Assembly: GCA_964427405.1 (NCBI GenBank) | Contig: CAYRUB010000001.1 | Location: 157,884-221,883, forward strand | Direction: 5' to 3' | Length of the DNA stretch: 64,000 bases | Source: an uncultured Planctomycetales bacterium | GTDB lineage: Bacteria > Omnitrophota > Gorgyraeia > Gygaellales > Profunditerraquicolaceae | Part shown: one piece after another, positions 1 through 64,000 of the stretch | Layout: every line of letters starts with the position of its first letter | Numbering within the stretch: the first letter of the stretch is position 1 | The notes under the pieces: generated by a model | Databases searched by the model: none | Seen by the model: only the letters and a program-made list of their open reading frames with translations | Told to the model about the DNA's origin: nothing | Position numbers and translations under genes: made by a program

Positions 1-926
1 ATAACATAAGCCAACTGAACAAGAAATTTTTCAGCAAGACCTGCGGCAACCATATTCTTAGCAATATAACGGCACATATAAGCCGCGGAACGATCGACTT
101 TTGTCGGGTCCTTCCCTGAAAATGCCCCGCCGCCATGAGCAACGGTTCCGCCGTAGGTATCCACGATTATTTTCCTGCCGGTCATCCCGGTATCGGATTG
201 TGGCCCGCCAATTAAAAACTTACCCGTTTGATTAACATAATATTTTGTATTTTTATCTACTAATCCTTTTAAAATCGGCATAGCGATAACATCAATAAGT
301 TCCTTACGCGCCTTTGGAGTTATAGTTTTTCCCGTTTTATCCAAGATAGTATCTGTATGCTGGCAAGCAAGCACAACCGCGTCTATCCGCTTAGGCTTAC
401 CATCGTGGTATTCTACTGTAATCTGCGACTTGCAATCCGGACCCAGATATTTTAAAATACCGGCTCTGCGCACATCGGCCATGCGTTTTACCAATTTATG
501 CGCAAGCGTTATCGGTAGCGGCATATACTCTTTAGTCTCATTACAGGCATAACCAAACATAATCCCCTGATCTCCTGCCCCTCCGGTATTCACTCCTTGC
601 GCGATATCAGGAGACTGACTATTAATGGTATTAATAATGGCACAGGTTTCATAATCAAAACCGTACTTAGGATGAGTATATCCTATATTCTTGATAATCT
701 CACGGGCAAGCTTTTGGATATTAATATAGGCAGAAGTCGTAATCTCTCCTCCGATGACTAAAAGCCCCATTGTAACGTAAGTCTCACAGGCAACCCTGCT
801 CTTTTCGTTATTAGGATCAAGCTTTAAAACTTCATCTAACACCCCGTCTGATATTTGATCGCATAATTTATCCGGATGTCCTTCCCCAACTGACTCCGAA
901 CTAAAAAAATACTTACGTCTGTCCAT
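1..926 (-). CDS. metK: S-adenosylmethionine synthetase (partial, C-terminus beyond window edge)
   Basis: Reverse-strand translation from ATG at 926 gives [20 protein letters not shown]...[19 protein letters not shown], which are hallmark MetK motifs. No stop before the window edge. Confidence 0.9.
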
Positions 927-934
927 TAAACCTC

Positions 935-1102
935 CTAAATTGAGATTGCATCATTCGGGCATTGATTCACGCAAGCACCGCATTCCACACAATCATCGTT
1001 GATGACCGCTTTTTCTTTTTCTATTTTTATAGCATTTACAGGGCACATGTCTTTGCACGTGCCACAACCATTGCACTTCTTTTTATCTACTTTCGCCGCC
1101 AT
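935..1102 (-). CDS. 2x[4Fe-4S] ferredoxin
   Basis: Two CxxCxxCxxxCP motifs ([12 protein letters not shown] and [12 protein letters not shown]). The internal ATG at 1102 has an AAGGAG RBS 8 nt upstream, so it is preferred over the ORF-track start at 1144. Confidence 0.75.
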
Positions 1103-1165
1103 AGCCGCTCCTTGCCTACATAGACAATACCCCCGCAATTCCAATTAGCGCGGCGTGTCTCGTTA

Positions 1166-1543
1166 TTACTTTTTCTTATTCGGCATTCCAGAATGCGAAC
1201 CTACGCTTGGACCGGAAACTGCCTTAAATTCTCCTTTTCTGTATTTCTCAATTGCCTCCTTTACCGTACCTGATGCACCGGTGAAAATTTCTATCCCTGC
1301 CACCTGTAATGTCTGAAAGGCATTAGGACCAACATTGCCCGTAACTACCGCCTTAACTTGTTTAGAGCTGACTAACTGCGCCGATTGAATTCCCGCGCCT
1401 CCCATAGATTCGATATTCGGATTTACAATAGCTTCAAATTCTAAAGTATCGGTATCAGCAATAATAAAATATTGACACCTGCCGAATCGCGGATCTACCT
1501 TAGAATCTAAACTACCGCCTTCTGAAGTAATACATATTTTCAT
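1166..1543 (-). CDS. NifX/NifB-like dinitrogenase FeMo-cofactor-binding domain protein
   Basis: 125 aa. MKICITSEGGSLDSKVDPRFGRC...AVVTGNVGPNA matches the family pattern. GGGAGGTGA RBS upstream. Confidence 0.65.
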   Translation of the reverse strand: MKICITSEGGSLDSKVDPRFGRCQYFIIADTDTLEFEAIVNPNIESMGGAGIQSAQLVSSKQVKAVVTGNVGPNAFQTLQVAGIEIFTGASGTVKEAIEKYRKGEFKAVSGPSVGSHSGMPNKKK

Positions 1544-1956
1544 ATATTCTCACCTCCCGAATGATCACATTCCTCTTTATGAGGGTGATCACATTCTCCT
1601 TTTTCTAAACCATAGCCTTTACCTGCTCCAGGTTTACAAAGGCTCTCGCCGCCTTCTAAGGTGCCTTTTTTAAGCTGTTCTACCACATCATCAATCTTAC
1701 CGCTTACCCCTACAATCGTCTTGATGCTATATTCCTCAAAAAATGAGGTTGCCCGCATTCCCATACCTCCGGCAACAATACAATTTACGCCTTTTTTATG
1801 TAAAAATTCAGGGATTGCGCCCGGTTGATGCCCGGGATTTGCCACTTCCGTCCTCTTAATTACCTTGCCATTTTCGATATCAACGAGGATAAAAGAAGGG
1901 CATCGGCCAAAATGGGCTGATACAAACTCTCCATCACTAGATATAGCTACACGCAT
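1540..1956 (-). CDS. NifX/NifB-like FeMo-cofactor-binding domain protein with Cys/His-rich tail
   Basis: MRVAISSDGEFVSAHFGRCPSF...CIVAGGMG is a paralogue of the neighbouring gene. AAAGGAG RBS upstream. 4-nt overlap with the downstream gene. Confidence 0.65.
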   Translation of the reverse strand: MRVAISSDGEFVSAHFGRCPSFILVDIENGKVIKRTEVANPGHQPGAIPEFLHKKGVNCIVAGGMGMRATSFFEEYSIKTIVGVSGKIDDVVEQLKKGTLEGGESLCKPGAGKGYGLEKGECDHPHKEECDHSGGENI

Positions 1957-2026
1957 AATCGCTCCTTTTTAATAAGCTGAAATAAAGGAATAAAAATTAA
2001 ACTCTATTCCCTCACCCCATACTAAC

Positions 2027-2539
2027 TTACTCACTTTTCCCTACCTGTGTTTTTTCCAAAATTTCAATACGGCCTTGAATATCCTCAAGCTGCTTTTTTA
2101 TAACATCCGCCTGCTTTTTTAAGATATCCGCCTCTTGTTTTGGAGTCACTTCTGGCGCATAAAGATACTCCCCGCCAAACGCAGGCATCCCTATCGTAGC
2201 TCTTTGCCATCCAGGAAGTCCAGTAGCGTAAAACCAATTTCTCCTGCCTCTACCACCTCCGCGGCCAAAGAATCCTCTACCCATACCAACATAACCTCTG
2301 CCAAAAATCGGATTCATATAACCGGGAGCATTGTATCCAGCGCAAAAACCCGCTGATCTTCCAGTCGTCGGGCCTAAACCCATAGGTCCAGTTCCATCTC
2401 CTCTAGGCATATCAAACACCCCCTTTCCTGTATTATTAATTTCCATATTATTAGAATCTAATTTCACGATACAATAACCCATACCGCGTCCTGTCATTAA
2501 TCCTTGTCCTCTCGGACCCCTTCCATCAAACCCAGGCAT
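2027..2539 (-). CDS. DUF5320 family Gly/Arg-rich protein with C-terminal coiled coil
   Basis: N-terminal MPGFDGRGPRGQGLMTGRGMGYC and repeated GRG motifs. This family commonly co-occurs with NifX-like/ferredoxin genes. Confidence 0.6.
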   Translation of the reverse strand: MPGFDGRGPRGQGLMTGRGMGYCIVKLDSNNMEINNTGKGVFDMPRGDGTGPMGLGPTTGRSAGFCAGYNAPGYMNPIFGRGYVGMGRGFFGRGGGRGRRNWFYATGLPGWQRATIGMPAFGGEYLYAPEVTPKQEADILKKQADVIKKQLEDIQGRIEILEKTQVGKSE

Positions 2540-2559
2540 AGCCGTTACCTCCTTTATTC

Positions 2560-2578
2560 TTAATGAAAATCATTTCCA
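2560..2578 (-). promoter_or_regulatory. Fur-box-like inverted repeat upstream of DUF5320 operon
   Basis: TTAATGAAAATCATTTCCA, with AATGA..TCATT arms, sits immediately upstream of the RBS. A near-identical site lies upstream of fur. Confidence 0.4.
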
Positions 2579-2602
2579 TTATTAGAGAAAAAAATATAGC
2601 GG

Positions 2603-3076
2603 TTATTTCTTTCCCCTACATTTGTCACATAAACCGTAGAATTGAATAAGATGATTGGTGATTTTAAAGTTATATTTCTGCCCCAATCCCTTTTCTGTCT
2701 GATTAAGCAGCTCAACTTCCTCATCAATAAAATCAGTATAGTCAATCACCTTATTACATTGCGTACATACCAAGTGATGGTGATGATGCGTTCCTTTAGG
2801 GCCTTCGGCAAATTCATATCGTGCCCGGCCATCTCCAAAATCAAGCTTATAGACCATGCCGAGGTTTGATAATACATCCAACGTCCGGTAAACAGTAGTC
2901 AGTCCTACGCTGGGATACTTTGGATGGAGCTTCATATATATATCTTCGGCGCTCAAGTGGCCTTCGGTTTTAGACATAATATCGAGGATGGCATCCCTGC
3001 CAACAGTAAGCCTATACCCACAGCCTCTGAATTTTCCGTGCCACCACCCCTGTCCTCTACATTCGCCTCTTGGCAT
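2603..3076 (-). CDS. fur: Fur family transcriptional regulator (Fur/Zur/PerR)
   Basis: 157 aa. DNA-binding helix RDAILDIM...SAEDIY, GLTTVYRTL, HHHHHLVCTQC and C-terminal CDKC metal sites. Confidence 0.8.
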   Translation of the reverse strand: MPRGECRGQGWWHGKFRGCGYRLTVGRDAILDIMSKTEGHLSAEDIYMKLHPKYPSVGLTTVYRTLDVLSNLGMVYKLDFGDGRARYEFAEGPKGTHHHHHLVCTQCNKVIDYTDFIDEEVELLNQTEKGLGQKYNFKITNHLIQFYGLCDKCRGKK

Positions 3077-3084
3077 ATATCTCC

Positions 3085-3103
3085 TTAATGAAAATGATTT
3101 CCA
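3085..3103 (-). promoter_or_regulatory. Fur-box-like autoregulatory site in the fur promoter
   Basis: TTAATGAAAATGATTTCCA lies between a TTGACA-17-TATATT promoter (about 3110-3136) and the fur RBS. It is a 19-mer almost identical to the one at 2560-2578. Confidence 0.45.
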
Positions 3104-3150
3104 GTTTCAAATATACACTATACTGCTATTCTTGTCAAGCTTTTTCTTAT

Positions 3151-3492
3151 CTAATGTTCGCTTGGCAGTATTAAGACGCCATTTTCGAACCATAGATCAA
3201 TCTTATTTATCGGAAAATCCGTCCACTCAATCTTCTCCCGATAGAGCTCATGGTAATTGCCGTCCTCGCACACCAGGACTGCCGATCTATCCTCATTGAC
3301 CTCAAGCTTCCAGGTGCCGAATTCCTGTAAGTTCTTTTTCGCTCTTGTCGTGAGTAGTATCTTATCAATTAGCCAATATGCGCCGCCCACTTGCGCGACG
3401 TATTGAACCCCATCGGTGTAAAGATATCCGCTTAGATGTTTGTACCAATGCTCTGTGCCGCTAAATTGCCTTAATTCATTTACCGTTAACAT
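3151..3492 (-). CDS. DUF6876-like protein (plasmid leading-region-type small protein)
   Basis: Start at MLTVNELRQFSGTEHWY..., which has an AAGGAGGG RBS and the TEHWY/LYTDGV/GAYWL pattern recalled for DUF6876. The ORF-track N-terminal extension is rejected. Confidence 0.4.
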   Translation of the reverse strand: MLTVNELRQFSGTEHWYKHLSGYLYTDGVQYVAQVGGAYWLIDKILLTTRAKKNLQEFGTWKLEVNEDRSAVLVCEDGNYHELYREKIEWTDFPINKIDLWFENGVLILPSEH

Positions 3493-3704
3493 TTTAAACC
3501 CTCCTTGGTAATACAGGAAAAATAGCAGTTCCTGCAATCGTTATTATTTTCACTTGAGCATTTCTCACAAATAGGATCTTTGTCCATAGAAGCTATAGAT
3601 CGTAGCAACAGCTTCTCAACCACCACAGTCATTGGCCTTCCCTGTGCCTGCTTTAACCTATAAAGTGTCTTAATCATTGTTTCGCTTAATATTGGGCTAT
3701 ACAT
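3486..3704 (-). CDS. hypothetical small Cys-rich protein
   Basis: 72 aa, GGAGG RBS, CxxC...CxxC pairs (CEKC, CRNC). Tightly packed with flanking small genes. Confidence 0.3.
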   Translation of the reverse strand: MYSPILSETMIKTLYRLKQAQGRPMTVVVEKLLLRSIASMDKDPICEKCSSENNNDCRNCYFSCITKEGLKC

Positions 3705-3826
3705 TCTTGCCTCGCCTCCTCTGGTTTGCCTGCAACCTCAACCCATAACACGCCATCAATTACCACCCAATCCTGGATTTCGCTCCAGCTTGTTTCCTTC
3801 GTTAATTTGTCCTTTTGTATCCACAT
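3686..3826 (-). CDS. hypothetical 46-aa protein
   Basis: ATG at 3826 preceded by an AGGAGG RBS (MWIQKDKLTKETSWSEIQDWVVIDG...). Below the ORF-track size cutoff. Overlaps the start of the neighbouring gene. Confidence 0.2.
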   Translation of the reverse strand: MWIQKDKLTKETSWSEIQDWVVIDGVLWVEVAGKPEEARQECIAQY

Positions 3827-3839
3827 TTTTCTATTCCTC

Positions 3840-4043
3840 CTATTCTTCGTTAGGAAACATCATCGTAATGACGCCTCCATCGTTTACTACCCAAACCTCT
3901 ACTCCGGCAAACCAGAAAACCTGTAAACTAAGCAGGCTTGGATCATGTTCTTTTCTTGCGTCAACCTGCTGCCAGATTCGTTCAATCTGACCCATGGTTA
4001 ACCTTTCCGATACTTGATCTGTAATCTTTTTGATTTCCTGCAT
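3840..4043 (-). CDS. hypothetical protein (translationally coupled, TAATG overlap)
   Basis: 67 aa. Its ATG overlaps the stop of the upstream gene. GGGAGGTGA RBS. Confidence 0.35.
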   Translation of the reverse strand: MQEIKKITDQVSERLTMGQIERIWQQVDARKEHDPSLLSLQVFWFAGVEVWVVNDGGVITMMFPNEE

Positions 4044-4336
4044 TAGAAATCACCTCCCTCATCAAGCAAATCCTGATGCTTCTCAACAAAAGATTCTAAA
4101 GTTTCAGAACCATTTGGTTTAAAGCCTTTAGCCATAAGTTTATAAACGTTCTTCATTAGATTTCTTTCTTCCCAGAGAGCGGATAAGCCGAATGCCTGCT
4201 CCGGAAGATCCTCTTGATACGTTCTGTATTGAGAATCTCGGCTGCTTTGATACCTTTCCATACAGGCATCCGCGCGTAAGACCCCATCCTCAAATTTTTC
4301 GTTTTTCTTTAGTATTTCTTTTTTTACTTGGCTCAT
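4043..4336 (-). CDS. hypothetical protein, first gene behind leader copy 1 (starts MSQVK)
   Basis: Start at 4336 is fixed by conservation of GGAGG-N5-ATGAGCCAAGTAAAA with the copy at 8158. The upstream part of the 172-aa ORF-track entry is leader, not coding. Confidence 0.45.
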   Translation of the reverse strand: MSQVKKEILKKNEKFEDGVLRADACMERYQSSRDSQYRTYQEDLPEQAFGLSALWEERNLMKNVYKLMAKGFKPNGSETLESFVEKHQDLLDEGGDF

Positions 4337-4700
4337 GTGAGCCTCCTTTCTTTTGACGCCTAAAAATCCAAGCCCAATGATTTGAAGTGATTTCTGAGGC
4401 AAACCACAGAAATCACGGTCTTTTGTCAAGAAAACAGGTAAGCCCGAAAGGAGCGAGCGATAAGCGAGAGAGTTTCCTGGAGTCCTTGAGAAAAATTGAG
4501 ACTCCCCGAAGGGGCAGAATGCTTCTGATACCTTGCATCTTGAGGCAGACCACAAGTGCAAGGTAGAGATGAATTATTCTCAAGGATTTTCTTGCACAAA
4601 AGTCAATCTTGGGCTATTTTTACGGCGGAGAAGAAGAAAGAGGCGTAACTTGAAGACAAAGAAAAACAGAAAAGAAAATTTGAGGATGGAGAGAAAAGCG
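4337..4700 (-). promoter_or_regulatory. structured ~360-nt leader element, copy 1 (novel; RNA leader or ssDNA-promoter-like)
   Basis: About 80% identical to 8159-8525. Hairpins at 4387-4416 and 4529-4565 have stems that differ from copy 2 but stay perfectly paired, with a conserved loop TGG(T/G)(T/C)TGCCT. The 5' segment (about 4634-4643) is complementary to the RBS (4342-4354). Confidence 0.5.
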
Positions 4701-4754
4701 CGGAACCGTGGAAAGGCTGGAATTCTTAGCTATCCGCTCTCTGAAACGCTGCCT

Positions 4755-4949
4755 TTATTTGGGCTGATTTAAAATTTTCTTATTTTCAAACCCCTTTGCC
4801 CGGTATTCGATTATGTGGTAATGAATTGAGCCTTCTGCATCAACGTATCCAAGCGTTATATCAGCCATTTTGATATCGCTGTCCAAAGTCAAGTCATCGA
4901 AGTTTTTAATCTGCCTGTGTAATTCCCTGAACCAGTTATCGACTTTCAT
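4755..4949 (-). CDS. hypothetical protein
   Basis: 64-aa ORF with an AAAGGACGGG RBS. Lies between leader copy 1 and IR-L. Confidence 0.3.
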   Translation of the reverse strand: MKVDNWFRELHRQIKNFDDLTLDSDIKMADITLGYVDAEGSIHYHIIEYRAKGFENKKILNQPK

Positions 4950-4990
4950 ATTTCCCGTCCTTTCTTTTAATTAACTTCTTAAAATTATCT

Positions 4991-5136
4991 ATTACCCCCA
5001 AGCACTTAAAGCTCACGGCGGGCGGTGGCCTACGAGGCGCCTTTTTCAACAACCCTCTCGAAGGCTACCGCACGCCAGTCCCAATCAAAATCCACCAAAC
5101 CACCCAACCAACAAAACCCTTTAATCAGGGCGGGGC
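4991..5136. repeat. 146-bp perfect inverted repeat, left copy (IR-L)
   Basis: Base-for-base reverse complement of 39534-39679. About 55% GC in a ~40% GC context. Ends 19 bp from the JAB gene stop. Confidence 0.9.
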
Positions 5137-5155
5137 GAATTTAGCTAAACTATAC

Positions 5156-5962
5156 TTAGCTTCCGGCTGGTATTTGCAGGCGTCCTTTCTCTTCCGGGTA
5201 ATTCTTGACGTATTTTGCTATTTTTTCGCAGGAAGAACATATATCAGCTCCATTGCAGACTTCGCAAAAAGGAAGCACTCCCTGGATATTTAAGCCAGCA
5301 GTTTGCTTGCAGGTCTTACATTTGAAAGTTTCACACGCCTGACAAGCCAAATACGGCATACCCATGTGAGGACAATTTTCACAATCAGCTGTTTGGCAAA
5401 ATTCACAGGGATTTTCCTCATCTTCAAATTGTGAAGATGCCTCCGGCAATAGCTCTCTTGTTCTTTCGCTTATCTTTGAAAGATCAATCCCGGGCAGTTC
5501 AATTAATTGAAGCTGAATTTTTATATAGCCAAAACCATTACAGGGGAGTTTTATCCTTTTCGTGGCAATGCTGCCTTTTGCATTAGCGATGACGATGCTA
5601 TAAGTATAGAGATTTCTGGCATGGGCGTCGTCTTGCGATGAATGGAACGCCCCCATATCATGGTGCGAATGGATTATCCCGTCTCCTCCTAATTCCTCTT
5701 TGAATTCGCAGTCAACTGAACCTACTTCCTGCTTTGGGATCTTGAAGCTGGTTATGGTGTTATCTTTCACCCAGAATACCGCGCCCCACTCCTTATCCCC
5801 CATGCGCTGGCTGATATAAGTCCATTGACTCCAGATACTCCAGGGTATATTTAGGGTTTCTTTATGGTCATGGTCGCTGCAAAAGCCGCATTCACCGTAA
5901 TTCTTTATCTTTACATCTAAAATATTGCTTCTCTTTTCTGTAGCTTGCTCTAAAGTAAACAT
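5156..5962 (-). CDS. JAB/JAMM (MPN+) metallopeptidase with C-terminal multi-CxxC zinc ribbons
   Basis: HSHHDMGAFHSSQDD matches the JAMM motif HxHx7Sx2D exactly. The tail carries more than 6 CxxC pairs (CEFC, CENC, CQAC, CKTC, CEVC, CSSC). Confidence 0.8.
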   Translation of the reverse strand: MFTLEQATEKRSNILDVKIKNYGECGFCSDHDHKETLNIPWSIWSQWTYISQRMGDKEWGAVFWVKDNTITSFKIPKQEVGSVDCEFKEELGGDGIIHSHHDMGAFHSSQDDAHARNLYTYSIVIANAKGSIATKRIKLPCNGFGYIKIQLQLIELPGIDLSKISERTRELLPEASSQFEDEENPCEFCQTADCENCPHMGMPYLACQACETFKCKTCKQTAGLNIQGVLPFCEVCNGADICSSCEKIAKYVKNYPEEKGRLQIPAGS

Positions 5963-5963
5963 T

Positions 5964-6890
5964 TTATTTCCCTCCTTTCGCTTTTAGCCATTTTTTAAGG
6001 GCTTCCAACAGTTTTGAATCGGTGATTTCTCCTGTTTCAATCTCACAAATTATCCAGTCATATTCATTATTCTTTGCTTTTTCTTTTATATCTTTTATCT
6101 CATCATCGCTGTAATGTTCATCACAATCAGGGCAGTATCCGTAATCAGAGCCGTCAGGATCAATCCTTGAGCAGTCTTCACAGTAACCATAACTGTCAGG
6201 TATGTGTTCTTCGATGTTATCCAGGATGTTTCCTTCGCCTTCGTTTCTTGCGTCATCTAGGATTTTGGGGCAGATATGAGTTGAGTGCTGGATATGAAGT
6301 TTTCCCAGATCATCCATAAGGCAAAGTTCCTTGTATGCCCTTGAGGATATTCCTGCCGCAGCTGCAAGCACTGCCGGTATTACCCAGGAAGGCGTTACTG
6401 TATAACCCTGTTCTTCTTCTGCATCCTTCAAGGAAAGCGGGAATGTCTTTGAGACATTCAAGATTGTACCGTCATAGCCTATTCTCTGGTAGTTAAGATC
6501 ATTCTTCTTGCAGAAAGCACATATTATCTGCTGGCTTTTTAAATTATCCGTGCAGCAGAATATGTCGCCTCGCAAAATCTGGCAGTCTATTGGCTTTTCA
6601 ATACGTGAATCCTGAATCTCAATCCTTATTCCTTTTCTCACCTGGCAGATGAGTTCTTTCAAGGCTTCCGCTTTCTTTTTGCCGACAGCTTTTTCTTCTA
6701 AGAGAAGCCTGTTCAAGTTGGATACTTCAACTATGTCAGAATCAATTAAAATCAACTCTTCTACTCCTGACATAGCAAGAAGAAGCGCAGTCCAGAAGCC
6801 TGTCCCGCCACAACCGACAATTGAGGCGATTTGCGGAATATTTAAACCTTCTACTAAGTTCTGTCTTTCGTAAATAGCAAGTTCTGGCAT
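5964..6890 (-). CDS. ThiF/MoeB-type E1-like adenylyltransferase
   Basis: IVGCGGTGFWTALLLAMSGVEELILIDSDIVEVSNLNRL is the Rossmann/adenylation motif. C-terminal CEDC...CPDC zinc site. No rhodanese domain. Confidence 0.85.
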   Translation of the reverse strand: MPELAIYERQNLVEGLNIPQIASIVGCGGTGFWTALLLAMSGVEELILIDSDIVEVSNLNRLLLEEKAVGKKKAEALKELICQVRKGIRIEIQDSRIEKPIDCQILRGDIFCCTDNLKSQQIICAFCKKNDLNYQRIGYDGTILNVSKTFPLSLKDAEEEQGYTVTPSWVIPAVLAAAAGISSRAYKELCLMDDLGKLHIQHSTHICPKILDDARNEGEGNILDNIEEHIPDSYGYCEDCSRIDPDGSDYGYCPDCDEHYSDDEIKDIKEKAKNNEYDWIICEIETGEITDSKLLEALKKWLKAKGGK

Positions 6891-6902
6891 ATTTCTTCTC
6901 TC

Positions 6903-7499
6903 CTATATGATTGACTCAATTAAACCCTCATCGCTTAATTCTTTGAATTTGCACAACACATCTTTGTCTTTATTTGACAAAATGTTCCAAAGAGTTGAGT
7001 ATGTCTTAGGCAGGATCACAGTACCCAAAGATTCAAGGTTTATAACCCGGAACGACTTGATTATTTTTAGACAGGCTTCCTTTAAAAGCCCTAAGGATTC
7101 AGGATTAAGGTATTGGATTTCACCGGTGCAGATGGTGTGCCCCTTATCGGTCAATCCAAGATAGTGAAAACCTATCTCCGGTTCTGATACAAAAGCTATA
7201 AAGCAGCCTCTCTGGTCATAGATGCCGTAAATCTTAAAGGGATAGTATTTGATAGGCGTCTTTAGAAAATAGGTTTTATCCTTATAATAAAGCTTGTCTA
7301 TAAGCAGGAGGCCAGAATAGCCCTCTATAAGCATATCGTCTTCCTTTATCATGCAGCTATAGCCTCCGGTAAAGGGAACCGTAAAGATGCCTTCCTTCAG
7401 GCCTTGGACAAATTCCCGCCAAGAGGTATCAATTTTTTCGATAAGGGTTGATTTCTTTTTAGCTTTAACGATCAATTCTGTATCCATCATTGCTTTCAA
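6903..7499 (-). CDS. putative E2-like (UBC-fold) protein
   Basis: 198 aa between the Ubl and E1 genes. HYLGLTDKGHTICTGE resembles the E2 H-x-N...G-x-I-C active-site region. AAAGGAG RBS. The assignment rests on motif and position only. Confidence 0.35.
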   Translation of the reverse strand: MKAMMDTELIVKAKKKSTLIEKIDTSWREFVQGLKEGIFTVPFTGGYSCMIKEDDMLIEGYSGLLLIDKLYYKDKTYFLKTPIKYYPFKIYGIYDQRGCFIAFVSEPEIGFHYLGLTDKGHTICTGEIQYLNPESLGLLKEACLKIIKSFRVINLESLGTVILPKTYSTLWNILSNKDKDVLCKFKELSDEGLIESII

Positions 7500-7560
7500 G
7501 CTCCTTTAAGCTTTAAGAGAGGGAGAAAAAGTTTCTCTCCCTCTCTTTTTAGCTTTTTTT

Positions 7561-7797
7561 CTAGCCGCCTGCTTTGACGTATCTTTCCACTTCGATATCG
7601 TGGCCGTCAAAGGTCGCAGGCAGGTTGTCGGTAGAGGTAACCTCTTCGCCGTCTACCAAGATGGTAAAGGAGTCAATGCCTTTTTCCTGCAAGAGGCGGG
7701 TTAAGGTGTCCTTTACGGCATCGCCCTTTTTTACCTCGAGCTCTTCTCCTGCTATTGTTATCTTTGTCTTTTCGTTTTTCAGTTCGTTTAAGTTCAT
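7561..7797 (-). CDS. ThiS/MoaD-like ubiquitin-like beta-grasp protein ending in Gly-Gly
   Basis: 78 aa. ...ILVDGEEV...FDGHDIEVERYVKAGG* has the typical ThiS/Ubl core and a C-terminal diglycine immediately before the stop. Confidence 0.7.
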   Translation of the reverse strand: MNLNELKNEKTKITIAGEELEVKKGDAVKDTLTRLLQEKGIDSFTILVDGEEVTSTDNLPATFDGHDIEVERYVKAGG

Positions 7798-7855
7798 TTT
7801 GTTCTGTCTTTCTCCCCGTATAGCCGATAGGACAGCTTTTAATTTTTAAATTCTT

Positions 7856-8158
7856 TTAAGCCTGGTAGGCTGCAAGAACCACTTCTTGCAATTCATTTTT
7901 TGCCTCAGGCGTTAAGAATTGGACGGTATCGTAATACTTACCGTCGCCAGCTAAATGGGATGGCATAGCTGCGAACAGCCCGCCCTCTTTTTTAGCCATG
8001 ACCCTGATGCCTTTGATTAAAACCGCGTCAGCGACTTTAATGTCAACAAAGGCCTTCAGGGAGCTTTCGTCTTTTTCGACTTTATAAACTCTGGCCACTT
8101 CAATCATGGTTTTCACCTCCTTTCGATTTGTTTTTTGTTTTGTTTTTACTTGGCTCAT
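7856..8158 (-). CDS. SpoVG-like protein, first gene behind leader copy 2 (starts MSQVK)
   Basis: IRVMAKKEGGLFAAMPSHLAGDGKYYDTVQF resembles the SpoVG core (IRVIDG..GLFVAMPS..DG..RDI..P). The N-terminal 17 aa are an extension that begins with the leader-encoded MSQVK. Confidence 0.55.
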   Translation of the reverse strand: MSQVKTKQKTNRKEVKTMIEVARVYKVEKDESSLKAFVDIKVADAVLIKGIRVMAKKEGGLFAAMPSHLAGDGKYYDTVQFLTPEAKNELQEVVLAAYQA

Positions 8159-8525
8159 GTAAGCCTCCTTTCTTTTGACGCCGGAAATTAAAACCCAAGA
8201 ATATGAAGTATTTTTCCAGGCAGCCCAGAAAAATACGGTCTTTTGTCAAGAAAACATGGAATGCCCGAAGGCAAACGACGCAAGGAGTGAACCTTCCTGG
8301 GAGTCCTTTGGAAAAATTGAGACTCCCCTATAGGGGCAGAATGCTTCTGATAGCTAAAAAGCCTTTCCGAGGCAGACCACGAAAAGGCTTTTTAGATAGA
8401 GATGAATCTTCCCAAAGGATTTTCTTGAAAAAAGTCAGGATTGGGTTATTGTAGGCGGATAAAAAGAAAGGAGGATTACGTGACGACAAGAGAAAACAAA
8501 AGACAAGGAAGGAAGTAACTGATTG
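8159..8525 (-). promoter_or_regulatory. structured ~370-nt leader element, copy 2 (novel)
   Basis: Hairpins at 8208-8236 (GTATTTTTC/GAAAAATAC) and 8356-8393 (AAAAAGCCTTT/AAAGGCTTTTT) carry the conserved TGGNNTGCCT loops. The 5' segment 8462-8474 AAAAAGAAAGGAGG region is complementary to the RBS region 8164-8182. A CCCC-TATA-GGGG hairpin plus T-run lies mid-element. Confidence 0.5.
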
Positions 8526-8712
8526 AAGTAGCGATTAAGGGTAGCTAAAAGATAAAACGGACTGTGAAATTTTTCTTAGCTGAATTAGAAGACCGAAAAA
8601 TATATATATTCTGGGTAGCTGAAATTGAAAGGAAGACATCACCTTGAAAGTTGAAACGATTGAAGAGTTTGTTAAAGCACCAAAGGTAAGACCTGCCGAC
8701 TTACGGATCTAC

Positions 8713-9366
8713 TTATCCTTGAAATTGACTCTGCTTGTACTCAGACTGGAAATATATTAATGGGACTATCCGCATAGCTTCAAGGATCTTTGGTCCGTGG
8801 CATTTTTTAAGCCTTTTTCCCGAATTGCATGGGCATATCTTATCTCGACTATATTCTCCAGAGGCTAATATTTTAAGAAATTTCTGAGCAGCAGTAAAAT
8901 CATTGGTATTAAAGAACTCACAATAAAATTCTATAACCCCTCGTCCATAATGTGAGCGCTCACCAAACGGCATATGGCCTGTTTTTTTATTGAAACAAAA
9001 GGAGAAAAGAAACGGAATCACTAAAAACTCAACAAATCCAATAAGGGTTTTACATTTACTGAATTTTATCCAATTATCTACTGGCGTGCCTAAACATAAT
9101 GTATCGTTTGTGTAATGATGAAAATCGCTCGGTATCCTTCCCCCCATTTCTTTAACTGAGGGCATCAGATCTGGGTAGCTAGACGGGATCGCGATGAATA
9201 ACTCAAAACCATCTTGGATTCTTACTTTTTCGAATTCGGAAGAAAAACCCAGGAAACCAAAAATATAATAATTATCATCGATATGCTTAAGGCTCAAACC
9301 TGTATATTTCTCATGAAGTTCTTGAAATTGTTTCTGAATAATATCGTCATAACCAATACTCGCCAT
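8713..9366 (-). CDS. E2-like protein with C-terminal SEC-C zinc motif (CBASS Cap2-short-like)
   Basis: Start at MASIGYDD (9366), overlapping the CD-NTase stop by about 20 nt. FHHYTNDTLCLG resembles the UBC HPN...C active site. The C-terminal CPCNSGKRLKKCHG is a SEC-C motif. Confidence 0.45.
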   Translation of the reverse strand: MASIGYDDIIQKQFQELHEKYTGLSLKHIDDNYYIFGFLGFSSEFEKVRIQDGFELFIAIPSSYPDLMPSVKEMGGRIPSDFHHYTNDTLCLGTPVDNWIKFSKCKTLIGFVEFLVIPFLFSFCFNKKTGHMPFGERSHYGRGVIEFYCEFFNTNDFTAAQKFLKILASGEYSRDKICPCNSGKRLKKCHGPKILEAMRIVPLIYFQSEYKQSQFQG

Positions 9367-10546
9367 TGCTGCTCCATGGTTTCGAAGGACTAATTTTAAC
9401 CTCAGGGTAAGATTGCGCAGAAGGCGTTTTCTGGTTACTAGTTCTATAGCCACATTTCTCGAGGACCTTCCCCATGGTTTTAATACCGAATATAACACCC
9501 AGGTACTCAATCATATCCTTAGTTGATGTTTTTGTTAGAGCCTCCTGCAAGTCTTTTTTAATCTTTTTCAACCAATCATAAAAGCTTTTCTCAAGCACAG
9601 GATCATCTAACCATTTATCTGCAAAGTTTTCATCTGGTTCAACAGGATTTCTTATAACTGTTTTAGTCCCATTTTTTTCGATATGTTTATCCATATTATC
9701 TACTATACGTATTAATGCATCAGCTAACCCTAATTCATTTTGATACGCGTGCGCCGCCAAGGTGGTTATAATCATCGAAGTCGGCTTGATCTTAAAATCT
9801 TTTTCGAACATAATATCACGGTGCCGCTTAAGAAGCTGAATAGTTTTCTGTAAGGGAGTTCTAACTTTGTAAACAGGAACGGCTTCTATTGAAGCATATA
9901 AGCGCTTTTCAAGAAGAGATATAGCCCCTTTCTCAAAAATGGTTCTCATTCTAAACTTGAACCATTCTGCATACCCCTTAGGATTAGTTTTTAACCAATT
10001 ATCGTCAATACGATCATAATTACCCAATGTATTATCGGTAAGACAAATACTTGTCTGCAGTAAATTCTCCCTTATTCCTGATTCAAGCAAATGTTTTTTG
10101 TAGGGCACATCTTGCTCTGGAATAGAAGCTAAAAAATCCATATGGAAATGAACATCATCTTCATATTCAATTCTCCAGCAACGTCTTTTATTCTCGGGCT
10201 TACTCTTCATATTTTTAGCAAGAGAGTAATCAGTTAACTCCTTACCGATTTTTTCCTTTAAGTCTTTTTGTGAAATCTCATTTTTAAGATAATTTAAACA
10301 ACATACCAAGTCAATATCATATCTGTCTTCTTCTGATGCAGGTCTAACTGTAGTTCCCAAAAGAAATGAACCTTGCGTATATATTTCAGGATTTCGATCT
10401 TTTAATGATGTACTCTCCTGTAACCACTTTGTTACCGATTCATATCGAAGTCTCGCTTCTTCAAATTGAGAATCGGAAATCTTTAAGGAATCCGCATATT
10501 TCTCTAATACATCATCCAATAATGTCATGCGATTATCTTGCATCAT
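9347..10546 (-). CDS. cGAS/DncV-like nucleotidyltransferase (CD-NTase) of a CBASS system
   Basis: QGSFLLGTTVRPASEEDRYDIDLV gives the GS...hDhD nucleotidyltransferase active site. A third acidic residue lies at HMDF. 399 aa. Confidence 0.8.
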   Translation of the reverse strand: MMQDNRMTLLDDVLEKYADSLKISDSQFEEARLRYESVTKWLQESTSLKDRNPEIYTQGSFLLGTTVRPASEEDRYDIDLVCCLNYLKNEISQKDLKEKIGKELTDYSLAKNMKSKPENKRRCWRIEYEDDVHFHMDFLASIPEQDVPYKKHLLESGIRENLLQTSICLTDNTLGNYDRIDDNWLKTNPKGYAEWFKFRMRTIFEKGAISLLEKRLYASIEAVPVYKVRTPLQKTIQLLKRHRDIMFEKDFKIKPTSMIITTLAAHAYQNELGLADALIRIVDNMDKHIEKNGTKTVIRNPVEPDENFADKWLDDPVLEKSFYDWLKKIKKDLQEALTKTSTKDMIEYLGVIFGIKTMGKVLEKCGYRTSNQKTPSAQSYPEVKISPSKPWSSNGEYWL

Positions 10547-10547
10547 T

Positions 10548-11483
10548 CTAACCTCCTGTGTTATAATCCAAGAATTCTTGGATTTTTTGTGAATTATTTG
10601 TAAAATCTTTTTCTGCTAAAAAGACTAAGTTATTGTACTCATTAGGATCATCTAACTTTAAAGGTTTAGCTGATTTAAAATTAATTCTTAATACCTGATT
10701 TTCCTCAAATAAAAGCTTAAGCATGTTGGTAGTTGTTTGAGACTGCAAGCTAAGAAGCATACCAATAAATTTTTGTCGACCCCACCTTGCCAAGAATCCC
10801 CATCCTAAGAACTTTTTCCACCATCGGTCTGACTGCGAATAGAAATTTTCCCCTTCGCCTGTGCCAATTGACAAAATCATTAGATTATTTATATTCTGAC
10901 CAAGACGACGCTTAGCTTCAATAGCCGCAATAAGAGCCGGATTATTTGCCCATAATCCTCCATCTGCTAAAAGAAAATTATCCATATAATAAGGATCAAA
11001 ATAGGTAGGGGCGGAACAAGAAGCCAATACTGCTTTATAGACTAGTCTATTAGGATCACGAGAAAAATTTTTATCGTACGAAGATTTAAACACATGAACG
11101 CAGCCATTCCCGATATCAGATGCAGGCAAAACTAAAGGTATGTCAATTTGGCCTAGCTTTCGATCATCACCATAGAGATTTCTTAAGATGTTTTCTAAAT
11201 CCTTATTATCATATCTGCTCACGAATAATCCAAACCAATGAAGAAATCGCTTCTTGAAGATCCGTTGACCATATTCCTTATAAAAATCTAATACTTTACT
11301 CGCAGTAAAGTTACAAGCTAATGATGCCGCGATGATTGCTCCTGTACTAGTTCCGGCTATTAGATTAAAACTTTTTAACCAATCAACACTATATTCTTCC
11401 TCAATGCGTTTTAATATATAAGCTGCATAAACACCACGATAACCACCACCGTCGATTGCTAAAATTTTAAATATTTTATCCAT
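10548..11483 (-). CDS. patatin-like phospholipase (CapV-type CBASS effector)
   Basis: DGGGYRG oxyanion motif, GTSTG nucleophile elbow and DGG catalytic Asp. Sits directly upstream of, and 2 nt from, the CD-NTase. Confidence 0.85.
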   Translation of the reverse strand: MDKIFKILAIDGGGYRGVYAAYILKRIEEEYSVDWLKSFNLIAGTSTGAIIAASLACNFTASKVLDFYKEYGQRIFKKRFLHWFGLFVSRYDNKDLENILRNLYGDDRKLGQIDIPLVLPASDIGNGCVHVFKSSYDKNFSRDPNRLVYKAVLASCSAPTYFDPYYMDNFLLADGGLWANNPALIAAIEAKRRLGQNINNLMILSIGTGEGENFYSQSDRWWKKFLGWGFLARWGRQKFIGMLLSLQSQTTTNMLKLLFEENQVLRINFKSAKPLKLDDPNEYNNLVFLAEKDFTNNSQKIQEFLDYNTGG

Positions 11484-11558
11484 AGATAGTCTTTATTAAT
11501 TTTTTAATTGTTTCTTCTGTCCTCTTCAGGTGTCTTTTCGGTATCACCAATAGGTTGT

Positions 11559-12551
11559 TTATTCGTACCTTATTTCTGTCCCCCGCAAGGTACCGTCCGT
11601 TGTTATAATAATATGATCATCTCCTGAGGTTTTTTCAGAAGATTTATTTTGGTCGTCTCTGTCTGTCCTATAAATATTTACACCCCTGCTTTCATATCTC
11701 TTGATTACAGTTTTGTCAGGAAGCAATGTTCCTGAGAATTTCTTATTGCCGGCACATATTATTCCATACCTAGGTGAAACAGCATCAATAAAAGCATTCG
11801 TGCTTGCACTTTCACTTCCGTAATGACCTGCCTTGAGAAATGTGCTTTTTAATTTGCCATCATATTCTTCAACCATTTCCTTCTCTACGAATTTTAGGAC
11901 ATTGGGGGAATCTTTCCTTAGCTTACCTTCAGAATCACCAACAAGCAAAAAGCTTACCTCGCCATATCTAAGCCATATCACTATTGATGAATTATTGGGC
12001 TTATCTGCATGCCCATCTGAATGTAATACCCTAACTTCAAATTCAGAACCCCAGTTAAGACTATCCCCTTCTTTCTTTATTAAGGTACCCACTAATGGCT
12101 TGTAGTAGTGACAATCTTTCTCTTGCTGAGCTAACTTACAAAAAGTCTTTTTGTATAATCTTGATTTTCCATTATAACCGGGATCAAGAATTGCCTTTAT
12201 TTGATACGCTTGAATAACAGGTATTAACCCTCCAACATGATCGGCATCACAATGAGTCATAATCATCAAATCTATAGGCTTGTTTTTCTTTATCCCATGA
12301 CTTTCAAGATAAGGGATAATTACTCTTTTGCCCTCTATTCCTTCGCCTCCGTCTATTAGGATTATCTCACCTTCATATTTCCCATTGCCTTTTATGCCGT
12401 CATCGGGAGTTTGAATCAAAATACAGTCACCATGGCCTACGTCTATAAACGTTACCTTAAGGGGAGTCTGGGCGTAGAGGAAAGAAGAACATAGCAGCGT
12501 GAAATAAAAAACAAAAATCTTAATTTTATGCTTTTTTATAAATATAACCAT
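11559..12551 (-). CDS. secreted metallo-beta-lactamase-fold hydrolase (ComEC C-terminal-domain-like)
   Basis: Signal peptide, DVGHGDCILI and MTHCDADHVGG MBL motifs. Confidence 0.65.
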   Translation of the reverse strand: MVIFIKKHKIKIFVFYFTLLCSSFLYAQTPLKVTFIDVGHGDCILIQTPDDGIKGNGKYEGEIILIDGGEGIEGKRVIIPYLESHGIKKNKPIDLMIMTHCDADHVGGLIPVIQAYQIKAILDPGYNGKSRLYKKTFCKLAQQEKDCHYYKPLVGTLIKKEGDSLNWGSEFEVRVLHSDGHADKPNNSSIVIWLRYGEVSFLLVGDSEGKLRKDSPNVLKFVEKEMVEEYDGKLKSTFLKAGHYGSESASTNAFIDAVSPRYGIICAGNKKFSGTLLPDKTVIKRYESRGVNIYRTDRDDQNKSSEKTSGDDHIIITTDGTLRGTEIRYE

Positions 12552-13377
12552 AGTTACATTTTGGCTTTTCTAATGGAAAACCCATTAATATGCTCACAAT
12601 CTTGAGTATCGTTCTAGGATCAAGCGTTATGCCGTCCTTTCCTGTGTGTGTAGCTCCCCCTATCTCAAGGATTTCCACCTTGCTTTTATAAAGATCAGAG
12701 TCTAAGTCTTTTTTGCTTAGTCTTGCGCTCTTCATAACCGCCTGATCCACCGTACCCATGAAACAATAAAGCTCTTTAACTCTATCCAAGAGTTTCTTTC
12801 TTATTTCAGGCTGATTTGCATACTTAATAGGCATCTGGTCAGGATCCAGGTTCACGCATTGCATTGCATGATGCGGCGAATAATCTTTGAATATAGGACC
12901 TATTTCTCCTAGCTCGCTGCCTTGATGCGGTGTTGCGACAGTAATCAAGCTGTTGATTTTCAAAAGAGGAGGAGTATCATCAATTATGGCCGCAACAGAA
13001 TCTAAACCGCCCATGCTGTGCCCTATCAAATCAAACTCCTTGCTCTTTCCTATCTTAGAGAAGATTTTACTTCGAAGAACAGGTCCGAAATCAAGGAAAC
13101 TCTTGCACCCCCCAGATTCCTCTTCAGAGAAAGTTATGTATTCGGCAGAATCGCAGTTTGTGAATATCTCTGAAAACCTTTCTTTTGCAGAAATCCCCAA
13201 TTTCTTGTCAGTGGTAGTCCACCAAGTGTTATTCTCATCAGTCCAGCCCGGTACAAAGAAAACGGGTCTTTTCAAAGTTAATTTTTCCTGCGTAAACTGC
13301 GTCAGTCTATTTAAAGCGTTCTGTTTTTGCTTTTTTCTTTCTTCTATCATTTCTTGTACTGGACCTGTGGTAGACAT
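12526..13377 (-). CDS. alpha/beta-hydrolase lipase/esterase
   Basis: VFFVPGW...GHSMGG nucleophile elbow. 283 aa. Confidence 0.6.
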   Translation of the reverse strand: MSTTGPVQEMIEERKKQKQNALNRLTQFTQEKLTLKRPVFFVPGWTDENNTWWTTTDKKLGISAKERFSEIFTNCDSAEYITFSEEESGGCKSFLDFGPVLRSKIFSKIGKSKEFDLIGHSMGGLDSVAAIIDDTPPLLKINSLITVATPHQGSELGEIGPIFKDYSPHHAMQCVNLDPDQMPIKYANQPEIRKKLLDRVKELYCFMGTVDQAVMKSARLSKKDLDSDLYKSKVEILEIGGATHTGKDGITLDPRTILKIVSILMGFPLEKPKCNYGYIYKKA

Positions 13378-13434
13378 GGAAACTCCTTTCTTTTGTTATG
13401 AAAACAACTGTTCTCAAAACAAATTGTTAAAGCT

Positions 13435-13677
13435 TTAATGCTTTTTATCTCTTGGTGGACAAGAATCGTTACCTGGAGGAACCGTATCGCTGTCTCGAAT
13501 CGGCCCCTTTGGGCTATGTATTTTTACTTCACCTCCACCACTGTTCGCCGACATCTTTTTCGCTGCTTTCTCAGCCTCTGCCTGCGTATCATAATAACCG
13601 GCAACACGATCGGACTTTTCTCGCTTTGCACGCCAGTCACCAGAATCCTTGTCTTTTGAAACGTGATAATTTGCCAT
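13435..13677 (-). CDS. DUF2188-like small protein
   Basis: MANYHVSKDKDSGDWRAKREKSDRVAGYYDTQAEAEKAAKKM has the DUF2188 pattern. Confidence 0.45.
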   Translation of the reverse strand: MANYHVSKDKDSGDWRAKREKSDRVAGYYDTQAEAEKAAKKMSANSGGGEVKIHSPKGPIRDSDTVPPGNDSCPPRDKKH

Positions 13678-13681
13678 TTAT

Positions 13682-14317
13682 TTACTCCTTCCTTAAATTA
13701 GGTATAGTTGCTATAACAACACCTTGAATCTGAAAATCATCAGTTAAAATAATTGGTTTGTTTTTTTTATTGGAAGATTTTGGCTTTAAAATAATCATAT
13801 TGGGAGCGAGGTGAAACTCTTTAATTGTCGCCTCGCCATCAATTAATGCAACAACTTTATCTCCTTCATTAGCTGTTGGCTGCTGTCTAACTAACACAAG
13901 ATCGCCTTCATTAATTCCTGCTTTATCCATCGAATCTCCTCGCGCATGCAATAGATAATATTTTGCCCCTGGCTTTGCGAGAGAAGTAGAAACAGAAATA
14001 AACCCTTCTATATTTTCTTCTGCCAACATTGGTGCCCCACAAGCTACAACGCCAACCAAAGGAATATTAATGGTTTGAGCATGCATAGAACCAAGATCTG
14101 GATTCAAAACGAGGTGATAATCTCCGTCTTCAAGCTTTTTTATCACACCTTTTTCTTGAAGTTGCTCAAGAATAACCTGAATTGACCGGGGTGATTTGTA
14201 ACCAAGATCAACCATCAATTCCCTAATAGAAGGAGCTCGAGAACGATGCATAAGCCAATTTCTAATATGACGGATAGCCTCGATTTGCCTTTTTGTAAAC
14301 GTATTTTCGTTCTTCAT
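13682..14317 (-). CDS. lexA: LexA repressor (S24 self-cleaving peptidase)
   Basis: N-terminal wHTH, VVACG cleavage-site-like motif, ARGDSM and GDLVLV...K catalytic Ser/Lys motifs. Confidence 0.85.
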   Translation of the reverse strand: MKNENTFTKRQIEAIRHIRNWLMHRSRAPSIRELMVDLGYKSPRSIQVILEQLQEKGVIKKLEDGDYHLVLNPDLGSMHAQTINIPLVGVVACGAPMLAEENIEGFISVSTSLAKPGAKYYLLHARGDSMDKAGINEGDLVLVRQQPTANEGDKVVALIDGEATIKEFHLAPNMIILKPKSSNKKNKPIILTDDFQIQGVVIATIPNLRKE

Positions 14318-14353
14318 ACATACAAGTGTATACTACCGTATGTATTTTGTCAA
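14316..14353 (-). promoter_or_regulatory. lexA promoter with overlapping inverted repeat (candidate SOS operator), leaderless start
   Basis: Minus strand TTGACA(14353-14348)-17 nt-TACACT(14330-14325), then ATG 7 nt later. ATACATAC-N14-GTATGTAT inverted repeat (14316-14345) overlaps the -10 and the start codon. Confidence 0.4.
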
Positions 14354-14667
14354 GTAAAACAAACACCCAACAGAAGCAATATCGTTTGAATTATATTTGA
14401 TAGAATTATTTAGTTTAATAAAATTCGCTTCTAGTAATGCAGACTTGGGGATAGGCGTAAATAACTATACTCTCAGTTCGCAGAAGATAAAGTCTATACT
14501 AAGCCTTACTCTTAAGACTGCTACAAACCGAACAATGATTTTGTAACCTTGCTACTTCTTCATTATAAGCTTTTCTAAATTCAGGATTCTTTAAAGACTC
14601 TTCATCGATATGCTGGCTTACTGTTTTGGGAATCATTCTTTTTCTTTTTTTAGATTGTGGTTGCATC

Positions 14668-15408
14668 TTATCCAGCAAGATTACGTTCAATCTCTGCTAT
14701 TAGTATCTTTGGAAACCCCTTTATAATCATATGCTGATTGACAGGAAGAAAGGTTTTAAGCTCTTGTCTGAAATCAATCCTCCCGGATTTGACAACCTTT
14801 AGAATCTTTGCCTTTAATTGTTTATCCTGTATAAATACTTCCTTAAAGGCCATGCGGCTACGAAGAATAAAATAAAGATCGTAGAAATCCCGCGCCTTTT
14901 GGCGCGTAAGACAGGCTTGGATTTTTTCGGTAATAAGAATCTCTTCTTTAAGATGAATAAGCGTATAGGACACAACAAGGTCGGATTGGATGAGTGCCGC
15001 TGCCCCTAACCCCTTTTTACCAGGCCGTAAAGAAACCTCTACTTGAATCCGGCTTTTATACTCACTAGTATTAAACTGGAATATAGCGAGGTATCCGCCG
15101 GATGTACTTTTTGACTCAATAATCTCAGTTTGGATACCTTCCATTTCTATCTTAGTAAGGGCTCCTTCCATTAGGGTTTCGATACCTTTGATCGTAATAT
15201 TTACTCCGGTAAAATCTAAATCTTCCGAGAACCGCGGACTCTGCCAAATGATCCGCAATGCAGTGCCTCCCTTAAAAAGCAGACTATCGGAACCCTTTTC
15301 CTGATAAAGCCGAGAAAGAAACAGCTGCTGAAAATATTCCCGCACGACATTATCTATTGTCGTCTGCCATGTTTGAGCTAACTTTTGAACTTGTCTTTTT
15401 TCAATCAT
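14668..15408 (-). CDS. AbiEii/AbiGii-family nucleotidyltransferase toxin (type IV TA), possibly C-terminally truncated
   Basis: LFKGGTALRIIW...SEDLDF motifs. At 246 aa it is short for the family. Confidence 0.7.
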   Translation of the reverse strand: MIEKRQVQKLAQTWQTTIDNVVREYFQQLFLSRLYQEKGSDSLLFKGGTALRIIWQSPRFSEDLDFTGVNITIKGIETLMEGALTKIEMEGIQTEIIESKSTSGGYLAIFQFNTSEYKSRIQVEVSLRPGKKGLGAAALIQSDLVVSYTLIHLKEEILITEKIQACLTRQKARDFYDLYFILRSRMAFKEVFIQDKQLKAKILKVVKSGRIDFRQELKTFLPVNQHMIIKGFPKILIAEIERNLAG

Positions 15409-15998
15409 AAGATATCCTTAACCAGTTTTATCAAGCCCTTTTTGCCAAAAAGTTTTGCATATTCTATTACAGATTTTTTCTTTATGTCGCGGACATTAAG
15501 ACGCTCATTAAGAGTTTTTCGATTAAGACTAACAAAATAAAGGTAATCTGCGAGGGCCTTTTCCGGTTCGGCCATAAGAACAGTCATATCCCCTATCTTC
15601 TCTGTTCTATAGCCGCGATAAGCTGGTTTTTTAATGTGTGAATAAGTAAAAGACTTATTATTAACAACAAATTCCCGGGTAATCCGGGTTGTCACTGATG
15701 TTATTGTGTAAGCGAATTCAGGAATAATGCCATAATGGGAGAGGGCGTATTCAAAAGAGATGTAACTAGGCGCATAAAGCCTATTGGCAATAGCTTCATC
15801 TCTTGGCTGGTCAATTCTTAACGCATAAAGCCCATTTCTTACTTTAAGAAAAAGGTCATCGCAGTGATCCTTAATAAACTCCTGCGTCGCACGCAAAGAG
15901 ACACCAAAAACTCTCTGGAAGTCCGATGGAGAAAACAAACGGACTCCTTTCGCCTGAAGATGCTGCTGGACATATATTGGTTTAAGTTTTCGCTCCAT
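15405..15998 (-). CDS. AbiEi-family antitoxin/transcriptional regulator
   Basis: 197 aa, 4-nt overlap with the toxin gene. N-terminal wHTH-like region typical of AbiEi partners. Confidence 0.65.
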   Translation of the reverse strand: MERKLKPIYVQQHLQAKGVRLFSPSDFQRVFGVSLRATQEFIKDHCDDLFLKVRNGLYALRIDQPRDEAIANRLYAPSYISFEYALSHYGIIPEFAYTITSVTTRITREFVVNNKSFTYSHIKKPAYRGYRTEKIGDMTVLMAEPEKALADYLYFVSLNRKTLNERLNVRDIKKKSVIEYAKLFGKKGLIKLVKDIL

Positions 15999-16075
15999 AT
16001 GACGCTAAATGTTAAATGGGTATCTGGAGCGATTATACCTCATCTTTTGAGTTATGCAAGCCTTTTTTGGGTCAT

Positions 16076-17502
16076 TGTCAAGCCAAAATAGAAATGTCCG
16101 GTTCTTACCAAAATAGAAATGTCCGGTTTTAAACCTTTACCAAAAGAGCTTCATGCTGCGCGCTCTGCCGCAATCGCAGAGCCTCATACATCTGCCGTTT
16201 AAAGGGATGATCCATGGGCGGACGGTACATTTCCCGTTTTATCGGCTTAGATTCCCGTTCGATCACCGGCTTAATGGTAATCGGCTTATACGTCAAATAG
16301 CGATTATTGCCAAAAATCAACATGGTACCGTCAATACGCTCTTCAAGAATAACCTTGCGGCCGGGATTCCTGTCTTTAATCTGGTACAGCTTCTTTTTGT
16401 AAGCAATGGTAAAGTCATTACGGACTACCCTCTCGGTCTTAATACACAAGATTGTATTTAAATTGATGCCCGCCGGTACCGGCCGGTGCATATCTGTTGA
16501 GTCTGCCGGAAGCACGGCAAACCGCTTATTATGCTTCGGCCAGTAACTCTTTAAGAACATATTGGCCTCGGGTATAGACTTAATCCCCGCTAATCGCAGC
16601 TCTTTAACCAGGCGATCCTGATCCGTCTTAAAAGAACGCTCGATCCTGCCTTTGGCAGGAGCTGAATGCGCATGGATTACTCGTATATCCAGCTCCCCGC
16701 ATGCCCTCTCAAACTGGCTAAGATTGAACCGATTATTCAACTCATCTTCTATCGTTTGCCTCTGCCGGCCTGTATATGTTGAATGCCGATCAACGCGTAT
16801 ATGCTTTGCGGCAAGCCGTTCTCTTTAATATAATCCAATAACCCCGCAAACGCAGGCAGTGTTCCTTCGTGTTTATAAAAAGATCCACTCTTGTTACTTG
16901 TGGCATCGTCAATATACCCCATAAGAACACACTCCTCTGCCCTGCCTTCAAGCCAGGGATGATGCGATCCGTCCATCTGCAGCATCTCTCCGCGGTAATG
17001 TTTTCGCTCCCGCCAATGCCGATATTTGCGTGAGGCCCGTTTGCGTTGCCACAATCCTTCTGCAATAAGCTTCTTGCGTAACGTCTCGTCGCTTATCGTA
17101 ATCTTGTGCCGTTCAAAGAGCTTCTCAGAGGCAAACGTCGGCCCAAAATCGCGGTATATCCTCCGGTATAGACTCAGGATCTTCTCCCATGCCCTGCTGG
17201 TTATCCGCCGTTTGGATGCCTTCCCGCGCAATCCATGCACCAAACCTTTTTCGCCTTCGGCTCGATAATGCACCGTAAGCCGCCGTATCTGACGCTCACT
17301 CAAGCTAAGTTGCTCACCGGCTTCTTTTTGTGTCAAAGAACGTTCTAAAACTTTACGTATAATATGTACCCGATTCAGTTCCTTCTGGCTCATCTGTACA
17401 ATGTCCTCTCCCATGCTTAACCTCCCTTAAGAAGGTTACCATGGTTTTGTTAACAGGACATTCTTACTTTGGCCAAATAGGACATTATCACTTTGGTATT
17501 AC
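16076..17502 (-). mobile_element. ISNCY-like insertion sequence flanked by 17-bp direct repeats
   Basis: Flanking direct repeats AGCCTTTTTTGGGTCAT at 16059-16075 and 17503-17519. Each end carries two tandem ~21-nt repeats (CCAAAATAGAAATGTCCGGTT x2 at left; inverted CCAAAGTGATAATGTCCTATT / CCAAAGTAAGAATGTCCTGTT at right). Confidence 0.7.
16129..17414 (-). pseudogene. DDE transposase (HTH + integrase core) split by a frameshift into 221-aa and 203-aa ORFs
   Basis: N-terminal part 16749-17414 (MSQKELNRVHIIRKV... HTH). C-terminal part 16129-16740 (integrase-core-like). The parts are in different frames and would join to about 430 aa. Confidence 0.5.
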
Positions 17503-17531
17503 AGCCTTTTTTGGGTCATCGCAGGAGTTGT

Positions 17532-18821
17532 TCATTCCTCCTCTCCCTTACTTTCAGATACGGGTAGATACATCTCCTGCTTATCCTGCTTTTCAGTAGT
17601 TTCATCGAAATACGAAGTAGTACCGTCATCGTTTATAATGGTGTTGAGTTTCTCTTTCTCTGATTCTGATAAGATACCAGACATGGCTTCGTTGTAGTCT
17701 TTGTAGATCTGTCTTTCCTCTTTAAATCTTTCTAACTTTTCCTTCAGGTAATCATAATCCCTCTCAAACACGCCTCTCTGCACATCATCCAATCCTGGCG
17801 CGCGCATAGCTTCCAACAGGTCATCCATTGCCTGCCTGCATTGAGATATAGTTTTAAAATAAGCTATGTCAGAAGATAGCTTGGAAACAGCAATATATTG
17901 TTTTGCCTTAGGCATTAAGGTGATGTTTCTGATCTGCTCTTCTGTCACCGGGTTATTAGGCAAAGATAGCTCTTTTAAAGAGTCATTAGATAATGTTTTT
18001 GAATTCAAGTATCCATCCGTAAGGGAAAACAGCTTATTAGAGGTATCAGTTCTAAACTCATCGTTTACTTTGTAAATGGATTTTTCTCCCTTATTGTTTT
18101 CAATCTGGGATGCAGTAATTGTGGTTTCACCTACCACTGACTTAACAAAATCTTTCCTGTCATCAGGGATACTTATCTTTTTAAAGATATCGGAAAGCAC
18201 ATTAATCTTACCTCCCTGTGCCAAGGGAATGCCTTCGGCATTCTTCAGGAAGGCAAAAGGGTCTTTATTTTCTTTGCAAGCTTTAAGAGCGTTGTCTATA
18301 TCCAAACCCGTACCGACCTTTTCTTTAACACACTCACTTTCGCTTTTCTTCCTTAGCTTATCCATGTATTCACCGGCTGCCTTCTCGATGTCTTCGCACT
18401 GGGCATACCTTAAGCCTAAGCGCATATTTGTCATGGCATTAAAATGCTTGATGATATCAGCTAAAGTCGGTGAAACATACTCCAATAATAGCATGGGCGC
18501 AGCTGCCATGGCTTCGCTGGAGATACCTTTCATATAATCCGCCAGAATCTGCTCTGAAAGTACGCTATTAAAGCTTGAGGCAAGGTCAAAACCGCTGCAT
18601 CCTTTTGAGCCGCTAAGAATAGAATAACCTACTCCCGGCTCATCAGGCGGGACATTAGGATGATAATCAATACCTCCGCGGTAATAGAATCCGGTCCTAT
18701 CTTCGGAAATAGCGCTATCAATGGTATAAAGGCTAGAGGCATCATCTTTAGAGAAGATATCGGCATAGCTTATATGTGTTAGAGCCAAAATGAGAATTAA
18801 TAATATTAGGACTTTCTTCAT
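17532..18821 (-). CDS. traH: TraH-like F-type conjugative pilus assembly protein
   Basis: Signal peptide, about 430 aa, C-terminal coiled coil. Sits at the TraH position in an F-like gene order. Confidence 0.45.
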   Translation of the reverse strand: MKKVLILLILILALTHISYADIFSKDDASSLYTIDSAISEDRTGFYYRGGIDYHPNVPPDEPGVGYSILSGSKGCSGFDLASSFNSVLSEQILADYMKGISSEAMAAAPMLLLEYVSPTLADIIKHFNAMTNMRLGLRYAQCEDIEKAAGEYMDKLRKKSESECVKEKVGTGLDIDNALKACKENKDPFAFLKNAEGIPLAQGGKINVLSDIFKKISIPDDRKDFVKSVVGETTITASQIENNKGEKSIYKVNDEFRTDTSNKLFSLTDGYLNSKTLSNDSLKELSLPNNPVTEEQIRNITLMPKAKQYIAVSKLSSDIAYFKTISQCRQAMDDLLEAMRAPGLDDVQRGVFERDYDYLKEKLERFKEERQIYKDYNEAMSGILSESEKEKLNTIINDDGTTSYFDETTEKQDKQEMYLPVSESKGEEE

Positions 18822-19546
18822 TGAAATAGCTTTAATATCCTCTCCTCATCCATAAATCTAGATAGAAAATATCTCTGCTTTTTTTTGTTAAATACCGCAA
18901 TGCTTGGATAAGAATTAATCTTAAAAAGTCTGCTCATGCCGTTATCCTGTCTTGCCGGAAACCTAAACTCCTCCAATTCTCTGTCAGAAAAACCTTTGGT
19001 AAAGGCCTCAATTCTTATTTCAGGATGATTGAGGTAGATATCCTCTATCACCCGGGATTCCTTCTCGCAAGTCGGGCAGCCTTTTAGCATAAAATAAAAC
19101 AGGTATCCTGTTCCGGCTCTAGTGTCATCGCTCGAATCTTTAAAAGTTTCGCTGGATTTAAGCTCAAGCAGGCCTTTTGTTTCCTTCATTACATCAATCT
19201 CCTTTGCTTCTTTCTTTAGCAATTCCTGGGCTAAGATGAATTTCTTGATCCTTTTTAAATTCCACTGTAAATACGCCTTTGCGCTTTCCGGGTCAGGCTT
19301 ATCCAGAAAATCCCTTACCTCTTTAGGCGGGACATAGATAGTTACCTGTCCTGAAGGGCTGATTATCGGCTCAGCCCATTCGTCCGAAAGGATTTCGGAA
19401 GAATTGTTAGTATCTGCTGCTGCCGGTTCATTCTGCACCTCTGTCTCTTGGAAAAAATCAATCCGTCTATACTGAAAGATATTTTCTGCTTTTGCCAAAA
19501 CAAGATGAAATAGGAAAATAATAAACATAAGAATAAATAGTCTCAT
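18818..19546 (-). CDS. thioredoxin-fold conjugal protein (TraF/TrbB-like)
   Basis: Signal peptide. YFMLKGCPTCEK CxxC motif. Sits between the TraU-like and TraH-like genes. Confidence 0.45.
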   Translation of the reverse strand: MRLFILMFIIFLFHLVLAKAENIFQYRRIDFFQETEVQNEPAAADTNNSSEILSDEWAEPIISPSGQVTIYVPPKEVRDFLDKPDPESAKAYLQWNLKRIKKFILAQELLKKEAKEIDVMKETKGLLELKSSETFKDSSDDTRAGTGYLFYFMLKGCPTCEKESRVIEDIYLNHPEIRIEAFTKGFSDRELEEFRFPARQDNGMSRLFKINSYPSIAVFNKKKQRYFLSRFMDEERILKLFQ

Positions 19547-20097
19547 TTATAAAGTTTTGATATGAAATCATTAAAGTCAGATAAACCGGTTAGTTTTTGC
19601 TGGCTGCCGTTTTGAGTAATGATGTAAACCGGTGTCTTAATGATATTAAACTCTTTTGTAAGGATGCCACTTAGGTCAATGCTTAATTCAATACCAGAGC
19701 CAAAAAACTTCTGTTTAGTAAGCAGCTTTTGTTTTAAATTGTTCGAACTTCCGGTAATAACTCCCTTAACTTCCCAGCTGGGGTTATTATCCTTAAATCT
19801 AATCAAAGAACTAACCGCCTGGTCAAAAGAACTGTCGCTAAGATCGATAAATAAGGTAATCTCATTGCCGCTGGCATTCTTATTGAGATTGTTGGAAATC
19901 TTCTTTTCTATTGCTGCAACTTTATCTTTTAAATCCGGATTCAAATTGAGTGGATCGCCTTTACATTCGCTGCAGGCGCTTTGCTGTATTGAAGTATCTT
20001 TTTCATCGAAAAATCCCGCAATTACACAAGCCGGATTGAATAATATAAAAATACTTAAGACTGCACTTAATAAATACAACATATTCTTCTTCTCCAA
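19543..20097 (-). CDS. periplasmic conjugal transfer protein (TrbC/TraW-position)
   Basis: Signal peptide, 184 aa. Assigned by position only. Confidence 0.25.
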   Translation of the reverse strand: MEKKNMLYLLSAVLSIFILFNPACVIAGFFDEKDTSIQQSACSECKGDPLNLNPDLKDKVAAIEKKISNNLNKNASGNEITLFIDLSDSSFDQAVSSLIRFKDNNPSWEVKGVITGSSNNLKQKLLTKQKFFGSGIELSIDLSGILTKEFNIIKTPVYIITQNGSQQKLTGLSDFNDFISKLYK

Positions 20098-20975
20098 TAT
20101 ACCCAGAGGTATTTACCACTAGGAGATAATTTCCCAGATTCCCAGGTTGCCGGATGCTGACCTATTTTGATGCAGCCGGATGGATTCGGATAGATTAACT
20201 CCAGCTTATCGCTTTCAAAAGAAGGAATAAAGCCTGTTGTTTCTAAAACAATGTGCGAAGTAGAACCCAAGAGCGAAGCAATACTAATTGCTCTAGTTGC
20301 AGCTATTGCGCTTCCCACCACCTCGCTCTGATGCGTAACAAAACCGCGCCTGGGGTAAGTCGCTCCCCAGAACCCCATGCACAGATCATCCAAAAATGCT
20401 CCTGTTGCAGCGCAGGTCAGGCCACTTACTGCTGAGGCGATACTTTTTGGATGCAAAACCTCAATAGCCCCTATACGCCATTCCGCAGAATCTAATTCCG
20501 AGAGATACTTGATAAATGAGCCCGTTGGTAATTTATCTGGACACTGCATATCAATAAAAGACATAATTTCATCCCTGAACGGGAATTCATACACGTGCGC
20601 TTCATTAAACTGCAGGTTAGTGCCGGTTATCTTACTAGAGCTGGATCCGCTTGAAACACCTACAGGCAATCCGGTAAGCCCGGACATAAGGCTTTTAGCC
20701 CTCTGAGCTGCCATATCAGCGATAACCAGCTTTAGCGAATCGATTACACTGTCACCCGGGCGCTTGACGGTTTCAATTAAAAGAGCTGGTTCCCAATACA
20801 TGATTACGACCCCAGGGATACCAATAGGATTCACGCATACGCCGATTCCCCTTAGGTCTATGCAGTTTAAATTTACCATTCCCAGGATATCGATAGACTC
20901 AAGGGCAAAAGCTTTTCCTAATAAAACGAATAGGAACAAAACAATGCTGAAAGCCTTCTTTAATTTAGAGGTCAT
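20067..20975 (-). CDS. traU: TraU-like conjugal DNA transfer protein
   Basis: Signal peptide, about 300 aa, conserved Cys. Position relative to TraC/TraF/TraH fits the F order. Confidence 0.45.
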   Translation of the reverse strand: MTSKLKKAFSIVLFLFVLLGKAFALESIDILGMVNLNCIDLRGIGVCVNPIGIPGVVIMYWEPALLIETVKRPGDSVIDSLKLVIADMAAQRAKSLMSGLTGLPVGVSSGSSSSKITGTNLQFNEAHVYEFPFRDEIMSFIDMQCPDKLPTGSFIKYLSELDSAEWRIGAIEVLHPKSIASAVSGLTCAATGAFLDDLCMGFWGATYPRRGFVTHQSEVVGSAIAATRAISIASLLGSTSHIVLETTGFIPSFESDKLELIYPNPSGCIKIGQHPATWESGKLSPSGKYLWVYWRRRICCIY

Positions 20976-20979
20976 TGTT

Positions 20980-21807
20980 TTATGAGATTTTCATAATGAA
21001 GCAAAGGGCGTAATACGGCGGCAGTATGTTATGCGGCTGACCTCCACCCATGCTGCTGGTATTTGAAACTTGTGTTCCAGTACATAAAGGAGAACTGTGT
21101 CCATCATACCTGCTGTAGAATGTAGGTTCATTGTAAGCATGTGAATGTGCAGGCATCTCAACAATAGTTAAGATATGTTTTGCCTCTCCTCCAATCTTAG
21201 TTAATGAACCGGAAACATTCGTCATTGAAATACCACCTGAATCCTGCCTTGCTCCCACCACAAACCTGTCCCTTAAATCAGGGGTGCCATTCGTGCCATC
21301 GCAGAGCTGCCAGCCTGCAGGTATGGAAGCAACAGTACCTGGCCAGATAACGATTGAACCTATGGGGAGAGAATTATTTTGACTACCGGGTACAGGCACA
21401 GTGGTGCCGACAATAACGCCTGATACAGAAGTAGTAGGCAGGTCTCTTGCCACAAGATTAGTCCACTCTTGGGGCACAGTGGTTGATACCGTAAAAGCGC
21501 TTGTGTTTGAGGAAATAGTGTAAGCATTCTGCCAGGGATTAAAAGCACTCCAAGAAGGATTTAAGTATCCTGCGTTTTGTAAAACCTGGATACTCGCGGG
21601 CCAGGCGTTGTTAGTTGCGTAATACGATAATGCCGCCTGCTCTATTGTTGACATCTCAAGAGCAGTCTTTTCCCCAGCTTTAATCTGCATTCTTTTAATA
21701 AAGACAGGCGTAATGGATGAGGTTAGAATGACCAAAACCCCAAGAGCAATACAGAGCTCAATAAGGGAAAAACCCTTTTTATTGTTTATAGATGTATTTT
21801 TTCTCAT
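20980..21807 (-). CDS. prepilin-type N-terminus fused to phage tail-collar (MdpB-like) domain
   Basis: KKGFSLIELCIALGVLVIL is a class III signal with a methylation motif. C-terminal WPGTVASIPAGWQLCDGTNGTPDLRDRFVVGA is the tail-collar signature. Confidence 0.6.
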   Translation of the reverse strand: MRKNTSINNKKGFSLIELCIALGVLVILTSSITPVFIKRMQIKAGEKTALEMSTIEQAALSYYATNNAWPASIQVLQNAGYLNPSWSAFNPWQNAYTISSNTSAFTVSTTVPQEWTNLVARDLPTTSVSGVIVGTTVPVPGSQNNSLPIGSIVIWPGTVASIPAGWQLCDGTNGTPDLRDRFVVGARQDSGGISMTNVSGSLTKIGGEAKHILTIVEMPAHSHAYNEPTFYSRYDGHSSPLCTGTQVSNTSSMGGGQPHNILPPYYALCFIMKIS

Positions 21808-22252
21808 ACTTTAATTTCCAGGTTATTGATTCTAATGACTTAGTAACACTCACTAAATCGTTATTGCCTTGGTTTACCACCACAATTTCGCTACCGTAAC
21901 CTTTAGAGGTGATCAGGCCTTTTGGCAGAAGTGTAGATACCGAAACACTTGATGTGTTGGAGGTAATTATATAAGCATTACCAAAAGGATTAACATCGCA
22001 TGCCTCTTGCACCAGATAGCTGGGGCGTAGGTCGAATAAACTCACCGGCCACGCCCCACGCTCGCTGTAGAATCTCGTGCTTGCCAAAGCTATTGAATCC
22101 AGTTCTTCAAGCGCTCTTATGCCTGAAGCAACCTGGCGTATTTTTGCCGCAGAACAAAACACTGCGGAAATAAATACCCCTGCCAGCATAAGCACAAGGC
22201 TCAGTTCGACTAAACTAAATCCCCTCCTCCTTTTTAAAACGTTATCGTCCAT
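21779..22252 (-). CDS. pseudopilin (prepilin-type N-terminal cleavage/methylation domain)
   Basis: RRGFSLVELSLVLMLAGV prepilin motif. Confidence 0.6.
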   Translation of the reverse strand: MDDNVLKRRRGFSLVELSLVLMLAGVFISAVFCSAAKIRQVASGIRALEELDSIALASTRFYSERGAWPVSLFDLRPSYLVQEACDVNPFGNAYIITSNTSSVSVSTLLPKGLITSKGYGSEIVVVNQGNNDLVSVTKSLESITWKLKYEKKYIYKQ

Positions 22253-22668
22253 GTTTCAGATGCATAGCTTGTTGCTGCCGCGCTGTTAGCAAACAAGGCG
22301 CTCAGGCGCGCCGCCGCAGCAGCACTTACGCCGGTAAGTGAAATATCAACCTTATTGGCGTCGGTGTTCGGGTCTATCGCGTAGTTGCCGCCCCAGGGGT
22401 TTGAACCTGTTGCGGAAAATGCAGCAGGCAGATACCCTGACGTCTGCAGGCCCGCTACGCTTATTCCGGTATAGGTCATACTACCGCCTGCAATGTAGCT
22501 TTCCGCAGCCGTCCTTAGGGCCTTGACCGATTCGGAAGCCGAATGCACCTTGGCATTCTCCCTGATACCGCTGGTTAAACCTACTGCCATGATCAGAAGC
22601 GCGATGATGCTTATGACCAAGACCAGTTCGATCAGCGTAAAACCGCTTTTCTTGCTCCTTAACCTCAT
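22234..22668 (-). CDS. type IV pilin / pseudopilin
   Basis: Start at MRLRSKKSGFTLIELVLVISIIAL, which has a GGAGGTG RBS. The ORF-track upstream extension is rejected. Confidence 0.65.
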   Translation of the reverse strand: MRLRSKKSGFTLIELVLVISIIALLIMAVGLTSGIRENAKVHSASESVKALRTAAESYIAGGSMTYTGISVAGLQTSGYLPAAFSATGSNPWGGNYAIDPNTDANKVDISLTGVSAAAAARLSALFANSAAATSYASETWTITF

Positions 22669-22687
22669 TGCTCTCACCTCCTTTCTC

Positions 22688-23893
22688 CTAAAACTTAACA
22701 TTGCCTCCCGCAATGTTGGAAAGATTGCTGTAAACCGGCGTGATGAATGCCGAGACAACAAATAACAGAATCAGGGCGCAGAACACTAAAAGCGCAGGCT
22801 GGATAAAACTCAAAATTACGCGCGTGCGCCTTGAAACCTTCTCAAAATAATACTTGGAAAGATTCTGCAGATACTCATCAAGCGAACCCATTTCTTCGCC
22901 TTTTCTTACCGAATAATATATGAATGACGGAAAGAAAGAATCCTTGGCAAGCGCCTGCCAGAAACTTAGACCGCTTGCGATGTAGTCTTTTAGCCTGCCG
23001 ATCTTTTTGGCTAAGAACTGATAGGAAGTGGTTTCCTCAATCAGCGAAAGTGCATCAGCGATATTGATGCCGTTTCTTGAGAGGATCGCAAGGTTAGAGA
23101 AAAACACGCTGAAAGCCGCGTCTTTTGCAACCGGTCCGAAGAGCGGGATTTTGTAATAGTAAGAAGCAAGCCTTCCAGCTGGGCTTTTCCTGAACCTTGA
23201 ATAAATAAAAATACCGGCAACAGGGAACAATAGGCAGACAAACCAGTAATCCTTCAGGAAATGGCTTAAAAATAAAAGCAGCCTGGTTGAGAAATAATTG
23301 TTCCCCCTTATGGGAAGAAGCGCTTCCAGGTGCGGAATTACCTTAAAGGAAACATAGAACATTATCCCAATGAGCATAGAGAATACGACTGCCGGATAAA
23401 TCACAGCGTTCCTTAAACTGCGCAGGAATTCCGCCTCCCTGGAATAATACTGCGCCAGGTCAACAAAGACTTGCTCTAAGCTACCGGACTTCTCTCCTAC
23501 CTTAAGCGTGTTTAAAACCAGCCAAGGGAAAACTTTTGTTTTCTCAAAGGCCTTAGCCAGAGAAAAACCGTTGGCAAGATCATATTCGATCCCCGATAAG
23601 GCTTTAGACAATACCTTATCAATGGATGACTCGCGCAGAGCGCTTATCGCCTCGTTCATGGCAATACCGGTTTTAAGCATATTAGCCAAATCCTCAAAAA
23701 ATAAAGACAGACTTTGCGCCTTGACGGTCTTTTTTTCCAGGATAAACTTTATTGACTTAAAGAAATCCGCTTCCAGGGACAATATGTAATAATTTTTCTC
23801 TTTTAGCCTTTTCGCTATTTCTGGGGATGTCCCCCGCTCAAAGCCTTTGATTTCATTTCCGGTTTGAGTCAAGACGCTGTATCTGTAATACAT
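22688..23893 (-). CDS. pilC: type II secretion / type IV pilus platform protein (GspF/PilC family)
   Basis: 401 aa, duplicated GspF-type domains with 3 TM segments. Confidence 0.8.
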   Translation of the reverse strand: MYYRYSVLTQTGNEIKGFERGTSPEIAKRLKEKNYYILSLEADFFKSIKFILEKKTVKAQSLSLFFEDLANMLKTGIAMNEAISALRESSIDKVLSKALSGIEYDLANGFSLAKAFEKTKVFPWLVLNTLKVGEKSGSLEQVFVDLAQYYSREAEFLRSLRNAVIYPAVVFSMLIGIMFYVSFKVIPHLEALLPIRGNNYFSTRLLLFLSHFLKDYWFVCLLFPVAGIFIYSRFRKSPAGRLASYYYKIPLFGPVAKDAAFSVFFSNLAILSRNGINIADALSLIEETTSYQFLAKKIGRLKDYIASGLSFWQALAKDSFFPSFIYYSVRKGEEMGSLDEYLQNLSKYYFEKVSRRTRVILSFIQPALLVFCALILLFVVSAFITPVYSNLSNIAGGNVKF

Positions 23894-25537
23894 CTATCCG
23901 AGTATCCTTTCCGCTTCTTCAAGTGAGGTTAGTCCTTTTAAAAGAAGCGTTCCCGCGTCCTGCTCCAAAGTTAGATACGCTTTTTCTCTCCATTTGTGCC
24001 TCAACTGGTCGAGTTTTCCGGAAGCAACCATGTCGCGGATTTCCTCGTCAAAATCCAGGATCTCGGCAATTACGGTACGCCCTTTATAACCTCCCTGGCA
24101 GTGTTCGCAGCCCCCTGCCTTAAACAAACGAATCTCATTTTCGTTTTCGCCAAGCAGGAGATTCTTAAAAGAATCAGGCATATTTTCCTTTTTAACCTTA
24201 ACCCTCTTCCTGCAGAAAGGGCAGAGCTTGCGTATTAGCCTTTGGGAAATGACACAAAGAATACTGTTTGCGATATAAGACAGATCGATACCTAAGTCAT
24301 GCAGCCTGTAAATGGAATCTACCGCGGTATTGGTATGCAATGTAGAAAGCACCCTGTGGCCGGTGATGGATGCTCGTATAGCTTCCTGCGCCGTATCAGC
24401 GTCTCTAATTTCGCCGATTAAAATAATGTTAGGATCATGCCTTAAGAAGGCTCTTGTGGCATGGGCAAAGCTTATGCCCTGTTTTTCGTTAATCTGCACC
24501 TGGTTTATAAGCGGCATTTTAATCTCCACAGGATCCTCAATAGTCAATACTTTTGTGGAGAGGTCTTTAAGCTGATTCAAGATGGCATAGAGTGTGGTGG
24601 TTTTACCGCTTCCTGTGGGCCCGGTGATAATGATAATACCGTGGGGCTTACGCACTATGCGGCGTATATTGTCAAAGTGCAAATCATCAAAACCCAGGTT
24701 GGGAAGAGTAATCAGGGTTTTATTTACATTCAAGAGCCTTAGAACAAGCGCCGGACCGAAAACAGAGGGAATGCTCGATACCCGGATATCCACGGAATGA
24801 TCCGAATAAGTGTGCTGGAACCTGGCGTCATGGAAGCGGTAAAAGTCAGATACGGTAATCTCTGCGCGGCTAAAAACCACATTTATTAAGTTGTTATGCA
24901 CCTCCAAAGGTATACAAAACTTAAAGTAAAGTATGCCGTCGATCCTGAAGCGTATGGTGGATATTTTTTCTTCAGGCTCAATGTGGATATCGGTGGCATT
25001 ATGGATAATCGCGTCATTAAGCAGCTCATCCAAGAGCTCTTTTAGCTCATCGCCAACAACGCCTCTTTCCTTAAGCAGGTTTATTCTCTTGTCAATCTCC
25101 TGCTTTATTTTTTTGTTCTTAAGCAGCTCCAGATGCGCTCGGATTGTGCTTTCGCTGCCGATATAAAACTCTTTGTCGCGCAGCCCCAAGATAGCTAAAA
25201 GATCAGTTGCCTCGATATCAAAAGGATAGGCGAAAATAAAGCTAAGTCCGTTCTCTGTTTCAACCGGGACAAATGCCCTGTCTATCAGAAAATCCAGGCC
25301 TATCTTTTCTATTACCGGAAGGTCTAAGACATACTTTTTGTCAAAATACCTCCAGCCAACCTGCCTTGCTAATGCCCTTGCTATATCTTCGTCGCTTGCG
25401 AAGTTGTAATATTTAAGAATCCTTCCTAACCTTTGACCGGGGCTGGTATTCCTCTGAATAGTCAGGGCAAATTCAAGCTGCTCTTTGGTGATTACTTTAG
25501 AGCTTAAAAGGATGTTTCCTATTTCTTGTACAGGCAT
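23894..25537 (-). CDS. pilB: GspE/PilB-family assembly ATPase
   Basis: GPTGSGKTTTLYA Walker A, Asp/His boxes, N-terminal GSPII_E-N-like domain, tetra-Cys zinc site (CPFC...CEHC). Confidence 0.85.
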   Translation of the reverse strand: MPVQEIGNILLSSKVITKEQLEFALTIQRNTSPGQRLGRILKYYNFASDEDIARALARQVGWRYFDKKYVLDLPVIEKIGLDFLIDRAFVPVETENGLSFIFAYPFDIEATDLLAILGLRDKEFYIGSESTIRAHLELLKNKKIKQEIDKRINLLKERGVVGDELKELLDELLNDAIIHNATDIHIEPEEKISTIRFRIDGILYFKFCIPLEVHNNLINVVFSRAEITVSDFYRFHDARFQHTYSDHSVDIRVSSIPSVFGPALVLRLLNVNKTLITLPNLGFDDLHFDNIRRIVRKPHGIIIITGPTGSGKTTTLYAILNQLKDLSTKVLTIEDPVEIKMPLINQVQINEKQGISFAHATRAFLRHDPNIILIGEIRDADTAQEAIRASITGHRVLSTLHTNTAVDSIYRLHDLGIDLSYIANSILCVISQRLIRKLCPFCRKRVKVKKENMPDSFKNLLLGENENEIRLFKAGGCEHCQGGYKGRTVIAEILDFDEEIRDMVASGKLDQLRHKWREKAYLTLEQDAGTLLLKGLTSLEEAERILG

Positions 25538-25538
25538 T

Positions 25539-26201
25539 TTAGTTCATGAAGTTAAGTTTAAACGAGCTTCCGTCAACCTGCTTAAAAGTCACACCTGTTG
25601 GCTCAATCTGTTCAACGGTCAACTTCGAAGCAATGGAATCTCCTTCCCTAAAGACATAAGGAGAGTTTTTTAAACTAACCTGTCCTTCTTTGAGATTATC
25701 CGCTATTACCAAAAGCTGTATTTTTATATCCGCAGGATCCACGAGGGGAGCTTTTACACTTTGCGTAAGCCCGCCTGGCACAGAAGAAACATCACCTTTC
25801 CCCTGTGGCAGAGCCTTGTCAATTTCAAAGATCTCTTTTTCCGCCTGTCTCTTCTTTAAAAGAAGATCACTTTTTTCAAGGTCAAGCTTGATAACTTCAA
25901 GCTCTTTTTGTTTATTTTCCAAAACCTCTCTGTAAGCCCTTATATTCTCTAGTTCCTGCTCGCCTGTATCATCAGCAGGCCTTGCTTTTTCTAAATCCGC
26001 TTCGGCTTTGACAGGATTATCTTCCTTGGGAAGAGTTTCATTTTCCTGCGCCTGAACCTTCGTTTTAGTGTCAATCTTATCCACTGCCAAGAGATTATCC
26101 TGGCAATAGCCAAACTTAAGACCTATTGCTGCCGCTACCAACACTGACAAAAACAATATTCGCTTCATTTTTTGTTTTCCTCCTTCTTTTTTAAGTCCCA
26201 T
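25539..26201 (-). CDS. PilP-like pilus assembly protein (putative)
   Basis: Signal/TM, coiled coil, C-terminal beta domain. Assigned by position in the T4P module. Confidence 0.3.
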   Translation of the reverse strand: MGLKKEGGKQKMKRILFLSVLVAAAIGLKFGYCQDNLLAVDKIDTKTKVQAQENETLPKEDNPVKAEADLEKARPADDTGEQELENIRAYREVLENKQKELEVIKLDLEKSDLLLKKRQAEKEIFEIDKALPQGKGDVSSVPGGLTQSVKAPLVDPADIKIQLLVIADNLKEGQVSLKNSPYVFREGDSIASKLTVEQIEPTGVTFKQVDGSSFKLNFMN

Positions 26202-26676
26202 AGAGCCGCATGGTTACAGTAACGATGCCTTTTTCTATGCTTACATCCAAAACATCAAGCGGCTTGGATTTCAACATTTTATAAAGCGCATCGAGTAAAT
26301 ACGAATTGCGCTGTTTTCTTAGATCAAAAGAGCATGCAAGATCAACATACTTTGCCCCCTTGTATTGAGACTCCTTGAAAAAGTTCCGGATATTTACCAG
26401 GTCTTTTGCGCCGATAATCTTAACCTCGCAAGGCGCGCGGTAATAAAAGGAGAGCTCTTTTATGTCGTTAAACACCTCAAGATAAAACTTTTCCAGGGAA
26501 AGCGGCTTCTCACTCTTATATTTAACTAGAGTTGCCTGCTCTTTTTTAATTTGGCTGATTTCGCTAACAGCGTTTTTTATGCCTCGGTTAATCGTGTTTA
26601 TTTCCGAGGCAAGATTCCACAGCAATACCATTAAAGCCAAAAGCGTTACTACAAAAATCAGGGTTATTCTTTTCAT
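26191..26676 (-). CDS. PilO-like bitopic membrane protein (putative)
   Basis: Single N-terminal TM, then coiled coil. Confidence 0.3.
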   Translation of the reverse strand: MKRITLIFVVTLLALMVLLWNLASEINTINRGIKNAVSEISQIKKEQATLVKYKSEKPLSLEKFYLEVFNDIKELSFYYRAPCEVKIIGAKDLVNIRNFFKESQYKGAKYVDLACSFDLRKQRNSYLLDALYKMLKSKPLDVLDVSIEKGIVTVTMRLYGT

Positions 26677-26748
26677 AGGTTTCTTAATTTAGAGGGTGAA
26701 CCAGCGGATCAAAAAAATAATCCGGCTGGTTCACGCCTTTTAGTTTGA

Positions 26749-26979
26749 TTATTGTTGTTTCTGTTCTTCGGGAGCCGCTGCTGCGCCGGCTTCGGTCTTG
26801 TTCTGCTCTGAGAGAAAATTGATTTTCTCCATATCCAGGAATAACCACAAATCATCCTGCCCTTTTTTCGCCCAGGACGCCCTGACCGGCAGGTTGCAGA
26901 CCTTTCCCACGAAATACTCGTTATGCTGTTTGCTTACTTTCCTTGAAAGCTTTCCGATAATAAACGACATTCCATTCAC
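26749..26979 (-). CDS. hypothetical protein
   Basis: 76-aa ORF within the T4P module. Confidence 0.2.
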   Translation of the reverse strand: MNGMSFIIGKLSRKVSKQHNEYFVGKVCNLPVRASWAKKGQDDLWLFLDMEKINFLSEQNKTEAGAAAAPEEQKQQ

Positions 26980-26986
26980 CTCCTTT

Positions 26987-28171
26987 TTAGAGAATATCCA
27001 GGGTGATTTTTAACCCCGGGTTGTCTTTAACCAAAATGTTTTCTTGTTTAGCTCCCTTAAAAACCTTTGGTAAACTCATTTTGCTTAAAGGCTTATCCTT
27101 TGAATCAAGGGACAAAATTGATTCAAAACTGTAAAGGCCGTTTGATGCTTGCCTTATGGTGATTAGCTCTGGGCTGTATTCAAACGGCAAAGTTTTAAGA
27201 AAAGCGTTAAGGTAATAAGGGAAATTTATTTTCTTCTTATTTCGTAAAATACTTTTGTATTTCGTTAGGTAATCTTTCTCTAGCGACTTGCTTGATGATG
27301 ATGCTTCGAGCTGCAAGTTTCTTAAGCGGCTGGATGCCGTTTTATTTATGCTGTAAACCCCTAAAAGCACGGCTAATAACACTGCAATAACTCCCAGCAT
27401 TATCCCAAGTCTTAAAACACGCTTCTTGGTAACCTCCAGTTCCCTTAAATGGATGAACTGCTCAGGAAGCATATAGTGCATGGAAAACTTACCCTGCTTT
27501 AATCCGGTCAAGGCAGGATGTTTGTCTTCAACATAAACAATATTCTCCTTTGTCTCGAAGCCGCTTGAGACAATCTCATCCAGTATTTCTTTGCTATTGG
27601 TGGCAATCAAAAATTTGATTTCTTCTTCGCTTTTATTCAGAGATTTATAATGTTCTTCGCTTCGCTTTAACTCTGTAGTAATCGTCTTTAAGAATTTTGT
27701 AAGCCTGCGCGGGGTGGTAAATACCTCCTTGTTAAAAATCGTAAGCAAAACCTGGTCGCCTAAATGATCCAGAAAGACTACTTTCTTCTTTTCATCCGGC
27801 AGGTTGTTGTTTCTAAAGTACTCCCTTAAAGCAACTGCGTAAGGAACCAGGAGCTTGACATTTCCAAAACCAAGATATTTATAAACCTCGTTAATCCTGG
27901 GTTTCTCAATGGCGATAACCTGGAAGAGGTTTTCGGATATTCTTTCCGACTGCGTCAGGTATTCACCTGTAAAAGCCGATGAAAGAACTTCATCGCGCCT
28001 TAAAGGAATCTTCTCCGGAGCAGCTACCTGTTTTTGCAAGGTATCTATGACTAAAACTAAAGCTTCCATAGATGAACCCTTAAAAACAGCCTGCATATCG
28101 CTCTTAGGGGCGATTCCGGTCTTACCGTCTAAATCGTAGTAAATATCATTATCAAAAATTAGGTAGTTCAT
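26987..28171 (-). CDS. PilM/PilN-like pilus assembly protein (putative fusion)
   Basis: 394 aa with a central TM (LGIMLGVIAVLLAVLLGV). Sits directly upstream of the secretin gene. Confidence 0.35.
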   Translation of the reverse strand: MNYLIFDNDIYYDLDGKTGIAPKSDMQAVFKGSSMEALVLVIDTLQKQVAAPEKIPLRRDEVLSSAFTGEYLTQSERISENLFQVIAIEKPRINEVYKYLGFGNVKLLVPYAVALREYFRNNNLPDEKKKVVFLDHLGDQVLLTIFNKEVFTTPRRLTKFLKTITTELKRSEEHYKSLNKSEEEIKFLIATNSKEILDEIVSSGFETKENIVYVEDKHPALTGLKQGKFSMHYMLPEQFIHLRELEVTKKRVLRLGIMLGVIAVLLAVLLGVYSINKTASSRLRNLQLEASSSSKSLEKDYLTKYKSILRNKKKINFPYYLNAFLKTLPFEYSPELITIRQASNGLYSFESILSLDSKDKPLSKMSLPKVFKGAKQENILVKDNPGLKITLDIL

Positions 28172-29715
28172 CGTGATAATATTTTAGGGGTTATGAAGAT
28201 TACCAGCTCTGTCCTGGTATTGGTTTTGCTTTTATATTCGAAAAATTTTCCCAAGAAAGGCAGACTGCGTAAAAGCGGTATGCCTTTTTCACTTACATTG
28301 TCATTAGAGGTAATCAGGCCTCCCACAGCGATTGTCTCACCGTCTTTAATCTTAACCAAAGTGTGCATGGACTTGGTTGAAGTCTTAGGCGCTTCAATTG
28401 TAGTACCCTGGCCCATGTCAATACTTCTAATGGCGTCCAGCGTAGTCACCACAGGGGTAAGCTGGACCAGTATCCGGTCATCCAGGATGCTGGCCATAAG
28501 CCGCAAACTCACTCCCTCCTGCACCTGGTCAGTGGTAGCGCTGGTAGCAGCGACACCTGTTCCGGTTGTTGTGGTTGTGGTATTGGCCACATAGCTGGTA
28601 ACAGTGCCTACCTGCACCATAGCTGCCTGGTTATTAAGGAGCATTATCTTGGGCTGGGAAACCACTTCAACTTTTCCCTGCGACTGCAGCGCTTTAATGA
28701 GTGCGCTTAAGCCGTTAGATACAGTACCAGAATCATCCTTAGGCCCTGTAGCTGTAAGCGTAAACAACCCTGGAGAAACAAGGTTCTGCGCGGCAAAGTT
28801 GGAAGATAACGTCAGTTGTTTTATATCTCCTAAGTTCTTGTAAATTGCGTTCCAGTCTATGCCAAAGGTATTCTCGCGAGAGAGTGTCACTTCCAGTATT
28901 TTTACCTCAACCAGGATCTGTTTGTTGGTTTCGGTATTTACCAGGTCAATGTAGCTGGATATTTTATCCAAAATCTGCGGACTATCCGTAACCATGACTA
29001 AACCGGCAAGTTTATTAAAAGAATATTTTCCGCTCGCAGATACCATCTTCGAAAGATTAAGTTCAACATCCTTCCAAAAAGATAAGCCATCTTCTTTGCT
29101 CTCCACAAAAACCCTTGCCCCCACCTTGACACTCATATTGGAATTATTGTTAGCGTTATTATTACTGGCAAATGTGGTCGTATCATCGGCTTTTGTCCAG
29201 GATTCATTGCTGATAGTGTCAGAGAAGGTTTGCGTGTTAGGCGGCAAAGTTAACTTAAAGGTGCGCGTTTCCTTGGCAAGGATCACCAAATCCTTATCCT
29301 TTACCTTAAAGCCGTAGTTTAAAGGAAAAAGCAAGGTGTTTAACGCCCGCCATACCGGCACGTCCTGGGTATCAAGCGAAACATTTATATTTGAATCAAT
29401 CTCAGGATCATAAACCACGTTATAGCCGGTTATCTCTCCTATCTTAGAAACAACAGCTTTTAAGCTCACTCCCTGGCTGCGCAGGGTAATCTTTTTATCA
29501 AAGACTTCCGGTAATTGAACCTTGAGGATTTCAGGTTTTGGTTTGGCAGTCTCTTCAGCGGACTTGTTTTCGCTGACTGCTGTTACCTGCGGTTTTTGTA
29601 TCTCTTTCCATTCCTCAATGAGAATCTTTGTTTTCTGCTGCTGGCTTTGCGCAAGTAAAAGGCTCGGGGTACACAGTGATATCGCGAGTAGCGAAATTAA
29701 GGTAATTAAACGCAT
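28168..29715 (-). CDS. secretin (PilQ/GspD family)
   Basis: C-terminal secretin signature VGGLITSNDNVSEKGIPLLRSLPFLGKFF...ELVIFITPKIL. Confidence 0.8.
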   Translation of the reverse strand: MRLITLISLLAISLCTPSLLLAQSQQQKTKILIEEWKEIQKPQVTAVSENKSAEETAKPKPEILKVQLPEVFDKKITLRSQGVSLKAVVSKIGEITGYNVVYDPEIDSNINVSLDTQDVPVWRALNTLLFPLNYGFKVKDKDLVILAKETRTFKLTLPPNTQTFSDTISNESWTKADDTTTFASNNNANNNSNMSVKVGARVFVESKEDGLSFWKDVELNLSKMVSASGKYSFNKLAGLVMVTDSPQILDKISSYIDLVNTETNKQILVEVKILEVTLSRENTFGIDWNAIYKNLGDIKQLTLSSNFAAQNLVSPGLFTLTATGPKDDSGTVSNGLSALIKALQSQGKVEVVSQPKIMLLNNQAAMVQVGTVTSYVANTTTTTTGTGVAATSATTDQVQEGVSLRLMASILDDRILVQLTPVVTTLDAIRSIDMGQGTTIEAPKTSTKSMHTLVKIKDGETIAVGGLITSNDNVSEKGIPLLRSLPFLGKFFEYKSKTNTRTELVIFITPKILSR

Positions 29716-30070
29716 AAGGCTCTCCTCCTTCTTTTTTAATTGGTTTGTTTTCTTTATCTTTGGGACAATTTATCGGATAACCCTCATTTTTACGCCACTG
29801 GCTAGGGTCAATTACTACCGGCTCATTATGCTCGGGGATAAGCACGCCGTTTTCAATGTGCGCCGGGATTTGCACGTTTTGCACAATTGGGCTAGCCCAG
29901 TAAAAATAAGGAAAATCATTGCCGTAAAAATTTGAGGCGAATTCCTGTATATTCTCCCTTACTCCAGTACGGTAACCCGCTTCAAAATTCTTGCTTTTTC
30001 CGCTAAAGGTAGAACAACCGGCTAAAAACAAAAGTAAACTCACTGCCAAAAACTTTTTAATGTAACCCAT
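29615..30070 (-). CDS. lipoprotein (possible pilotin)
   Basis: LAGCSTF lipobox. The ORF overlaps the secretin 5' end. Start uncertain. Confidence 0.35.
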   Translation of the reverse strand: MGYIKKFLAVSLLLFLAGCSTFSGKSKNFEAGYRTGVRENIQEFASNFYGNDFPYFYWASPIVQNVQIPAHIENGVLIPEHNEPVVIDPSQWRKNEGYPINCPKDKENKPIKKEGGEPYAFNYLNFATRDITVYPEPFTCAKPAAENKDSH

Positions 30071-32594
30071 AGGCTTTCTCCTTTACGCATTCGTTAATCG
30101 CTTCCAGATAATTTCCTGAATGTTTTTGAACTTTATTTTCCAAATAATCATTGTCTTTGGCATCACTTGTGGCTATCCAGTAAAGAAACGGATCAGGCAC
30201 AAGCCTGATTACGCCGCGCGATGTATCCGAAATTACAAGCGCCTCTGAAAACTTGCCTTTCTGCGTCTCAACGGATTTTAAAAGCTCTATTTCCTTATCC
30301 GTCAAAGAAGCGAATGTTTTTAAAGAATCAACGACATTCGGCTCCTGTTTTAGAAAAACCTTGTTTGCGGCATTTGCCTGGATTGCAATGCCGGAAGCTG
30401 CTCCCACCAGGTCAGCTATCTCCTGAGTGATAGCCACGGCAGAGCAGCGGTATTTACGATAAGTCTTAAAAGAGTTAGTGATAAATTCAGCGGTGTTCTT
30501 AAGCCGCAATAAACTCCAGGCCTCATCAATAAGCAAGAATTTACGTTTGGGTTTCATTTCAGCTGATGAAACAAAATTAGTGATGAAATACATAATGTTT
30601 AGCAAGACCACCAGCTGCAAATCAGAGTGAGCGCTTAAATTCCCCAGCTCAAATACCGTAAACCTTGAACCTAAGTTAAACTGATTCTGTCCGTCAAAGA
30701 ACTTTCCGAACTGGCCTTCCTTTGTAAATGGCCTGAGCTTTAAAGCAAGAGTGATGCCGATGTTTTCTCCAGTGCCAAGGCCTCTATTACAGGCGTGGCT
30801 TTTTAGCTTTTCTACGACGTCCGAAAGCGTTATTTCGGCATCGGGATTTTTTCTCTCTGCGTAGCTTGCGGCCACTGCTTTTTGCAGGACGCTTTCCTGT
30901 TCCCTATAAAGGCGCTCACGATCATCCCCTCCTGAGCACATCTCAGATAGAACCGTTACCAGAAAAGACATATGTTCCGGGTCAGGCTCTTTTAAGAAGG
31001 GATTTATGGTTACCGGATTGTTCAATTCGAACCTGATATACTGACCGCCTAAGATTTGGCAGAGCTTCCTATAAGAATCTCCTTTATCCAAAACAAAGAA
31101 GTGAGCATCCAGCCTTGAATTCTGCAATATAAAATCATTCACAAAAAAACTTTTCCCCGCACCTGATGCGCCGATAATGATTGCGTGCGGATTGGTATTG
31201 GAGTCAAAAAAATCCCAGAATACCGGCTCGCCTCTTCTGTTTAGATAAACTTGAGCGGGTGTTGATGTACCCTTGACTGAGCCGTATAAAGGAAGCATAT
31301 CGGCTAGATTGCTTGAGATCATACGCCTGGTGCGCTTGACAAAGTTTTCAAAAGTGTGGTCAAAGCACAAAGGCAGACAGGATAAAAATAAAGATGCGCC
31401 GATTATCTCTTCCTTTAGGCCCTCGCAACCCATGCGCGAGAGCATATTTAAGATATTGGCAATGGAAGTCTCGCATTTATCCTTTGATTCCCCGGAAACA
31501 ATAAAATGAATTCTCGGGTAAATTATTTTATGGCCTGAAGAAAAAGTCTCTCTGATCACAGAATCAAGTTCCTCTTTTTTCTCTACTGCCTCAATTGACT
31601 TATCTCCAAAAAAGTTAGAGCGCTGTGTAAAAGCAAAGGCTTTTTGTATTTTTATCCTGCTTATAGCTTCTTCCTGCTTGGGGATGTAAAAATTAATCAC
31701 CATGATAAAATCTTTTAATAAATCCAGCATGGAAAAACGCGTTCCCCGGGTAAGTTCTGCGGTAAACATTCCGGTTTCCGTGGAAAGCGGAAGTTCTTTT
31801 AAGGTAATGACCTTATAGAGTATTTCCTCAAACTCAAATCCTTCACCACCTGCCTTAGGGCAGTTGTATAAAAACTGCTCTTCCAAAGGCTCGTTTTCCC
31901 TAAATACCGGCATAGGCAAAGAATCCGCACGTTTGGGGTTAAGTAGCTTATAAAGCAGCTTGTGAAGATTGCTTTCGGTTAACTTTAAATATTTGATTTC
32001 GCAGGACCTGAACACTCCTTCAACCACATCGGAAAATCTGGTCATGCTCTGGCAATGCACCAGAAAATCATCCGAGAGCCTGTTTTTGATTCTGTTTGTT
32101 CCGGAAAAATAAGATGCGATTTTTTCACCAAGGTTTGCATGCGTCCAGAAAGTAAAATAACGCAAAGTAAAAAAACAGCGTATTCTCTTTGAGGAATAGC
32201 TGCCGGTATGCTGCTCAAAGAATCCACCTCTTCCCTGTTTTAGGTGGGTAAGTTTTGCAAGGCCTGCCTGTTTAATAATCTCATTATCAAACCCCTTGGA
32301 GAAATCCGTATACTTTTGAAGTTCATCCTGAAAATCCTCATCGCAGATGAGGATAAACTGGCAGCTCACCAGTTCTTCAGGAAGCCGAATAATTATTCCT
32401 TCAATCACTTGGGCCAATTGCTCCAGATAAGCAGGAGATTTGGTTTCGCTTTCGATTAAAGAGACTTCCCAGACCTGGCCCAGGCTTCCGTCTTTTAACA
32501 CAAAGAAGCCGTTTTCATAAGCGTAATACGGCAGGAGCTCTGTAAACGCTGTACCTTCCTCAAATAAAGCTTCCATGGTTTGCTGCTTGATCAT
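30057..32594 (-). CDS. traC: TraC/VirB4-family conjugative ATPase
   Basis: 845 aa. IIGASGAGKSF Walker A. N-terminal LPYYAYENGFFVLKDGSLGQVWE resembles the F TraC start. Confidence 0.85.
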   Translation of the reverse strand: MIKQQTMEALFEEGTAFTELLPYYAYENGFFVLKDGSLGQVWEVSLIESETKSPAYLEQLAQVIEGIIIRLPEELVSCQFILICDEDFQDELQKYTDFSKGFDNEIIKQAGLAKLTHLKQGRGGFFEQHTGSYSSKRIRCFFTLRYFTFWTHANLGEKIASYFSGTNRIKNRLSDDFLVHCQSMTRFSDVVEGVFRSCEIKYLKLTESNLHKLLYKLLNPKRADSLPMPVFRENEPLEEQFLYNCPKAGGEGFEFEEILYKVITLKELPLSTETGMFTAELTRGTRFSMLDLLKDFIMVINFYIPKQEEAISRIKIQKAFAFTQRSNFFGDKSIEAVEKKEELDSVIRETFSSGHKIIYPRIHFIVSGESKDKCETSIANILNMLSRMGCEGLKEEIIGASLFLSCLPLCFDHTFENFVKRTRRMISSNLADMLPLYGSVKGTSTPAQVYLNRRGEPVFWDFFDSNTNPHAIIIGASGAGKSFFVNDFILQNSRLDAHFFVLDKGDSYRKLCQILGGQYIRFELNNPVTINPFLKEPDPEHMSFLVTVLSEMCSGGDDRERLYREQESVLQKAVAASYAERKNPDAEITLSDVVEKLKSHACNRGLGTGENIGITLALKLRPFTKEGQFGKFFDGQNQFNLGSRFTVFELGNLSAHSDLQLVVLLNIMYFITNFVSSAEMKPKRKFLLIDEAWSLLRLKNTAEFITNSFKTYRKYRCSAVAITQEIADLVGAASGIAIQANAANKVFLKQEPNVVDSLKTFASLTDKEIELLKSVETQKGKFSEALVISDTSRGVIRLVPDPFLYWIATSDAKDNDYLENKVQKHSGNYLEAINECVKEKAYGLH

Positions 32595-32992
32595 TTTTTA
32601 TCTATTTCCTTATATGGTAGTATTAAAGGGATCTTCGTTTCATTCTTGCTTTGGCTATCGATAAACCAGCTTGATTCTTTTACCATGATATAAATCCAGT
32701 GTCCTGCCACCAAGACTTCAGGAGCGGATTTTGATTTATGCGCAGGAATCCAGACAAGGCGCACATCAGCTGGTTCAACCACAGGCACATAGGGCTTTAC
32801 ATAGCCGAACGCCTGTTTTATTTTTAAGTTGTCCTTTATATAATTAACTGAGTCAGCTCTTCCGTTTGAAACAGCTTGCAGGTATACGTCCATCACCTTA
32901 TTTGGGTTTTCCTTAACTAACCCTTTAGACGCAGCGCAGCCGCTAGTCATCAAAAGAGCCAAAATTACTGCTTGTAACTTCAAGGCCTTCAA
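32591..32992 (-). CDS. TraV-like outer-membrane lipoprotein
   Basis: Likely TTG start at 32992 with an AAGGAG RBS, giving MKALKLQAVILALLMTSGC lipoprotein signal. The ORF-track start at 33040 would overlap TraB by about 100 nt. Confidence 0.4.
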   Translation of the reverse strand: MKALKLQAVILALLMTSGCAASKGLVKENPNKVMDVYLQAVSNGRADSVNYIKDNLKIKQAFGYVKPYVPVVEPADVRLVWIPAHKSKSAPEVLVAGHWIYIMVKESSWFIDSQSKNETKIPLILPYKEIDKK

Positions 32993-34175
32993 TTTGCACT
33001 CCTTTCTGGATAACCAAAACCGCTTTTTTCCCCGCTTCAATCTTTACCGCGGGGATCATGGCTTCTAATTGTTTCTGGTAATAGCTGGACATTCCTTGCG
33101 CGCTGTTAGCCAGGCCTGAGAACATGGAATAACGTCCGGTGTTTCCGGTAACATTTTTAGAGGTCTGCCCGTAGGCGCCGACAACGCTGGAAGTTTCTGA
33201 TTCGGAAAGCGCTCCAGCGCCTCCAGCCAGGAATCCGGACAGGAAACTTAAACTCAATTGCTTTCCTGTATTGTAGATAAGCTCACCTGGTATGCCCAAA
33301 TGCCCGTCATCATCAGCCAGATACCCTAAATTTGATTCATGTTCAAAGACTTTACCATCCGGTAAAACTGTAGAAAAACTAACTACCTGGATAACCGCCC
33401 TCTTTGAGACCACGTCTCCTACTGCCTTACCAATGGCAAAGGCACCTTTTAAAGGGACTCTGGTATTATTCGGGCCGTAAAAGGCCTCATCCACGCTGAT
33501 TAATACCGGCAGGGGATTGCTTTCATTGGCAGGGGCATAAACGCCGGTAAGAAGAGTGCATTTGACAAAGCTGCCCAAAGGAAGATAAACGTACCTCTTC
33601 CCGGGAGCTTTTTCCTCGTTTCTTATTTCGCCGACCTTAGCCGTCTCTAAGTTAACCGATTGCTTGAGAGCTTGCGGCGTAGATACCGAGCCTATCAATG
33701 ACTCTTCCAAGGATCCGGCGCTTTGCCCCCGCTCAATGCTTTTTTTCGATAAAGGATTTTGCTTGTTGGCATCAGACATCCTCTTATCAAGATCGATAAC
33801 AATCTTGCTGACCTGGGTCTGGTTCTTGCGCAGGTCCTGGGAACTTTTTTCCACGGAAGCCATACGCTCATTTAAGGAATCGAACTTTGAAGAAATGTCG
33901 TAATACTGTTTTTCAATGCGGTTAACATAGGACTTGGTATCCACAGAGCCGGTTAAGACGCCCACGTCCTTATCCTGCCCGGATGAGGCGGCTTGTTTTC
34001 CTGCTGCCAGATCAAGGCTTTTCCTGATTTCTTTGGTTTCCTTGCTTCCTGCGAATAATAGGAACGCAAGTGCACCCATAAGAGTCAAAATAACTACAGC
34101 GGTAAATTTAGGATTATTGCGCGCTGCCTGCGGAAGCTTATTAAACCCGGGTATTTTATCTAGAGATATTTTCAT
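32943..34175 (-). CDS. traB: TraB/VirB10-family protein
   Basis: N-terminal TM, Ser/Lys-rich linker, C-terminal TrbI/VirB10-like domain (GxVxG..A). Position fits the F order. Confidence 0.65.
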   Translation of the reverse strand: MKISLDKIPGFNKLPQAARNNPKFTAVVILTLMGALAFLLFAGSKETKEIRKSLDLAAGKQAASSGQDKDVGVLTGSVDTKSYVNRIEKQYYDISSKFDSLNERMASVEKSSQDLRKNQTQVSKIVIDLDKRMSDANKQNPLSKKSIERGQSAGSLEESLIGSVSTPQALKQSVNLETAKVGEIRNEEKAPGKRYVYLPLGSFVKCTLLTGVYAPANESNPLPVLISVDEAFYGPNNTRVPLKGAFAIGKAVGDVVSKRAVIQVVSFSTVLPDGKVFEHESNLGYLADDDGHLGIPGELIYNTGKQLSLSFLSGFLAGGAGALSESETSSVVGAYGQTSKNVTGNTGRYSMFSGLANSAQGMSSYYQKQLEAMIPAVKIEAGKKAVLVIQKGVQIEGLEVTSSNFGSFDD

Positions 34176-34891
34176 TGGTTCAGTCCTTCTACAACCATAT
34201 AAGCTTTTGTCATATAGACGGAAGTTTTCTTTTTAATATCGTGCGGCCGCGGTTCAAGTATTTGAGTATCGATGCTGATGGTTAATAACCCAGGAAGTTC
34301 GATGTGCTCAATTGGCACAACCAGAGGCTTCCAGGTCAAGTTCTCAAAAGTCAAACAGAAGGCTTTTACGTTATTGGAAAATTCATAAACCTCATCTATA
34401 CTGATGCGTAATTTAGCGTTATTAAATATCTCCCTATGATTCAGTGTTGAGTTAACTGCGCCAGGCGGCTGCCTACCGGAAAGAAGGGCTTTCATCAGCT
34501 CAACCGTGTTTAGCGCATTCGCCTCTTCTTCGTTTGTCTGCTGATGATGATTATCAATCTTTATGCGGCTGGCTGCCCGGGCTTCATCCATGATCAGATG
34601 CAGGCAAAAAGATTCATTATCCTGAGTAACCACATAAACTTTAGAATCAAGGCTTTCCCGGGCCAGGAGAAACATCCTGTTTCCCAAAGTCTCAATCTGT
34701 AAGGCCTCGCTTGAAATGCTTTTTGTAATATTGGCGATCTTTTCCGGAAATTCCGCTTCCGTGATCATCCCGGTCTTTAGCCTTACAGTAATCTCAGAAT
34801 TATAATCCGAGGCTCTTGAAATATTTACTTGTCCTATAAATAACAACCCGGAAATAATCAATAAAATAGAAATTTTCCTGAATATCGTCAT
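34172..34891 (-). CDS. traK: TraK/VirB9-like protein
   Basis: Signal peptide, 239 aa. Assigned by order. Confidence 0.5.
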   Translation of the reverse strand: MTIFRKISILLIISGLLFIGQVNISRASDYNSEITVRLKTGMITEAEFPEKIANITKSISSEALQIETLGNRMFLLARESLDSKVYVVTQDNESFCLHLIMDEARAASRIKIDNHHQQTNEEEANALNTVELMKALLSGRQPPGAVNSTLNHREIFNNAKLRISIDEVYEFSNNVKAFCLTFENLTWKPLVVPIEHIELPGLLTISIDTQILEPRPHDIKKKTSVYMTKAYMVVEGLNQ

Positions 34892-35505
34892 TTTATCTCT
34901 ACCTCTTCCTGTTTTACCCCGGCGATCACCAAGCCGTAGGGGTTGGTTTCAATAGGCGGGATTCTTTGCAGGGTCACCGTATAGCAAAGAATTCGGTCAT
35001 CCAGCTTTTCCTTGCCCATAAAAATAATCTTTTCTCCTGTTAAAGTTACTTTAAAATCAGCGCTTGAATCTTCAAGCACCGGGTCTTTGCTTAAAGAGAA
35101 TAATGACGAGATATTGTCGCGCTCAACACGGGATATTTCATCCTCTAAGGAAGCTTTTGTCCTGGAAAGAAGTCCCGGAGCCATATAGCGCATTGCTCTT
35201 TGATAGGTGTCTTTTACTGTTTGGGGTGTGAAATTATTGCGGTTTAGAAGCCAGTTTGAGGCAAAACCACAGACTACGGCTTTATCTATATGATTGGGGT
35301 AGGCGACACCTGCCTCCTGCGCGCTTGGAATGTAATAAATAGCCTGGGGTTTTGTGGATACCCTGAATAAGGTAAACAGCAACCCTATGCAAAAAGCAAC
35401 TACGGCAAAAAGCGTGATTCCCAGAAATGCGGAAGTCTTTTCTGCGTGAGCCCACTTCTCAATAAAGCCTGTGCGTTTTGTTTTTTCTGTTTTTAGTTCG
35501 CTCAT
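34888..35505 (-). CDS. traE: TraE/VirB8-like bitopic protein
   Basis: Single TM then periplasmic domain. Assigned by order. Confidence 0.5.
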   Translation of the reverse strand: MSELKTEKTKRTGFIEKWAHAEKTSAFLGITLFAVVAFCIGLLFTLFRVSTKPQAIYYIPSAQEAGVAYPNHIDKAVVCGFASNWLLNRNNFTPQTVKDTYQRAMRYMAPGLLSRTKASLEDEISRVERDNISSLFSLSKDPVLEDSSADFKVTLTGEKIIFMGKEKLDDRILCYTVTLQRIPPIETNPYGLVIAGVKQEEVEIK

Positions 35506-35685
35506 GGCAAATAAAAAAAGGCTGGCCTTCCGAATGTTGATTCGGAAAACCAGCCCAGTTTTTCTCTGGTCTATTGTTCAGACCGAGGATACTGTGACTG
35601 AAAATTTACATTAATTAATTCTTGACTAACTTATACACCCTACTTTTTAATTTGTCAAGTTTATTTTTTTAGTCTTTTTTTATTC

Positions 35686-35877
35686 TTACTTAATTACAGA
35701 CCAAACCAAAGAAATCACCCATCCCAAAACTGTCCAGCCTAAAAACAGGTTTAATAAAAATATCGCCAGCATATTTTTATGCTGCCTTAAAAAAGCGATC
35801 AATGTCGGCAGGAAATAAAAAGCAAAAAATAATACTGCCAACAATAATCCCAGCACCGTGAAATTCTGCATCTGCAT
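35686..35877 (-). CDS. small two-TM membrane protein
   Basis: 63 aa, hydrophobic. Confidence 0.3.
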   Translation of the reverse strand: MQMQNFTVLGLLLAVLFFAFYFLPTLIAFLRQHKNMLAIFLLNLFLGWTVLGWVISLVWSVIK

Positions 35878-35879
35878 AT

Positions 35880-36167
35880 CTAACCCTCTCTCCTAAAAAC
35901 CGAATACCTGTTTATTTTCTTTGGCGGATCGATCAAGCCTTTTATTCTTACGCCATGTTTGTAAAACAAATGCGTAAGGTATCCTTGAGGCTTACCTTGC
36001 TTTATTAACCTTAAGAAGATCCAACCACCAAAGAAAACCATACCTGCGTAAAAAGTATCAAAGAATAGTATCATCGAGCCGCAGGCTAAAGCCAGTATAC
36101 CCACATCTTCAGGCTCGAGCCCAAAAAGAAGCAGCGGTTTATCAATGGTGCGCAGGCATTTTCTCAT
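35880..36167 (-). CDS. traL: TraL/VirB3-like protein
   Basis: ...GKPQGYLTHLFYKHG resembles the TraL family (G.Y..HL.Y). Confidence 0.5.
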   Translation of the reverse strand: MRKCLRTIDKPLLLFGLEPEDVGILALACGSMILFFDTFYAGMVFFGGWIFLRLIKQGKPQGYLTHLFYKHGVRIKGLIDPPKKINRYSVFRREG

Positions 36168-36490
36168 TATTGCTTAAACAACCCTTCCAGTATCTTGGGT
36201 ATGAACATCAATATCATGAACCCAAAGCCGCAGGCAATTGCAACACCCTGCTTGCCGTTTAAAAGCGCGATTACGCCGCCAATCAAAAGTACCGCTCCCA
36301 GGATCTTTGATACCGGCCCTGTGAGAATATTGATGATAAATGTGGCAAAGTCGCTCACCACCTGCTGCTCCTGGGTTGTGCTTATCTGGGCAAAGACATA
36401 GGGCGCAGCCAATATGGATAACCCAAGCACGAGGCACAGGACCGCAAGAGTCCTAACCACAAACTTCTTCCTGTTGATTTGCTTAAACAT
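36167..36490 (-). CDS. conjugative pilin (TraA/TrbC/VirB2-like)
   Basis: Signal peptide plus two hydrophobic helices. First gene of the tra block. Confidence 0.5.
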   Translation of the reverse strand: MFKQINRKKFVVRTLAVLCLVLGLSILAAPYVFAQISTTQEQQVVSDFATFIINILTGPVSKILGAVLLIGGVIALLNGKQGVAIACGFGFMILMFIPKILEGLFKQ

Positions 36491-36493
36491 TAC

Positions 36494-38761
36494 TCATCCC
36501 TCCTTTGGTTTATTGTCATATTCAAACGGGCTTGCGATAAGCCTGTCTTTTACCTTTTTATCAAATAAAAACTCGTGATTTGCGATTACCGTGAGTTTTT
36601 CCCTTAAGAAAATAACACTCTTTGAAAACGGCAGCCTTAAAAACACATTCTCTGAAATGTAATTCTTAACCGCAGTACGGATATTTCCCTGGGCGGATCT
36701 TAAACCGTCGAGCTTGACTCCTGCTTTATCATTGCTTATATTATCCACCTGAAGTACAGTTTTATCCTGATAGGTGGTCTGTCCAGTTTTATCAGACCAG
36801 AACCTTGCGTCAAAAGGATCCTCCTGCATAAAAATTACTTTGGTTGCGGTATTGGTAAAAATCGCATTCTCAAATGCTTTCGATACATTGGATAGGTTTC
36901 CCCGCGACTGATTGGACAGCACAAGACAAAAATTAGCGCTCCTTACTTTAGAGATTACATCCACGAAGTGAGAACAAGCTAAATTCTGGAACTCATCGAT
37001 AAAGATAAAAAACGGTGGATCGGTTTCCTTACGGAATACAGCCTGTGACTTAAGGTCAATAATAAGCATCCTACCTATTGCTTCAGCCAAACGCGTATTC
37101 ACCTGGCTCTTTAGGGCAAAGAATGCCACATCGCCGTTTTTGATTACTTTGGCTAAATCCAGTTCAGCGCGGTTTATCACATCAATACCGGCAATCCAGG
37201 AGACTGCTGCCAAGAGCCCCTTAACTTCCTGTGTACTTACATCCGTCCTTTCTAAGAAGGCGGGATTCTCCAAAGCCTCTTTGACCGAAAGGAAATTTAT
37301 CTCCTTGTTTTCCTGAATTTTTTCCTTTAATAATCCGATGAAGGCCATTGCCTGCACATTAGAGTAAAAACCAGCCGGGCCCTGGTAAATAAGCTCTAAG
37401 GCAGTCATAATCCTGTCGACCTTGGAATGAATATCGCCTGATGAAAGCGGATTATACCCAATTGAGGGTTCATTAGGATCAATGCTGAAATAATAAAATT
37501 TCTTGCCCGCTTGCCTCGCTCTCTCCTGAACGTACTTCTTAAAAACCTCGTCTCCCTTAAAATCTATAAAGCAGCAACCTCTGCCTTTTTCTATAGCCTG
37601 CCTGCTTAAAGGAAGTATCACTAGGGAAGTTTTTCCGCCTCCTGTGGAGCCTAATACGTGCAGATGGCGGTTAAGGATATTTTCTTCTACAACAACATCC
37701 TGCTTATCATCTGAGACAGCCAAAAAATATTTGTCCGTCTTTGCGTACTGATTCAGTTTTTTGTTGATATCGAAGTGGACTTTTTTAAATTCAACCGTCT
37801 CGATGGAAAGCTCTTTTCTTTTTTGCGTTTCCTTATCAACTTTTAAGAAGTCCTCTAGTTCCCGCCTCTTGCGCGGCATTACGTGTTTGATTAAATAAAT
37901 AATGCCAACTGCAGTAAAACCGATAACCGACAAGCCAAAAGCTATAATCAAAAATAACCTTCCCTCTTTCATAATAAAACCGTTCCAGAAACTCCAAAGG
38001 ATCACCTGCCAGCCGTCATTACTAAATGCCAGGTTTATGTCATGGTAGCCAATCCTGCCAAACCAATAGGCAAACACCCAAAACAAGTAATAAAACCAAA
38101 GCCAAAAACTCCTTGTTGCCATAACCACAAAGAAAACACCTATCCCTATTAACCCCAAAACGTCATAAGGAAGACCGTTATCTTTAAAGATATTTCCCAT
38201 GGCTCTTGAGACGAGCACCGTGTCAGAGTAGAGCCAGGGGTATTTCTTTTCGAGTCTCTCAAGAAATAAATAAGGCTCCAAAGCCAGAGCATCTTTAGTC
38301 CTGCCTGATTTCTTAAGAAGATCGCTAAGCTCTCTTACTGACAAGCTTCCCAATCTTTTCTTAGGGTTCTTAAGTTCGTAAGCTATGGCCCGTGAATATT
38401 CTCCGGTCATGGCAAAAGTCTTTGGCAGAGCGATATCGCTTCCTGAAGGCGAAAAGTCAAAATTCCACGTTCCGGGCACCTCAAAATATCCGGATACCTT
38501 AAAATAGGTTGAATCCGGATCAGGATTAGCAGCCTCATGTGGCGGCACAACCATAACCAAAGCCTTGCTGCCAGAGATATCTTCTAAGGACGAGCCTAAG
38601 AGACTGATCTTCATAACCACAGGGATATTGTCAAAGGGTCCCAAAATGACACACTTTCTGCCGTAATTAAAACCTACATACCAGCCGAATCCTATGTAGA
38701 AAAGCGGAATCAGTATTAATAACCTTATAAACCTACTCTTTAAACTAAGCGGTTTGTCCAT
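36494..38761 (-). CDS. traD: type IV coupling protein (TraD/VirD4 family)
   Basis: N-terminal TM helices, HLHVLGSTGGGKTS Walker A, FIFIDEFQ Walker B. Confidence 0.8.
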   Translation of the reverse strand: MDKPLSLKSRFIRLLILIPLFYIGFGWYVGFNYGRKCVILGPFDNIPVVMKISLLGSSLEDISGSKALVMVVPPHEAANPDPDSTYFKVSGYFEVPGTWNFDFSPSGSDIALPKTFAMTGEYSRAIAYELKNPKKRLGSLSVRELSDLLKKSGRTKDALALEPYLFLERLEKKYPWLYSDTVLVSRAMGNIFKDNGLPYDVLGLIGIGVFFVVMATRSFWLWFYYLFWVFAYWFGRIGYHDINLAFSNDGWQVILWSFWNGFIMKEGRLFLIIAFGLSVIGFTAVGIIYLIKHVMPRKRRELEDFLKVDKETQKRKELSIETVEFKKVHFDINKKLNQYAKTDKYFLAVSDDKQDVVVEENILNRHLHVLGSTGGGKTSLVILPLSRQAIEKGRGCCFIDFKGDEVFKKYVQERARQAGKKFYYFSIDPNEPSIGYNPLSSGDIHSKVDRIMTALELIYQGPAGFYSNVQAMAFIGLLKEKIQENKEINFLSVKEALENPAFLERTDVSTQEVKGLLAAVSWIAGIDVINRAELDLAKVIKNGDVAFFALKSQVNTRLAEAIGRMLIIDLKSQAVFRKETDPPFFIFIDEFQNLACSHFVDVISKVRSANFCLVLSNQSRGNLSNVSKAFENAIFTNTATKVIFMQEDPFDARFWSDKTGQTTYQDKTVLQVDNISNDKAGVKLDGLRSAQGNIRTAVKNYISENVFLRLPFSKSVIFLREKLTVIANHEFLFDKKVKDRLIASPFEYDNKPKEG

Positions 38762-39518
38762 GAGTTTCTATTCCTTCTTTTAGTAACCTTATCGCTTCTT
38801 CAACGTGTATCATCTTGCCCTGATAAAAACACATACCCAGCTCAAGCATTCCCAAATCAGCCAGGATAAGAAACCTTAAGCAGAACTCCTGCGCGATATT
38901 ATAAAACCTGGTTCTTAAGCCTTCATAATTGAACCTGCTTGAAGCCACAACCATGAGGCAATTGTACTTGGAGATCTTCTCGATATCGTAGCGGTACTTC
39001 TTAACAAATGTTTTTAGGATTCCCAGGGTTTTATAGCGAGTTTCCACTTCCAAAGCCACATTAAGGCCGTTCGCTAAAGTTATCAGGCCATCGGGGATCT
39101 TCTCTCCTGGACGTTTTCCTCTTCTCAGATCCCATTCACATACCCATTCTTTGATATTGAGATGGCTATTAAGCAGCATAAAAGCCTCTACCATATTGTT
39201 GTGATGGATAAAGGTATTTAAACCGGCGTGGGACTTCTCAAAATAGTAATGCTCAACCATGGCTTGATCGGAAATCATTTCCCTGCCTTTATGGGTTAAA
39301 TAGTATATTTTTGTCTTGAATAAAGGCTCGTAATAAGCATCTATAAATCCTTCGCTAAGCGAGTACTGTATAAGCCAGCGGGTAAACGACAGATTCATTA
39401 TCAACTGAATAAACATTTCCAGCTGCTTCCTTGTCGCATATCTGAAAGTATAAATAAATATTAATAATGCCTTGATTCTGCGTGCCTGTTCTTCCTTAGT
39501 CAGTCTTCCTCTTTTCAT
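38745..39518 (-). CDS. replication-relaxation (Replic_Relax)-like wHTH protein
   Basis: 257 aa. N-terminal wHTH-like region (TRKQLEMF). Sits at the position where relaxosome genes are expected. Confidence 0.4.
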   Translation of the reverse strand: MKRGRLTKEEQARRIKALLIFIYTFRYATRKQLEMFIQLIMNLSFTRWLIQYSLSEGFIDAYYEPLFKTKIYYLTHKGREMISDQAMVEHYYFEKSHAGLNTFIHHNNMVEAFMLLNSHLNIKEWVCEWDLRRGKRPGEKIPDGLITLANGLNVALEVETRYKTLGILKTFVKKYRYDIEKISKYNCLMVVASSRFNYEGLRTRFYNIAQEFCLRFLILADLGMLELGMCFYQGKMIHVEEAIRLLKEGIETHGQTA

Positions 39519-39533
39519 AACAATGCCTTTCTA

Positions 39534-39679
39534 GCCCCGCCCTGATTAAAGGGTTTTGTTGGTTGGGTGGTTTGGTGGATTTTGATTGGGACTGGCGTGC
39601 GGTAGCCTTCGAGAGGGTTGTTGAAAAAGGCGCCTCGTAGGCCACCGCCCGCCGTGAGCTTTAAGTGCTTGGGGGTAAT
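39534..39679. repeat. 146-bp perfect inverted repeat, right copy (IR-R)
   Basis: Exact reverse complement of 4991-5136. Lies 15 bp upstream of the start codon of the Replic_Relax-like gene at 39518, so the repeat is directly upstream of the tra operon. Confidence 0.9.
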
Positions 39680-39787
39680 AAACATACCTAGAAAATAATT
39701 AGCAAAATAATTAGCATACACAAAATCAATAAATTCGCATGTTGCTGCTAATTTCTTTAAAATTAATTTGCGAATTAATTTAACCAT

Positions 39788-41158
39788 CTAAACTCCTATT
39801 TTAGAACCAACTTTACCCACTCCCTTATCCGCATGAAGTGTCAATGCAGTGGCAGCTTCACCTATGCCGGTCAGTATCCCTTTAGTCATAAACCAGGCTA
39901 TGCCTGGAGACATCACTAAAAGCACCCCTGTCACTATGTTAAAATACGGCTTCTCAAAAAACCAAGAAGTAGTGCCGGAAGCAAGGCTTGCCTGGAGTGT
40001 TGACATATAGACAGATGCATAGTGAATTAAGGCCCAAACAATAACCCAGGACTTAACCCAAAACAGATAGATAAAATACTCCTTTAAAATGCTCAAGGTC
40101 CCAAATAAAAGGCAGAGCAATAAAGTGAACGGAAACAAACTATAAATGATCATTACCGCGTAGCCCTGTAAATACGGCAGAGCCTTAATCATAAACTCAG
40201 ACAAAGTGGTTGAAAAGAACTGCCCTACGAACGAAGAAACATAAGCCAGCCAGCTGGCAGGTTGTTTCATTATCCAGCTTAATCGTGTTGTTTGAGGATT
40301 CATGCCGTAACCAGTCATATTAGAGGCTATATCTGTAGCTGCCTTTTCATTATGCCCGGCAAGGAGTCTTATCTTTATCTCTTTATAGTCTATAAAGAGA
40401 TTGGCAAAAGAGCCTTTAGCACCTAGCTTATCTATTTCTGTTTTTATGTAGTCAGCCAGCCTCGAATCTAAAGCTTCCCAACGCTTCCTTTGGTCTAAAT
40501 CATAGTTTGCTACCACTTCTTCATCCCCAGGCCACCACTTCTTGCTTACTTTGCCTTGGGTATTGCTATTATTAATCATTCTGCCTAAAGTCTGCGGGTA
40601 ATCATTCCTTAAGAATTCTTCAAGCTCTTTTTTCAAGGCGTTATCTTTCTTGATACCTTCGCTGCTGAAATGCTGCAGGTAAATAGAAACCTTATTTACG
40701 ATGAAAGGGTTGTTAAGATAATTAAAATCCTTCTGCTGTGTTACCTGGGTGATGGCGCTTATTGTGCCATAAACAATGGCATTAAAACCCTGGCTTATGA
40801 AAACAAGGCCTAAAGAGCCTGCGCGGGCCTTTCCTGTGTCAATAAAGGCCTCTTTTAGGCTATCTTGGGTACTTGTACCCTTCCAGCCGGCTGCTTCCAT
40901 GGTAGAAGTAGCGTTTTCTAGGGTGGCCATAGGCTTAATAAAGATAAACAAAAGCACACAAAACATGAATAAATAGCTCCAGAGAATTGAAAAATCTGTT
41001 TCCTTGGCAGATCTCCACAAAGCGGTCAAAAACCCTATAAGAAATACGGCGAGGCCTATTTTTGTTTCGAAAAACAAGAAATCGATTATTGACTTGGCGT
41101 TAACCAAGCCGATAACCTCAAAAGCCGCTTCTGTTGGCGATATGCCTGTAGGAATCAT
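39788..41158 (-). CDS. polytopic membrane protein of unknown function
   Basis: 456 aa with more than 8 predicted TM helices. Confidence 0.45.
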   Translation of the reverse strand: MIPTGISPTEAAFEVIGLVNAKSIIDFLFFETKIGLAVFLIGFLTALWRSAKETDFSILWSYLFMFCVLLFIFIKPMATLENATSTMEAAGWKGTSTQDSLKEAFIDTGKARAGSLGLVFISQGFNAIVYGTISAITQVTQQKDFNYLNNPFIVNKVSIYLQHFSSEGIKKDNALKKELEEFLRNDYPQTLGRMINNSNTQGKVSKKWWPGDEEVVANYDLDQRKRWEALDSRLADYIKTEIDKLGAKGSFANLFIDYKEIKIRLLAGHNEKAATDIASNMTGYGMNPQTTRLSWIMKQPASWLAYVSSFVGQFFSTTLSEFMIKALPYLQGYAVMIIYSLFPFTLLLCLLFGTLSILKEYFIYLFWVKSWVIVWALIHYASVYMSTLQASLASGTTSWFFEKPYFNIVTGVLLVMSPGIAWFMTKGILTGIGEAATALTLHADKGVGKVGSKIGV

Positions 41159-41399
41159 ATTTCATTACCTCCAATAAATAAACGTGACCTAGCCTATTTT
41201 TTGACCAAACAAAAAAGGCTAAAAAACAAAAAAGACAGCTTAACATCAAACTGCCTTCAACCTCTTGGTATATAAGTATTTAATCCAGTTAATTTGTCTT
41301 GATAAATCTCTTCAAGAAAAGGTAGGATAGTCCTGTGGGAACGGAACCAGCGGTCAACCAAAAGTCTTTAGAAAAACTTTTTTATTCATACTCGCTGGT

Positions 41400-42374
41400 T
41401 TATTTTCGTAACAAAAATAATTCCTGGCGTAAATACGCGCCTACCACGCCTGACATAACATTATACCCTGCTGCGTTAAGATGCGTATGACACATTTTCA
41501 AAAATAGGCCGTTGCAATTTTCGATCTTCTTGAAAATACCATATAAATCAATAAAAACAAAATTTGAATTTTTATTTAAGAAAGATTTTAGCATTAAATC
41601 AACTGACCGGTTACCATGCCCCTGGTAAATATTATAAGGGATGCTTTTTGATATTTTAGGTAATGGGTAACTCAGAAGAATGACGGCCTTGCCCTCCTTT
41701 TGTAAACGGTCTAAGAAATCTGCAGAATAAGCAATCACCCTGTTTTCCCTGATAATGTCCTTTTCGGAATTTTGGATAATGCCCCTTAATTCCAATACCA
41801 AATTTGATAATGCATTATACAAATAACTTTTCGATAAAAATAAACCTATTTTAGAAGAATAAAACTTTATGTAGCGATTATCCCAGGGATTTTTTATTAC
41901 ATTTGCCGCTATGCCACTGGTTCCACCCAGGAAAATAATGCAGTCCGGCGTTAAAACATTCATATTCTTTTCAAGAAAATGAATTATTTCTTCAGCGCTG
42001 TAGCTAGAGATACCCGCATTGACCACCTCTATTTTTACCCCCGGTACATTCTTCCTAAGAAAATCTTCTAAAAAAGCCGGGTAGCTTTTATCTTCCGCAA
42101 CGCCTAAACCAAATGTCCAAGAATCTCCGATACAAACAATCCTATACACATCATTTTGCTTCGGTAAAATCTCTTTATTCCCTCGTAATCCTAACCTATT
42201 AAAATTACACTTCCTGTAATACGCATCCACTTCTTTCCGGCACTCAATAAGCGCCCTTACCTTGCTATCTATTAATATTGCAGGAAACCTTAAAACTTTC
42301 AGCGTCATTTCCGCCATAAATACAAATATGACTAAAGTGATCAGAGAAAATATGGCAATCTTTACTGTATTCAT
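41400..42374 (-). CDS. SGNH/GDSL hydrolase
   Basis: CIGDSWTFG GDSL motif, N-terminal TM. Confidence 0.7.
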   Translation of the reverse strand: MNTVKIAIFSLITLVIFVFMAEMTLKVLRFPAILIDSKVRALIECRKEVDAYYRKCNFNRLGLRGNKEILPKQNDVYRIVCIGDSWTFGLGVAEDKSYPAFLEDFLRKNVPGVKIEVVNAGISSYSAEEIIHFLEKNMNVLTPDCIIFLGGTSGIAANVIKNPWDNRYIKFYSSKIGLFLSKSYLYNALSNLVLELRGIIQNSEKDIIRENRVIAYSADFLDRLQKEGKAVILLSYPLPKISKSIPYNIYQGHGNRSVDLMLKSFLNKNSNFVFIDLYGIFKKIENCNGLFLKMCHTHLNAAGYNVMSGVVGAYLRQELFLLRK

Positions 42375-42432
42375 ATTTTAATTAAAAAACCTCTTTAAGC
42401 AGATTTTTTTGGCGAGCAGCCCAGGTGCATAT

Positions 42433-42476
42433 TAAAATTAAACCCCGCGCCAATACGGTGCGGGGTTTAATTTTAA
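42433..42476 (-). terminator. intrinsic terminator
   Basis: AAACCCCGC-N9-GCGGGGTTT stem followed by AATTTTAAT. Confidence 0.5.
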
Positions 42477-42492
42477 TAGAAAATAAACTGCA

Positions 42493-43170
42493 TTATTTCT
42501 TCTTAAGCTTCTCCACTAATTCAGCTACAAATCTTCCAGCTATCTCCCTACAACCGAGACCAAAAGCTAGAGCTAGAGCTAAACCGAACGAACCTAAAAT
42601 AATACCTACGGTAAGCTCAGTAACACGTATACCGATATTAAGCTGTTCCAAACCTACAAATATCGTAAAAATCATAACCACTACTTCCACGACTTGCCCC
42701 AATAATTTACCCTGGGTAAGCCCGGCATTATTAGCAGCGGTCTTTACAATATTCTTCAAGGCAGTGGCAGCAAACATACCAACAATTAAAATAAATATCC
42801 CGGCAATAACATTCGGGATATAAAGGACAACTTTATTTAACAACTCCGCAGCTATAGTCAAGCCTATAGCATTGATCGCTACCATAAAAGTAATCAAAAG
42901 CCCAAACCAATAGCAGATTACTCCGATTAAATCAGAAAGCGGATAAGTAATCCCACCCTTATCAAGTATTTTGTCCAATTCAATGCGGCTAGAGAGTGTA
43001 TCAAGTTTTATGGTTTTTAAAGCCTTACTCACGACAGCCCTGAGTAACTTAGAAAGCAACCAACCAATTATCAGGATAACGATTACCAGAAGTACATTAA
43101 CCATAAACTGGCTGATCTGGGTAAGTACATTTCTGGCTGGCTCAAGCAACACGACTTGCCAACTACTCAT
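42493..43170 (-). CDS. membrane protein with MscS-like N-terminal TM-helix repeats
   Basis: Start at MSSWQ, which has an AGGAGG RBS. Multiple TM helices. Confidence 0.45.
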   Translation of the reverse strand: MSSWQVVLLEPARNVLTQISQFMVNVLLVIVILIIGWLLSKLLRAVVSKALKTIKLDTLSSRIELDKILDKGGITYPLSDLIGVICYWFGLLITFMVAINAIGLTIAAELLNKVVLYIPNVIAGIFILIVGMFAATALKNIVKTAANNAGLTQGKLLGQVVEVVVMIFTIFVGLEQLNIGIRVTELTVGIILGSFGLALALAFGLGCREIAGRFVAELVEKLKKK

Positions 43171-43242
43171 ATTCCCTCCTTTTTTAGTGTTACAACTTAC
43201 TAACTCTAACATAACTAAACAGTTATGTCAAGAATATTCCCT

Positions 43243-44022
43243 TCAAAAATCCAATGTCATGCCGTCGTAAGCTGCAATTACCTCAATACCTAAAGCCCTT
43301 GATAACTTTTCCGCTTGAAGTAACGGCTTGGCCTTAAGCATACTCATACCAAAATGAGTAAGTACGGCTTTCCCGGGCTTTAGCTTACTGATAATCATCT
43401 CTGCTTCTTTTAAACTAAGATGATCAATACCCTTGCGTGGCTCATAAAAGACTACCGAAATAATCAAAATATCTGTCTTATAAAAATCAGCTAATTCCGG
43501 AAAATACCTGGTATCAGTGATCAAACCAACAGTTGTCTTGCCAATTTTAAATTTCAAACCGTAAGTCTCACAAGGGTGGATGTGGCGCATAGAAGTAGTA
43601 AAACTAAAATCCCCCGCCAGATAGTTGTGATTTGCCTTAATAATCTGGATCTTTTCAGGAAAACCAGATGCATGCCTGAGAATGACTGAATCATTGCCAA
43701 GCGCATCAGAAGGACAAAAGACCACCCCTCTTTTCTTAAACCCACCTTCAGTCATCGCTTCAATCATTACATTTATATCATTGGCATGGTCTAAATGGCG
43801 ATGGGTCAGAATAATAGCATCCAATTTCCCCGGATCAAGTTTTGGCCTGCTAGAAGCGCAGCGCACAATACTTCCCGGCCCGGGGTCAATCAAGATATTA
43901 GCTCCTCCACAAGAAACCCATAATCCCCCGGAAGCGCGCAGCTGTTTAATCATTACAAAACGCGCCCCCGCAGTACCGAGGAATTTAATATAATCTTCCT
44001 TTTTTTGTTTTACTCTAACCAT
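43243..44022 (-). CDS. MBL-fold metallo-hydrolase
   Basis: ILTHRHLDH motif. Confidence 0.7.
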   Translation of the reverse strand: MVRVKQKKEDYIKFLGTAGARFVMIKQLRASGGLWVSCGGANILIDPGPGSIVRCASSRPKLDPGKLDAIILTHRHLDHANDINVMIEAMTEGGFKKRGVVFCPSDALGNDSVILRHASGFPEKIQIIKANHNYLAGDFSFTTSMRHIHPCETYGLKFKIGKTTVGLITDTRYFPELADFYKTDILIISVVFYEPRKGIDHLSLKEAEMIISKLKPGKAVLTHFGMSMLKAKPLLQAEKLSRALGIEVIAAYDGMTLDF

Positions 44023-44498
44023 TTTTTCTTAAGTTCAGCGTTAATTGCCTGCATTTCAGAATAAGAAATTTTACTTTCTTCACTTTCCTGGCGGCGGGAA
44101 TCAAGCGACCTTAAACTTTTCTTGCCGCAGATAAACTCTTCCACGCCTGAGATCCTGCCGTTTAAAAGCCTGACGGCCGATTGCACGCCCTTATCATCCG
44201 AAACTACGATAATATTCCTGGGCTGACCGGATTCTTCCACCAATTTCTTTATAATTTCATCCGCCTCAATCATGCGCGAAAACACACAAACCAATGCTTC
44301 ATCTTCGGGCATCTTTTCTCCATAAGGGGGATATCCGTCAAAAACAAGGATAACTCTGTTTTTCCTGCTTCCGGATAACTTATCTAATCTAATGAAATCT
44401 GCAAGCGAACTTTGAATGTTGGGAGATTTTCTTACGCGAGGCCTAAACTGAGGATGGTTGATTATGTTGTATGCGTCGATGATGTACTGTAAGGACAT
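44010..44498 (-). CDS. NYN-domain (YacP-like) protein
   Basis: MSLQYIIDAYNIIN..VFDG pattern. Confidence 0.6.
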   Translation of the reverse strand: MSLQYIIDAYNIINHPQFRPRVRKSPNIQSSLADFIRLDKLSGSRKNRVILVFDGYPPYGEKMPEDEALVCVFSRMIEADEIIKKLVEESGQPRNIIVVSDDKGVQSAVRLLNGRISGVEEFICGKKSLRSLDSRRQESEESKISYSEMQAINAELKKKWLE

Positions 44499-45429
44499 AA
44501 ATAATTCCTCCTATAGCCCCAGAAAAAATAATAAATGAAAACGATAAAAGAGACATTGCCAAGGCTAATTGTTTTATCACTCCCGCCTTAGCAAAATAAA
44601 CCACATATAAACCCTCCCTTAAACCTAAACCTCCCATAGCGATTGGAAGCAATGTGATTGCACTAATGATAGGCAAGAAAATAAAGAAATAAATAAGGTT
44701 TATTTTTATTCCTAAAGCAAGCCCGATAAAATAAGCACCCAGTGGATAGATCAGCTGGATAATAAAAGAAAGAACCAAATTAACAATAATCATTTTCTTA
44801 TGATTACGAAAAATATGTATCTCCCGATGCATATCCTTAATCATCTCTCTAATCCTTCCAGCCCCGGGGACAGATAAAAACCTAGCTATCCTTTCATATA
44901 TAAAACTGTTAAATAACAGTAATAGAATAACAACCAGCAAAATGACGATTACAGCTACCGAAAAATAAACTATTTTATCGTTTATAAGCGAACCCCCTAA
45001 AAAAATAGCAGGCAAAACCACAAGCACTAACCCTATATAACCGCTCAACCTGTCCAGGAAAACCGTAGCGATAACCTGCTTTGCTTTTTGGGTATGTGAG
45101 ACAAGGTCCGCTGTCTTGACCAGGTCGCCACCGATAGTTGAAGGAAGAAAAATACTAAAGAAAAGCCCCCCGCAAAAAGAACTAATTAGTTTTTTTAAAG
45201 GGATATTGATTTCGGCCGATTTAAGCAGCATCTGCCAACGCAAGAAACCAAGAATATGGACAAGCGGAACAATCGCAAACCCCAGGATCAAAAACAGCGT
45301 ATCCGCGCCTTTTATATCATTGATTAGAGCGTTAAAATCAATTTTGTTTAGTTTAAACAAAAGAAACAGAAGCACAACGCTAATGACAATTCTCAATAAT
45401 ACGGACAATACCTTTTTAAATTTGGACAT
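44443..45429 (-). CDS. flippase-like membrane protein (lysylphosphatidylglycerol-synthase TM-domain family)
   Basis: 328 aa polytopic protein. The N-terminus is typical of the family. Confidence 0.5.
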   Translation of the reverse strand: MSKFKKVLSVLLRIVISVVLLFLLFKLNKIDFNALINDIKGADTLFLILGFAIVPLVHILGFLRWQMLLKSAEINIPLKKLISSFCGGLFFSIFLPSTIGGDLVKTADLVSHTQKAKQVIATVFLDRLSGYIGLVLVVLPAIFLGGSLINDKIVYFSVAVIVILLVVILLLLFNSFIYERIARFLSVPGAGRIREMIKDMHREIHIFRNHKKMIIVNLVLSFIIQLIYPLGAYFIGLALGIKINLIYFFIFLPIISAITLLPIAMGGLGLREGLYVVYFAKAGVIKQLALAMSLLSFSFIIFSGAIGGIIYVLTVHHRRIQHNQPSSV

Positions 45430-45431
45430 CT

Positions 45432-46325
45432 CTATTTAAGTTCTTTACCGGTTAGTTTACGATAGGCATCCAGGTATTTTTCTGTTGTCCTGGAAATTAT
45501 TTCCTTGGGTAGCGCAGGCGCGGGTGGAGTCTTATTCCAATCCAGAGTCTCTAAATAATCCCGCACAAATTGTTTATCAAAGCTGGGCTGCGGCTGGCCT
45601 GGCTGGTAATCCTCAAGCGGCCAAAAACGGGATGAATCAGGAGTAAGCACCTCATCAATAATAATAACCTGGTTATTATAAATCCCAAATTCAAATTTCG
45701 TATCTGCGATAATAATTCCTTTTTGCAGAGCATAATCCCTTGCTCGTTTATAAACTTCTATACTTGTTTTCTTTAAGACCCCGGCTATATCCCGACCAAG
45801 CAGGCCTTCAACATACTCCTGATTAACATTCTCATCATGGCCCACATCAGCCTTAGTCGATGGAGTAAATATGGGCTCAGGAAGCTTGTCTGATTCTCTT
45901 AGCCCTGCAGGCAAACCTATTCCGCAAACTGATTGTTTTTGCTTATATTCTTTCCAGCCTGAACCGGAAAGATACCCCCTTACCACACATTCAACTGGCA
46001 AAGGTTTAGTTTTTAAAACCAGCATTGAACGGCCGGCTAAATCTTTTTTATACTTCTTTAATTCAGGAGAATATTTTTCTACATCCGCCGTTATCAGATG
46101 ATGCGCAATTACATCCTTAATAAAATCAAACCAGAAAGCGGATATACTGGTTAAAACCTTGCCCTTATACGGTATACCACAAGGCAGGACTACATCAAAA
46201 CAGGATATACGATCAGTAGAAACAATCAAAAGCTTATCCCCTAAATCATAAACATCCCTTACCTTGCCTCTGCGGAAAAGCTTGAGGTCGTTAAATTCAG
46301 TTTTTAACAAAACGTCATTTACCAT
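45432..46325 (-). CDS. purC: phosphoribosylaminoimidazole-succinocarboxamide synthase
   Basis: [13 protein letters not shown] and ADTKFEFG motifs. Confidence 0.9.
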
Positions 46326-48111
46326 ATTTTTTTAATCTTTCTATTAACCCTTCATATTCATCCCAAAGCTCTTTAGGCAGGTCTTTATTAAAATCTCCGA
46401 AAAATTTATTTACCCCTTTTAATTCTTCCAGCCACTCAGTTTTCTCAACCTTGAGCAGCTTTTCTAATGCCCCGGGAGAAAGATTCAACCCGGTCATATC
46501 AATATCAAAAGGATACGGCAGGTAGCCAATGGGAGTTTCCATGGCATTTACTTTATTATTGCAACGGTCTAATATCCACTCCAGTATCCTTAAATTCTCG
46601 CAGAAACCCGGCCAAATAAATTTACCATGCTCATCCTTTTTAAACCAGTTCACATGAAAAATCTTCGGCGGCTTAACCATAAGTTTGCCCATATTTAACC
46701 AGTGTCTGAAATAATCCGCCATGTTATAACCGCAGAATGGCAGCATAGCCATAGGATCCCGGCGCACATGGCCAATTTTCCCCACCTGAGCGGCAGTCAA
46801 TTCTGAACCCATAGTCGCCCCTACAAATACCCCATGCTGCCAATTAAATGATTGATAAACCAGTGGAGCTACATGTTGACGCCTGCCGCCGAAAATAATC
46901 GCTGAAATCGGCACCCCGTGGTGTTGTTCCAGTCTAAATGAAGCTGAAGGGCAATTCATGATCGGCGCAGTAAAACGCGCGTTTGCCTGCGCGCCTTTTA
47001 TTATATTGCCTTCTGCGTCCTTCATATTCGGCTTCCAGGGATTACCTTTCCAATCTATACCCTGGCCGGGAACCTCTCCGTCAGCACCCTCCCACCAAAC
47101 TGTATTATCCGGCTTCAAAAGCACATTAGTATAAATAGTATTGCTCTTTATTGTCTCCACCATATTCGGGTTAGCTTTAGAGTTTGTCCCGGGGGCAACC
47201 CCAAAAAATCCTGTCTCAGGATTTACCGCCCAAAGCGAACCATCAGAATCAACACGCATCCAGGCAATATCATCTCCTAACGTCCAGATACGGTAACCTT
47301 TCTGTTTAAGCCCTTCAGGGGGGACCATCATCGCCAGATTTGTCTTACCGCAAGCGCTGGGAAAAGCCGCGGCGATATACTCAACATGGCCATTAGGCTC
47401 TTCAATACCCATAATCAACATATGCTCTGCCATCCATTTTTCTTTTCTGGCGACATAACTGGCAATACGCAGAGAAAGGCATTTTTTACCCAAAAGCACA
47501 TTACCGCCGTAACCGGAACCAACGCTCCAGATAGTGTTATCTTCAGGAAAATGCAAAATCAATCTTTTGTTAATATCTAATTGGGCTTTTGAATGCAGGC
47601 ACCTGGTAAAATCATCATCTTTTTCCAACTGCTTTAAGACCGCATCGCCGCAACGGGCCATAATCAACATGTTCAGCACAACATACCGGGAATCAGTTAT
47701 CTCTACCCCGATTTTACTAAAAGGTGAACCTACCGGCCCCATAGAAAACGGAATTACATACATAGTTCTATCCGTCATAGATCCTTTAAATATAGACTTT
47801 GCTTTCTGATATGCCTTGGCCGGAGGCATCCAGTTATTATTCGGACCCGCATCTTGTTTTTTCTTAGTACAAATAAAAGTTAAATGTTCCGTACGCGAGA
47901 CATCATCATGGGCAGTGCGGTGCAGGAAACAACCCGGTAATTTTTCCTTATTTAAACGCAGCAAATCACCTGAAGCGACAGATTCTTTCTCAAGGGTTAA
48001 TCTTTGTTCATCAGAACCATCAACCCAAACTATATTCTTAGGGCAACAAAGCTTGTTTACTTTATTCACCCAATCAACCAGCTTCTTATTAGTTGTAGGA
48101 AAATTTTCCAT
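46315..48111 (-). CDS. pckG: phosphoenolpyruvate carboxykinase (GTP)
   Basis: 598 aa. [14 protein letters not shown] kinase-1a motif of GTP-PEPCK. Confidence 0.9.
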
Positions 48112-49023
48112 CTAGTTACTCCTATTCGCGATAAATTTATATGCAGAATCAGCTGCCACTGCCCCATCCCCACAGGCATTTATCACCTGATATAAACTTT
48201 TCTTACGGCAATCGCCACAGGCAAATATACCTTCAACTGAAGTTGCCATGGAATCATCCGAGATAATAAAACCTGCCTCATCCACCTGCAATTTGCCTTT
48301 TAAAAACAACGTCTCGGGTTCATAACCGATATAAATAAAAACGCCATCACAGCAAAAATCACTTTCTTGCCCAGTCAATAAATCCTTTATTTTCACCGCC
48401 TCAACTTTTTTAGTCCCCTTAACCTCGGTAACCAGACTGCTCAAAATAAAGCTGATCTTCTTATCCTGCTGCATCTTTTCCTGTAATATTGCCGAAGCAC
48501 GCAGGTCCTGGCGGCGATGAATTATATTTACCGAGCTGGCAAAACGACTAAGGTATATGGCCTCTTCGGCGACCGCATTCCCGCCACCCACAAGCACCAC
48601 TTTTTTCCCTTTATAAAAAGGCGCATCGCAAGTAGCGCAATAAGAAACGCCGCGGCCAGTATACTCCTTTTCTCCGGGTACATTTAATTTTCGCGGATGC
48701 GCACCGCTGGCAATGATAACCGCCTGAGCCGCAAATGTTGCGCTTGAGGTTGTGATTATCTTCTTTGCACAATCTAAATCCAATACTTCATCGCTTTGGA
48801 TCTTTACGTCTAACTCTCTAACCTGCTGCTCCATGCGGCCGATCAACTCAACAGTAGAGACCCCGCCAGGAAAACCCGGATAATTTTCAATGCTCTCGCT
48901 CATCAAAATTCTGCCGCCAGGAACCATTTTTTCAATTAAGATCGTATCCAACCGGCTGCGTCCGGCATATAGCGCGGCAGTAAGCCCTGCGGGACCAGCC
49001 CCAATAATAATTAAATCATGCAT
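48112..49023 (-). CDS. trxB: thioredoxin-disulfide reductase
   Basis: IIGAGPAG FAD motif, CATCD redox-active site. Confidence 0.9.
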   Translation of the reverse strand: MHDLIIIGAGPAGLTAALYAGRSRLDTILIEKMVPGGRILMSESIENYPGFPGGVSTVELIGRMEQQVRELDVKIQSDEVLDLDCAKKIITTSSATFAAQAVIIASGAHPRKLNVPGEKEYTGRGVSYCATCDAPFYKGKKVVLVGGGNAVAEEAIYLSRFASSVNIIHRRQDLRASAILQEKMQQDKKISFILSSLVTEVKGTKKVEAVKIKDLLTGQESDFCCDGVFIYIGYEPETLFLKGKLQVDEAGFIISDDSMATSVEGIFACGDCRKKSLYQVINACGDGAVAADSAYKFIANRSN

Positions 49024-49044
49024 TATTCAATAACCTCACTAAAG

Positions 49045-49557
49045 CTACAATTTGCGGGTCTTAGCGTCCTTCTTTAATGCCTTCAATTTCCTTCTAATTT
49101 TTAATTTCTGCAAAAAAGATGCGTAATCAACTATAAGTTTGCCTTCCAGATGATCAATTTCATGTTGTAAAACACAAGCAAAGAGATCCTTGGCTTCTAT
49201 TCTTACCGGCCGGCTATTTTCATCAAGCGCCTCGATCCAAACCTGTTTTGAGCGCTTGACCTTAACACATGCTCCCGGTACGCTAAGACAACCCTCCTGT
49301 ATAGCCTGGCTGCCCTGCCGCTTAACAATTTTAGGATTAACTAATTTATAAAGCCCCTCCCCGATATCTACCACAATTAACTGCACGCTCATACCAACTT
49401 GCGGAGCAGCCAACCCAATCCCGGAATGCTCATACATGGACTCTGCCATTAAACTTAAGGTTTTTCGGTGTTCAGCAGAGATCTCTTTGACTGGTTTTGC
49501 CTTTTTCCTTAATACAGAATCACCGAATATGTTAATCTTTAATCTGGTTTCTGGCAT
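49045..49557 (-). CDS. def: peptide deformylase
   Basis: [18 protein letters not shown] and QHEIDHLEG motifs. Confidence 0.9.
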
Positions 49558-49882
49558 TAACTTTTATCACTTTCGGTTTAATTTTCTTTGTTAGTCCATC
49601 CTCAAGCAATACATACGAAACAATGATAACCTGATCACCCGGACAAGCTCCCCTGGCAGCCGCGCCATTCAAACAGACCACGCCGCTTCCGGATTTACCT
49701 TTAATCACATATGTCTCAATACGCTGTCCGCTGCTAAGATTAAGCACCTCTACCTTTTCATACTCCAGCATATCCGCTGCCCGGATTAGATCCGCATCAA
49801 TAGTAATACTGCCTTCATAGTAAAGATTGGCTTCAGTCACCGTTGCCCTGTGAATCTTGGATTTCAACATAGTTCTTAACAT
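49532..49882 (-). CDS. panD: aspartate 1-decarboxylase
   Basis: [29 protein letters not shown]. Confidence 0.85.
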
Positions 49883-49971
49883 TTTATTTTCTCCTTACCC
49901 ACAAAGGGTACACCGGCCACTTGCGCTACCTAGCGCACACCGACGCAATACATATTGGCGTCGGGTGCCCT

Positions 49972-51036
49972 CTAAAGCCGGGTGTTAATCAACTTATACG
50001 TCTGGCGAGCAATCATCAACTCTTCATTTGTAGGGATTACCATAATCTTTGGTTTCTTACCCAAACAACTAAATAATCCCCGGCAAATATTATTTCTGAT
50101 ACTCGGCTGATTCTCCCCTATCCCTGCGGTAAATATCAAAGCATCCAATCCGCCCAAAACTGATAAATAAGCGCCGATGTATTTCCTGACACGGTAAACG
50201 AATATATCTATAGCAAGCCTGGCGCGCTTATTCCCTGCGTTAGCCTTTATTTCAAGGACACGCATATCATTACTAATCCCGGATATCCCTTTTAATCCGC
50301 TTTCTTTATTTAAAATACGCTCCATATCCTGAGCATCTATTTTTTTCTTACGCATGATATGCGTAACCAACGCAGGGTCAACATCCCCGCAGCGCGTACC
50401 CATAACTAAACCCTCTAAGGGCGTAAACCCCATACTTGTGTCCAAAGATTTACCCTTATCAATCGCAGTAATACTACAGCCATTACCTAAATGACAGCTA
50501 ATTAATTTTAATTTATTGAGTGGCTTCTTGAGTATCCGGCTGGCTTCCGCAGCAACATACTCGTGGCTGGTACCATGAAAACCATATTTTCTTACCTTAA
50601 GCTTCTGGTAATAATCATACGGCAGGCCATATATATAAGCATGAACCGGAATACTCTGATGAAACGCCGTATCAAAAACCGCAACCTGCCTTACTCCTGG
50701 TAAAAGTTTTTTGCAGGCAAGTATCCCGGATAAATTCGCCGGATTGTGCAAAGGAGCAATGGCGCAGCACTCCTTAATCCCGTTTATTACCTTCTGGTTA
50801 ACGACCGCCGGTTTCTTAAACTTTTCCGCGCCATGCACTACACGGTGGCCTACGGCCTCAACAGAATCAAATTTCTCCAGTATGGTCTTTAAACCAGAAT
50901 AATGGTTGGCAAATTTAGAGCCTTTCTCTCCTATATGTTCAAGCGCGCCTTTTAAAATCAAGCGCTCTCCGGGCATATCAAAAAGTTTATATTTAATTGA
51001 TGAGCTTCCGCTGTTAATTATTAATATCTTCATCAT
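49972..51036 (-). CDS. acetate/butyrate kinase family protein
   Basis: ILIINSGSSSIKYKLF N-terminal ASKHA motif. 354 aa, a length more typical of butyrate kinase. Confidence 0.75.
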   Translation of the reverse strand: MMKILIINSGSSSIKYKLFDMPGERLILKGALEHIGEKGSKFANHYSGLKTILEKFDSVEAVGHRVVHGAEKFKKPAVVNQKVINGIKECCAIAPLHNPANLSGILACKKLLPGVRQVAVFDTAFHQSIPVHAYIYGLPYDYYQKLKVRKYGFHGTSHEYVAAEASRILKKPLNKLKLISCHLGNGCSITAIDKGKSLDTSMGFTPLEGLVMGTRCGDVDPALVTHIMRKKKIDAQDMERILNKESGLKGISGISNDMRVLEIKANAGNKRARLAIDIFVYRVRKYIGAYLSVLGGLDALIFTAGIGENQPSIRNNICRGLFSCLGKKPKIMVIPTNEELMIARQTYKLINTRL

Positions 51037-51965
51037 TGGGCCCTTATTGCCGAAACTGCCACGCTATCTACGATATCCTGCGCGAAACAACCCCGGGATA
51101 AATCACTTGCCGGTTTATTGAGTCCTAAAAACAACGGGCCGATAGCACGGCAACCGCTGAGCCGCTGTGAAAGCTTATAACTAATATTTCCCGCCTCAAG
51201 GTTAGGAAAAATAAGCACATTGGCTTTTCCTTTTATCGGGCTATCCGGGCATTTTATTTTAGCTACCTCTGGGACAATTGCAGCATCCGCCTGCAATTCT
51301 CCATCAGCTAAGATCCCGGGCGATTGCGCTTTAAGCAAGGCCAGGGCCTCGGCTATTTTTTCCGCAGATTTTGTTTTGGCTGAACCTTTGGTAGAATAAC
51401 TTAAAAAAGCTATACGCGGAGTAATATCCAATACTTTACCCGCTAATTCCGCAGCAGTTAAGGCAATACAGGATAGCTGACGGGCGTTGGGATCGGGGAT
51501 AACCCCGCAATCCGCATAAATAAACGTACCATTATCTCCATACTGATTACCCGGAAGATCCATAATGAAACAGCTTGAGGCAATAGTAAAACGCTCATCT
51601 AAACCTATGCAGCGTATGCAGGCGCGGGTTACATCCGCGGTAGTATGCATCGCCCCCGCAACCAAGCCATCGGCCTTACCCTGGCGGGTCATCATCGCCG
51701 CATAATAAAGATTATCCGAAAAGAGCTTTTTTACTGTATCCAGGCTAATATCTTTAGATTGATATAATTTATAATACTCCTCTATATAGCCGTCCAATTG
51801 GTTTTTATCAATCATCTCAGGAGTTAAAACCAGCGGTTTGGCAATTTTTTCCTGCTCGACAATATGAGCAGCCTCCAGCGTCCTTTTATCTTCATATTCC
51901 GGAAGGACAATTGTCATAAGTTTTCTTTTTTTAGCCAGGTTCCGAATCCGATTAATTGCATCCAT
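51033..51965 (-). CDS. phosphate acetyl/butyryltransferase
   Basis: 310 aa, a Pta/Ptb family member. Coupled (4-nt overlap) to the kinase gene. Confidence 0.75.
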   Translation of the reverse strand: MDAINRIRNLAKKRKLMTIVLPEYEDKRTLEAAHIVEQEKIAKPLVLTPEMIDKNQLDGYIEEYYKLYQSKDISLDTVKKLFSDNLYYAAMMTRQGKADGLVAGAMHTTADVTRACIRCIGLDERFTIASSCFIMDLPGNQYGDNGTFIYADCGVIPDPNARQLSCIALTAAELAGKVLDITPRIAFLSYSTKGSAKTKSAEKIAEALALLKAQSPGILADGELQADAAIVPEVAKIKCPDSPIKGKANVLIFPNLEAGNISYKLSQRLSGCRAIGPLFLGLNKPASDLSRGCFAQDIVDSVAVSAIRAQ

Positions 51966-51966
51966 T

Positions 51967-53058
51967 TTAAATTCCTTTCAAAATTTTCTTAAAATCAACA
52001 TTTTCCTTAATTAATTTGATTACGGTATTAATTTTATCTTTATCGCACGAGCGGATCTTTACCGTCAAATCATGCAAACAAGTAGCCACATCATAAGTAT
52101 CAGACTTGGCTAGCAAAACAGGTATCTCGGCCTTGGATAAAAGGTTCATAATCGGCGGCTCCGGAGTAATCCCCCCGGTTAAAATCATCCCGCTGATTTT
52201 TAATTTATTATTACCGGCATCCCTAAAGCTGCTAAGGCCGCAGATAATCATATCTTCCCGGTCGCCGGGCGTGATCATAAGGCTATCTTCGCTGATATAG
52301 CGCGCCGCATCGCGCGCCTCCATTGCCGCGACAATCACCTTGGCGACTGAACGCTCCAGATACTCATTTCCACAAATTACCTGAAAATCCGTTTCTTCCA
52401 AAATCTGCTCAAAGGTAGGCCGTGCGAGCATGGGATTAAAAGGCAAAACACCTAAAACATCAATCCCCTTTCTTTCCAACCCCTTTCTTACCAGGCGGCT
52501 TATCTTTTCGAACTTATCAGGCAAGACTTTATTTACAATTACCCCTAGGACCTTAACTCCTTCTTTTTCAAAAAGAGCCTTGTTTAGAATAATCTCGTCA
52601 ATCGGACGGCCAACCCCGCCGGAAGAAATAATAATTACCTTTGAACCTAAGAGCCTGGCAACGGAAGCATTGGAATGGTCAAACACCGAACCAACCCCGG
52701 CATGCCCCGTGCCTTCAATTACCACTAATTCCTGATTTTTAGAAATCCTGCGGAAAGAATTCTGAATTTGACCGGAGATATTTTTTTTATCCGGTTTCAT
52801 GATATATTTTTCAGTAAAACCTTTCTCTACCGCAATCGGACTCATATCCTTGAGCCCGGATTTTATCCCGCAAACTTCTTCGATAAGGATAGAATCCTCA
52901 TCGATCTTTAAACCTTCTTCCTCGAGATAACGCTGCCCGATAGGTTTGATAAAACCTACTTTGCCGAATTTCTCCTGCAGGTTTTTGATTATTCCCAAAG
53001 AAACCGTGGTCTTGCCGTCATTTTGTTTAGTGGCGGCAATAAAGATTTTACGCATCAA
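51967..53058 (-). CDS. DRTGG + P-loop (Pta N-terminal-domain-like) protein
   Basis: KQNDGKTTVSLG P-loop-like start, 363 aa. Adjacent to the Pta/kinase genes. Confidence 0.55.
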   Translation of the reverse strand: MMRKIFIAATKQNDGKTTVSLGIIKNLQEKFGKVGFIKPIGQRYLEEEGLKIDEDSILIEEVCGIKSGLKDMSPIAVEKGFTEKYIMKPDKKNISGQIQNSFRRISKNQELVVIEGTGHAGVGSVFDHSNASVARLLGSKVIIISSGGVGRPIDEIILNKALFEKEGVKVLGVIVNKVLPDKFEKISRLVRKGLERKGIDVLGVLPFNPMLARPTFEQILEETDFQVICGNEYLERSVAKVIVAAMEARDAARYISEDSLMITPGDREDMIICGLSSFRDAGNNKLKISGMILTGGITPEPPIMNLLSKAEIPVLLAKSDTYDVATCLHDLTVKIRSCDKDKINTVIKLIKENVDFKKILKGI

Positions 53059-53375
53059 AGATTTTCTTCTATATTACGCTTTAAATCAAGCTTACTGACT
53101 GCACCATTAATCTGGTTTAAAACCTTTCCATTTTTAAAAAATATAATGGTGGGAATTGACATAATTCCATATTCAGTGGCGACTTTGGAATTAGCATCAA
53201 CATCTACCTTACCGATTTTCATCTTGCCCACATACTCCTTAGCTAATTCATCAATATGCGGGGCAATCATCTTGCATGGACCGCACCAGCTAGCCCAAAA
53301 ATCGACTAAAGTTGGCAGAGTTGACTCTAATACCTCTTTTTTGAAATTAGCATCTGTAAAATGTAGCGTACTCAT
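53055..53375 (-). CDS. trxA: thioredoxin
   Basis: WCGPCK active site. Confidence 0.85.
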   Translation of the reverse strand: MSTLHFTDANFKKEVLESTLPTLVDFWASWCGPCKMIAPHIDELAKEYVGKMKIGKVDVDANSKVATEYGIMSIPTIIFFKNGKVLNQINGAVSKLDLKRNIEENL

Positions 53376-53515
53376 AGCTGTAATCCTTCACATTAAAAGG
53401 GTTAATAAATTGGTAGGTCGTAATAAATTATCACAAACGCGGGTTAATTGCAAGAATTTTCATGAGGGCATAATTTATGGAGGCGCAAGCTGACATAAGT
53501 TATCTGCCCGAATGA

Positions 53516-53572
53516 ATACCCGCAGTTACGAACAAATTTCGAAGAAATTTGTGAGCGATTAACTGCGGGTAT
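53516..53572 (-). terminator. long stem-loop downstream of BNR gene
   Basis: 13-bp outer stem ATACCCGCAGTTA/TAACTGCGGGTAT enclosing an ACAAATTTC/GAAATTTGT inner stem. There is no strong U-tract. Confidence 0.3.
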
Positions 53573-53599
53573 ATTGCTATTAAAGAAAGGTGATTAATT

Positions 53600-55177
53600 C
53601 TATTTCCTAGACATAATCAGCTGTAACTGTTCTGAATAGTATCCGGCGGTGAAAGAATCCAGCGAAGCAGTCAGTTCTTCAAGTTTTAGCTGCTTATCAA
53701 ACCTTTTATTTCTATCTTCAATGGGCAGATTATCCAACTCAGATTTTACTCTTAAACGCTCAAAATAAAGCTTGTTTACCTCATCCAGGATGTCATCGCG
53801 CAACTCCACCATAAGCTTTGAACGCACATCAATACTAGTCTGATCATCATTCCAGATGAACTCACCTAAATCCCAACTTAAGGCTACATCCCAGTCTATA
53901 CTGTCGCGCCCCCTCCTTAATAGATCATCACCACTCTGGCCGATAGAAGTAGACCCGCTCTCCCAATGCCATAGATCAGTTGAGTTACGATCTAATCCAA
54001 TACTTACCTGAGGCAATAACGCTTTTTTTGCCGCCATCTTTCTCCATTGGGATATTTTTTCCGGATTTACTTCAGCATACTTTATCGCTGCCTCCTGAAC
54101 ATCCCTGATTTTTGGTTCATATTTAAGATACTCCTGGACTAAAACCTGACCTGAAATATTATAAGAATTTCTCCGGCTGGATTTGAATATCCCCTTTTCT
54201 CCCGCAACATAAATATCATCCTTACCGTCTAAAGAAATGTAGTTTAATTTCCCTGCGGCTAAATCAAAAGAAACTTCTACCCAGCGCTCATCTTGATAAA
54301 GAAAAACTCCTGTCTGGGTAAGGCCAAAAATCCGGGAATCAACCGATATGCATAACATTTTTACATCATGGCTCAATAAACCATATTCAGTTAACTTGCT
54401 CCAAGTTTCCCCCTGGTCCAAGCTTTTATAGACTCCTTTGGCGCTGGAAAAATACACACCATTGATATTATTGATATCGGCTTTTACAAAGCGCATATCA
54501 GATGAAGTTTCTTCTTGATTCGCTTTCTCAACATCGACAGCCTCTTCCTGGTTATCATTTTTAGCGTAACTGATAAAAACCCTCTCCCAGTTTTCCCCGC
54601 TGTCCGGAGATTTGAATATTCCGCGATTAGCAGCTAAATAAATAACTTTATCCTGCCTAGAATTAAAATCAACATTAAACACAACAGAATTACCTATTCT
54701 ACCATTCTCCCTGTGCCAACTCCGTGCGTTATCCCTGCTTATAAAAAGCCCGGCTTTTGTACCAACAAAAATAACATACGGAGTAGCCAATACAGCAGTA
54801 CATTGGTTCTCTATACTATTCTTACCCCGAAAAACCCTTTCCCAATGTTCACCTAAATCTTTACTGCGGTATAAACCATTATCGGTAGCCGCATAAATAA
54901 CGTTTTTGTTGGATGAATCAAATACCAGAACATTGATATTATTTAATCCGCCTCTTATAGCTAATACCCTGCGCCAACTTTCACCTGCATTATCACTTTT
55001 CAGTATACTCCCGGCAACTCCTGCTAAAATAATTCTACTGTCCCGCGAACTAACCATAATCACCTGCCCGTCATGATTGCCCCTGCTTATATCCTCCCAG
55101 GTAAAATCTTGCGCTAAAAGAATACCTGGCAAAATAACTAAGCATACCATTGCAAAACTTATAATTTTCTTACGCAT
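53600..55177 (-). CDS. secreted BNR/Ycf48-like beta-propeller repeat protein
   Basis: Start at MRKKIISFAM, which has a GGAGGTG RBS. Repeated S-x-D-x-G-x-x-W BNR motifs. Confidence 0.6.
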   Translation of the reverse strand: MRKKIISFAMVCLVILPGILLAQDFTWEDISRGNHDGQVIMVSSRDSRIILAGVAGSILKSDNAGESWRRVLAIRGGLNNINVLVFDSSNKNVIYAATDNGLYRSKDLGEHWERVFRGKNSIENQCTAVLATPYVIFVGTKAGLFISRDNARSWHRENGRIGNSVVFNVDFNSRQDKVIYLAANRGIFKSPDSGENWERVFISYAKNDNQEEAVDVEKANQEETSSDMRFVKADINNINGVYFSSAKGVYKSLDQGETWSKLTEYGLLSHDVKMLCISVDSRIFGLTQTGVFLYQDERWVEVSFDLAAGKLNYISLDGKDDIYVAGEKGIFKSSRRNSYNISGQVLVQEYLKYEPKIRDVQEAAIKYAEVNPEKISQWRKMAAKKALLPQVSIGLDRNSTDLWHWESGSTSIGQSGDDLLRRGRDSIDWDVALSWDLGEFIWNDDQTSIDVRSKLMVELRDDILDEVNKLYFERLRVKSELDNLPIEDRNKRFDKQLKLEELTASLDSFTAGYYSEQLQLIMSRK

Positions 55178-55223
55178 TTTACACCTCCTGCCATAATTGA
55201 CGCAGAAGGGGAAAAAATCTAAC

Positions 55224-55258
55224 AAAAAAAAGGCGCCCTTTATTCAAGGACGCCTTTT
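55224..55258 (-). terminator. intrinsic terminator
   Basis: AAAAAGGCG...CGCCTTTTTTT. Confidence 0.5.
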
Positions 55259-55283
55259 TAATTTTAGGCTTATATTCTTTTAA

Positions 55284-55706
55284 TTACCAGAGCCAGGCCC
55301 TTATCTTATCATCAGCTGCCTTCCAGGCATATTCCGGTTTCATTACCGGTTTAGTATATGAAGGAACGGGAAAAGTAGCCGTATCATAGATTGCGGTCAC
55401 GCCGCGTATAGCGCTGGTGATTACTCCATTTACTACCCCAACAGTTACTCCGGCTGCAGGATCCTGTTCATTAGAAACTTTAGCTACTTCAGCAGGAAGC
55501 TCCATCCAAAATGTAGCCAAATTGATTACCCCACGCTCTAGCTTATTAACCGGAGTATTGCTATATGAGATATCATCTCGGTCAAACTGCATAGGAGGAG
55601 AGGAAAAAGTAAAATCTTCATCAGCTCCATTATCATAGCAATATCCAATAGTTAAGCCCCCAAAGATTAATACGAGTACGCTTAGAATCAAAATCAAGTT
55701 TTTCAT
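55284..55706 (-). CDS. secreted hypothetical protein
   Basis: Signal peptide, 140 aa. Confidence 0.35.
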   Translation of the reverse strand: MKNLILILSVLVLIFGGLTIGYCYDNGADEDFTFSSPPMQFDRDDISYSNTPVNKLERGVINLATFWMELPAEVAKVSNEQDPAAGVTVGVVNGVITSAIRGVTAIYDTATFPVPSYTKPVMKPEYAWKAADDKIRAWLW

Positions 55707-55969
55707 CAGTTTCCTCCTTTTTTAATCTCTAACCTGCTTAATTGACGTGATAACTTCTCCTTAAAAGACTTAGCTGAATCTATCTTTTCCCCGGATATCC
55801 CTGCTTCCATAGCAAAATCAATCAGGCCTCGCAAGATATCGTTATAGGAAAGTTTATGGCCAGTAGAGAATAAAGCATCTTTACCTAATTTGTCAAGATA
55901 ATCCATCTCTTGCCGGCCTAACATGGTGATTACTCTATGCGTAACGACTTGCCCCCCATTACTTTGCAT
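55706..55969 (-). CDS. hypothetical protein
   Basis: 87-aa ORF, start coupled to the downstream gene. Confidence 0.3.
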   Translation of the reverse strand: MQSNGGQVVTHRVITMLGRQEMDYLDKLGKDALFSTGHKLSYNDILRGLIDFAMEAGISGEKIDSAKSFKEKLSRQLSRLEIKKGGN

Positions 55970-56182
55970 ATTTAACCACCTCCCTTATTATAAGTAGAGA
56001 ATACAAAAAATCAAGTAAAATTTTACTATTTTAGCGCCGAATACCAAATAATGGCATTCCCTCAAACAACCTCAATGCCTTGAGAAAGTTCATATGCTTT
56101 TTATGCTGCTTCTTAGCTCTGGCCAAAACTTTATGTAAAATTCTCTTCATTTCGAGCCCCCTTTCTCCGGATGGTCTATAAA

Positions 56183-56342
56183 AACAAAAAACCCTAAAAG
56201 GCATATTTTAGGGTTTTATCCCTACTTGGCAACCCCGCTTTCCTCTCTTAAGAGGATCGGAAGCTTTGCGCCCCAGCATTACTGCTAGTTAGCCTTTGTC
56301 ATTAGGTTGTGCAAAATACCAAATTGTCAAAATGTCAATTTA
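56183..56342 (-). ncRNA. candidate ~160-nt small RNA with own promoter and terminator
   Basis: Minus-strand TTGACA(56378-56373)-17-TAAATT(56355-56350). Ends at the AAAACCCTAAAA/TTTTAGGGTTTT hairpin plus T-run (56186-56222). Internal CCTCT-TAAG-AGAGG hairpin. No ORF. Confidence 0.25.
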
Positions 56343-56429
56343 CATATAGAATTTAACATATTTTTTACCATTTGTCAAGGGGGCTGGATCTATTTAATCC
56401 AACCCCCTCTTCATTTGCCTGCATTAGTC

Positions 56430-57254
56430 CTAAGTGACTGCAAACTCTTGCTTTACAGAACGCCTCCCGGCTGGTGAGGTTTGTTTTAACAAAAGTTCTT
56501 TTGCCTTTAATGCCACCTTTTTACCGGAATAAAGCATACTTCCGAATGTTGGCCCCATCCGTGGCAGGCCATAAACAGTTGAAACCGCCATCCCGCAAAC
56601 CAACAACCCCGGGTAAACCTCCCCTGTTTTCTCAACCACCGCATCTTCTGAGATATTTATATCCATCGGCCCAAAAGTTTCCATATTAAGTAACTTACGT
56701 TTTTCAAGGCTTTTACAAACCCAGGCATCATGGCCTGTAGCATCAATAACCAGCTTAGATTCCAGTGATATCGGATCTACACAAGTAATAGCCCTGGGCA
56801 ACGCTGAAACTGGAGTCCAATTAATTACCGCTCCTTCAACCTTTTTATTACGCAAAACTACATCATCAAATTTAGTCATGTTCAAGATCCTGACACCCGC
56901 ATCGCAAGACGCGGAAATCAGCTTAGAGCAGGCATTCGGGCCATCAGCAACAAACAACCCTTTCTCTACCTCTTTATAAGGAATCTTGAGTTCATCTAAA
57001 ATCTCCTGAGAAGGAGCGCGAAAGGTCAATGGATTCATTAGGTATCCGCCAATCCAAAAACCACCCCCGATATAATTATTACTTTCCACGATTAAAGTTT
57101 TATAGCCATCCCTGGCTAAATCCCCGCCCGCGATCAGGCCGCTTGGTCCGCCGCCGATAATTATTACATCAGAAACAATGTAATCCGTAAACCAGCGCGT
57201 AAATTCACCGACAATGGCTCTGGATATTTGCGCTTCACTTATCTTCTTAAACAT
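56430..57254 (-). CDS. thi4: thiazole synthase Thi4 family (sulfide-dependent ADP-thiazole synthase)
   Basis: VIIIGGGPSGL FAD motif. Family pattern throughout. Confidence 0.8.
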   Translation of the reverse strand: MFKKISEAQISRAIVGEFTRWFTDYIVSDVIIIGGGPSGLIAGGDLARDGYKTLIVESNNYIGGGFWIGGYLMNPLTFRAPSQEILDELKIPYKEVEKGLFVADGPNACSKLISASCDAGVRILNMTKFDDVVLRNKKVEGAVINWTPVSALPRAITCVDPISLESKLVIDATGHDAWVCKSLEKRKLLNMETFGPMDINISEDAVVEKTGEVYPGLLVCGMAVSTVYGLPRMGPTFGSMLYSGKKVALKAKELLLKQTSPAGRRSVKQEFAVT

Positions 57255-57364
57255 ATTTCCTCCTTCTACTTCCTCCTACCTTGCCCAAACTGATGGGCAA
57301 GTATGTTGCCCCTGCAACAAAAAAACCCTTACGCCAAATGCATAAGGGTTATAAAAACTAAATC

Positions 57365-57462
57365 GCCTCCTTCCCTCCGCTGGCATTATCCAGATCAGGT
57401 TCACAAGGGTAATCCGCTTATTACGCGGAACTCTCAGGCCGGTTAACCGACCTCCCCATAAA
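57365..57462 (-). ncRNA. TPP (THI-box) riboswitch
   Basis: Minus strand GGGGAGGTCGG...CCTGAGAG...ACCCTTGTGAACCTGATCTGGATAATGCCAGCGGAGGGAA. Followed by the AACCCTTA...TAAGGGTTTTTTT attenuator. TTGACA-17-TTTAAT promoter upstream. Confidence 0.85.
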
Positions 57463-57559
57463 TTTTATATATTAAAACATTGTTTAAGTAAAATGTCAAC
57501 CGATTCTTGATAAATAAAGGAGAGGGGGAGGGAATCTCCCCCTCTCCTTTACCGCTATC

Positions 57560-57775
57560 TTAACAACTACACTTTGCGCCGCATTTAGCATCTGCGCATT
57601 TACAGCCACCTTTAGTACAACAGGCGCCCTTACATACACATTTTCCATCGACACAACAGCTTGTCTTTGTACATGTGCAGTTTTTCTTTACACAACAGGA
57701 ATCCGCTGCCCAAACATAACTATTAGCGCAAAACATAGCCAAAACAAACGCACTTATAAATAGATATTTTTTCAT
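57560..57775 (-). CDS. secreted Cys-rich small protein (21 Cys in 48-aa mature region)
   Basis: Signal peptide, then DSCCVKKNCTCTKTSCCVDGKCVCKGACCTKGGCKCADAKCGAKCSC. Confidence 0.5.
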   Translation of the reverse strand: MKKYLFISAFVLAMFCANSYVWAADSCCVKKNCTCTKTSCCVDGKCVCKGACCTKGGCKCADAKCGAKCSC

Positions 57776-57809
57776 TATAAACCTCCTTAAAATAAAGTAT
57801 CAAATAAAA

Positions 57810-58127
57810 TTAAGAGAGGCTGACTTTCGGTGGGTGAAAAATGTCTTCGGTAGAAAGATAAACATAGGTAAAACGTGGTTTAGAAACAAAAAAACCTAAG
57901 AAAGCCAGTTTAGGCAATATGCCGCTCTTGAGCAAATAAACTTGAAACGGCGCGGAATAACTGCAAAAACATATCTTAGTATTTTCATGGCATTTGTTTG
58001 AGCTATGGCATTTATTGTCACAACAGGGACAGCCCTGATGCGTGCTGGCATAAACATGTTCAACTAGTGAGCCAGTTACCAAGGCAAAAATCATAAAAAT
58101 AACCAACGCCCTTACCGTATTCTTCAT
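57810..58127 (-). CDS. secreted Cys/His-rich small protein
   Basis: Start at MKNTVRAL, which gives a signal peptide. HQGCPCCDNKCHSSNKCHENTKICFC. Confidence 0.4.
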   Translation of the reverse strand: MKNTVRALVIFMIFALVTGSLVEHVYASTHQGCPCCDNKCHSSNKCHENTKICFCSYSAPFQVYLLKSGILPKLAFLGFFVSKPRFTYVYLSTEDIFHPPKVSLS

Positions 58128-58372
58128 AGTTAAAGTATACCTTATTCCACCATCTGAAACAACAAAGTTAGCCAAAAAATTTATCACCCTTGGCCCAATT
58201 CTCTCCGCTTACTTCATCAATAACCAGATAGAGGCTCTCCTTAGGCTTGCCAGCGACCTTTAACAATGTATCGGAAAATTCCTTAGCGATCTTTTCTTTT
58301 TGATCCTTGCTCAACTTTCCCACTAGCTTCAAATTAATATAAGGCATATTCCCTCCAGAAATTAAAACCTTG

Positions 58373-58975
58373 TTATTCTTTTGAAATTAAGAATATCCCG
58401 GTTTGCGCGAACAAATTAGGCAAAAACGGGATCCTTCTTGTCTGGCCGATACAAACACTACGCTCGATATTAATATCCTTTAAGCGGCAGTATTTCTTAA
58501 AATCAGATATACTTAAGAAGTGCAAGTTTGGTGTCTCATACCATTGATAAGGAAGCGCTCCAGTCACCGGAGTCCTTCCCTGGAAAAACATCTGCAACCT
58601 TGATTTATAATGCGCGAAGTTAGGAAAACCTACAACTACCTTCTTTCCCACCCGCAAAGCATCAATAAGCACCTTATCCACGTGAAGGATCTGCTGCAAA
58701 CTTTGATTAAGCACCACGTAATCAAAAGACTTATCGTTAAATTCAGTCAGACCGCTATCAACATCACCGTGAAAAACATTTAGCCCTTTAGCTACGCATT
58801 TATAGATCTCCTGTTCATCAATTTCAATACCCTGAGCGCGGGCATTCTTCTCCTTGATTAAAAGGTACAAAAGATCCCCATTACCGCAACCTAAATCTAA
58901 AACCGTTGATTGCGGTTTAATCAAATCAAGAATTACCTCATGGTCCAGCTGAATATCTTTACGCGCCATAATCAC
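58373..58975 (-). CDS. metW: methionine biosynthesis protein MetW
   Basis: LDLGCGNGDLL SAM-MTase-like motif. Coupled to metX. Confidence 0.85.
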   Translation of the reverse strand: MIMARKDIQLDHEVILDLIKPQSTVLDLGCGNGDLLYLLIKEKNARAQGIEIDEQEIYKCVAKGLNVFHGDVDSGLTEFNDKSFDYVVLNQSLQQILHVDKVLIDALRVGKKVVVGFPNFAHYKSRLQMFFQGRTPVTGALPYQWYETPNLHFLSISDFKKYCRLKDINIERSVCIGQTRRIPFLPNLFAQTGIFLISKE

Positions 58976-60119
58976 CGGTCACCTCATAAGCATAAAATAT
59001 CTTTTTAAGAAAATGCTTGAGCAAATGCGTCTCCTCTTCTACCTCCAGAAGAAACGCGTCGTGCCCATAAGTTGAATCAATTTCACAGTAAGTTGTCTCT
59101 ACCCCTGAAAGCTTGCAAGCCTTGACTATCTCCTTTGATTGATACGCCGGGTACAGCCAATCAGATTTAAAAGAGATAACTAAAACCTTTACTTTAGTAC
59201 CCTCTAAAACATCCTCAAAACGCCGGCCCCCCGATGCATCAAAATTATCCATGGCCTTAGTAATGTAAAGATAGGAGTTCGCGTCAAAGCGTTTGACAAA
59301 ATTATCACCGCGGTAACGCAAGTACCCTTCTACCTCAAAATCAGCGGTAAATTTAAATGTTTCGCCGACATCTTTCTTAGCCCGTCCGAATTTTTCCGCC
59401 ATCGATGTATCACTCATATATGTAATATGGCCAATCATCCTGGCTACCGCTAAACCTTTGGATGGAGCCGGGCCTTCATAATAATTCCCGGACTTCCAAT
59501 GCGCGTCAGCCATAATCGCCTGCCTGCCTACTTCATTAAAAGCAATCTGCTGAGGTGAATGCTTAATCGTTGTGGCAATAGGCACTACGCTGCGTAAACT
59601 CTGAGGATAATTAACCAACCAGGATAAAACCTGCTGCCCGCCCATTGAACCGCCGACTACTGAAAGTAATTTTTCTATTCCCAGATGATCAATCAGGCGT
59701 TTCTGAGCGTTGACTATATCGTTAATAGTAATCAAAGGAAAATCCAAAGCATAAGGTTTGGCTGTCTTTGGATTTATACTTGCCGGACCGGTTGAACCCT
59801 TGCACCCCCCAAGTACATTAGAACAAATCACAAAATACTTATCTGTATCAAATGCCTTTGCCGGGCCGATAAATTCATCCCACCATCCGGGATTATCCTG
59901 ACCATCATAGACCCCAGCCGCATGCGCGTCACCTGAAAGGGCATGCGTAATAAGAACAGCGTTAGACTTATCCTTATTTAAAACGCCATAAGTCTCATAA
60001 GCCAGGCTAACCGGCCCAAACTTCTCCCCGCACTCAAGTTTAAGCGCATCAAAAGTAAAAACCTGGGTCTGCACAATGCCGACACTATTATTTTGAATTA
60101 TTTTATTTTCCTTGTTCAT
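58959..60119 (-). CDS. metX: homoserine O-acetyltransferase
   Basis: 386 aa, alpha/beta-hydrolase MetX pattern (GGSMGG). Confidence 0.9.
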
Positions 60120-61051
60120 GCTTTTACCTCTTGAAAAAGCCAGGTCGTCAGATACCGCTCACCGGTATCAGGAAGAATAACCACGATAACCTTGCCCTTA
60201 TTCTCTTTGCGCTTAGCTACATCTAAAGCCGCCCATAATGCTGCCCCGCTTGAAATACCGACCAAGATCCCATCTGATTTTGCCAAGGCCCTGGCTGCAG
60301 CCCCGGCATCATCGTTAGTTACCCGGATAACTTCATCAATTACATCCCGGTTTAAAACCTGCGGGATAAACCCCGCACCGATACCTTGGATCTTATGCGG
60401 CCCGGCAGAACCCCCGGATAAAATTGGAGAAGCATCAGGTTCAACCGCGATTGCCTTAAAACTCTTTTTTCTTTTTTTAATTACTTCCGAAACACCTGTA
60501 ATTGTACCACCTGTACCGACTCCCGCAACCAGAATATCAACTTTTCCATCTGTATCAGCCCAAATCTCCTCCGCTGTAGTCTTGCGATGGATTTCCGGAT
60601 TAGCCGGATTATTAAACTGCTGCAAGATAATCGCATTAGGAGTTACTTTTACCAGTTCCTCGGCTTTCTTAACCGCGCCCTTCATACCCTCCGCTCCAGG
60701 AGTTAAAACCAGCTGCGCTCCAAAAATCGCCAAAAGCTGTCTTCTTTCTACGCTCATGGTATCAGGCATAGTCAAAATCAGTTTATAACCTTTGGCCGCG
60801 GCGACAAATGCCAAAGCTATTCCCGTGTTACCACTAGTAGGTTCAATAATCGTCGTGTTTTTCTTAAGTACACCTCTACGCTGCGCATCCTCGATTAAAG
60901 CAACCCCCAACCTATCCTTAACACTTGAAAGCGGATTAAATGATTCAATTTTTGCCAATACCGTTGCCTCCAACCCCTCGGCAATTCGATTCAATTTTAC
61001 TAATGGAGTATTGCCAACGGTTTTCGTAATATCAGAATATATCTTTCCCAT
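60116..61051 (-). CDS. cysK: cysteine synthase / O-acetylserine sulfhydrylase
   Basis: PLP-lysine SVKDR motif and GTGGT glycine loop. Confidence 0.85.
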
Positions 61052-61061
61052 AGTTATCTCC

Positions 61062-62375
<1,314 letters not shown>

Positions 62376-62810
62376 TTAAAATGCATACTGCGCGCTTAAT
62401 ACAAAACCATTACCTAATCCTTGCCTTGTGGACCCCGTGTAGTCACCCGTAGCGGTATAGGCGGCAATAATAGTAAGGTTACTATTTGGAATCCAGGCTA
62501 AATGCGCATCCCAATAATTAGCGTTTTGCACATTGGAAAAACGCGCCCCCTGTTTGAATTCATAACCCACAACAAAACCATGAGGAAGTACTATGTCAAT
62601 ATTGGCAAACCCCGTAAACTTTCTTTTATCGCTAAACCCGAGTACACCCGTTACATATTCCTGGGTAGAAAGCACGCCAACGGATTAAATGCCACACCTC
62701 CCGCACCTTCTAGATTGTTAAAAGGTGGTTCTGCGAATACTCTGTTTGTCAAAGAACCAAATGCTAACACTAACAAACCCGCTAAAAAAATAAACTTTTT
62801 CATTTAAACC
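62376..62810 (-). pseudogene. OMP/porin-like gene interrupted by a frameshift
   Basis: ATG at 62810 gives a signal peptide (MKKFIFLAGLLVLAFGSLTNRVFA) and stops after 50 aa. The downstream frame continues ...VLSTQEY...LSAQYAF with an OMP-type C-terminal Phe. Confidence 0.4.
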
Positions 62811-62917
62811 TCCCAATACTTTTCTCCTAACTCCAGCTATCTGGTTGTATCGGGAAATTATAATTTTTATGATTTATGATTTCCGGGTGGATCCGGTCAA
62901 TCCAAAAAACCTTACTG

Positions 62918-63112
62918 CTAAATACCGCCCCCTTCCTCAATCTTCCAAACATCATCAAAACGTTTTCTCTCAGCGACTTCTGCCTGCGTAATCTTTCTGT
63001 CATGCACCTTAACAGTTACCGTTCCGAAACTTAAAGTTTCCACGGCATCGCTGATCTCTTTTATAATCGCGTCATTAACTATATTCTTAGTTGCTTTAGG
63101 TTTAATATTCAT
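62918..63112 (-). CDS. DUF2292 (YezD-like) small protein
   Basis: FGTVTVKVHDRKITQAEVAER pattern. Confidence 0.4.
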   Translation of the reverse strand: MNIKPKATKNIVNDAIIKEISDAVETLSFGTVTVKVHDRKITQAEVAERKRFDDVWKIEEGGGI

Positions 63113-63210
63113 TTAATAGCTCCTTACCCAACAATGGTACACGACGCGGAAGCGTCGTACTTGTTTCTCAAATAAAACAATGTACCGGCCGCTTCCTTTA
63201 AAGCCGGCTG

Positions 63211-63651
63211 TTAAATTGAATAAGCAAAAACTTCTTTCTTAACATTGATCTGATCGGCTAAATCGCCAAAAGTAACATTGTCAATTATGTTTGAAGTGGC
63301 GCTGGCCACCTTCTGCCAAATTCCTCTAAAAAGACAACAACTCAAATCACTGCACTTGGCATAACCTTTTTCTACACAAGAAATTGGCTCTATCGGACCC
63401 TCGATGTAACGCACTACCTGACCCAAAGTAATCCTGGATGGATCCTTGGCTAAATAATAGCCGCCCACATTACCGCGCCTGCTCTCAACAAAGCCGCCTT
63501 TTTTCAAATCCAAAAGGACCTGCTCTAGAAATTTTACCGGCGCATCAATACGCTTAGCAATATCATTAATCGTAGATACTCCCAACTCATGGTGAACAGC
63601 CAAATCTAATAGTGCCTTTAACGCATAATCGCCTTTGTAAGTTATTCTCAT
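63211..63651 (-). CDS. Rrf2-family transcriptional regulator (IscR/CymR-like)
   Basis: MRITYKGDYALKALLDLA wHTH start and three Cys (CVEKGYAKCSDLSCC). Confidence 0.8.
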   Translation of the reverse strand: MRITYKGDYALKALLDLAVHHELGVSTINDIAKRIDAPVKFLEQVLLDLKKGGFVESRRGNVGGYYLAKDPSRITLGQVVRYIEGPIEPISCVEKGYAKCSDLSCCLFRGIWQKVASATSNIIDNVTFGDLADQINVKKEVFAYSI

Positions 63652-63735
63652 TTTAGCTCCTTTTGTCTACTATCCCTATGAACATAGTAGAGTATAACTT
63701 AAAAATAATAATTGTCAAGAAATATTTTTATTTTT

Positions 63736-64000
63736 TTAGATATTATCCATCTCCAATAATTGCGCGCGAATCTCCTGATATTTATCAAGATCAATCAATC
63801 TATATATTTCTTGCGCTTTACGCCAATGCTGCCTAGCCATATTCTTTTTCCCTTGTTTCCTATATAACAAGCCTAAATTGTAATTAACATTGGCCAAATC
63901 CAGTCGGCTATCAATCTCTCCTGCCAACTTAGCTGAATCCTTAAAATACTCTTCCGCTTTAGCCAAATCATCCATCTCCAAATAAAGCTCACCAATCATA
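63736..64000 (-). CDS. TPR-repeat protein (partial)
   Basis: TPR-like helical repeats (LGLLYRKQGK, AQEIYRLI). Runs off the window end. Confidence 0.4.
   Translation of the reverse strand, partial: MIGELYLEMDDLAKAEEYFKDSAKLAGEIDSRLDLANVNYNLGLLYRKQGKKNMARQHWRKAQEIYRLIDLDKYQEIRAQLLEMDNI

Follow-up and report, generated by a model that had tools for sequence, protein, structure and literature searches.

The described systems closest to this locus join a ubiquitin-like protein (Ubl) to activating and processing enzymes. In Bil operons of types I and II (operon class 6d of Iyer, Burroughs and Aravind 2006) the Ubl, a Cys-bearing E2, an E1 and a JAB peptidase are encoded by separate genes, with no E3, in mobile DNA. 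Bub (6E) operons carry Ubl-E2, JAB-E1 or E2-E1 fusions together with a DUF6527 serine protease, and use Tyr/Ser oxyesters with an E2 that lacks a catalytic Cys, while in type II CBASS (Cap2/Cap3) the E1 and E2 are fused and the CD-NTase itself acts as the "Ubl". The PRTRC genes of ICEs and plasmids, named for a ParB-related, ThiF-related cassette, include ThiF-like and JAB-like members of no known function, located in mobile-element backbones. The CysO/Mec+ and QbsE/QbsD sulfur carriers pair a ThiS-like Ubl with a ThiF-like E1, and a JAMM peptidase trims residues from the C-terminus. Plasmid leading regions are known to contain several hairpin promoters before successive same-strand operons (PMC11541004; PMC12672017).

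An ORF check of the window, the whole 64,000-nucleotide stretch analysed here, showed five minus-strand ORFs between positions 5156 and 8158, in the order SpoVG-like protein, Ubl, E2-like protein (E2L), E1 and JAB, separated by spacers of 58, 70, 12 and 1 nt (Table 1). Their coordinates and domain matches bear out the operon of Ubl, E1, Cys-bearing E2-like and JAMM genes proposed in the preliminary description. The cassette recurs in more than 100 metagenomic contigs, and the database clusters number 165 for the 195-aa E2L and 202 for the Ubl; because gene order was also identical in every longer locus looked at, the arrangement is far beyond chance. The four-gene core is retained even where E2L identity drops to 28%. 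It is likely that these genes form a ubiquitin-like conjugation cassette, whose function we infer below.

Table 1. Features of the cassette and its surroundings in the window.
Feature	Position	Strand	Support or remark
DUF6876 protein, second operon	3151-3537	-	DUF6876 3e-42
Second leader-driven operon, at element end	3151..4336	-	syntenic in related loci
orf72, second operon	3486-3704	-	
orf67, second operon	3840-4043	-	
orf97 (97-aa gene), second operon	4043-4336	-	
Leader copy A, upstream of second operon	4297..4644	-	nhmmer E 2e-116
orf64, small conserved protein between the two operons	4755..4949	-	syntenic in related loci
147-bp conserved element between JAB gene and orf64; candidate oriT or relaxosome site	4990..5136	-	
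JAMM/JAB metallopeptidase, 268 aa	5156..5962	-	Pfam Prok-JAB 1.2e-6
ThiF-type E1, minimal, 308 aa	5964..6890	-	Pfam ThiF 2.3e-23
E2L, 195 aa	6903..7490	-	new family, invariant His109 and Cys121
Ubl, 78 aa, single beta-grasp domain, ends KAGG	7561..7797	-	AF2 model and Foldseek
SpoVG-like protein	7856..8158	-	Pfam SpoVG 1.2e-17
Leader copy B, ~340-nt long-range hairpin upstream of SpoVG operon	8138..8480	-	nhmmer E 5e-120
CBASS E2	8713-9510		PADLOC E2 1e-82
CBASS CD-NTase	9347-10546		
CBASS patatin	10548-11483		
147-bp element, second copy, inverted	39534..39680	+	100% identical

The AF2 model of the Ubl (pLDDT 82) has the order beta-beta-alpha-beta-beta-beta, and nearly all of its top 50 Foldseek matches in the PDB have the beta-grasp fold, above all ubiquitin, SUMO, ISG15 and NEDD8, while ThiS and MoaD rank lower; the best matches reach probabilities of 0.9-0.98 at E values of at least 0.03. 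Neither the Ubl nor E2L matched a Pfam family. A GG-terminated Ubl had been described, which holds for the window (KAGG) but not for the family, since its relatives end in KAG, KAGC, KAGG or KPGRN, that is, in one Gly followed by 0-2 further residues. This variable tail after KAG (nothing, C, G or RN) implies trimming to the Gly, and the mature end is probably ...RYVKAG. Many homologues have a Gly-Cys ending, reminiscent of the CysO-Cys adduct and of the tail of QbsE.

The E1 has a single adenylation domain and, at its C-terminal end, a cluster of Cys residues. Its conservation map showed no invariant Cys in the crossover-loop region, where an invariant GYxTPSW is found instead. Its best sequence relatives in the PDB are PaaA, ThiF, TcdA, MccB and the Uba1 adenylation domain; BubCD reaches 6e-5, and the Rossmann region of the E1 has its best PADLOC score against the Cap2 "E1-E2" models (8.6e-16). 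The JAB sequence HSHHDMGAFHSSQDD is an exact HxHx7Sx2D motif, retained in the distant L022 copy (L numbers denote related loci), and is followed in the C-terminal third by six CxxC pairs. Both features were noted before and are present in the window; however, the multi-CxxC tail is not kept across the family, in which the N-terminal half is conserved and the Zn-ribbon-rich tail is variable.

The E2-like ORF spans 6903-7499 (198 aa), but the start in homologues corresponds to the ATG at 7490, for a length of 195 aa. Across 53 sequences with identities down to 17%, the only invariant residues are His109 and Cys121 (His-x11-Cys), held in the motif GFH-x-[IL]C[TLV]G. The order of helix, four-strand meander, loop and helices is that of UBC-RWD folds, and E2L weakly resembles this scaffold in fold matching. 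At the level of fold the earlier E2-like label is weakly supported, no significant sequence match backs it, and the length is corrected. With hhalign, comparison to the CBASS E2 family of the window gave a single local match, FH...C.G on FH...LCLG, which is not significant.

These proteins could also be read as a sulfur-carrier or small-molecule biosynthesis system of the CysO/Mec+, QbsE/QbsD or ThiS/ThiF kind, in which the Ubl would be thiocarboxylated and the JAMM peptidase would remove a C-terminal residue or adduct. The Gly-Cys tails agree with this, as does the E1, whose nearest sequence relatives are adenylyltransferases of the ThiF, MoeB and PaaA type and which has no catalytic-cysteine domain. 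However, all NCBIfam ThiF/MoeB matches of the E1 are far under cutoff (69 vs 159 bits), the conserved neighbourhoods contain no rhodanese, CysM, ThiG, MoaE or other biosynthetic partner, there is an extra conserved partner with an invariant His-Cys pair in a UBC/RWD-like scaffold, and the module always lies in mobile-element backbones. A biosynthetic role, named in the preliminary description as the finding that would overturn a conjugation system, is therefore very improbable.

The location in a mobile element proposed previously was supported by transfer-gene synteny, and the cassette is very probably a conserved backbone component in one family of F-type conjugative elements, nearly all of them in Candidatus Omnitrophota. 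Among loci retrieved by searches using the module itself as query, the block leader, SpoVG, Ubl, E2L, E1, JAB, 147-bp element, orf64, leader, orf97, orf67, orf72 and DUF6876 is syntenic in L001, L011, L013, L015 and L017. In L011, L017 and L018 it lies 0.3-2.8 kb past the TraH gene, with F-type transfer and pilus genes ordered as in the window at 17.5-25.5 kb. The element ends just past DUF6876, where the window and L001 continue with different genes. In PLSDB, 106 plasmids carry DUF6876 homologues; orf64, which has no family match, is syntenic in L001, L011-L013, L015, L017 and L021 at 61-71% identity.

The defence cargo immediately upstream is CBASS in the window and restriction-modification in L001. 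CBASS is absent from most related loci, and the stretch from CBASS to AbiE in the window is an insertion relative to L011, L017 and L018. Since the cassette directly follows the transfer genes, with no CBASS, in these three loci, the adjoining CBASS, remarked on earlier, is incidental cargo. As a contrary consideration, the upstream defence cargo also suits a defence-island reading.

[quoted passage not shown] We regard this as unlikely, because the cassette stays in position with unchanged neighbours where the adjoining defence genes vary or are missing, and its conservation (Ubl 68-97% identity) is close to that of the transfer genes (TraH 78-93%). The leader is also common to a second operon of small backbone genes, and the more distant copies are embedded in mobile elements, amid stretches of small ORFs on the same strand, rather than in chromosomal defence islands. 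The regulators of the Bub paper, CapW/BrxR and CapH+CapP, were not found among the scanned neighbours, and the PADLOC scan of the window, proposed earlier as a check, recovered the CBASS E2 and gave no match for Ubl, E2L or JAB.

The 147-bp element, found at the same spot in eight other loci, contains a terminator-like hairpin (5116-5131), an inverted repeat GCGTGCGGT...ACCGCCCGC and then TAAGTGC; in the MOBQ oriT consensus NWACCNNTAAGTGCGCCCTYNN this sequence forms the 5' half (PMC3832669). Its second copy is immediately upstream of a mobC-like gene (38745-39518; MobC family replication-relaxation protein NF041423 7e-13, Replic_Relax 5e-5) and of a TraD-like coupling protein gene (36494-38761; SXT_TraD 2.5e-29). 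MOBQ polarity at this copy would make the plus strand the transferred one, which is the template strand of the cassette genes; the copy within the module is oriented opposite to it. No relaxase, integrase or att sites were identified, so the leading-region assignment rests on the oriT guess.

Both operons follow a structured leader that lies beyond the interval of the preliminary description. In all, 165 copies were found, and the next gene is always SpoVG (58) or orf97 (63). The fold is strongly supported by covariation (97% of cells paired, 24 compensatory pairs, 0/500 shuffles as good), and both leaders top the 64 kb in DNA folding: copy B at -71 kcal/mol (z -8.4) and copy A, the most stable 300-nt segment of the window, at -68.7 kcal/mol. 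The template strand of the leader has a conserved TTG(C)ACA-N16/17-TATTGT, which in copy B is TTGAAA-16-TATTGT at 8425-8452 of the plus strand. TTG, a gap of 17 nt and TATTGT lie on the gene-distal template arm, with the 17-nt spacing in 79 of the 85 matched copies. TTG and TAxxxT are near-invariant among 110 unique copies, and the paired partner TTGACA is unchanged in all 110. The promoter scan detected no sigma-70-like site on the coding strand at 4000-8800, and the plus strand has no gene for a template-strand promoter to serve.

We favour, at about an even chance, a single-stranded DNA promoter (Frpo-like) giving early expression in recipients, with an mRNA 5'UTR switch as a close and quite possible rival. 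In such a switch the transcript would come from upstream and a 5' anti-SD would mask the ribosome-binding site and start codon, opened or closed by a loop-binding factor, possibly the SpoVG-like protein, or when the MSQVK leader ORF is translated; on this view the cassette would be an autoregulated part of the life cycle of the element in the donor, controlling for example transfer competence or protein turnover. This is an equally natural reading since the sense RNA folds equally well (-122.6 kcal/mol, z -9.3) and masks the SD and AUG inside helix 1: copy B pairs CCUCCUUUCUUUU with the Shine-Dalgarno AAAAGAAAGGAGG and extends to the first ATG. G-U exceed A-C pairs in the sense orientation (389 vs 63 cells, in an RNA-biased fold), two or three hairpins share one conserved loop (UGGYYUGCCU), and a 30-nt side hairpin ends in a U-rich tail like that of a terminator. 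A candidate promoter of conventional appearance, CTGACA-N18-CATAAT, is present ~95 nt upstream in many orf97-type copies, and the L006-type cassette sits behind a divergent HTH_3 repressor gene in an ordinary regulated layout. Against the switch, the leader has no Rfam match, the two copies of the window lack a coding-strand sigma-70-like site, and unpaired TACAATA and TTG are sequence-conserved at a fixed 17-nt spacing on the opposite strand, where RNA pairing does not need them and no plus-strand gene would use them.

The SpoVG-like protein has an NCBIfam SpoVG match of 7.5e-13, under the family cutoff. Its conserved core begins at Met18 (ATG at 8107), which is served by a separate SD, AAGGAGGTGA. 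Codons 1-17 (MSQVKTK...) make up the leader ORF, common to the 97-aa gene, fused in frame to SpoVG in the window and a separate 27-aa peptide in L014.

The best overall explanation, held tentatively, is a self-contained conjugation and deconjugation cassette of the element backbone, used in establishment. The JAMM peptidase would trim 0-2 residues past the conserved C-terminal Gly of the 78-aa Ubl, which the minimal ThiF-type E1 would adenylate. Since the E1 lacks a conserved crossover-loop Cys, the Ubl would probably move from the adenylate directly to Cys121 of E2L, with His109 assisting, and then be handed to lysines of target proteins, a mark that the JAMM peptidase could undo. While the transferred strand is single-stranded, the leader hairpin would rebuild a -35/-10 promoter, so that the cassette would be made immediately upon entry into the recipient, together with the SpoVG-like nucleic-acid-binding protein, perhaps an adaptor, target or regulator. 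The cassette could then aid establishment, most plausibly by anti-defence tagging of recipient or element proteins. An establishment or anti-defence role is put forward with some reserve; the anti-defence idea would fit the element backbone and candidate leading region better than host defence does. A backbone Ubl kit behind a hairpin suggests protein tagging as a means by which the element becomes established in new hosts. Literature searches found no paper that connects a Ubl operon with SpoVG or with a leading region.

Compared with known systems, the leader resembles Frpo/ssi elements of IncF/IncI leading regions in its hairpin of ~300 nt, in its several copies before successive same-strand operons, and in -35 and -10 elements embedded in an imperfect stem of the transferred (template) strand, with no ordinary coding-strand promoter. 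It differs in sequence and host phylum, its activity is predicted, the 30-nt side hairpin breaks up the template arm at a point that separates -35 from -10, the stem runs over the SD and start codon, and its DNA fold energy (-69 to -71 kcal/mol) falls a little short of the -75 kcal/mol screening threshold of PMC12672017. From the sulfur carriers the cassette differs in lacking sulfur-transfer and biosynthetic genes, in its Cys/His E2-like enzyme and in its mobile-element backbone. Its PRTRC scores are weak (PRTRC_A 20.8 vs a cutoff of 101.8 bits, a sub-threshold JAB match of 2.3e-4; PRTRC_ThiF 16.4 vs 144.75 bits); the remaining PRTRC proteins gave no match, and no ParB gene adjoins the cassette. 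Type II CBASS is alike in its E1, E2 and JAB chemistry and its mobile elements, and the CBASS E2 encoded 1 kb upstream has an active-site motif similar to FH...C.G of E2L; however, the cassette has a dedicated 78-aa Ubl and is independent of CBASS. The Bil and Bub/6E assignments made in the preliminary description were rejected, Bil because the E1 is a single 308-aa adenylation domain and not IAD-AAD-CYS, and Bub/6E because DUF6527 and fusions are absent and the E2L Cys is invariant. The 6d E2 also lacks the classical His before the Cys, whereas the His of E2L precedes its Cys by 12 residues. As anticipated, the SpoVG gene and structured leader are absent from the Bil, Bub and CBASS operon descriptions, and the Bil ones also lack an element-backbone position (PMC11601596; PMC1779556). 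The cassette is probably a compact, previously undescribed Ubl protein-tagging kit, and it stands apart from the Bil, Bub/6E, type II CBASS, PRTRC and sulfur-carrier systems.

The cassette has an operon structure, lies in the backbone of a conjugative element and is preceded by a structured, covarying leader. Its five genes, for a SpoVG-like protein, a ubiquitin-like protein (Ubl), an E2-like protein (E2L), a ThiF-family E1 and a JAB peptidase, were found as co-directional minus-strand ORFs at exactly the coordinates given in the preliminary description, with intergenic gaps of 58, 70, 12 and 1 nt. By sequence or structural model, they encode a beta-grasp Ubl with its glycine, a JAMM motif, a ThiF domain and an invariant His/Cys pair. 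The fourth codon of the 198-aa ORF is the start in homologues, giving an E2L of 195 aa.

Features of the ubiquitin-like cassette and its surroundings, in window positions
Feature	Position	Strand	Details
JAB	5156-5962	minus	Pfam Prok-JAB 1.2e-6, 28.9 bits (cutoff 25)
ThiF-family E1	5964-6890	minus	308 aa; Pfam ThiF 2.3e-23, residues 24-132 only
E2L	6903-7499	minus	198-aa ORF
Ubl	7561-7797	minus	78 aa, C-terminal KAGG
SpoVG-like	7856-8158	minus	Pfam SpoVG 1.2e-17
Leader copies	4297-4644 and 8138-8480		before the orf97 operon and before the SpoVG operon
Leader hairpins	8208-8236, 8340-8400, 4430-4460, 4530-4575		free stem covariation, conserved loop
147-bp element, candidate oriT	4990-5136 and 39534-39680		exact reverse complements
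Short type II CBASS	8713-11483		patatin effector 2.2e-90, CD-NTase 8.6e-129, E2-only protein 1e-82
Further cargo	11559-17414		metallo-beta-lactamase-fold protein, PGAP1-like alpha/beta hydrolase, DUF2188, LexA-like S24 repressor, AbiEii and upstream 197-aa partner, ISNCY transposase fragment, HTH protein

The AlphaFold2 model of the Ubl (33 homologues, pLDDT 82) shows the beta-beta-alpha-beta-beta-beta order of the beta-grasp fold, and of its 50 best Foldseek hits to PDB entries nearly all were beta-grasp proteins. The best were ubiquitin, SUMO, ISG15 and NEDD8 (probability 0.9-0.98, TM ~0.5, E ~0.03-0.2), with ThiS and MoaD lower in the ranking. Both features of a beta-grasp modifier, this fold and an exposed or exposable C-terminal glycine, are present, Gly77 being conserved and followed by 0-2 residues. 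Many members have the C-terminus RYVKAG and many others KAGC; the window has KAGG and one distant member KPGRN. A single conserved glycine with up to two extra residues implies that trimming is needed, presumably by the JAB peptidase. In the latter, HSHHDMGAFHSSQDD is an exact HxHx7Sx2D motif followed by six CxxC pairs, and the upstream glutamate that completes the JAMM/MPN+ motif (E...HxHx7Sx2D) is conserved in KEWGA; the N-terminal 165 residues are kept in the family, while the zinc-ribbon tail is variable.

The E1 is similar to the small, homodimeric enzymes of ThiF and Bub. Its nearest relatives by sequence are PaaA, ThiF, TcdA, MccB and the active adenylation domain of Uba1, with a weak match to BubCD (6e-5), and every score against the curated NCBIfam ThiF/MoeB models was far under cutoff. 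Cysteine conservation in 14 orthologues is seen in the FCCTD nucleotide/Mg motif, in CA (one residue) and in a C-terminal C-x2-C...C-x2-C cluster; where the ThiF crossover loop aligns, no cysteine is conserved and GYxTPSW is invariant. The C-terminus of the window's E1 (5964-5990), ...LKAKGGK, resembles the Ubl tail ...VKAGG, probably by coincidence, since it is not conserved in the family. Searches of Pfam, PADLOC, PHROGs and NCBIfam assigned no family to the Ubl or E2L and gave only generic ThiF and JAB matches for the E1 and the peptidase.

An exhaustive profile search recovered 94 clusters of E2L at 50% identity. Across 53 of these, with identities as low as 17%, His109 and Cys121 alone are invariant, and Gly107 and Gly123 are near-invariant, yielding the motif G-x-H ... 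[IL]-C-[TLV]-G. UBC/E2 domains consist of a helix, a four-strand meander, an active-site loop and further helices, with the catalytic cysteine ~7-12 residues after a conserved histidine. The E2L model (pLDDT 72) has a helix at residues 15-32, a four-strand meander at 46-103, a loop at 108-126, of low model confidence, that contains the invariant His and Cys, and then helices, an order of elements that would correspond to the UBC/RWD fold. Foldseek found no meaningful PDB match for this model, E2L profiles against PDB sequences gave noise only, and a Pfam scan of 53 diverse relatives gave no consistent match. Profile-profile comparison was insignificant both with four eukaryotic E2s, for which approximate query sequences were used (probability 1.4%), and with the E2 family of the window's CBASS (0.8%). 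The sole stretch aligned in the second case paired GFH...ICTG of E2L with the active-site motif of the CBASS E2, DFH...LCLG. The earlier proposal of the 198-aa protein as an E2 agrees with the element order and the invariant His/Cys pair but gained no support from Foldseek or profile-profile scores; from sequence and model the label "E2-like" is therefore likely rather than proven. Longer E2L relatives were considered as Ubl-E2 fusions of Bub type I and rejected, since their N-terminal extensions are, by eye, SH3-like or Cys-rich and not Ubl-like.

At 90% identity the family comprises 202 Ubl and 165 E2L clusters, nearly all metagenomic, and those with a name belong to Candidatus Omnitrophota; Omnitrophota MAGs account for 8 of the 12 loci found in species-representative genomes. 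The order Ubl-E2L-E1-JAB is retained even at 28% E2L identity (locus L022). The SpoVG gene is placed first in the window, in loci L001 and L011 and in others, after JAB and a DUF2958 gene in L003 and L006, and directly 3' of JAB in L019. The distant cassettes of L003, L006 and L019, where SpoVG is downstream of JAB and usually behind a DUF2958 gene, are located in other mobile-element backbones with a tyrosine or serine recombinase, a TrwB-like ATPase and a divergent HTH_3 repressor. Searches with tblastn detected neither E2L nor JAB in PLSDB plasmids and no E2L in INPHARED phages, and IMG/VR gave none for E2L. SpoVG homologues are rare among PLSDB plasmids, with none on conjugative ones.

Between 17.5 and 41.2 kb the window encodes an F-type conjugation system (TraE, TraL, TraK-like, TrbI/TraB, TraC, TraU, TraH, TraG_N and a TraD-like coupling protein) and a type IV pilus (secretin, T2SSE and T2SSF). 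The two sets are thus combined at 17532-41158 in an Omnitrophota element. A 394-aa protein encoded at 26987-28171 had no family match. The search for relaxases and integrases in the element found only a MobC/Replic_Relax-like protein, and a comparison of 2500-3300 with 41100-45500 for att repeats found no common word of at least 11 nt. From 44.4 kb onward all genes in the part scanned are housekeeping; there, c-di-GMP-I (56225-56304, 66 bits) and TPP (57355-57468, 58 bits) riboswitches were observed on the minus strand.

In the related loci L011, L017 and L018, homologues of the 17.5-25.5 kb region keep their order and stop 0.3-2.8 kb short of the cassette, indicating that the 8.7-17.4 kb region of the window is a cargo insertion. 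The CBASS genes belong to this cargo, between the transfer genes and the cassette, and are missing at that position in the three loci. The CBASS adjacency named in the preliminary description is incidental, as the cassette occurs in L011, L017 and L018 without any CD-NTase. The possibility that the E2-only CBASS uses the E1 and JAB of the cassette was rejected because the linkage is not conserved. The E2-only protein carries a SEC-C motif. At 16083-16128, next to the ISNCY transposase fragment, a 21-nt unit, CCAAAATAGAAATGTCCGGTT, is repeated exactly in tandem, as two copies with a spacing of 25.

Downstream of the cassette, all longer relatives have the 147-bp element, orf64, a second leader, orf97, orf67, orf72 and the gene for a DUF6876 protein. 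Beyond DUF6876 the neighbours diverge, with Fur and others in the window and HTH_17 and other genes in L001, which places the cassette at one end of the element, as backbone and not cargo.

A pattern scan of metagenomes found the leader in 109 contigs, and nhmmer, with MAG loci included, gave 165 copies; the gene 3' of it is always SpoVG (58) or orf97 (63). The first codons of the SpoVG gene (8107-8158) and of orf97 (4290-4336), MSQVK, are common to both and lie within the repeated leader. In some elements, including L014, MSQVK belongs to a separate ORF of 27 aa and a strong SD precedes Met18, the separate start of SpoVG; this sequence may be a leader peptide. The leader forms a long imperfect hairpin whose arms pair over five helices, including CCUCUUUCUUUU with the SD AAAAGAAAGGAGG. 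Among 14 copies, 97% of cells are paired and 24 of 86 pairs show compensatory changes; none of 500 shuffles was as good, and slid controls reached at most 60% paired. Among 110 unique copies several pairs are split nearly evenly (e.g. GC 50 and AT 50). From the interior of the leader arise covarying hairpins, of which two or three per leader display the loop TGGYYTGCCT; the same loop on freely covarying stems suggests a sequence-specific factor that binds it as ssDNA or RNA. Of all 300-nt DNA folds in the window, those of the two leaders are the most stable. Folding is far better than in shuffles for both strands, and neither the DNA fold energies of the strands (-71.0 vs -66.9 kcal/mol) nor the wobble counts are decisive for the strand. 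Rfam gave nothing at the gathering or E-value threshold for the leader or the 147-bp element.

There is about an even chance that the leader is a single-stranded DNA promoter. The gene-distal arm, read on the plus strand (the template of the genes), carries TTG(C)AC, 17 nt and TATTGT. The TTG and T-A-T-T-n-T positions are conserved at 95-100% in 110 copies, and of the 85 copies in which the motif was found, 79 have a 17-nt spacer. In the opposite arm TTGACA is invariant (110/110), with a variable pairing partner. The -10 lies in an internal loop, and the stem extends for ~25 bp beyond it and covers the SD and ATG; the folded template strand would mimic the downstream duplex of a promoter, with a start ~20-25 nt before the ATG. 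A promoter scan detected this plus-strand site (8425-8452) and, on the coding strand between 4000 and 8800, no sigma-70-like site. No gene was found for a promoter of the plus strand to serve, as the longest ORF upstream of copy A has 28 aa and there is nothing upstream of copy B. Known ssDNA promoters look like this, precede leading-region operons in multiple copies and do not function in duplex form (PMC11541004, PMC12672017). In Frpo-type promoters, a long hairpin of the transferred strand in the leading region rebuilds the -35 and -10 and is active only as ssDNA; the leader has a long hairpin and the conserved template-strand TTG-N17-TATTGT, and its putative leading-region position derives from the oriT-like motif only.

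Short of an even chance, though a serious candidate, is an mRNA 5'UTR switch in which an anti-SD masks the ribosome-binding site, and a donor-side regulatory module with such an RNA-switch leader is the corresponding rival for the cassette as a whole. G-U pairs exceed A-C pairs in the sense orientation, the SD and AUG are sequestered in the hairpin, and many orf97-type copies have CTGACA-N18-CATAAT ~95 nt upstream.

The ssDNA-promoter reading is related to the 147-bp element, whose first copy lies between the JAB gene and orf64, ~34 kb from the second and in the opposite orientation. It is found at the same place in eight other loci (79-88% identity) and contains a terminator-like hairpin just 3' of the JAB gene and an inverted repeat, GCGTGCGGT...ACCGCCCGC, followed after ten bases by TAAGTGC. 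The second copy is immediately upstream of the genes for the MobC/replication-relaxation-like protein (7e-13) and the coupling protein, where an oriT is expected. TAAGTGC is the 5' half of the MOBQ oriT consensus NWACCNNTAAGTGCGCCCTYNN (PMC3832669), and from this 7-nt match we infer that the element is a candidate oriT. With MOBQ polarity at the second copy, the plus strand would be the one transferred, and after circularisation TraG_N, the DUF6876 operon and the Ubl operon would enter in this order, with the transferred strand as the template for all; such a transfer fits an ssDNA promoter in the leader. The Omnitrophota conjugative backbone, the hairpin leaders and the oriT-like element are a more interesting context than the CBASS adjacency.

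The functional statements on the cassette are all computational. JAB would trim the C-terminus of the Ubl, the E1 would adenylate Gly77, and the Ubl would move to Cys121 of E2L, possibly without an E1 thioester, and then to target lysines, a mark that JAB could reverse. The module may be expressed early in recipients, where it would promote establishment or counter defence. As a tentative proposal, more doubtful than probable, this is leading-region Ubl machinery of a conjugative element, fired from ssDNA promoters within minutes of entry, that covalently tags recipient proteins, for example immune effectors, and so disables or redirects them. To our knowledge, work on bacterial Ubl conjugation has until now linked it to antiphage immunity, in CBASS type II, in Bil and probably in Bub, and offensive tagging, if true, would be the first "offensive" Ubl system of a bacterial mobile element. 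The leaders, if they are ssDNA promoters, would be the first described outside Proteobacteria, and would extend this biology, together with MOBQ-like oriT signatures, to the genetically almost unstudied phylum Candidatus Omnitrophota. The backbone position behind promoter-like hairpins makes it testable whether protein tagging by mobile elements serves establishment or acts against recipient immunity. A minimal E1 without catalytic cysteine, paired with a Cys-bearing carrier, is a natural test of a minimal Ubl relay. Even with an ordinary function in phage defence, the cassette would offer structural biology and biochemistry a compact new Ubl system.

Among known systems, PRTRC is recognised by TIGR03735-03742 matches at curated cutoffs and a ParB homologue. 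It was rejected: JAB scored 20.8 bits against PRTRC_A (cutoff 101.8) and the E1 16.4 against PRTRC_ThiF (cutoff 144.75), and the Ubl and E2L had no match to PRTRC models. Sulfur-carrier systems (ThiS/ThiF, MoaD/MoeB, CysO/Mec+, QbsE/QbsD) combine an equivalog-level ThiF/MoeB/MoeZ E1 with sulfur-transfer or biosynthetic partners. This alternative, raised in the preliminary description, is very improbable for the cassette, given NCBIfam scores far under cutoff and no partner genes in any conserved neighbourhood. In type II CBASS, Cap2 is an E1-E2 fusion and Cap3 a JAB, acting on the co-encoded CD-NTase; separate E1 and E2L, a dedicated Ubl and occurrence without CD-NTase in L011, L017 and L018 rule out membership. 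The Bub/6E operons have a DUF6527 serine protease, Ubl-E2 and JAB-E1 (type I) or E2-E1 (type II) fusions, and an E2 without catalytic cysteine that uses oxyester chemistry. They were excluded by the separate genes, the invariant Cys121 and the lack of DUF6527 (BubE) in the five proteins, in the Pfam-scanned neighbours and among the Pfam labels of related loci.

In gene complement the cassette corresponds to Bil (class 6d), with separate Ubl, E2-like and JAB/JAMM genes and the invariant cysteine, but the E1 architecture that defines BilD (PMC11601596) is absent, the E1 here having 308 aa, one ThiF domain and no conserved crossover Cys, and PADLOC 2.0 gave no match for E2L. That the element carries a Bil-like antiphage system is possible and rather unlikely. 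The initial interpretation stands as to a Ubl conjugation operon in a mobile element, and not as to Bil, for its E1 architecture, or Bub/6E, for the fusions, the DUF6527 protease and the cysteine. Searches of the literature turned up no report of a Ubl operon that includes SpoVG or lies in a conjugative leading region, and with a Ubl and E2L that match no described family in the libraries searched, the cassette would be a further Ubl operon family. It is a new version of the bacterial Ubl conjugation operons, and its chemistry most likely works like that of Bil, with a Cys-dependent E2 and no E3.

Follow-up and report, generated by a model that had tools for sequence, protein, structure and literature searches.

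Genes and repeats at one end of an integrated conjugative element

The window (the whole 64,000-nucleotide stretch of DNA that was analysed) contains an F-type transfer gene set that lies on one strand throughout (TraH, TraF, TraU, TraC, TrbI, TraE) and further holds a coupling protein, a MobC-like relaxase (38745-39518) and TraG_N. At one end of this integrated conjugative element (ICE), two small operons are each preceded by a copy of a repeat. The two copies, at ~4322-4659 and 8144-8490, share a common architecture of ~340 nucleotides, and the genes are on the minus strand:

8144..8490, plus strand: copy 2 of the repeat (nhmmer match; DNA fold; inverted repeats I2, I4, I9-I11, I22)
4322..4659, plus strand: copy 1 of the repeat (nhmmer match; DNA fold; architecture as in copy 2)
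7856..8158, minus strand: SpoVG-like gene, behind copy 2 (Pfam SpoVG, 1.2e-17)
5156-7797, minus strand: genes after the SpoVG-like gene, for a ubiquitin-like protein, a 198-aa protein, a ThiF-type E1 and a JAB peptidase
4043..4336, minus strand: 97-aa gene, behind copy 1 (family nearly confined to Omnitrophota; 129 homologue clusters)
3151-3495, minus strand: DUF6876 gene, which with small ORFs follows the 97-aa gene at the element end

In the operon behind copy 2, Pfam matches were obtained to ThiF (2.3e-23) and Prok-JAB (1.2e-06), and the 97-aa protein and its neighbours have no match in Pfam, PADLOC, PHROGs or NCBIfam. The neighbouring CBASS genes, which an earlier note on this DNA had linked to the repeat, are cargo particular to the window and are absent from related elements with the same repeat, and this link is not supported.

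The repeat forms a single branched hairpin

The two copies are 83% identical over ~440 aligned columns, and the blocks of 18-22 nucleotides that are identical between them are unique to the two within the window. In each copy a long imperfect stem encloses side hairpins whose own stems are wholly different, while their tips retain TGGNNTGCCT. The plus strand serves as template for the gene downstream, and in copy 2 it forms a single long, branched hairpin (-72.7 kcal/mol as DNA; z = -10.65 against shuffled sequence), around which weaker complementarity reaches 8118-8509. The plus-strand DNA fold of copy 1 has -78.1 kcal/mol (z = -10.40), and the minus-strand RNA folds of the two copies have z = -7.5 and -6.7, again against shuffled sequence. 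A large stable stem-loop of one DNA strand upstream of an operon, as is expected of single-stranded-DNA (ssDNA) promoters, is therefore present. The sequence features listed in the earlier note were all found once the sequence was read in the sense of the genes, all of which are on the minus strand. The separate hairpins it described do exist, but they are not independent, being branches of the single ~340-nucleotide hairpin:

8208..8236, plus strand: hairpin B of copy 2, with tip AGGCAGCCCA (TGGGCTGCCT on the minus strand)
4387..4416, plus strand: hairpin B of copy 1, with tip AGGCAAACCA
8354..8395, plus strand: hairpin A of copy 2, in the apical domain, with tip AGGCAGACCA at 8370-8379 (inverted repeat I3)
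4529..4565, plus strand: hairpin A of copy 1, with tip AGGCAGACCA at 4543-4552
8325..8349, plus strand: apical hairpins of copy 2, CCCC-TATA-GGGG (8325-8336) and CAGAA-TGC-TTCTG (8337-8349), helices 9 and 10

The stems of hairpin B differ between copies yet pair, as had been noted (GTGATTTCTG/CAGAAATCAC at 4387-4416 versus GTATTTTTC/GAAAAATAC at 8208-8236); those of hairpin A, at 4529-4565 and 8354-8395, are likewise unrelated, and the loop motif common to the four hairpins was recovered, the loops being TGGTTTGCCT, TGGTCTGCCT, TGGGCTGCCT and TGGTCTGCCT. On the template strand the invariant tip reads G-AGG-YANN-CCN-C, and each copy has two to four such hairpins. Hairpin B occurs in 21 stem variants across homologues with its tip conserved, and in divergent copies the CAGAA-TGC-TTCTG hairpin is swapped for a longer hairpin bearing the conserved tip. 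A sigma-54 reading of TGGNNTGCCT was rejected for its wrong spacing when the sequence was read directly.

The mid-element CCCC-loop-GGGG hairpin with its T-run is present at 8325-8336, but it is not a terminator, because the T-run begins 9 nucleotides past the stem and the terminator scan made no call. One terminator-like candidate, hairpin B of copy 2, was set aside, its T-rich tail being unconserved.

Conservation and covariation of the structure

Forty-two copies of the repeat were found in Omnitrophota genomes and metagenomes, and the gene after each is either SpoVG-like or the 97-aa gene. Relative to this gene, the repeat has one orientation throughout the 42. As many as six copies occur within 8 kb (L037), and repeated copies are spaced 1-4 kb apart, each before a separate operon. 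No match was obtained by blastn of the repeat against a collection of 72,556 PLSDB plasmids, and two exact-word scans of viral contigs gave nothing but one chance match (L009). Matches in GC-rich genomes (L002, L003, L007) were also chance matches. A miniature transposable element was rejected because copies are found only before two gene families and in one element family, and a hok-like type I toxin mRNA because the ORF is outside the structure.

Covariation was assessed over 78 base pairs in 36 distinct homologues, with 500 shuffles and slid controls. Paired cells make up 97.7% of the total in this set. Double-sided changes occur in 32 of the 78 pairs, compared with 15.3±2.3 in shuffled alignments; none of the 500 shuffles reached 32 such pairs, and the slid controls gave 6-13. 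In hairpin A, helices 11 and 12 show double-sided changes at 9 of 13 pairs. The compensatory stem changes first seen between two copies therefore hold in a wider alignment, and the structure is conserved and selected.

Folding favours the template strand

When both strands were folded with identical DNA parameters, the template strand had the more stable fold in each of the 36 copies, by a mean of -10.3 kcal/mol; with RNA parameters it was more stable in 33 of 36 (mean -15.7). In folds that disallow wobble pairs, mismatches that read A·C on the mRNA strand and G·T on the template occupy 42 cells in 18 contexts, and those that read G·T on the mRNA strand occupy 20 cells in 4 contexts. The consensus fold likewise has 78 pairs on the template strand versus 54 on the mRNA strand. 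Part of the asymmetry, ~7.5 kcal/mol, persists without wobble pairs, so base composition contributes to the strand difference; a wobble-free consensus fold was too sparse for use (29 pairs).

Frpo1 and Frpo2 of the F plasmid served as a positive control. Their template strand is favoured by -10.9 and -12.2 kcal/mol, respectively, and their mismatches are A·C on the mRNA strand only, the same signature as in the repeat. The folding strand is in each case the template strand of the downstream genes, as in ssDNA promoters.

Candidate promoter boxes within the stem

A promoter scan of copy 2 matched TTGAAA-16-TATTGT. The elements concerned in the two copies are:

8425..8430, plus strand: candidate -35 box TTGAAA of copy 2, on the 3' arm (non-template arm) of the folded plus strand
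8447..8452, plus strand: candidate -10 box TATTGT of copy 2, on the same 3' arm
8244..8249, plus strand: tgtcaa, the complement of a perfect TTGACA and the template-arm partner of the -35 box
8179..8184, minus strand: predicted transcription start of copy 2, from which the RNA would begin ~GGCGUCAAAAGAAAGGAGG, ~25 nucleotides before the AUG
4592..4620, plus strand: candidate promoter of copy 1, TTGCAC (4592-4597), a 17-nucleotide spacer and TATTTT (4615-4620)
4357-4362, minus strand: predicted transcription start of copy 1, the counterpart of 8179-8184

Every one of the 42 copies, divergent ones included (TTGATA-16-TATACT), has on its 3' arm a TTGNNN, a spacer of 16-17 nucleotides and a TATNNT, which is TTTACT in two of them. 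CTTG at the -35 box is invariant; at the -10 box T, T and the final T are invariant and A is found in 40 of the 42. The spacer between the boxes diverges (e.g., GTCAGGCTTGGGT versus ATCAAACGCGCGG). On the opposite arm the tgtcaa block is nearly invariant in the family, with TGTTTTCTTGACAAAAGACCGT identical in both window copies, and TTGACA is preserved in the divergent copies and in each of the 30 main-family copies that extend to this position. The TTG is paired with probability 1.00 in copy 2 (family mean 0.99), and the family mean for the -10 box is 0.78. Boxes are thus found in the stem at promoter spacing and pointing towards the gene, as in ssDNA promoters. The predicted starts were placed ~7 nucleotides past the -10 box and mapped onto the paired template arm.

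The boxes are modest (typically TTGCAC and TATTGT), and we estimate that a minimal match would arise by chance in about one arm in seven; support for a promoter therefore rests on the pattern of conservation. They were judged as sigma-70-type boxes, a consensus that may not be Omnitrophota's own. In duplex drawings of copy 2, hairpin B branches off the template arm within the -35/-10 spacer, an awkward geometry that counts against an ssDNA promoter. The same simple box pattern had no match in the transferred strand of F Frpo. A mirror promoter on the mRNA strand (perfect TTGACA with TTTAAT/TATATT) was discarded, as its spacer is ~21 nucleotides plus hairpin B and its -10 box is unconserved.

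Predicted masking of the ribosome-binding site

The base of the stem takes in the translation start of the downstream gene:

8156..8171, minus strand: Shine-Dalgarno sequence (SD) AAAGGAGG (8164-8171) and start codon ATG (8156-8158), within the stem base
8461..8474, plus strand: AAAAAGAAAGGAGG on the distal arm, whose minus-strand complement CCUCCUUUCUUUUU would mask the ribosome-binding site (RBS) in read-through RNA

The complementarity between the 5' end and the RBS segment to which the earlier note had drawn attention is real: 8155-8176 pairs with 8462-8483 (22 nucleotides, 91% complementary), and past the RBS weaker pairing extends into the first codons (8118-8152 with 8487-8509). The predicted probability that the SD of copy 2 is unpaired is 0.00 in the read-through leader versus 0.71 in the short transcript; for copy 1 the values are 0.17 and 0.69. 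Given the positions of the boxes, the predicted transcript has a short leader with the RBS free. Pairing between the RBS and the distal arm would silence read-through transcripts, so a role at the RNA level is plausible as a secondary effect.

Element layout and the transferred strand

In the window and in two related contigs (L040/L043) the repeat-bearing module is at the far 3' end of a co-directional gene array, and the co-directional 5' end of the array, with the relaxase, recurs in two others (L044 and L045). If the element is laid out like F, the module would enter the recipient first, with the template strand being transferred. DUF932 is encoded within the module of related elements and also in the F leading region. 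Direct repeats at the element ends and inverted repeats near the relaxase gene were sought, with nothing convincing; no oriT or nick site was found, so we infer the transferred strand by analogy with F.

One related contig (L038) conflicts with the canonical layout, in that its module is divergent from the relaxase and coupling-protein genes. Were oriT at that junction and the relaxase last to enter, the coding strand would be transferred there. The junction truncates a conserved 90-aa gene, a second contig (L037) has the same junction, and a third (L039) ends there; the junction may therefore be a rearrangement or an assembly branch point.

A candidate single-stranded-DNA promoter

With moderate confidence, we propose that each copy is an ssDNA promoter of the Frpo/ssi kind, belonging to a new, non-homologous class in an Omnitrophota ICE. 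The earlier note had named such a promoter as an alternative; it is now favoured by the strand bias and the conserved boxes, while its placement on the leading-region strand is by analogy. We assume that the plus strand, on which all the genes are templated, is the one transferred. Once single-stranded, the ~340-nucleotide repeat would snap into its long imperfect hairpin, and the stem would recreate a sigma-70-type promoter, the 3' arm giving the non-template TTGNNN, 16-17-nucleotide spacer and TATNNT, and the 5' arm giving the template, including the exact complement of TTGACA. RNA polymerase would initiate ~7 nucleotides past the -10 box, near GGCG, and proceed down the stem into the gene, producing an mRNA with a ~25-nucleotide leader and an open RBS. 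Upon synthesis of the complementary strand, hairpin and promoter would vanish. A read-through transcript from upstream would hold both arms, and its RBS and start codon would be buried. The predicted outcome is a brief burst of expression from the first operons entering the recipient.

Two features are not required by the ssDNA-promoter model, namely the conservation of the hairpin tips and the extension of the stem over the RBS and first codons. In a broader version, which we regard as possible yet doubtful, the repeat would be a two-state switch, acting as a promoter in ssDNA and as a translational lock in read-through RNA, and the hairpins would be a new ssDNA recognition module for a protein encoded directly downstream, the SpoVG-like or the 97-aa protein, whose binding might time early-gene shut-off or recruit priming.

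Alternative explanations

The earlier note had leaned towards a cis-regulatory RNA, and of this reading the conserved structure and the RBS pairing are borne out. The repeat would then be a structured mRNA 5' leader (a riboswitch, a protein-controlled leader or a thermosensor) of an operon transcribed from an upstream double-stranded promoter, its RBS hidden by long-range pairing until a ligand or a tip-bound protein opens the stem. The burial of RBS and start codon in the stem base (probabilities of 0.00 and 0.17 in the full leader), the significant fold of the minus-strand RNA, and, on the mRNA strand, a GCC-UUCG-GGC hairpin and a T·G wobble by the hairpin A tip, both conserved, are in keeping with it. 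Since orientation is fixed in 42 of 42 copies, it also holds whichever strand is transferred, the layout of L038 included. The strand evidence fits it less well: A·C predominates among the mismatches tolerated on the mRNA strand (18 contexts versus 4 of G·U), the opposite of what folded RNAs show, and the mRNA strand is the less stable in every one of the 36 copies and has the fewer consensus pairs. At Rfam gathering thresholds the repeat has no match, the only matches in the window being c-di-GMP-I and TPP riboswitches elsewhere, and at E <= 1 the repeat region gave only a chance match to mir-208. Furthermore, no terminator is conserved, no promoter-like site is seen in the ~220 nucleotides separating the upstream gene and the repeat, and a perfect anti-SD of 13 nucleotides would be hard to open, alternative pairing not being evident. 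We consider an mRNA leader unlikely.

A rather unlikely explanation is a regulatory sequence of establishment genes like EGeRS1 of pLS20, which would insulate the operons from upstream transcription, contain no promoter itself and be switched on by some factor, possibly element-encoded. The repeat matches EGeRS1 in size, position, branching and repetition, and its tips are conserved in the manner of protein-binding sites. Against this, the repeat is similar to no PLSDB plasmid sequence and is not GC-rich (0.42-0.44 versus 0.415 for the element), whereas EGeRS1 exceeds its plasmid in GC content; the repeat also has a conserved -35/-10 pair, and the pLS20 authors saw no promoter in the folded form. 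Because the mechanism of EGeRS1 is itself unsettled, this reading also explains little.

The strand asymmetry, which points to a DNA strand and not to mRNA, would also suit a single-strand initiation site that serves complementary-strand synthesis only, at which primase or RNA polymerase is recruited, the hairpin tips are recognition elements for primer making and gene expression is incidental. Several hairpins with a conserved tip resemble the primase recognition origins of single-stranded phages. Frpo itself was first known as a priming signal, as related in PMC12672017. We find this reading quite improbable, as the repeat is always in register with the RBS and start codon before one of two gene families, six copies within 8 kb exceed the needs of priming, and no primase gene was recognised among the scanned ORFs of the element.

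An antisense non-coding RNA from the plus strand, which would fold and repress the gene by pairing with the RBS region, accords with the better fold and G·U-compatible variation of that strand and with a promoter-like TTGACG-16/17-AAKRAT at the gene-proximal end (4353-4381, 8175-8202), but is very improbable: TTGACG is lost in L012, L019, L027 and divergent copies, the final T of the -10 is absent in many copies, the transcript would lack the arm required for the long stem, and a conserved terminator is missing from the far end. The same site as a promoter of the gene, which would mean transcription around the whole hairpin, was rejected for the same losses of TTGACG and of the final T.

Implications of a proposed ssDNA promoter in Omnitrophota

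To our knowledge, the ssDNA promoters with measured activity are all from enterobacterial plasmids. If the repeat is indeed an ssDNA promoter, expression before second-strand synthesis would be a general solution in conjugation that reaches uncultivated Omnitrophota. It would also provide a sequence-independent search recipe (a long hairpin, a one-strand wobble bias and T-A-T-x-x-T on the 3' arm), by which the transferred strand and the leading region could be inferred where oriT is not known. The two predicted activities suggest that one palindrome may work as a compact natural switch, a promoter in ssDNA and an RBS lock in read-through RNA, and the conserved tips may point to a so far undescribed binding partner.

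Comparison with known systems

Several non-homologous classes of ssDNA promoters are known (PMC12672017, PMC13478746). Frpo1 and Frpo2 of F, which form class 1 together with ssi1-3 of ColIb-P9, resemble the repeat in that their template strand adopts an imperfect hairpin of ~330 nucleotides; such a hairpin was obtained on folding the transferred strand of F Frpo2, a validated element. Like the repeat, they are near-identical copies a few kb apart (~5 kb in F), each before an operon of small genes, and the -35 and -10 boxes are recreated in the stem (PMC9849209). The genes are all co-oriented with the transfer genes, and the signature of strand stability is the same. Frpo was originally described as a signal for priming, and primer RNA is made from it (Masai and Arai 1997, cited in PMC12672017). 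The hosts differ, the repeat being in an Omnitrophota ICE and Frpo on an enterobacterial plasmid, and no homology to Frpo/ssi was seen, as the F leading region (L036) gave no match to an nhmmer profile of the repeat at E <= 10. The stem base of the repeat takes in the RBS and start codon, whereas the F stem ends ~50-60 nucleotides upstream. Unlike Frpo, the repeat bears two to four side hairpins whose tip is conserved, and one of these lies within the promoter spacer. Unlike known ssDNA promoters (PMC13478746), it is not GC-rich, and its activity is predicted.

The class 2 and class 3 promoters (pESBL, F; ssp2; upstream of klcA, ardA and M.EcoGIX) are defined by function and fold and not by homology: a big stem-loop upstream of a leading-region operon rebuilds -35 and -10 boxes (PMC12672017, PMC13478746). 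The repeat has the same computed features of stem-loop and boxes. No homology between them and the repeat was detected by blastn in the plasmid collection. Their transcription starts were mapped by 5' RACE and their induction was seen in transconjugants, whereas the activity of the repeat is a prediction from sequence.

EGeRS1 of pLS20, of ~325 nucleotides, is found immediately upstream of the RBS and has a predicted branch with four ramifications; it stands before five operons, lacks a constitutive promoter and stops read-through in a single orientation (PMC8708921). A branched repeat of about this length directly before the RBS of several operons is what we find here; neither sequence homology to EGeRS1 nor a raised GC content was seen in the repeat. 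EGeRS1 blocks expression by upstream read-through (PMC8708921), and the repeat is predicted to do likewise, via masking of the RBS. The two differ in the strand concerned: pLS20 transfers the non-template strand, whose fold showed no promoter, whereas in the repeat the template strand is favoured and carries conserved boxes.

Repeat copies, their genes and their relatives

ORFs of any size are all encoded by the minus strand of the window, and the segment first flagged (8159-8525) and its sister (about 4337-4665) are located upstream of two minus-strand genes:

7856-8158, minus strand: SpoVG-like gene behind copy 2 of the repeat (Pfam SpoVG, 1.2e-17)
4043-4336, minus strand: 97-aa gene without family match, behind copy 1

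The two copies are 83% identical and have exact blocks of 18-22 nt in common that are absent elsewhere in the window; the likeness takes in the Shine-Dalgarno sequence, the ATG and the five initial codons (MSQVK). The SpoVG-like gene, in the window (8100-8158) and in three loci fetched for comparison (L004, L006, L008), has two in-frame starts with GGAGG before each. The first (MSQVKTKQKTNRKEV) is part of the repeat, its Lys-rich codons being an outer extension of the stem, and the second (MIEVARVYKV) is the usual SpoVG start. The family of the 97-aa protein (window 4043-4336), found behind most copies, had no match in Pfam, PADLOC, PHROGs or NCBIfam; its acidic tail, DLLDEGGDF, is reminiscent of the tip with which SSB proteins end.

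One exact-pattern scan of genomes returned five copies, in Omnitrophota assemblies and one assembly labelled Planctomycetales, and one metagenome scan returned 26 loci, all 26 genuine. A profile search of the fetched DNA added further copies, among them a divergent type that scored about a third as high. The family totals 42 copies, and the promoter arm is distinct in 36. The register relative to the gene, which is SpoVG-like or of the 97-aa family, is identical in every copy. Six copies lie inside 8 kb of a 337-kb comparison contig (L037, 2160-10030). These six carry two to four tip-bearing hairpins each and have a small operon behind each, with SpoVG-like genes behind three, the 95-aa family behind two and a 45-aa ORF behind one. 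The 97-aa family comprises 129 clusters, the named ones nearly all from Omnitrophota. The window flanks are syntenic with an Omnitrophota assembly, and the host of the element is therefore an Omnitrophota bacterium.

One long hairpin under selection

The earlier observation of a structured repeat is confirmed: hairpins A and B have stems unrelated between the two copies, all four TGGNNTGCCT loops were found, and the ribosome-binding site pairs with the distal end. The hairpins are all part of one structure, a long imperfect hairpin of about 340 nt that each copy forms over its whole length. From it branch a pair of side hairpins bearing the conserved tip, a pair of small apical hairpins and a single small GC hairpin. 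The CCCC/GGGG hairpin is not a terminator. Against shuffled controls, z was -10.6 and -10.4 when the plus strand of the two window copies was folded as DNA, and -7.5 and -6.7 when their minus strand was folded as RNA.

Covariation was assessed on a 36-sequence alignment, with 500 shuffles and with pairing partners slid by 1-3 columns as controls. The consensus fold has 78 pairs, and 97.7% of cells are paired. Changes on both sides occurred in 32 of the 78 pairs, compared with 15.3±2.3 in the shuffles (none of 500 reached 32) and 6-13 with slid partners, which upholds the compensatory stem changes claimed at the outset. The stem exists in 21 versions in hairpin B and in 20 in hairpin A, and the tip is retained in all of them; divergent copies have a longer hairpin with an identical tip in place of one small apical hairpin, and one copy has two tip-bearing hairpins at the B position. 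The tip-bearing hairpin is thus a reusable module, present two to four times per element. On the template strand the tips (e.g., 8370-8379 and 8218-8227) have the sequence GAGGCA, similar to the GGAGGC in the ribosome-binding site of the gene itself; their mRNA-strand sequence, UGCCUC, could pair with that site.

The template strand is the better-folding one

Both an RNA leader and a folded single-stranded-DNA promoter had been proposed in the earlier note, and a comparison of the two strands separates an mRNA leader from a DNA signal. With the same DNA parameters applied to both, the template (plus) strand was the stabler in all 36 copies (mean difference -10.3 kcal/mol); with RNA parameters it was the stabler in 33 of 36 (mean -15.7). 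Each sequence was also folded with wobble pairs forbidden, and the symmetric mismatches were then read. A·C on the mRNA strand, equivalent to G·T on the template strand, occupied 42 cells in 18 sequence contexts, compared with 20 cells in 4 contexts for mRNA-strand G·T. From the identical alignment, the consensus fold reached 78 pairs on the template strand versus 54 on the mRNA strand, and G·T was seen in 26 and A·C in 11 of the template-strand pair columns, versus 13 each on the mRNA strand.

The experimentally validated promoters Frpo1 and Frpo2 of plasmid F served as positive control. Their transferred strand was stabler by 10.9 and 12.2 kcal/mol, and their mismatches of the G·T/A·C kind were 100% A·C on the mRNA strand. 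Base composition contributes to the energy difference between strands in the repeat, since about 7.5 kcal/mol of it persists without wobble pairs; the mismatch counts are independent of this effect. In both strand stability and mismatch bias the repeat behaves like Frpo and unlike a folded mRNA; of the two proposals, the RNA leader fits less well.

A candidate promoter in the stem

When the template strand is folded, its 3' arm leads from the apex down to the base, towards the gene, and hence is the non-template strand for transcription into it. This arm contains the candidate boxes:

8425-8452, 3' arm of copy 2: candidate promoter TTGAAA-16-TATTGT, also called by a promoter scan
4592-4620, 3' arm of copy 1: candidate promoter TTGCAC-17-TATTTT

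The pattern TTGNNN, 16-17 nt, TATNNT is found in 42 of 42 copies, counting TTTACT as the second box in two of them; the divergent type has TTGATA-16-TATACT. Aligned, the 36 distinct arms show no change in CTTG or in the T, T and final T of the second box. The second-box A is present in 40 of 42 copies, and the spacer differs over much of its length, as do the middle two bases of the box; this is how information is distributed in a -10 hexamer. On the other arm, the template one, a block that hardly changes within the family contains the exact complement of TTGACA. The boxes are both in duplex (mean pairing probability 0.99 for TTG and 0.78 for the -10 box), and the following 7 nt are looser (0.61). 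Two further candidate promoters were set aside for weaker conservation or poor geometry.

Transcription would start about 7 nt past the -10 box, at GGCG in the template arm (8179-8184 in copy 2 and 4357-4362 in copy 1), and would give an mRNA leader of about 25 nt. The Shine-Dalgarno sequence is predicted to be open in this short RNA (unpaired probability 0.71 and 0.69) and closed in the RNA read through the whole repeat (0.00 and 0.17). Hairpin B leaves the template arm about 5 nt past the -35 box, within the spacer, which sits awkwardly with the promoter model, and the conserved tips play no part in it. Most likely, the repeat represents a putative class of single-stranded-DNA promoter that is new in sequence and belongs to a conjugative element of Omnitrophota, a promoter reading that we hold with moderate confidence; the same repeat most likely also provides a predicted built-in translational lock on read-through RNA, together with a hairpin-tip module for which the model does not account.

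The conjugative element and its layout

The genes for transfer are:

17.5-41.2 kb: F-type mating apparatus (TraH, TraF, TraU, TraC, TrbI, TraE, TraG_N, coupling protein)
38745-39787 region: candidate relaxase, a 257-aa replication-relaxation protein of the MobC family (Pfam and NCBIfam below threshold; 164 homologues)

Housekeeping genes lie on both sides, which makes this an integrative conjugative element spanning about 3.1-41.3 kb; an oriT was sought in the element and not found. The candidate relaxase has a D...ExK-like motif; in all cases an overlapping 87-90-aa ORF stands before its gene and the coupling protein gene after it. A gene set for a type IV pilus (20980-29715: secretin, PilB-like ATPase, PilC-like protein and three prepilins, one PilS-like) lies inside the mating cluster, arranged as for the thin pilus of IncI plasmids.

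A 5.4-kb module (3140-8590), 76-82% identical in five other loci, contains both repeats, the SpoVG-like gene, a ubiquitin-like/E1/JAB operon, the 97-aa gene, small ORFs and DUF6876; its end adjoins a fur gene in the window and in L032. The operon (5156-7797), located after the SpoVG-like gene and under copy 2, encodes a 78-aa ubiquitin-like protein with C-terminal GG, a 198-aa protein without family match, a 308-aa ThiF-type E1 and a 268-aa JAB peptidase; this conjugation set in a putative leading module is conserved in L016, L028, L031, L032, L034 and L040. DUF932 occurs in related modules, as in the F leading region, and DUF6876 is common on plasmids, in one case adjoining a ParB-like gene.

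Directly upstream of copy 2 is a CBASS (8713-11483: patatin phospholipase, oligonucleotide cyclase, E2-only protein). Related elements lack CBASS at this position; it is therefore variable cargo specific to the window, and a functional link to the repeat is not supported. Between cargo and mating genes (13682-17414) are a LexA/UmuD-like S24 peptidase gene, an AbiEii toxin gene, preceded by a 197-aa ORF without family match (possibly an antitoxin), and an insertion-sequence-like ORF pair. The chromosomal flank carries, on the minus strand, c-di-GMP-I (56225-56304, 66.1 bits) and TPP (57355-57468, 58.0 bits) riboswitches, unrelated to the repeat.

The genes all run in one direction in the window and in a complete related element (L040 and L043, on one contig), with relaxase and mating genes first and the module last; L044 and L045 have the same co-directional 5' end. 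An excisionase-like gene follows the module in L040 and L041, the latter also with a serine recombinase. In contig L038 the module is divergent from the relaxase and coupling-protein genes, and the coding strand would be transferred if oriT is at the junction and the relaxase enters last. This junction cuts the conserved 90-aa gene that usually precedes the relaxase gene; beyond it the sequences of L037 and L038 are the same, on the other side they differ, and a third contig (L039) ends there. Upstream of one repeat copy, 149 nt of the 90-aa gene are left (L038 9100-9650; L037 9159-9307; start of L039). The junction is a rearrangement, recombination or assembly branch point, not the canonical form.

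Comparison with known systems

Plasmid F has its leading-region and tra genes all in one orientation, with the transferred strand as their template (PMC9849209, PMC11541004). The window element shows this gene layout, and if it behaves like F, the module would enter the recipient first, with the plus strand incoming. Among known systems, the repeat resembles the establishment-gene repeats EGeRS1 of pLS20 in size, branching, place before the ribosome-binding site and predicted block on read-through (PMC8708921); in pLS20, however, it is the non-template strand that is transferred, and a promoter was not seen. Closest to the repeat are the Frpo/ssi (class 1) promoters, known from F and ColIb-P9, and the newer class 2 and class 3 single-stranded-DNA promoters, known from pESBL and F. 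The repeat has no sequence similarity to Frpo or to the plasmid collection. Class 2 and 3 promoters have no sequence in common with class 1, and what identifies them is a large hairpin before leading-region operons in which -35 and -10 boxes are rebuilt (PMC12672017, PMC13478746). The repeat shows the same computed features, a large hairpin with rebuilt -35 and -10 boxes before an operon, and it bears the strand signature of Frpo.

Follow-up and report, generated by a model that had tools for sequence, protein, structure and literature searches.

The locus was confirmed as a type II-short (E2-only) CBASS, and it probably constitutes a complete, apparently functional abortive-infection module that works by a route like that of the Serratia marcescens E2, SmE2. 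Three tightly packed genes on the minus strand of the window (the whole stretch of DNA analyzed, 64,000 nucleotides) encoded a patatin, a CD-NTase and an E2-like protein, with all catalytic motifs intact (Table 1). The three open reading frames were found at the positions and on the strand reported by the first-pass annotation; the patatin stop codon and the CD-NTase start were 1 nt apart, and the end of the CD-NTase gene shared 20 nt with the E2 gene in the region of the E2 start codon (positions 9347-9366). All three proteins matched CBASS models with HMM E-values far outside the range of chance. Neither an E1 domain nor a JAB (Cap3) gene was present within the operon, and the E2 had no ThiF match in Pfam or PADLOC. 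Many unrelated lineages had the same order of patatin, CD-NTase and long E2, and in them the cyclase gene overlapped or directly adjoined that of the E2. The initial proposal that the locus is a CBASS operon in which a CapV-like patatin and a CD-NTase are joined by an E2-only accessory gene was upheld by the CBASS models and by the UBC fold of the third protein; with that fold present, the alternative of a type I operon whose third gene encodes an unrelated SecA-like adaptor was discarded. The locus adds one more case, on a mobile element, to a catalogued CBASS type, and the operon would be recognized by the defence-system HMMs now in use. Upstream genes for an MBL-fold protein and an alpha/beta-hydrolase, considered as operon members, were rejected because they were missing from all related CBASS loci.

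Table 1. Features of the CBASS operon (positions in the window; supporting evidence where reported).
Feature	Positions	Strand	Evidence
Patatin effector, CapV-type phospholipase, 311 aa	10548-11483	-	Pfam Patatin, PADLOC, NCBIfam CBASS_lipase
Patatin GGGYRG	11433-11450	-	
Patatin GTSTG, nucleophile Ser46	11340-11354	-	
Patatin DGG	10956-10964	-	
CD-NTase, clade-G-like, 399 aa	9347-10546	-	PADLOC cyclase, Pfam DncV-like_NTFase and SMODS
CD-NTase QGS	10367-10375	-	
CD-NTase DID	10310-10318	-	
CD-NTase D137	10136-10138	-	
KPW motif, CD-NTase residues 389-391	9374-9382	-	Comparison of cyclase/long-E2 pairs
Variable post-KPW tail SSNGEYWL and stop	9347-9373	-	ORF coordinates
Long-form CBASS E2, 217 aa: UBC-fold core and C-terminal helical extension with SEC-C	8713-9366	-	
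E2 H83...C91 motif	9094-9120	-	
E2 H139	8950-8952	-	
SEC-C zinc knuckle CPCNSGKRLKKCH, E2 residues 178-190	8797-8835	-	Pfam SEC-C, SecA peptide alignment

The motifs first read from the letters alone were all located: GGGxRG (as GGGYRG, residues 12-17), GTSTG (residues 44-48) and DGG (residues 174-176) in the patatin, GS...DID (QGS, residues 58-60; DID, residues 77-79) in the CD-NTase, and the UBC-like HHYTNDTLC (residues 83-91) in the 217-aa protein. The patatin matched Pfam Patatin (1.9e-27), the PADLOC CBASS phospholipase effector (2.2e-90) and NCBIfam CBASS_lipase (234 bits; equivalog cut-off 200 bits). Its gene occupied the place of a CBASS effector immediately upstream of the cyclase, and its activation by the signal is predicted.

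The CD-NTase combined the GS motif with the [DE]x[DE]...D triad (D77, D79 and D137), and the top Foldseek matches of its fold were all CD-NTases. It matched a PADLOC cyclase model (8.6e-129) and, above cut-offs, Pfam DncV-like_NTFase and SMODS (PF21654, PF18144). Type II-short, or E2-CBASS, cyclases are predominantly of clade G. The closest PDB sequences were VcCdnG (9WOO; about 50% identical over residues 11-344, 4.3e-78), SmCdnG (2.5e-24) and BdCdnG (3.7e-16), and in the structural ranking CdnG stood above CdnB, CdnD, DncV and CdnC, with the SmCdnG core as the best match (Foldseek 3.6e-17). By both measures the cyclase was closest to CdnG and is clade-G-like. A disordered activation loop that senses phage proteases has been reported for clade G (PMC12991175); residues 144-183, where such a loop was sought, were predicted as ordered with high confidence, which neither supports nor excludes a loop.

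Translation of the E2 was assigned to the ATG at position 9366, within a longer TTG open reading frame (8713-9510); a GGAG stood 6 nt upstream of this ATG, and the closest homologues started at the same residue. The protein had a UBC fold with an active-site Cys, and H83, C91 and H139 were invariant in 69 diverse long-E2 members. Its full length, both UBC core and SEC-C, was covered by PADLOC E2 models (E=5e-83). The SEC-C stretch (CPCNSGKRLKKCH) had the C-x-C-x8-C-H pattern of a zinc knuckle, matched Pfam SEC-C PF02810 (3.7e-5, 23.9 bits; gathering cut-off 20.4), as the first-pass annotation had recognized, and aligned to the SecA C-terminal zinc peptides 1ozb, 1tm6 and 1sx0. The zinc ligands C178, C180, C189 and H190 were likewise invariant in the 69 members, and the knuckle was modelled as packed into the E2 domain (pLDDT about 96), pointing to a structural role. 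As an addition to a UBC fold, the motif is no evidence of a SecA-like function.

The same annotation had regarded the SEC-C tail as unusual for the type II-short class, and this was not borne out. Six PADLOC E2 models of 216-241 positions (PDLC00871, 872, 865, 870, 859, 861) spanned the protein through the SEC-C, and the C-x-C...C-H ligands were kept in 151 of 159 checked members of the family. The PADLOC CBASS E2 models fell into two disjoint E2 families, one of which is marked by the SEC-C tail; the same long-E2 models also matched the E2 adjoining another KPW-tailed cyclase. A profile search gave 2,413 cluster representatives of the long family, and an 11-sequence alignment was the query of the metagenome scan. 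Nothing structural set the present E2 apart from the PADLOC long-form family, which is defined bioinformatically only: the literature searched held no characterized member of the long SEC-C branch, and searches linking SEC-C with CBASS E2 returned nothing relevant. RefSeq labels on plasmid homologues were "hypothetical" or "SEC-C metal-binding domain-containing protein". The locus is of value as a clean, intact example of a branch that is very large by the profile search and to the members of which standard pipelines give such labels.

The C-terminus of the CD-NTase (...KPWSSNGEYWL) had been thought to conflict with Cap2 chemistry, as it ends in neither Gly nor Ala. A non-Gly end was no problem in itself in E2-CBASS because the characterized SmE2 trims its cyclase; the observation nonetheless led to a real difference, in that cyclases partnered with a long E2 keep [KR]PW and not Gly. 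Of 36 distinct cyclase/long-E2 pairs, 35 had the motif [KRQS][PQ][WY] at a distance of 1-8 residues from the end of the cyclase, and it read KPW in 28. Its third position was W in 34 of the 35 motif-bearing pairs and Y in one. The residue that followed was G in 9, S in 7, R in 6, A in 4, K in 4, T in 2, C in 2 and Q in 1, that is, small (G, S, A, T or C) in 24/35 and R, K or Q in 11/35. The tail beyond the motif was 1-8 residues long (35 pairs), and only 16 of all 36 tails had any Gly. [KR]PW was thus the sole conserved tail feature of cyclases paired with a long SEC-C-type E2. The present cyclase has Gly395 four residues before its end, where close homologues have Asp (...PWSSND...). The 20-nt overlap with the E2 gene was also present at three other loci (L002, L003, L019), and the post-KPW tail is for the most part encoded by this overlap.

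Tail type varied together with E2 type. Tails with KPW paired with long SEC-C E2 (35/36 distinct pairs and additional look-ups), and tails of the form ...HTFYG-x paired with short SmE2-like E2, as at locus L047, the E2 of which matched SmE2 (5.4e-24), and in SmCdnG itself. A natural 616-aa cyclase::E2 fusion had its domain junction immediately after ..QPW.

The nearest characterized system was the Serratia marcescens E2-CBASS SmCdnG-SmE2 (PDB 8HSB, 8YJY, 9KKB; Yan et al., bioRxiv 10.1101/2022.05.25.493364; Xiao et al., PMC12948482). Like it, the present operon is an E2-only type II system with a clade-G cyclase, without E1 or JAB, the cyclase of which has extra residues past the recognition motif. 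E2-CBASS functions without E1, SmCdnG binds SmE2 through a helix and a three-stranded sheet, and its attachment residue is a Gly described as the sole conserved residue of the tail (PMC12948482). SmE2 itself has cysteine protease activity, by which the cyclase is trimmed after this conserved Gly (bioRxiv 10.1101/2022.05.25.493364; PMC12948482). The SmCdnG tail ends in ...Y-G406-E and carries the conserved Gly with the helix and sheet, whereas the present tail (...KPW-SSNGEYWL) had neither a conserved Gly at or near the C-terminus nor such a motif predicted. SmE2 has 162 aa and no zinc knuckle, compared with 217 aa and SEC-C in the present protein. The Serratia effector is 2TM-SAVED, that of the present operon a patatin.

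The two E2 families were distant in sequence. SmE2 belongs to Pfam PF26395 and PADLOC models 858, 862-864, 866, 873, 876 and 877, and no PADLOC E2 model was hit in common with the present E2. A phmmer search of the PDB with the latter did not find SmE2 even at E<1, and no PF26395 hit was among the precomputed hits for it or its homologues, although the short E2 of L047 has one. With hhalign the similarity between the families was marginal (E 0.042), and H83 and C91 fell on the ...PH...C motif of an SmE2-family protein, equivalent to SmE2 H87 and C101, the roles of which have been described (bioRxiv 10.1101/2022.05.25.493364). From spacing and flanking Gly residues, H139 was tentatively equated with SmE2 H152. 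An AF2 model of the concatenated cyclase and E2 (block alignment) folded both domains well (pTM 0.66); in this model the tail was undocked (residues 388-401, pLDDT <50), the residue facing Cys91 was not indicated and the SmCdnG-type helix and three-stranded sheet did not form.

The module is probably borne as cargo by a conjugative element in an Omnitrophota-like bacterium. In the preferred SmE2-like route, upon phage infection the clade-G-like CD-NTase would make a cyclic dinucleotide, most likely a cGAMP isomer because the characterized CdnG enzymes VcCdnG and SmCdnG make 3'2'-cGAMP (PMC12804361; bioRxiv 10.1101/2022.05.25.493364). This signal would activate the CapV-type patatin phospholipase, and the membrane would be degraded and the cell killed before the phage matures. 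Through translational coupling with the cyclase gene, the third gene would supply the UBC-fold E2 with its His83/Cys91/His139 active site and putatively structural SEC-C knuckle. By analogy with Serratia SmE2, the E2 would bind the C-terminal tail of the cyclase, remove the residues beyond KPW and keep the cyclase attached to itself by a thioester or isopeptide bond. Such cyclase-E2 adducts may prime or activate the cyclase, as SmE2 does by building cyclase chains.

A possible though less probable reading of the same operon is that the chemistry of the long E2 differs from that of SmE2, with attachment through the carboxyl of the KPW Trp, or with the E2 as a tail-trimming protease that forms no stable conjugate. 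The Trp was the only near-invariant tail residue (34/35 motif-bearing pairs), the next residue varied freely, as for a P1' position, with an overlap-derived tail beyond it, the natural fusion was joined right after QPW, and no conserved Lys able to play the role of SmE2 K159 as an acceptor was found in the 69 diverse long-E2 members. To our knowledge, all known Ubl/E2 chemistry, including that of SmE2, depends on Gly or accepts Ala, which argues against attachment at Trp; so do the small residues after Trp in 24/35 tails, which would allow attachment at +1 for most, and the lack of structural docking in the AF2 model. In SmCdnG, moreover, G406V and G406L abolish the linkage (bioRxiv 10.1101/2022.05.25.493364). 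It is tentatively suggested that the long branch may recognize a C-terminal Lys-Pro-Trp and process or conjugate the cyclase at a non-Gly residue, most plausibly through the Trp carboxyl. E2-CBASS has a single mechanistic model, derived from the short SmE2 family and based on the conserved cyclase Gly, in place of which the long branch has KPW. If the Trp-carboxyl reading were true, the long E2 would carry out ubiquitin-like transfer with no C-terminal Gly, a residue otherwise universal in this chemistry.

It is unlikely that the long E2 serves as a regulator or sensor without covalent attachment, sitting on the KPW tail and holding the cyclase inactive or active, with SEC-C recruiting a partner (ribosome, nucleic acid or phage protein) and the Cys acting elsewhere or not catalytically on the cyclase. 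In SecA, the SEC-C motif acts as an interaction module, and the alignment of the knuckle to the SecA zinc peptide, its invariant ligands and the absence of the Gly expected for conjugation are consistent with such a role. Against it, the invariant H83/C91/H139 resembles the protease/ligase center of SmE2, the confident packing of the knuckle into the domain points to a structural part, and the cyclase::E2 fusion is easier to reconcile with a substrate processed in cis than with an adaptor.

It is highly improbable that the CBASS E2 and the neighboring Ubl, E1 and JAB genes (5156-7797) form a split version of a full type II (Cap2/Cap3-like) system, and these genes were rejected as Cap2/Cap3 surrogates. 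On the same strand, about 0.9-3.5 kb downstream, there were indeed genes for a ThiF-type E1 (Pfam 2.3e-23), for a JAB peptidase (1.2e-6) and for a protein of 78 aa with Gly-Gly at its end. None of the four neighboring genes, however, adjoined CBASS in the related loci examined; between the cassette and the CBASS stood a SpoVG gene and 555 bp of spacer; the cassette has its own Ubl; its JAB weakly matched protein A of the PRTRC system, which is a mobile-element cassette; and E2-CBASS needs no E1 (PMC12948482).

The operon also differed from the other characterized CBASS. Type II systems with Cap2 (E1-E2 fusion) and Cap3 (JAB), such as Enterobacter cloacae Cap2-CdnD (PDB 7TO3), have the E1 domain and JAB absent here; Cap2 acts on a terminal Gly or Ala by adenylation and conjugation, and the present cyclase has neither at its end and carries KPW. 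Type I DncV-CapV of Vibrio cholerae and VcCdnG-Cap5 (PDB 9WOO; PMC12804361) are two-gene systems with no E2, unlike the present operon. DncV belongs to clade A and ranked well below CdnG as a structural match to the cyclase, and the partner of VcCdnG is the Cap5 nuclease, compared with a lipase here; the present patatin passed the equivalog cut-off of the NCBIfam model "CBASS cGAMP-activated phospholipase".

The three co-directional genes at 8713-11483, all on the minus strand, form a real, intact E2-only CBASS of a type already catalogued. The first-pass annotation was right in this main call, given the CBASS model matches of all three proteins and the UBC fold of the third, and its three-gene description, including the 217-aa size, was borne out in every detail (table). 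The patatin matched Pfam Patatin (1.9e-27) and the PADLOC CBASS phospholipase effector (2.2e-90), and scored 234 bits against NCBIfam 'CBASS cGAMP-activated phospholipase', above the equivalog cut-off (200 bits). The cyclase, separated from the patatin stop by 1 nt, matched the PADLOC cyclase model (8.6e-129) and overlapped the E2 gene by 20 nt. The ATG at 9366 was the best start for the third gene, because GGAG lies 6 nt 5' of it and the closest homologues share this first residue.

Features of the CBASS operon and its surroundings (window positions)
Feature	Position	Strand	Remarks
Conjugative-transfer genes	17532-41158	-	TraH, TraU, TraC/VirB4-like ATPase, TrbI, TraD/TraG-type coupling protein, TraG_N
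Cargo/defence island upstream of CBASS	11559-15998	-	MBL-fold, PGAP1-like alpha/beta hydrolase, DUF2188 protein, LexA/S24-type repressor, AbiEii toxin with upstream AbiEi-like gene
Patatin, 311 aa	10548-11483	-	GGGYRG 12-17, GTSTG 44-48, DGG 174-176
CD-NTase, 399 aa	9347-10546	-	QGS 58-60, D77/D79, D137
E2-like protein, 217 aa	from ATG at 9366	-	third gene of operon
Spacer 3' of E2 gene, 555 bp	8159-8712		apparently non-coding
Terminator-like hairpin	8208-8236	-	
SpoVG-family gene	7856-8158	-	Pfam 1.2e-17; between CBASS and Ubl/E1/JAB cassette
78-aa protein ending ...KAGG	7561-7797	-	Ubl/E1/JAB cassette
198-aa protein	6903-7499	-	Ubl/E1/JAB cassette; no family match
ThiF-type E1 with Cys-rich tail	5964-6890	-	Ubl/E1/JAB cassette
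JAB/JAMM peptidase, HSHH...S..D	5156-5962	-	Ubl/E1/JAB cassette; weak NCBIfam PRTRC_A match

The 217-aa protein is an E2. Its whole length matched the PADLOC CBASS E2 model PDLC00871 (5e-83), and the UBC fold, whose absence had been named as grounds for reclassifying the operon, was present. The AF2 model (31 input sequences; mean pLDDT 93.9, pTM 0.88) had a UBC-like topology of helix, four strands, active-site loop and further helices, and all of its top 50 Foldseek hits in PDB were E2, UFC1 or UEV proteins. The family profile also matched human UBE2W (3.3e-5), where His83 and Cys91 fell on the HPN...Cys motif of E2s.

The SEC-C tail, first regarded as unusual for E2-only CBASS, proved to be regular. 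A profile run against 1.84 billion cluster representatives returned 2,413 relatives (E<=1e-3; 476 of them <1e-30). In almost all of the top 150 the match extended through the SEC-C region, and C-x-C...C-[HC] was kept in 151 of 159 family members checked. Across 69 diverse members the sole invariant positions were G37, P65, H83, C91, H139 and the zinc ligands C178, C180, C189 and H190. PADLOC 'E2' models fell into two disjoint sets: long ones (859, 861, 865, 870, 871, 872; 216-241 positions), matching this E2 and that of locus L048, and short ones (858, 862-864, 866, 873, 876, 877; 82-158 positions), matching the 142-aa E2 of locus L047, which carries Pfam PF26395 'E2-CBASS' and matched Serratia SmE2 (5.4e-24). 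SmE2 was not found by phmmer of the 217-aa E2 against PDB, even at E<1. By sequence the two families are barely alignable (hhalign E 0.042), their His...Cys motifs nonetheless being in register, and the zinc knuckle is therefore a mark of the long-form branch of CBASS E2s. RefSeq gives plasmid members of this branch the labels 'hypothetical' or 'SEC-C metal-binding domain-containing protein', and no paper discussing the branch was found in the literature searched. Because the AF2 model packs the knuckle tightly (pLDDT about 96), its role would most simply be structural; a role in interactions is possible.

The closest sequence relatives of the cyclase were VcCdnG (4.3e-78), then SmCdnG and BdCdnG, and structural ranking placed CdnG above CdnB, CdnD, DncV and CdnC. 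Characterised CdnG enzymes produce 3'2'-cGAMP (PMC12804361). Other clade-G cyclases are reported to have a disordered, protease-sensing activation loop in the region equivalent to residues 144-183 (PMC12991175); here these residues (10016-10114) were predicted to be ordered, with helices and a strand (pLDDT above 93).

The cyclase end, ...GEYWL, had been noted as lacking a terminal Gly or Ala. This is no obstacle per se in E2-only CBASS, as SmE2 has cysteine protease activity of its own (C101 and H87) and removes residues after SmCdnG Gly406, even fused MBP. SmE2 next forms a thioester, as well as an isopeptide to K159, and assembles activating cyclase chains (Yan et al., bioRxiv 10.1101/2022.05.25.493364). 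The observation nevertheless reflects a real, family-wide difference. According to Xiao et al. (PMC12948482), E2-CBASS cyclases conserve no tail residue other than the terminal Gly; judged from the sequences compared, this statement fails for the long-E2 branch, which has KPW instead. Among 36 distinct cyclase/E2 pairs (17 genome loci, 28 metagenome loci and look-ups), 35 had [KRQS][PQ][WY] 1-8 residues from the cyclase end (KPW 28, RPW 3), in most cases after a short hydrophobic strand and P-x, and only 16 of the 36 cyclases had any Gly in the tail. In these 35 pairs, the residue after Trp was G (9), S (7), R (6), A (4), K (4), T (2), C (2) or Q (1). Close homologues of this cyclase end in ...PWSSNDSCWL, and have Asp at its Gly395 position. 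In this operon the post-KPW residues fall largely within the 20 nt shared with the beginning of the E2 gene, which explains their variability; loci L002, L003 and L019 have the same overlap. Cyclases ending in ...HTFYG-x, about 47% identical to this one, adjoin short SmE2-like E2, and KPW-type cyclases adjoin long E2; tail type therefore co-varies with E2 type. The representative search also returned a natural single-chain CD-NTase::long-E2 fusion (P0154, 616 aa), joined directly after the cyclase '..QPW', a ready-made substrate for the question of cis-cleavage; its N-terminal E2 helix starts about 7 residues past '..QPW'.

The best-supported reading of the operon is a standard abortive-infection CBASS. 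The clade-G-like cyclase would make a cGAMP-type signal that switches on the CapV-type lipase, and the E2 would regulate the cyclase via its C-terminal tail. From the SmE2 precedent we infer a protease/ligase centre made up of His83, Cys91 and His139, which would shorten the tail and bind the cyclase covalently. Four points limit this reading. The Gly is missing from long-E2 partner cyclases, and no acceptor Lys was conserved among the 69 diverse long-E2 members. In an AF2 model of the concatenated cyclase and E2 (pTM 0.66), the tail was not docked (residues 388-401, pLDDT below 50), and the helix plus three-stranded sheet of SmCdnG was not predicted. The long E2 may cut and link the cyclase at the Trp, may do so at a tolerant +1 position, or may regulate the cyclase without stable conjugation. 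The locus itself is of modest note, and would be of more only if non-Gly chemistry in the long-E2 branch were true.

The closest relatives of the E2 (76% identity) and of the cyclase (78%) came from Candidatus Omnitrophota MAGs. GC content dips across the operon (8500-12000; 0.34-0.37 vs 0.42-0.48 in the flanks), which would fit a horizontal gain of the CBASS module on its own. The operon shares a cargo island with an MBL-fold protein, alpha/beta hydrolase, LexA-like repressor and AbiEii pair; elsewhere these genes (11559-15998) were not conserved with CBASS, except for sporadic LexA-like and DUF2188 neighbours. The MBL-fold protein has a signal-peptide-like N-terminus and weak PADLOC matches (LmuA, RTasMBL, PDC-M48B). 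Just downstream, the four-gene ubiquitin-like conjugation cassette (5156-7797, minus strand) resembles the PRTRC/Bil-like modules of mobile elements. The MBL, hydrolase and Ubl/E1/JAB genes were considered as parts of the CBASS and rejected; they were beside CBASS in none of the related loci examined, and are therefore independent neighbours. The cargo island adjoins conjugation genes, all ORFs longer than 150 aa within the first 62 kb are on the minus strand, and the window resembles a conjugative element of the integrative or plasmid kind. Interspersed among the conjugation genes are those for a type II secretion/type IV pilus-like E ATPase, F platform and secretin.
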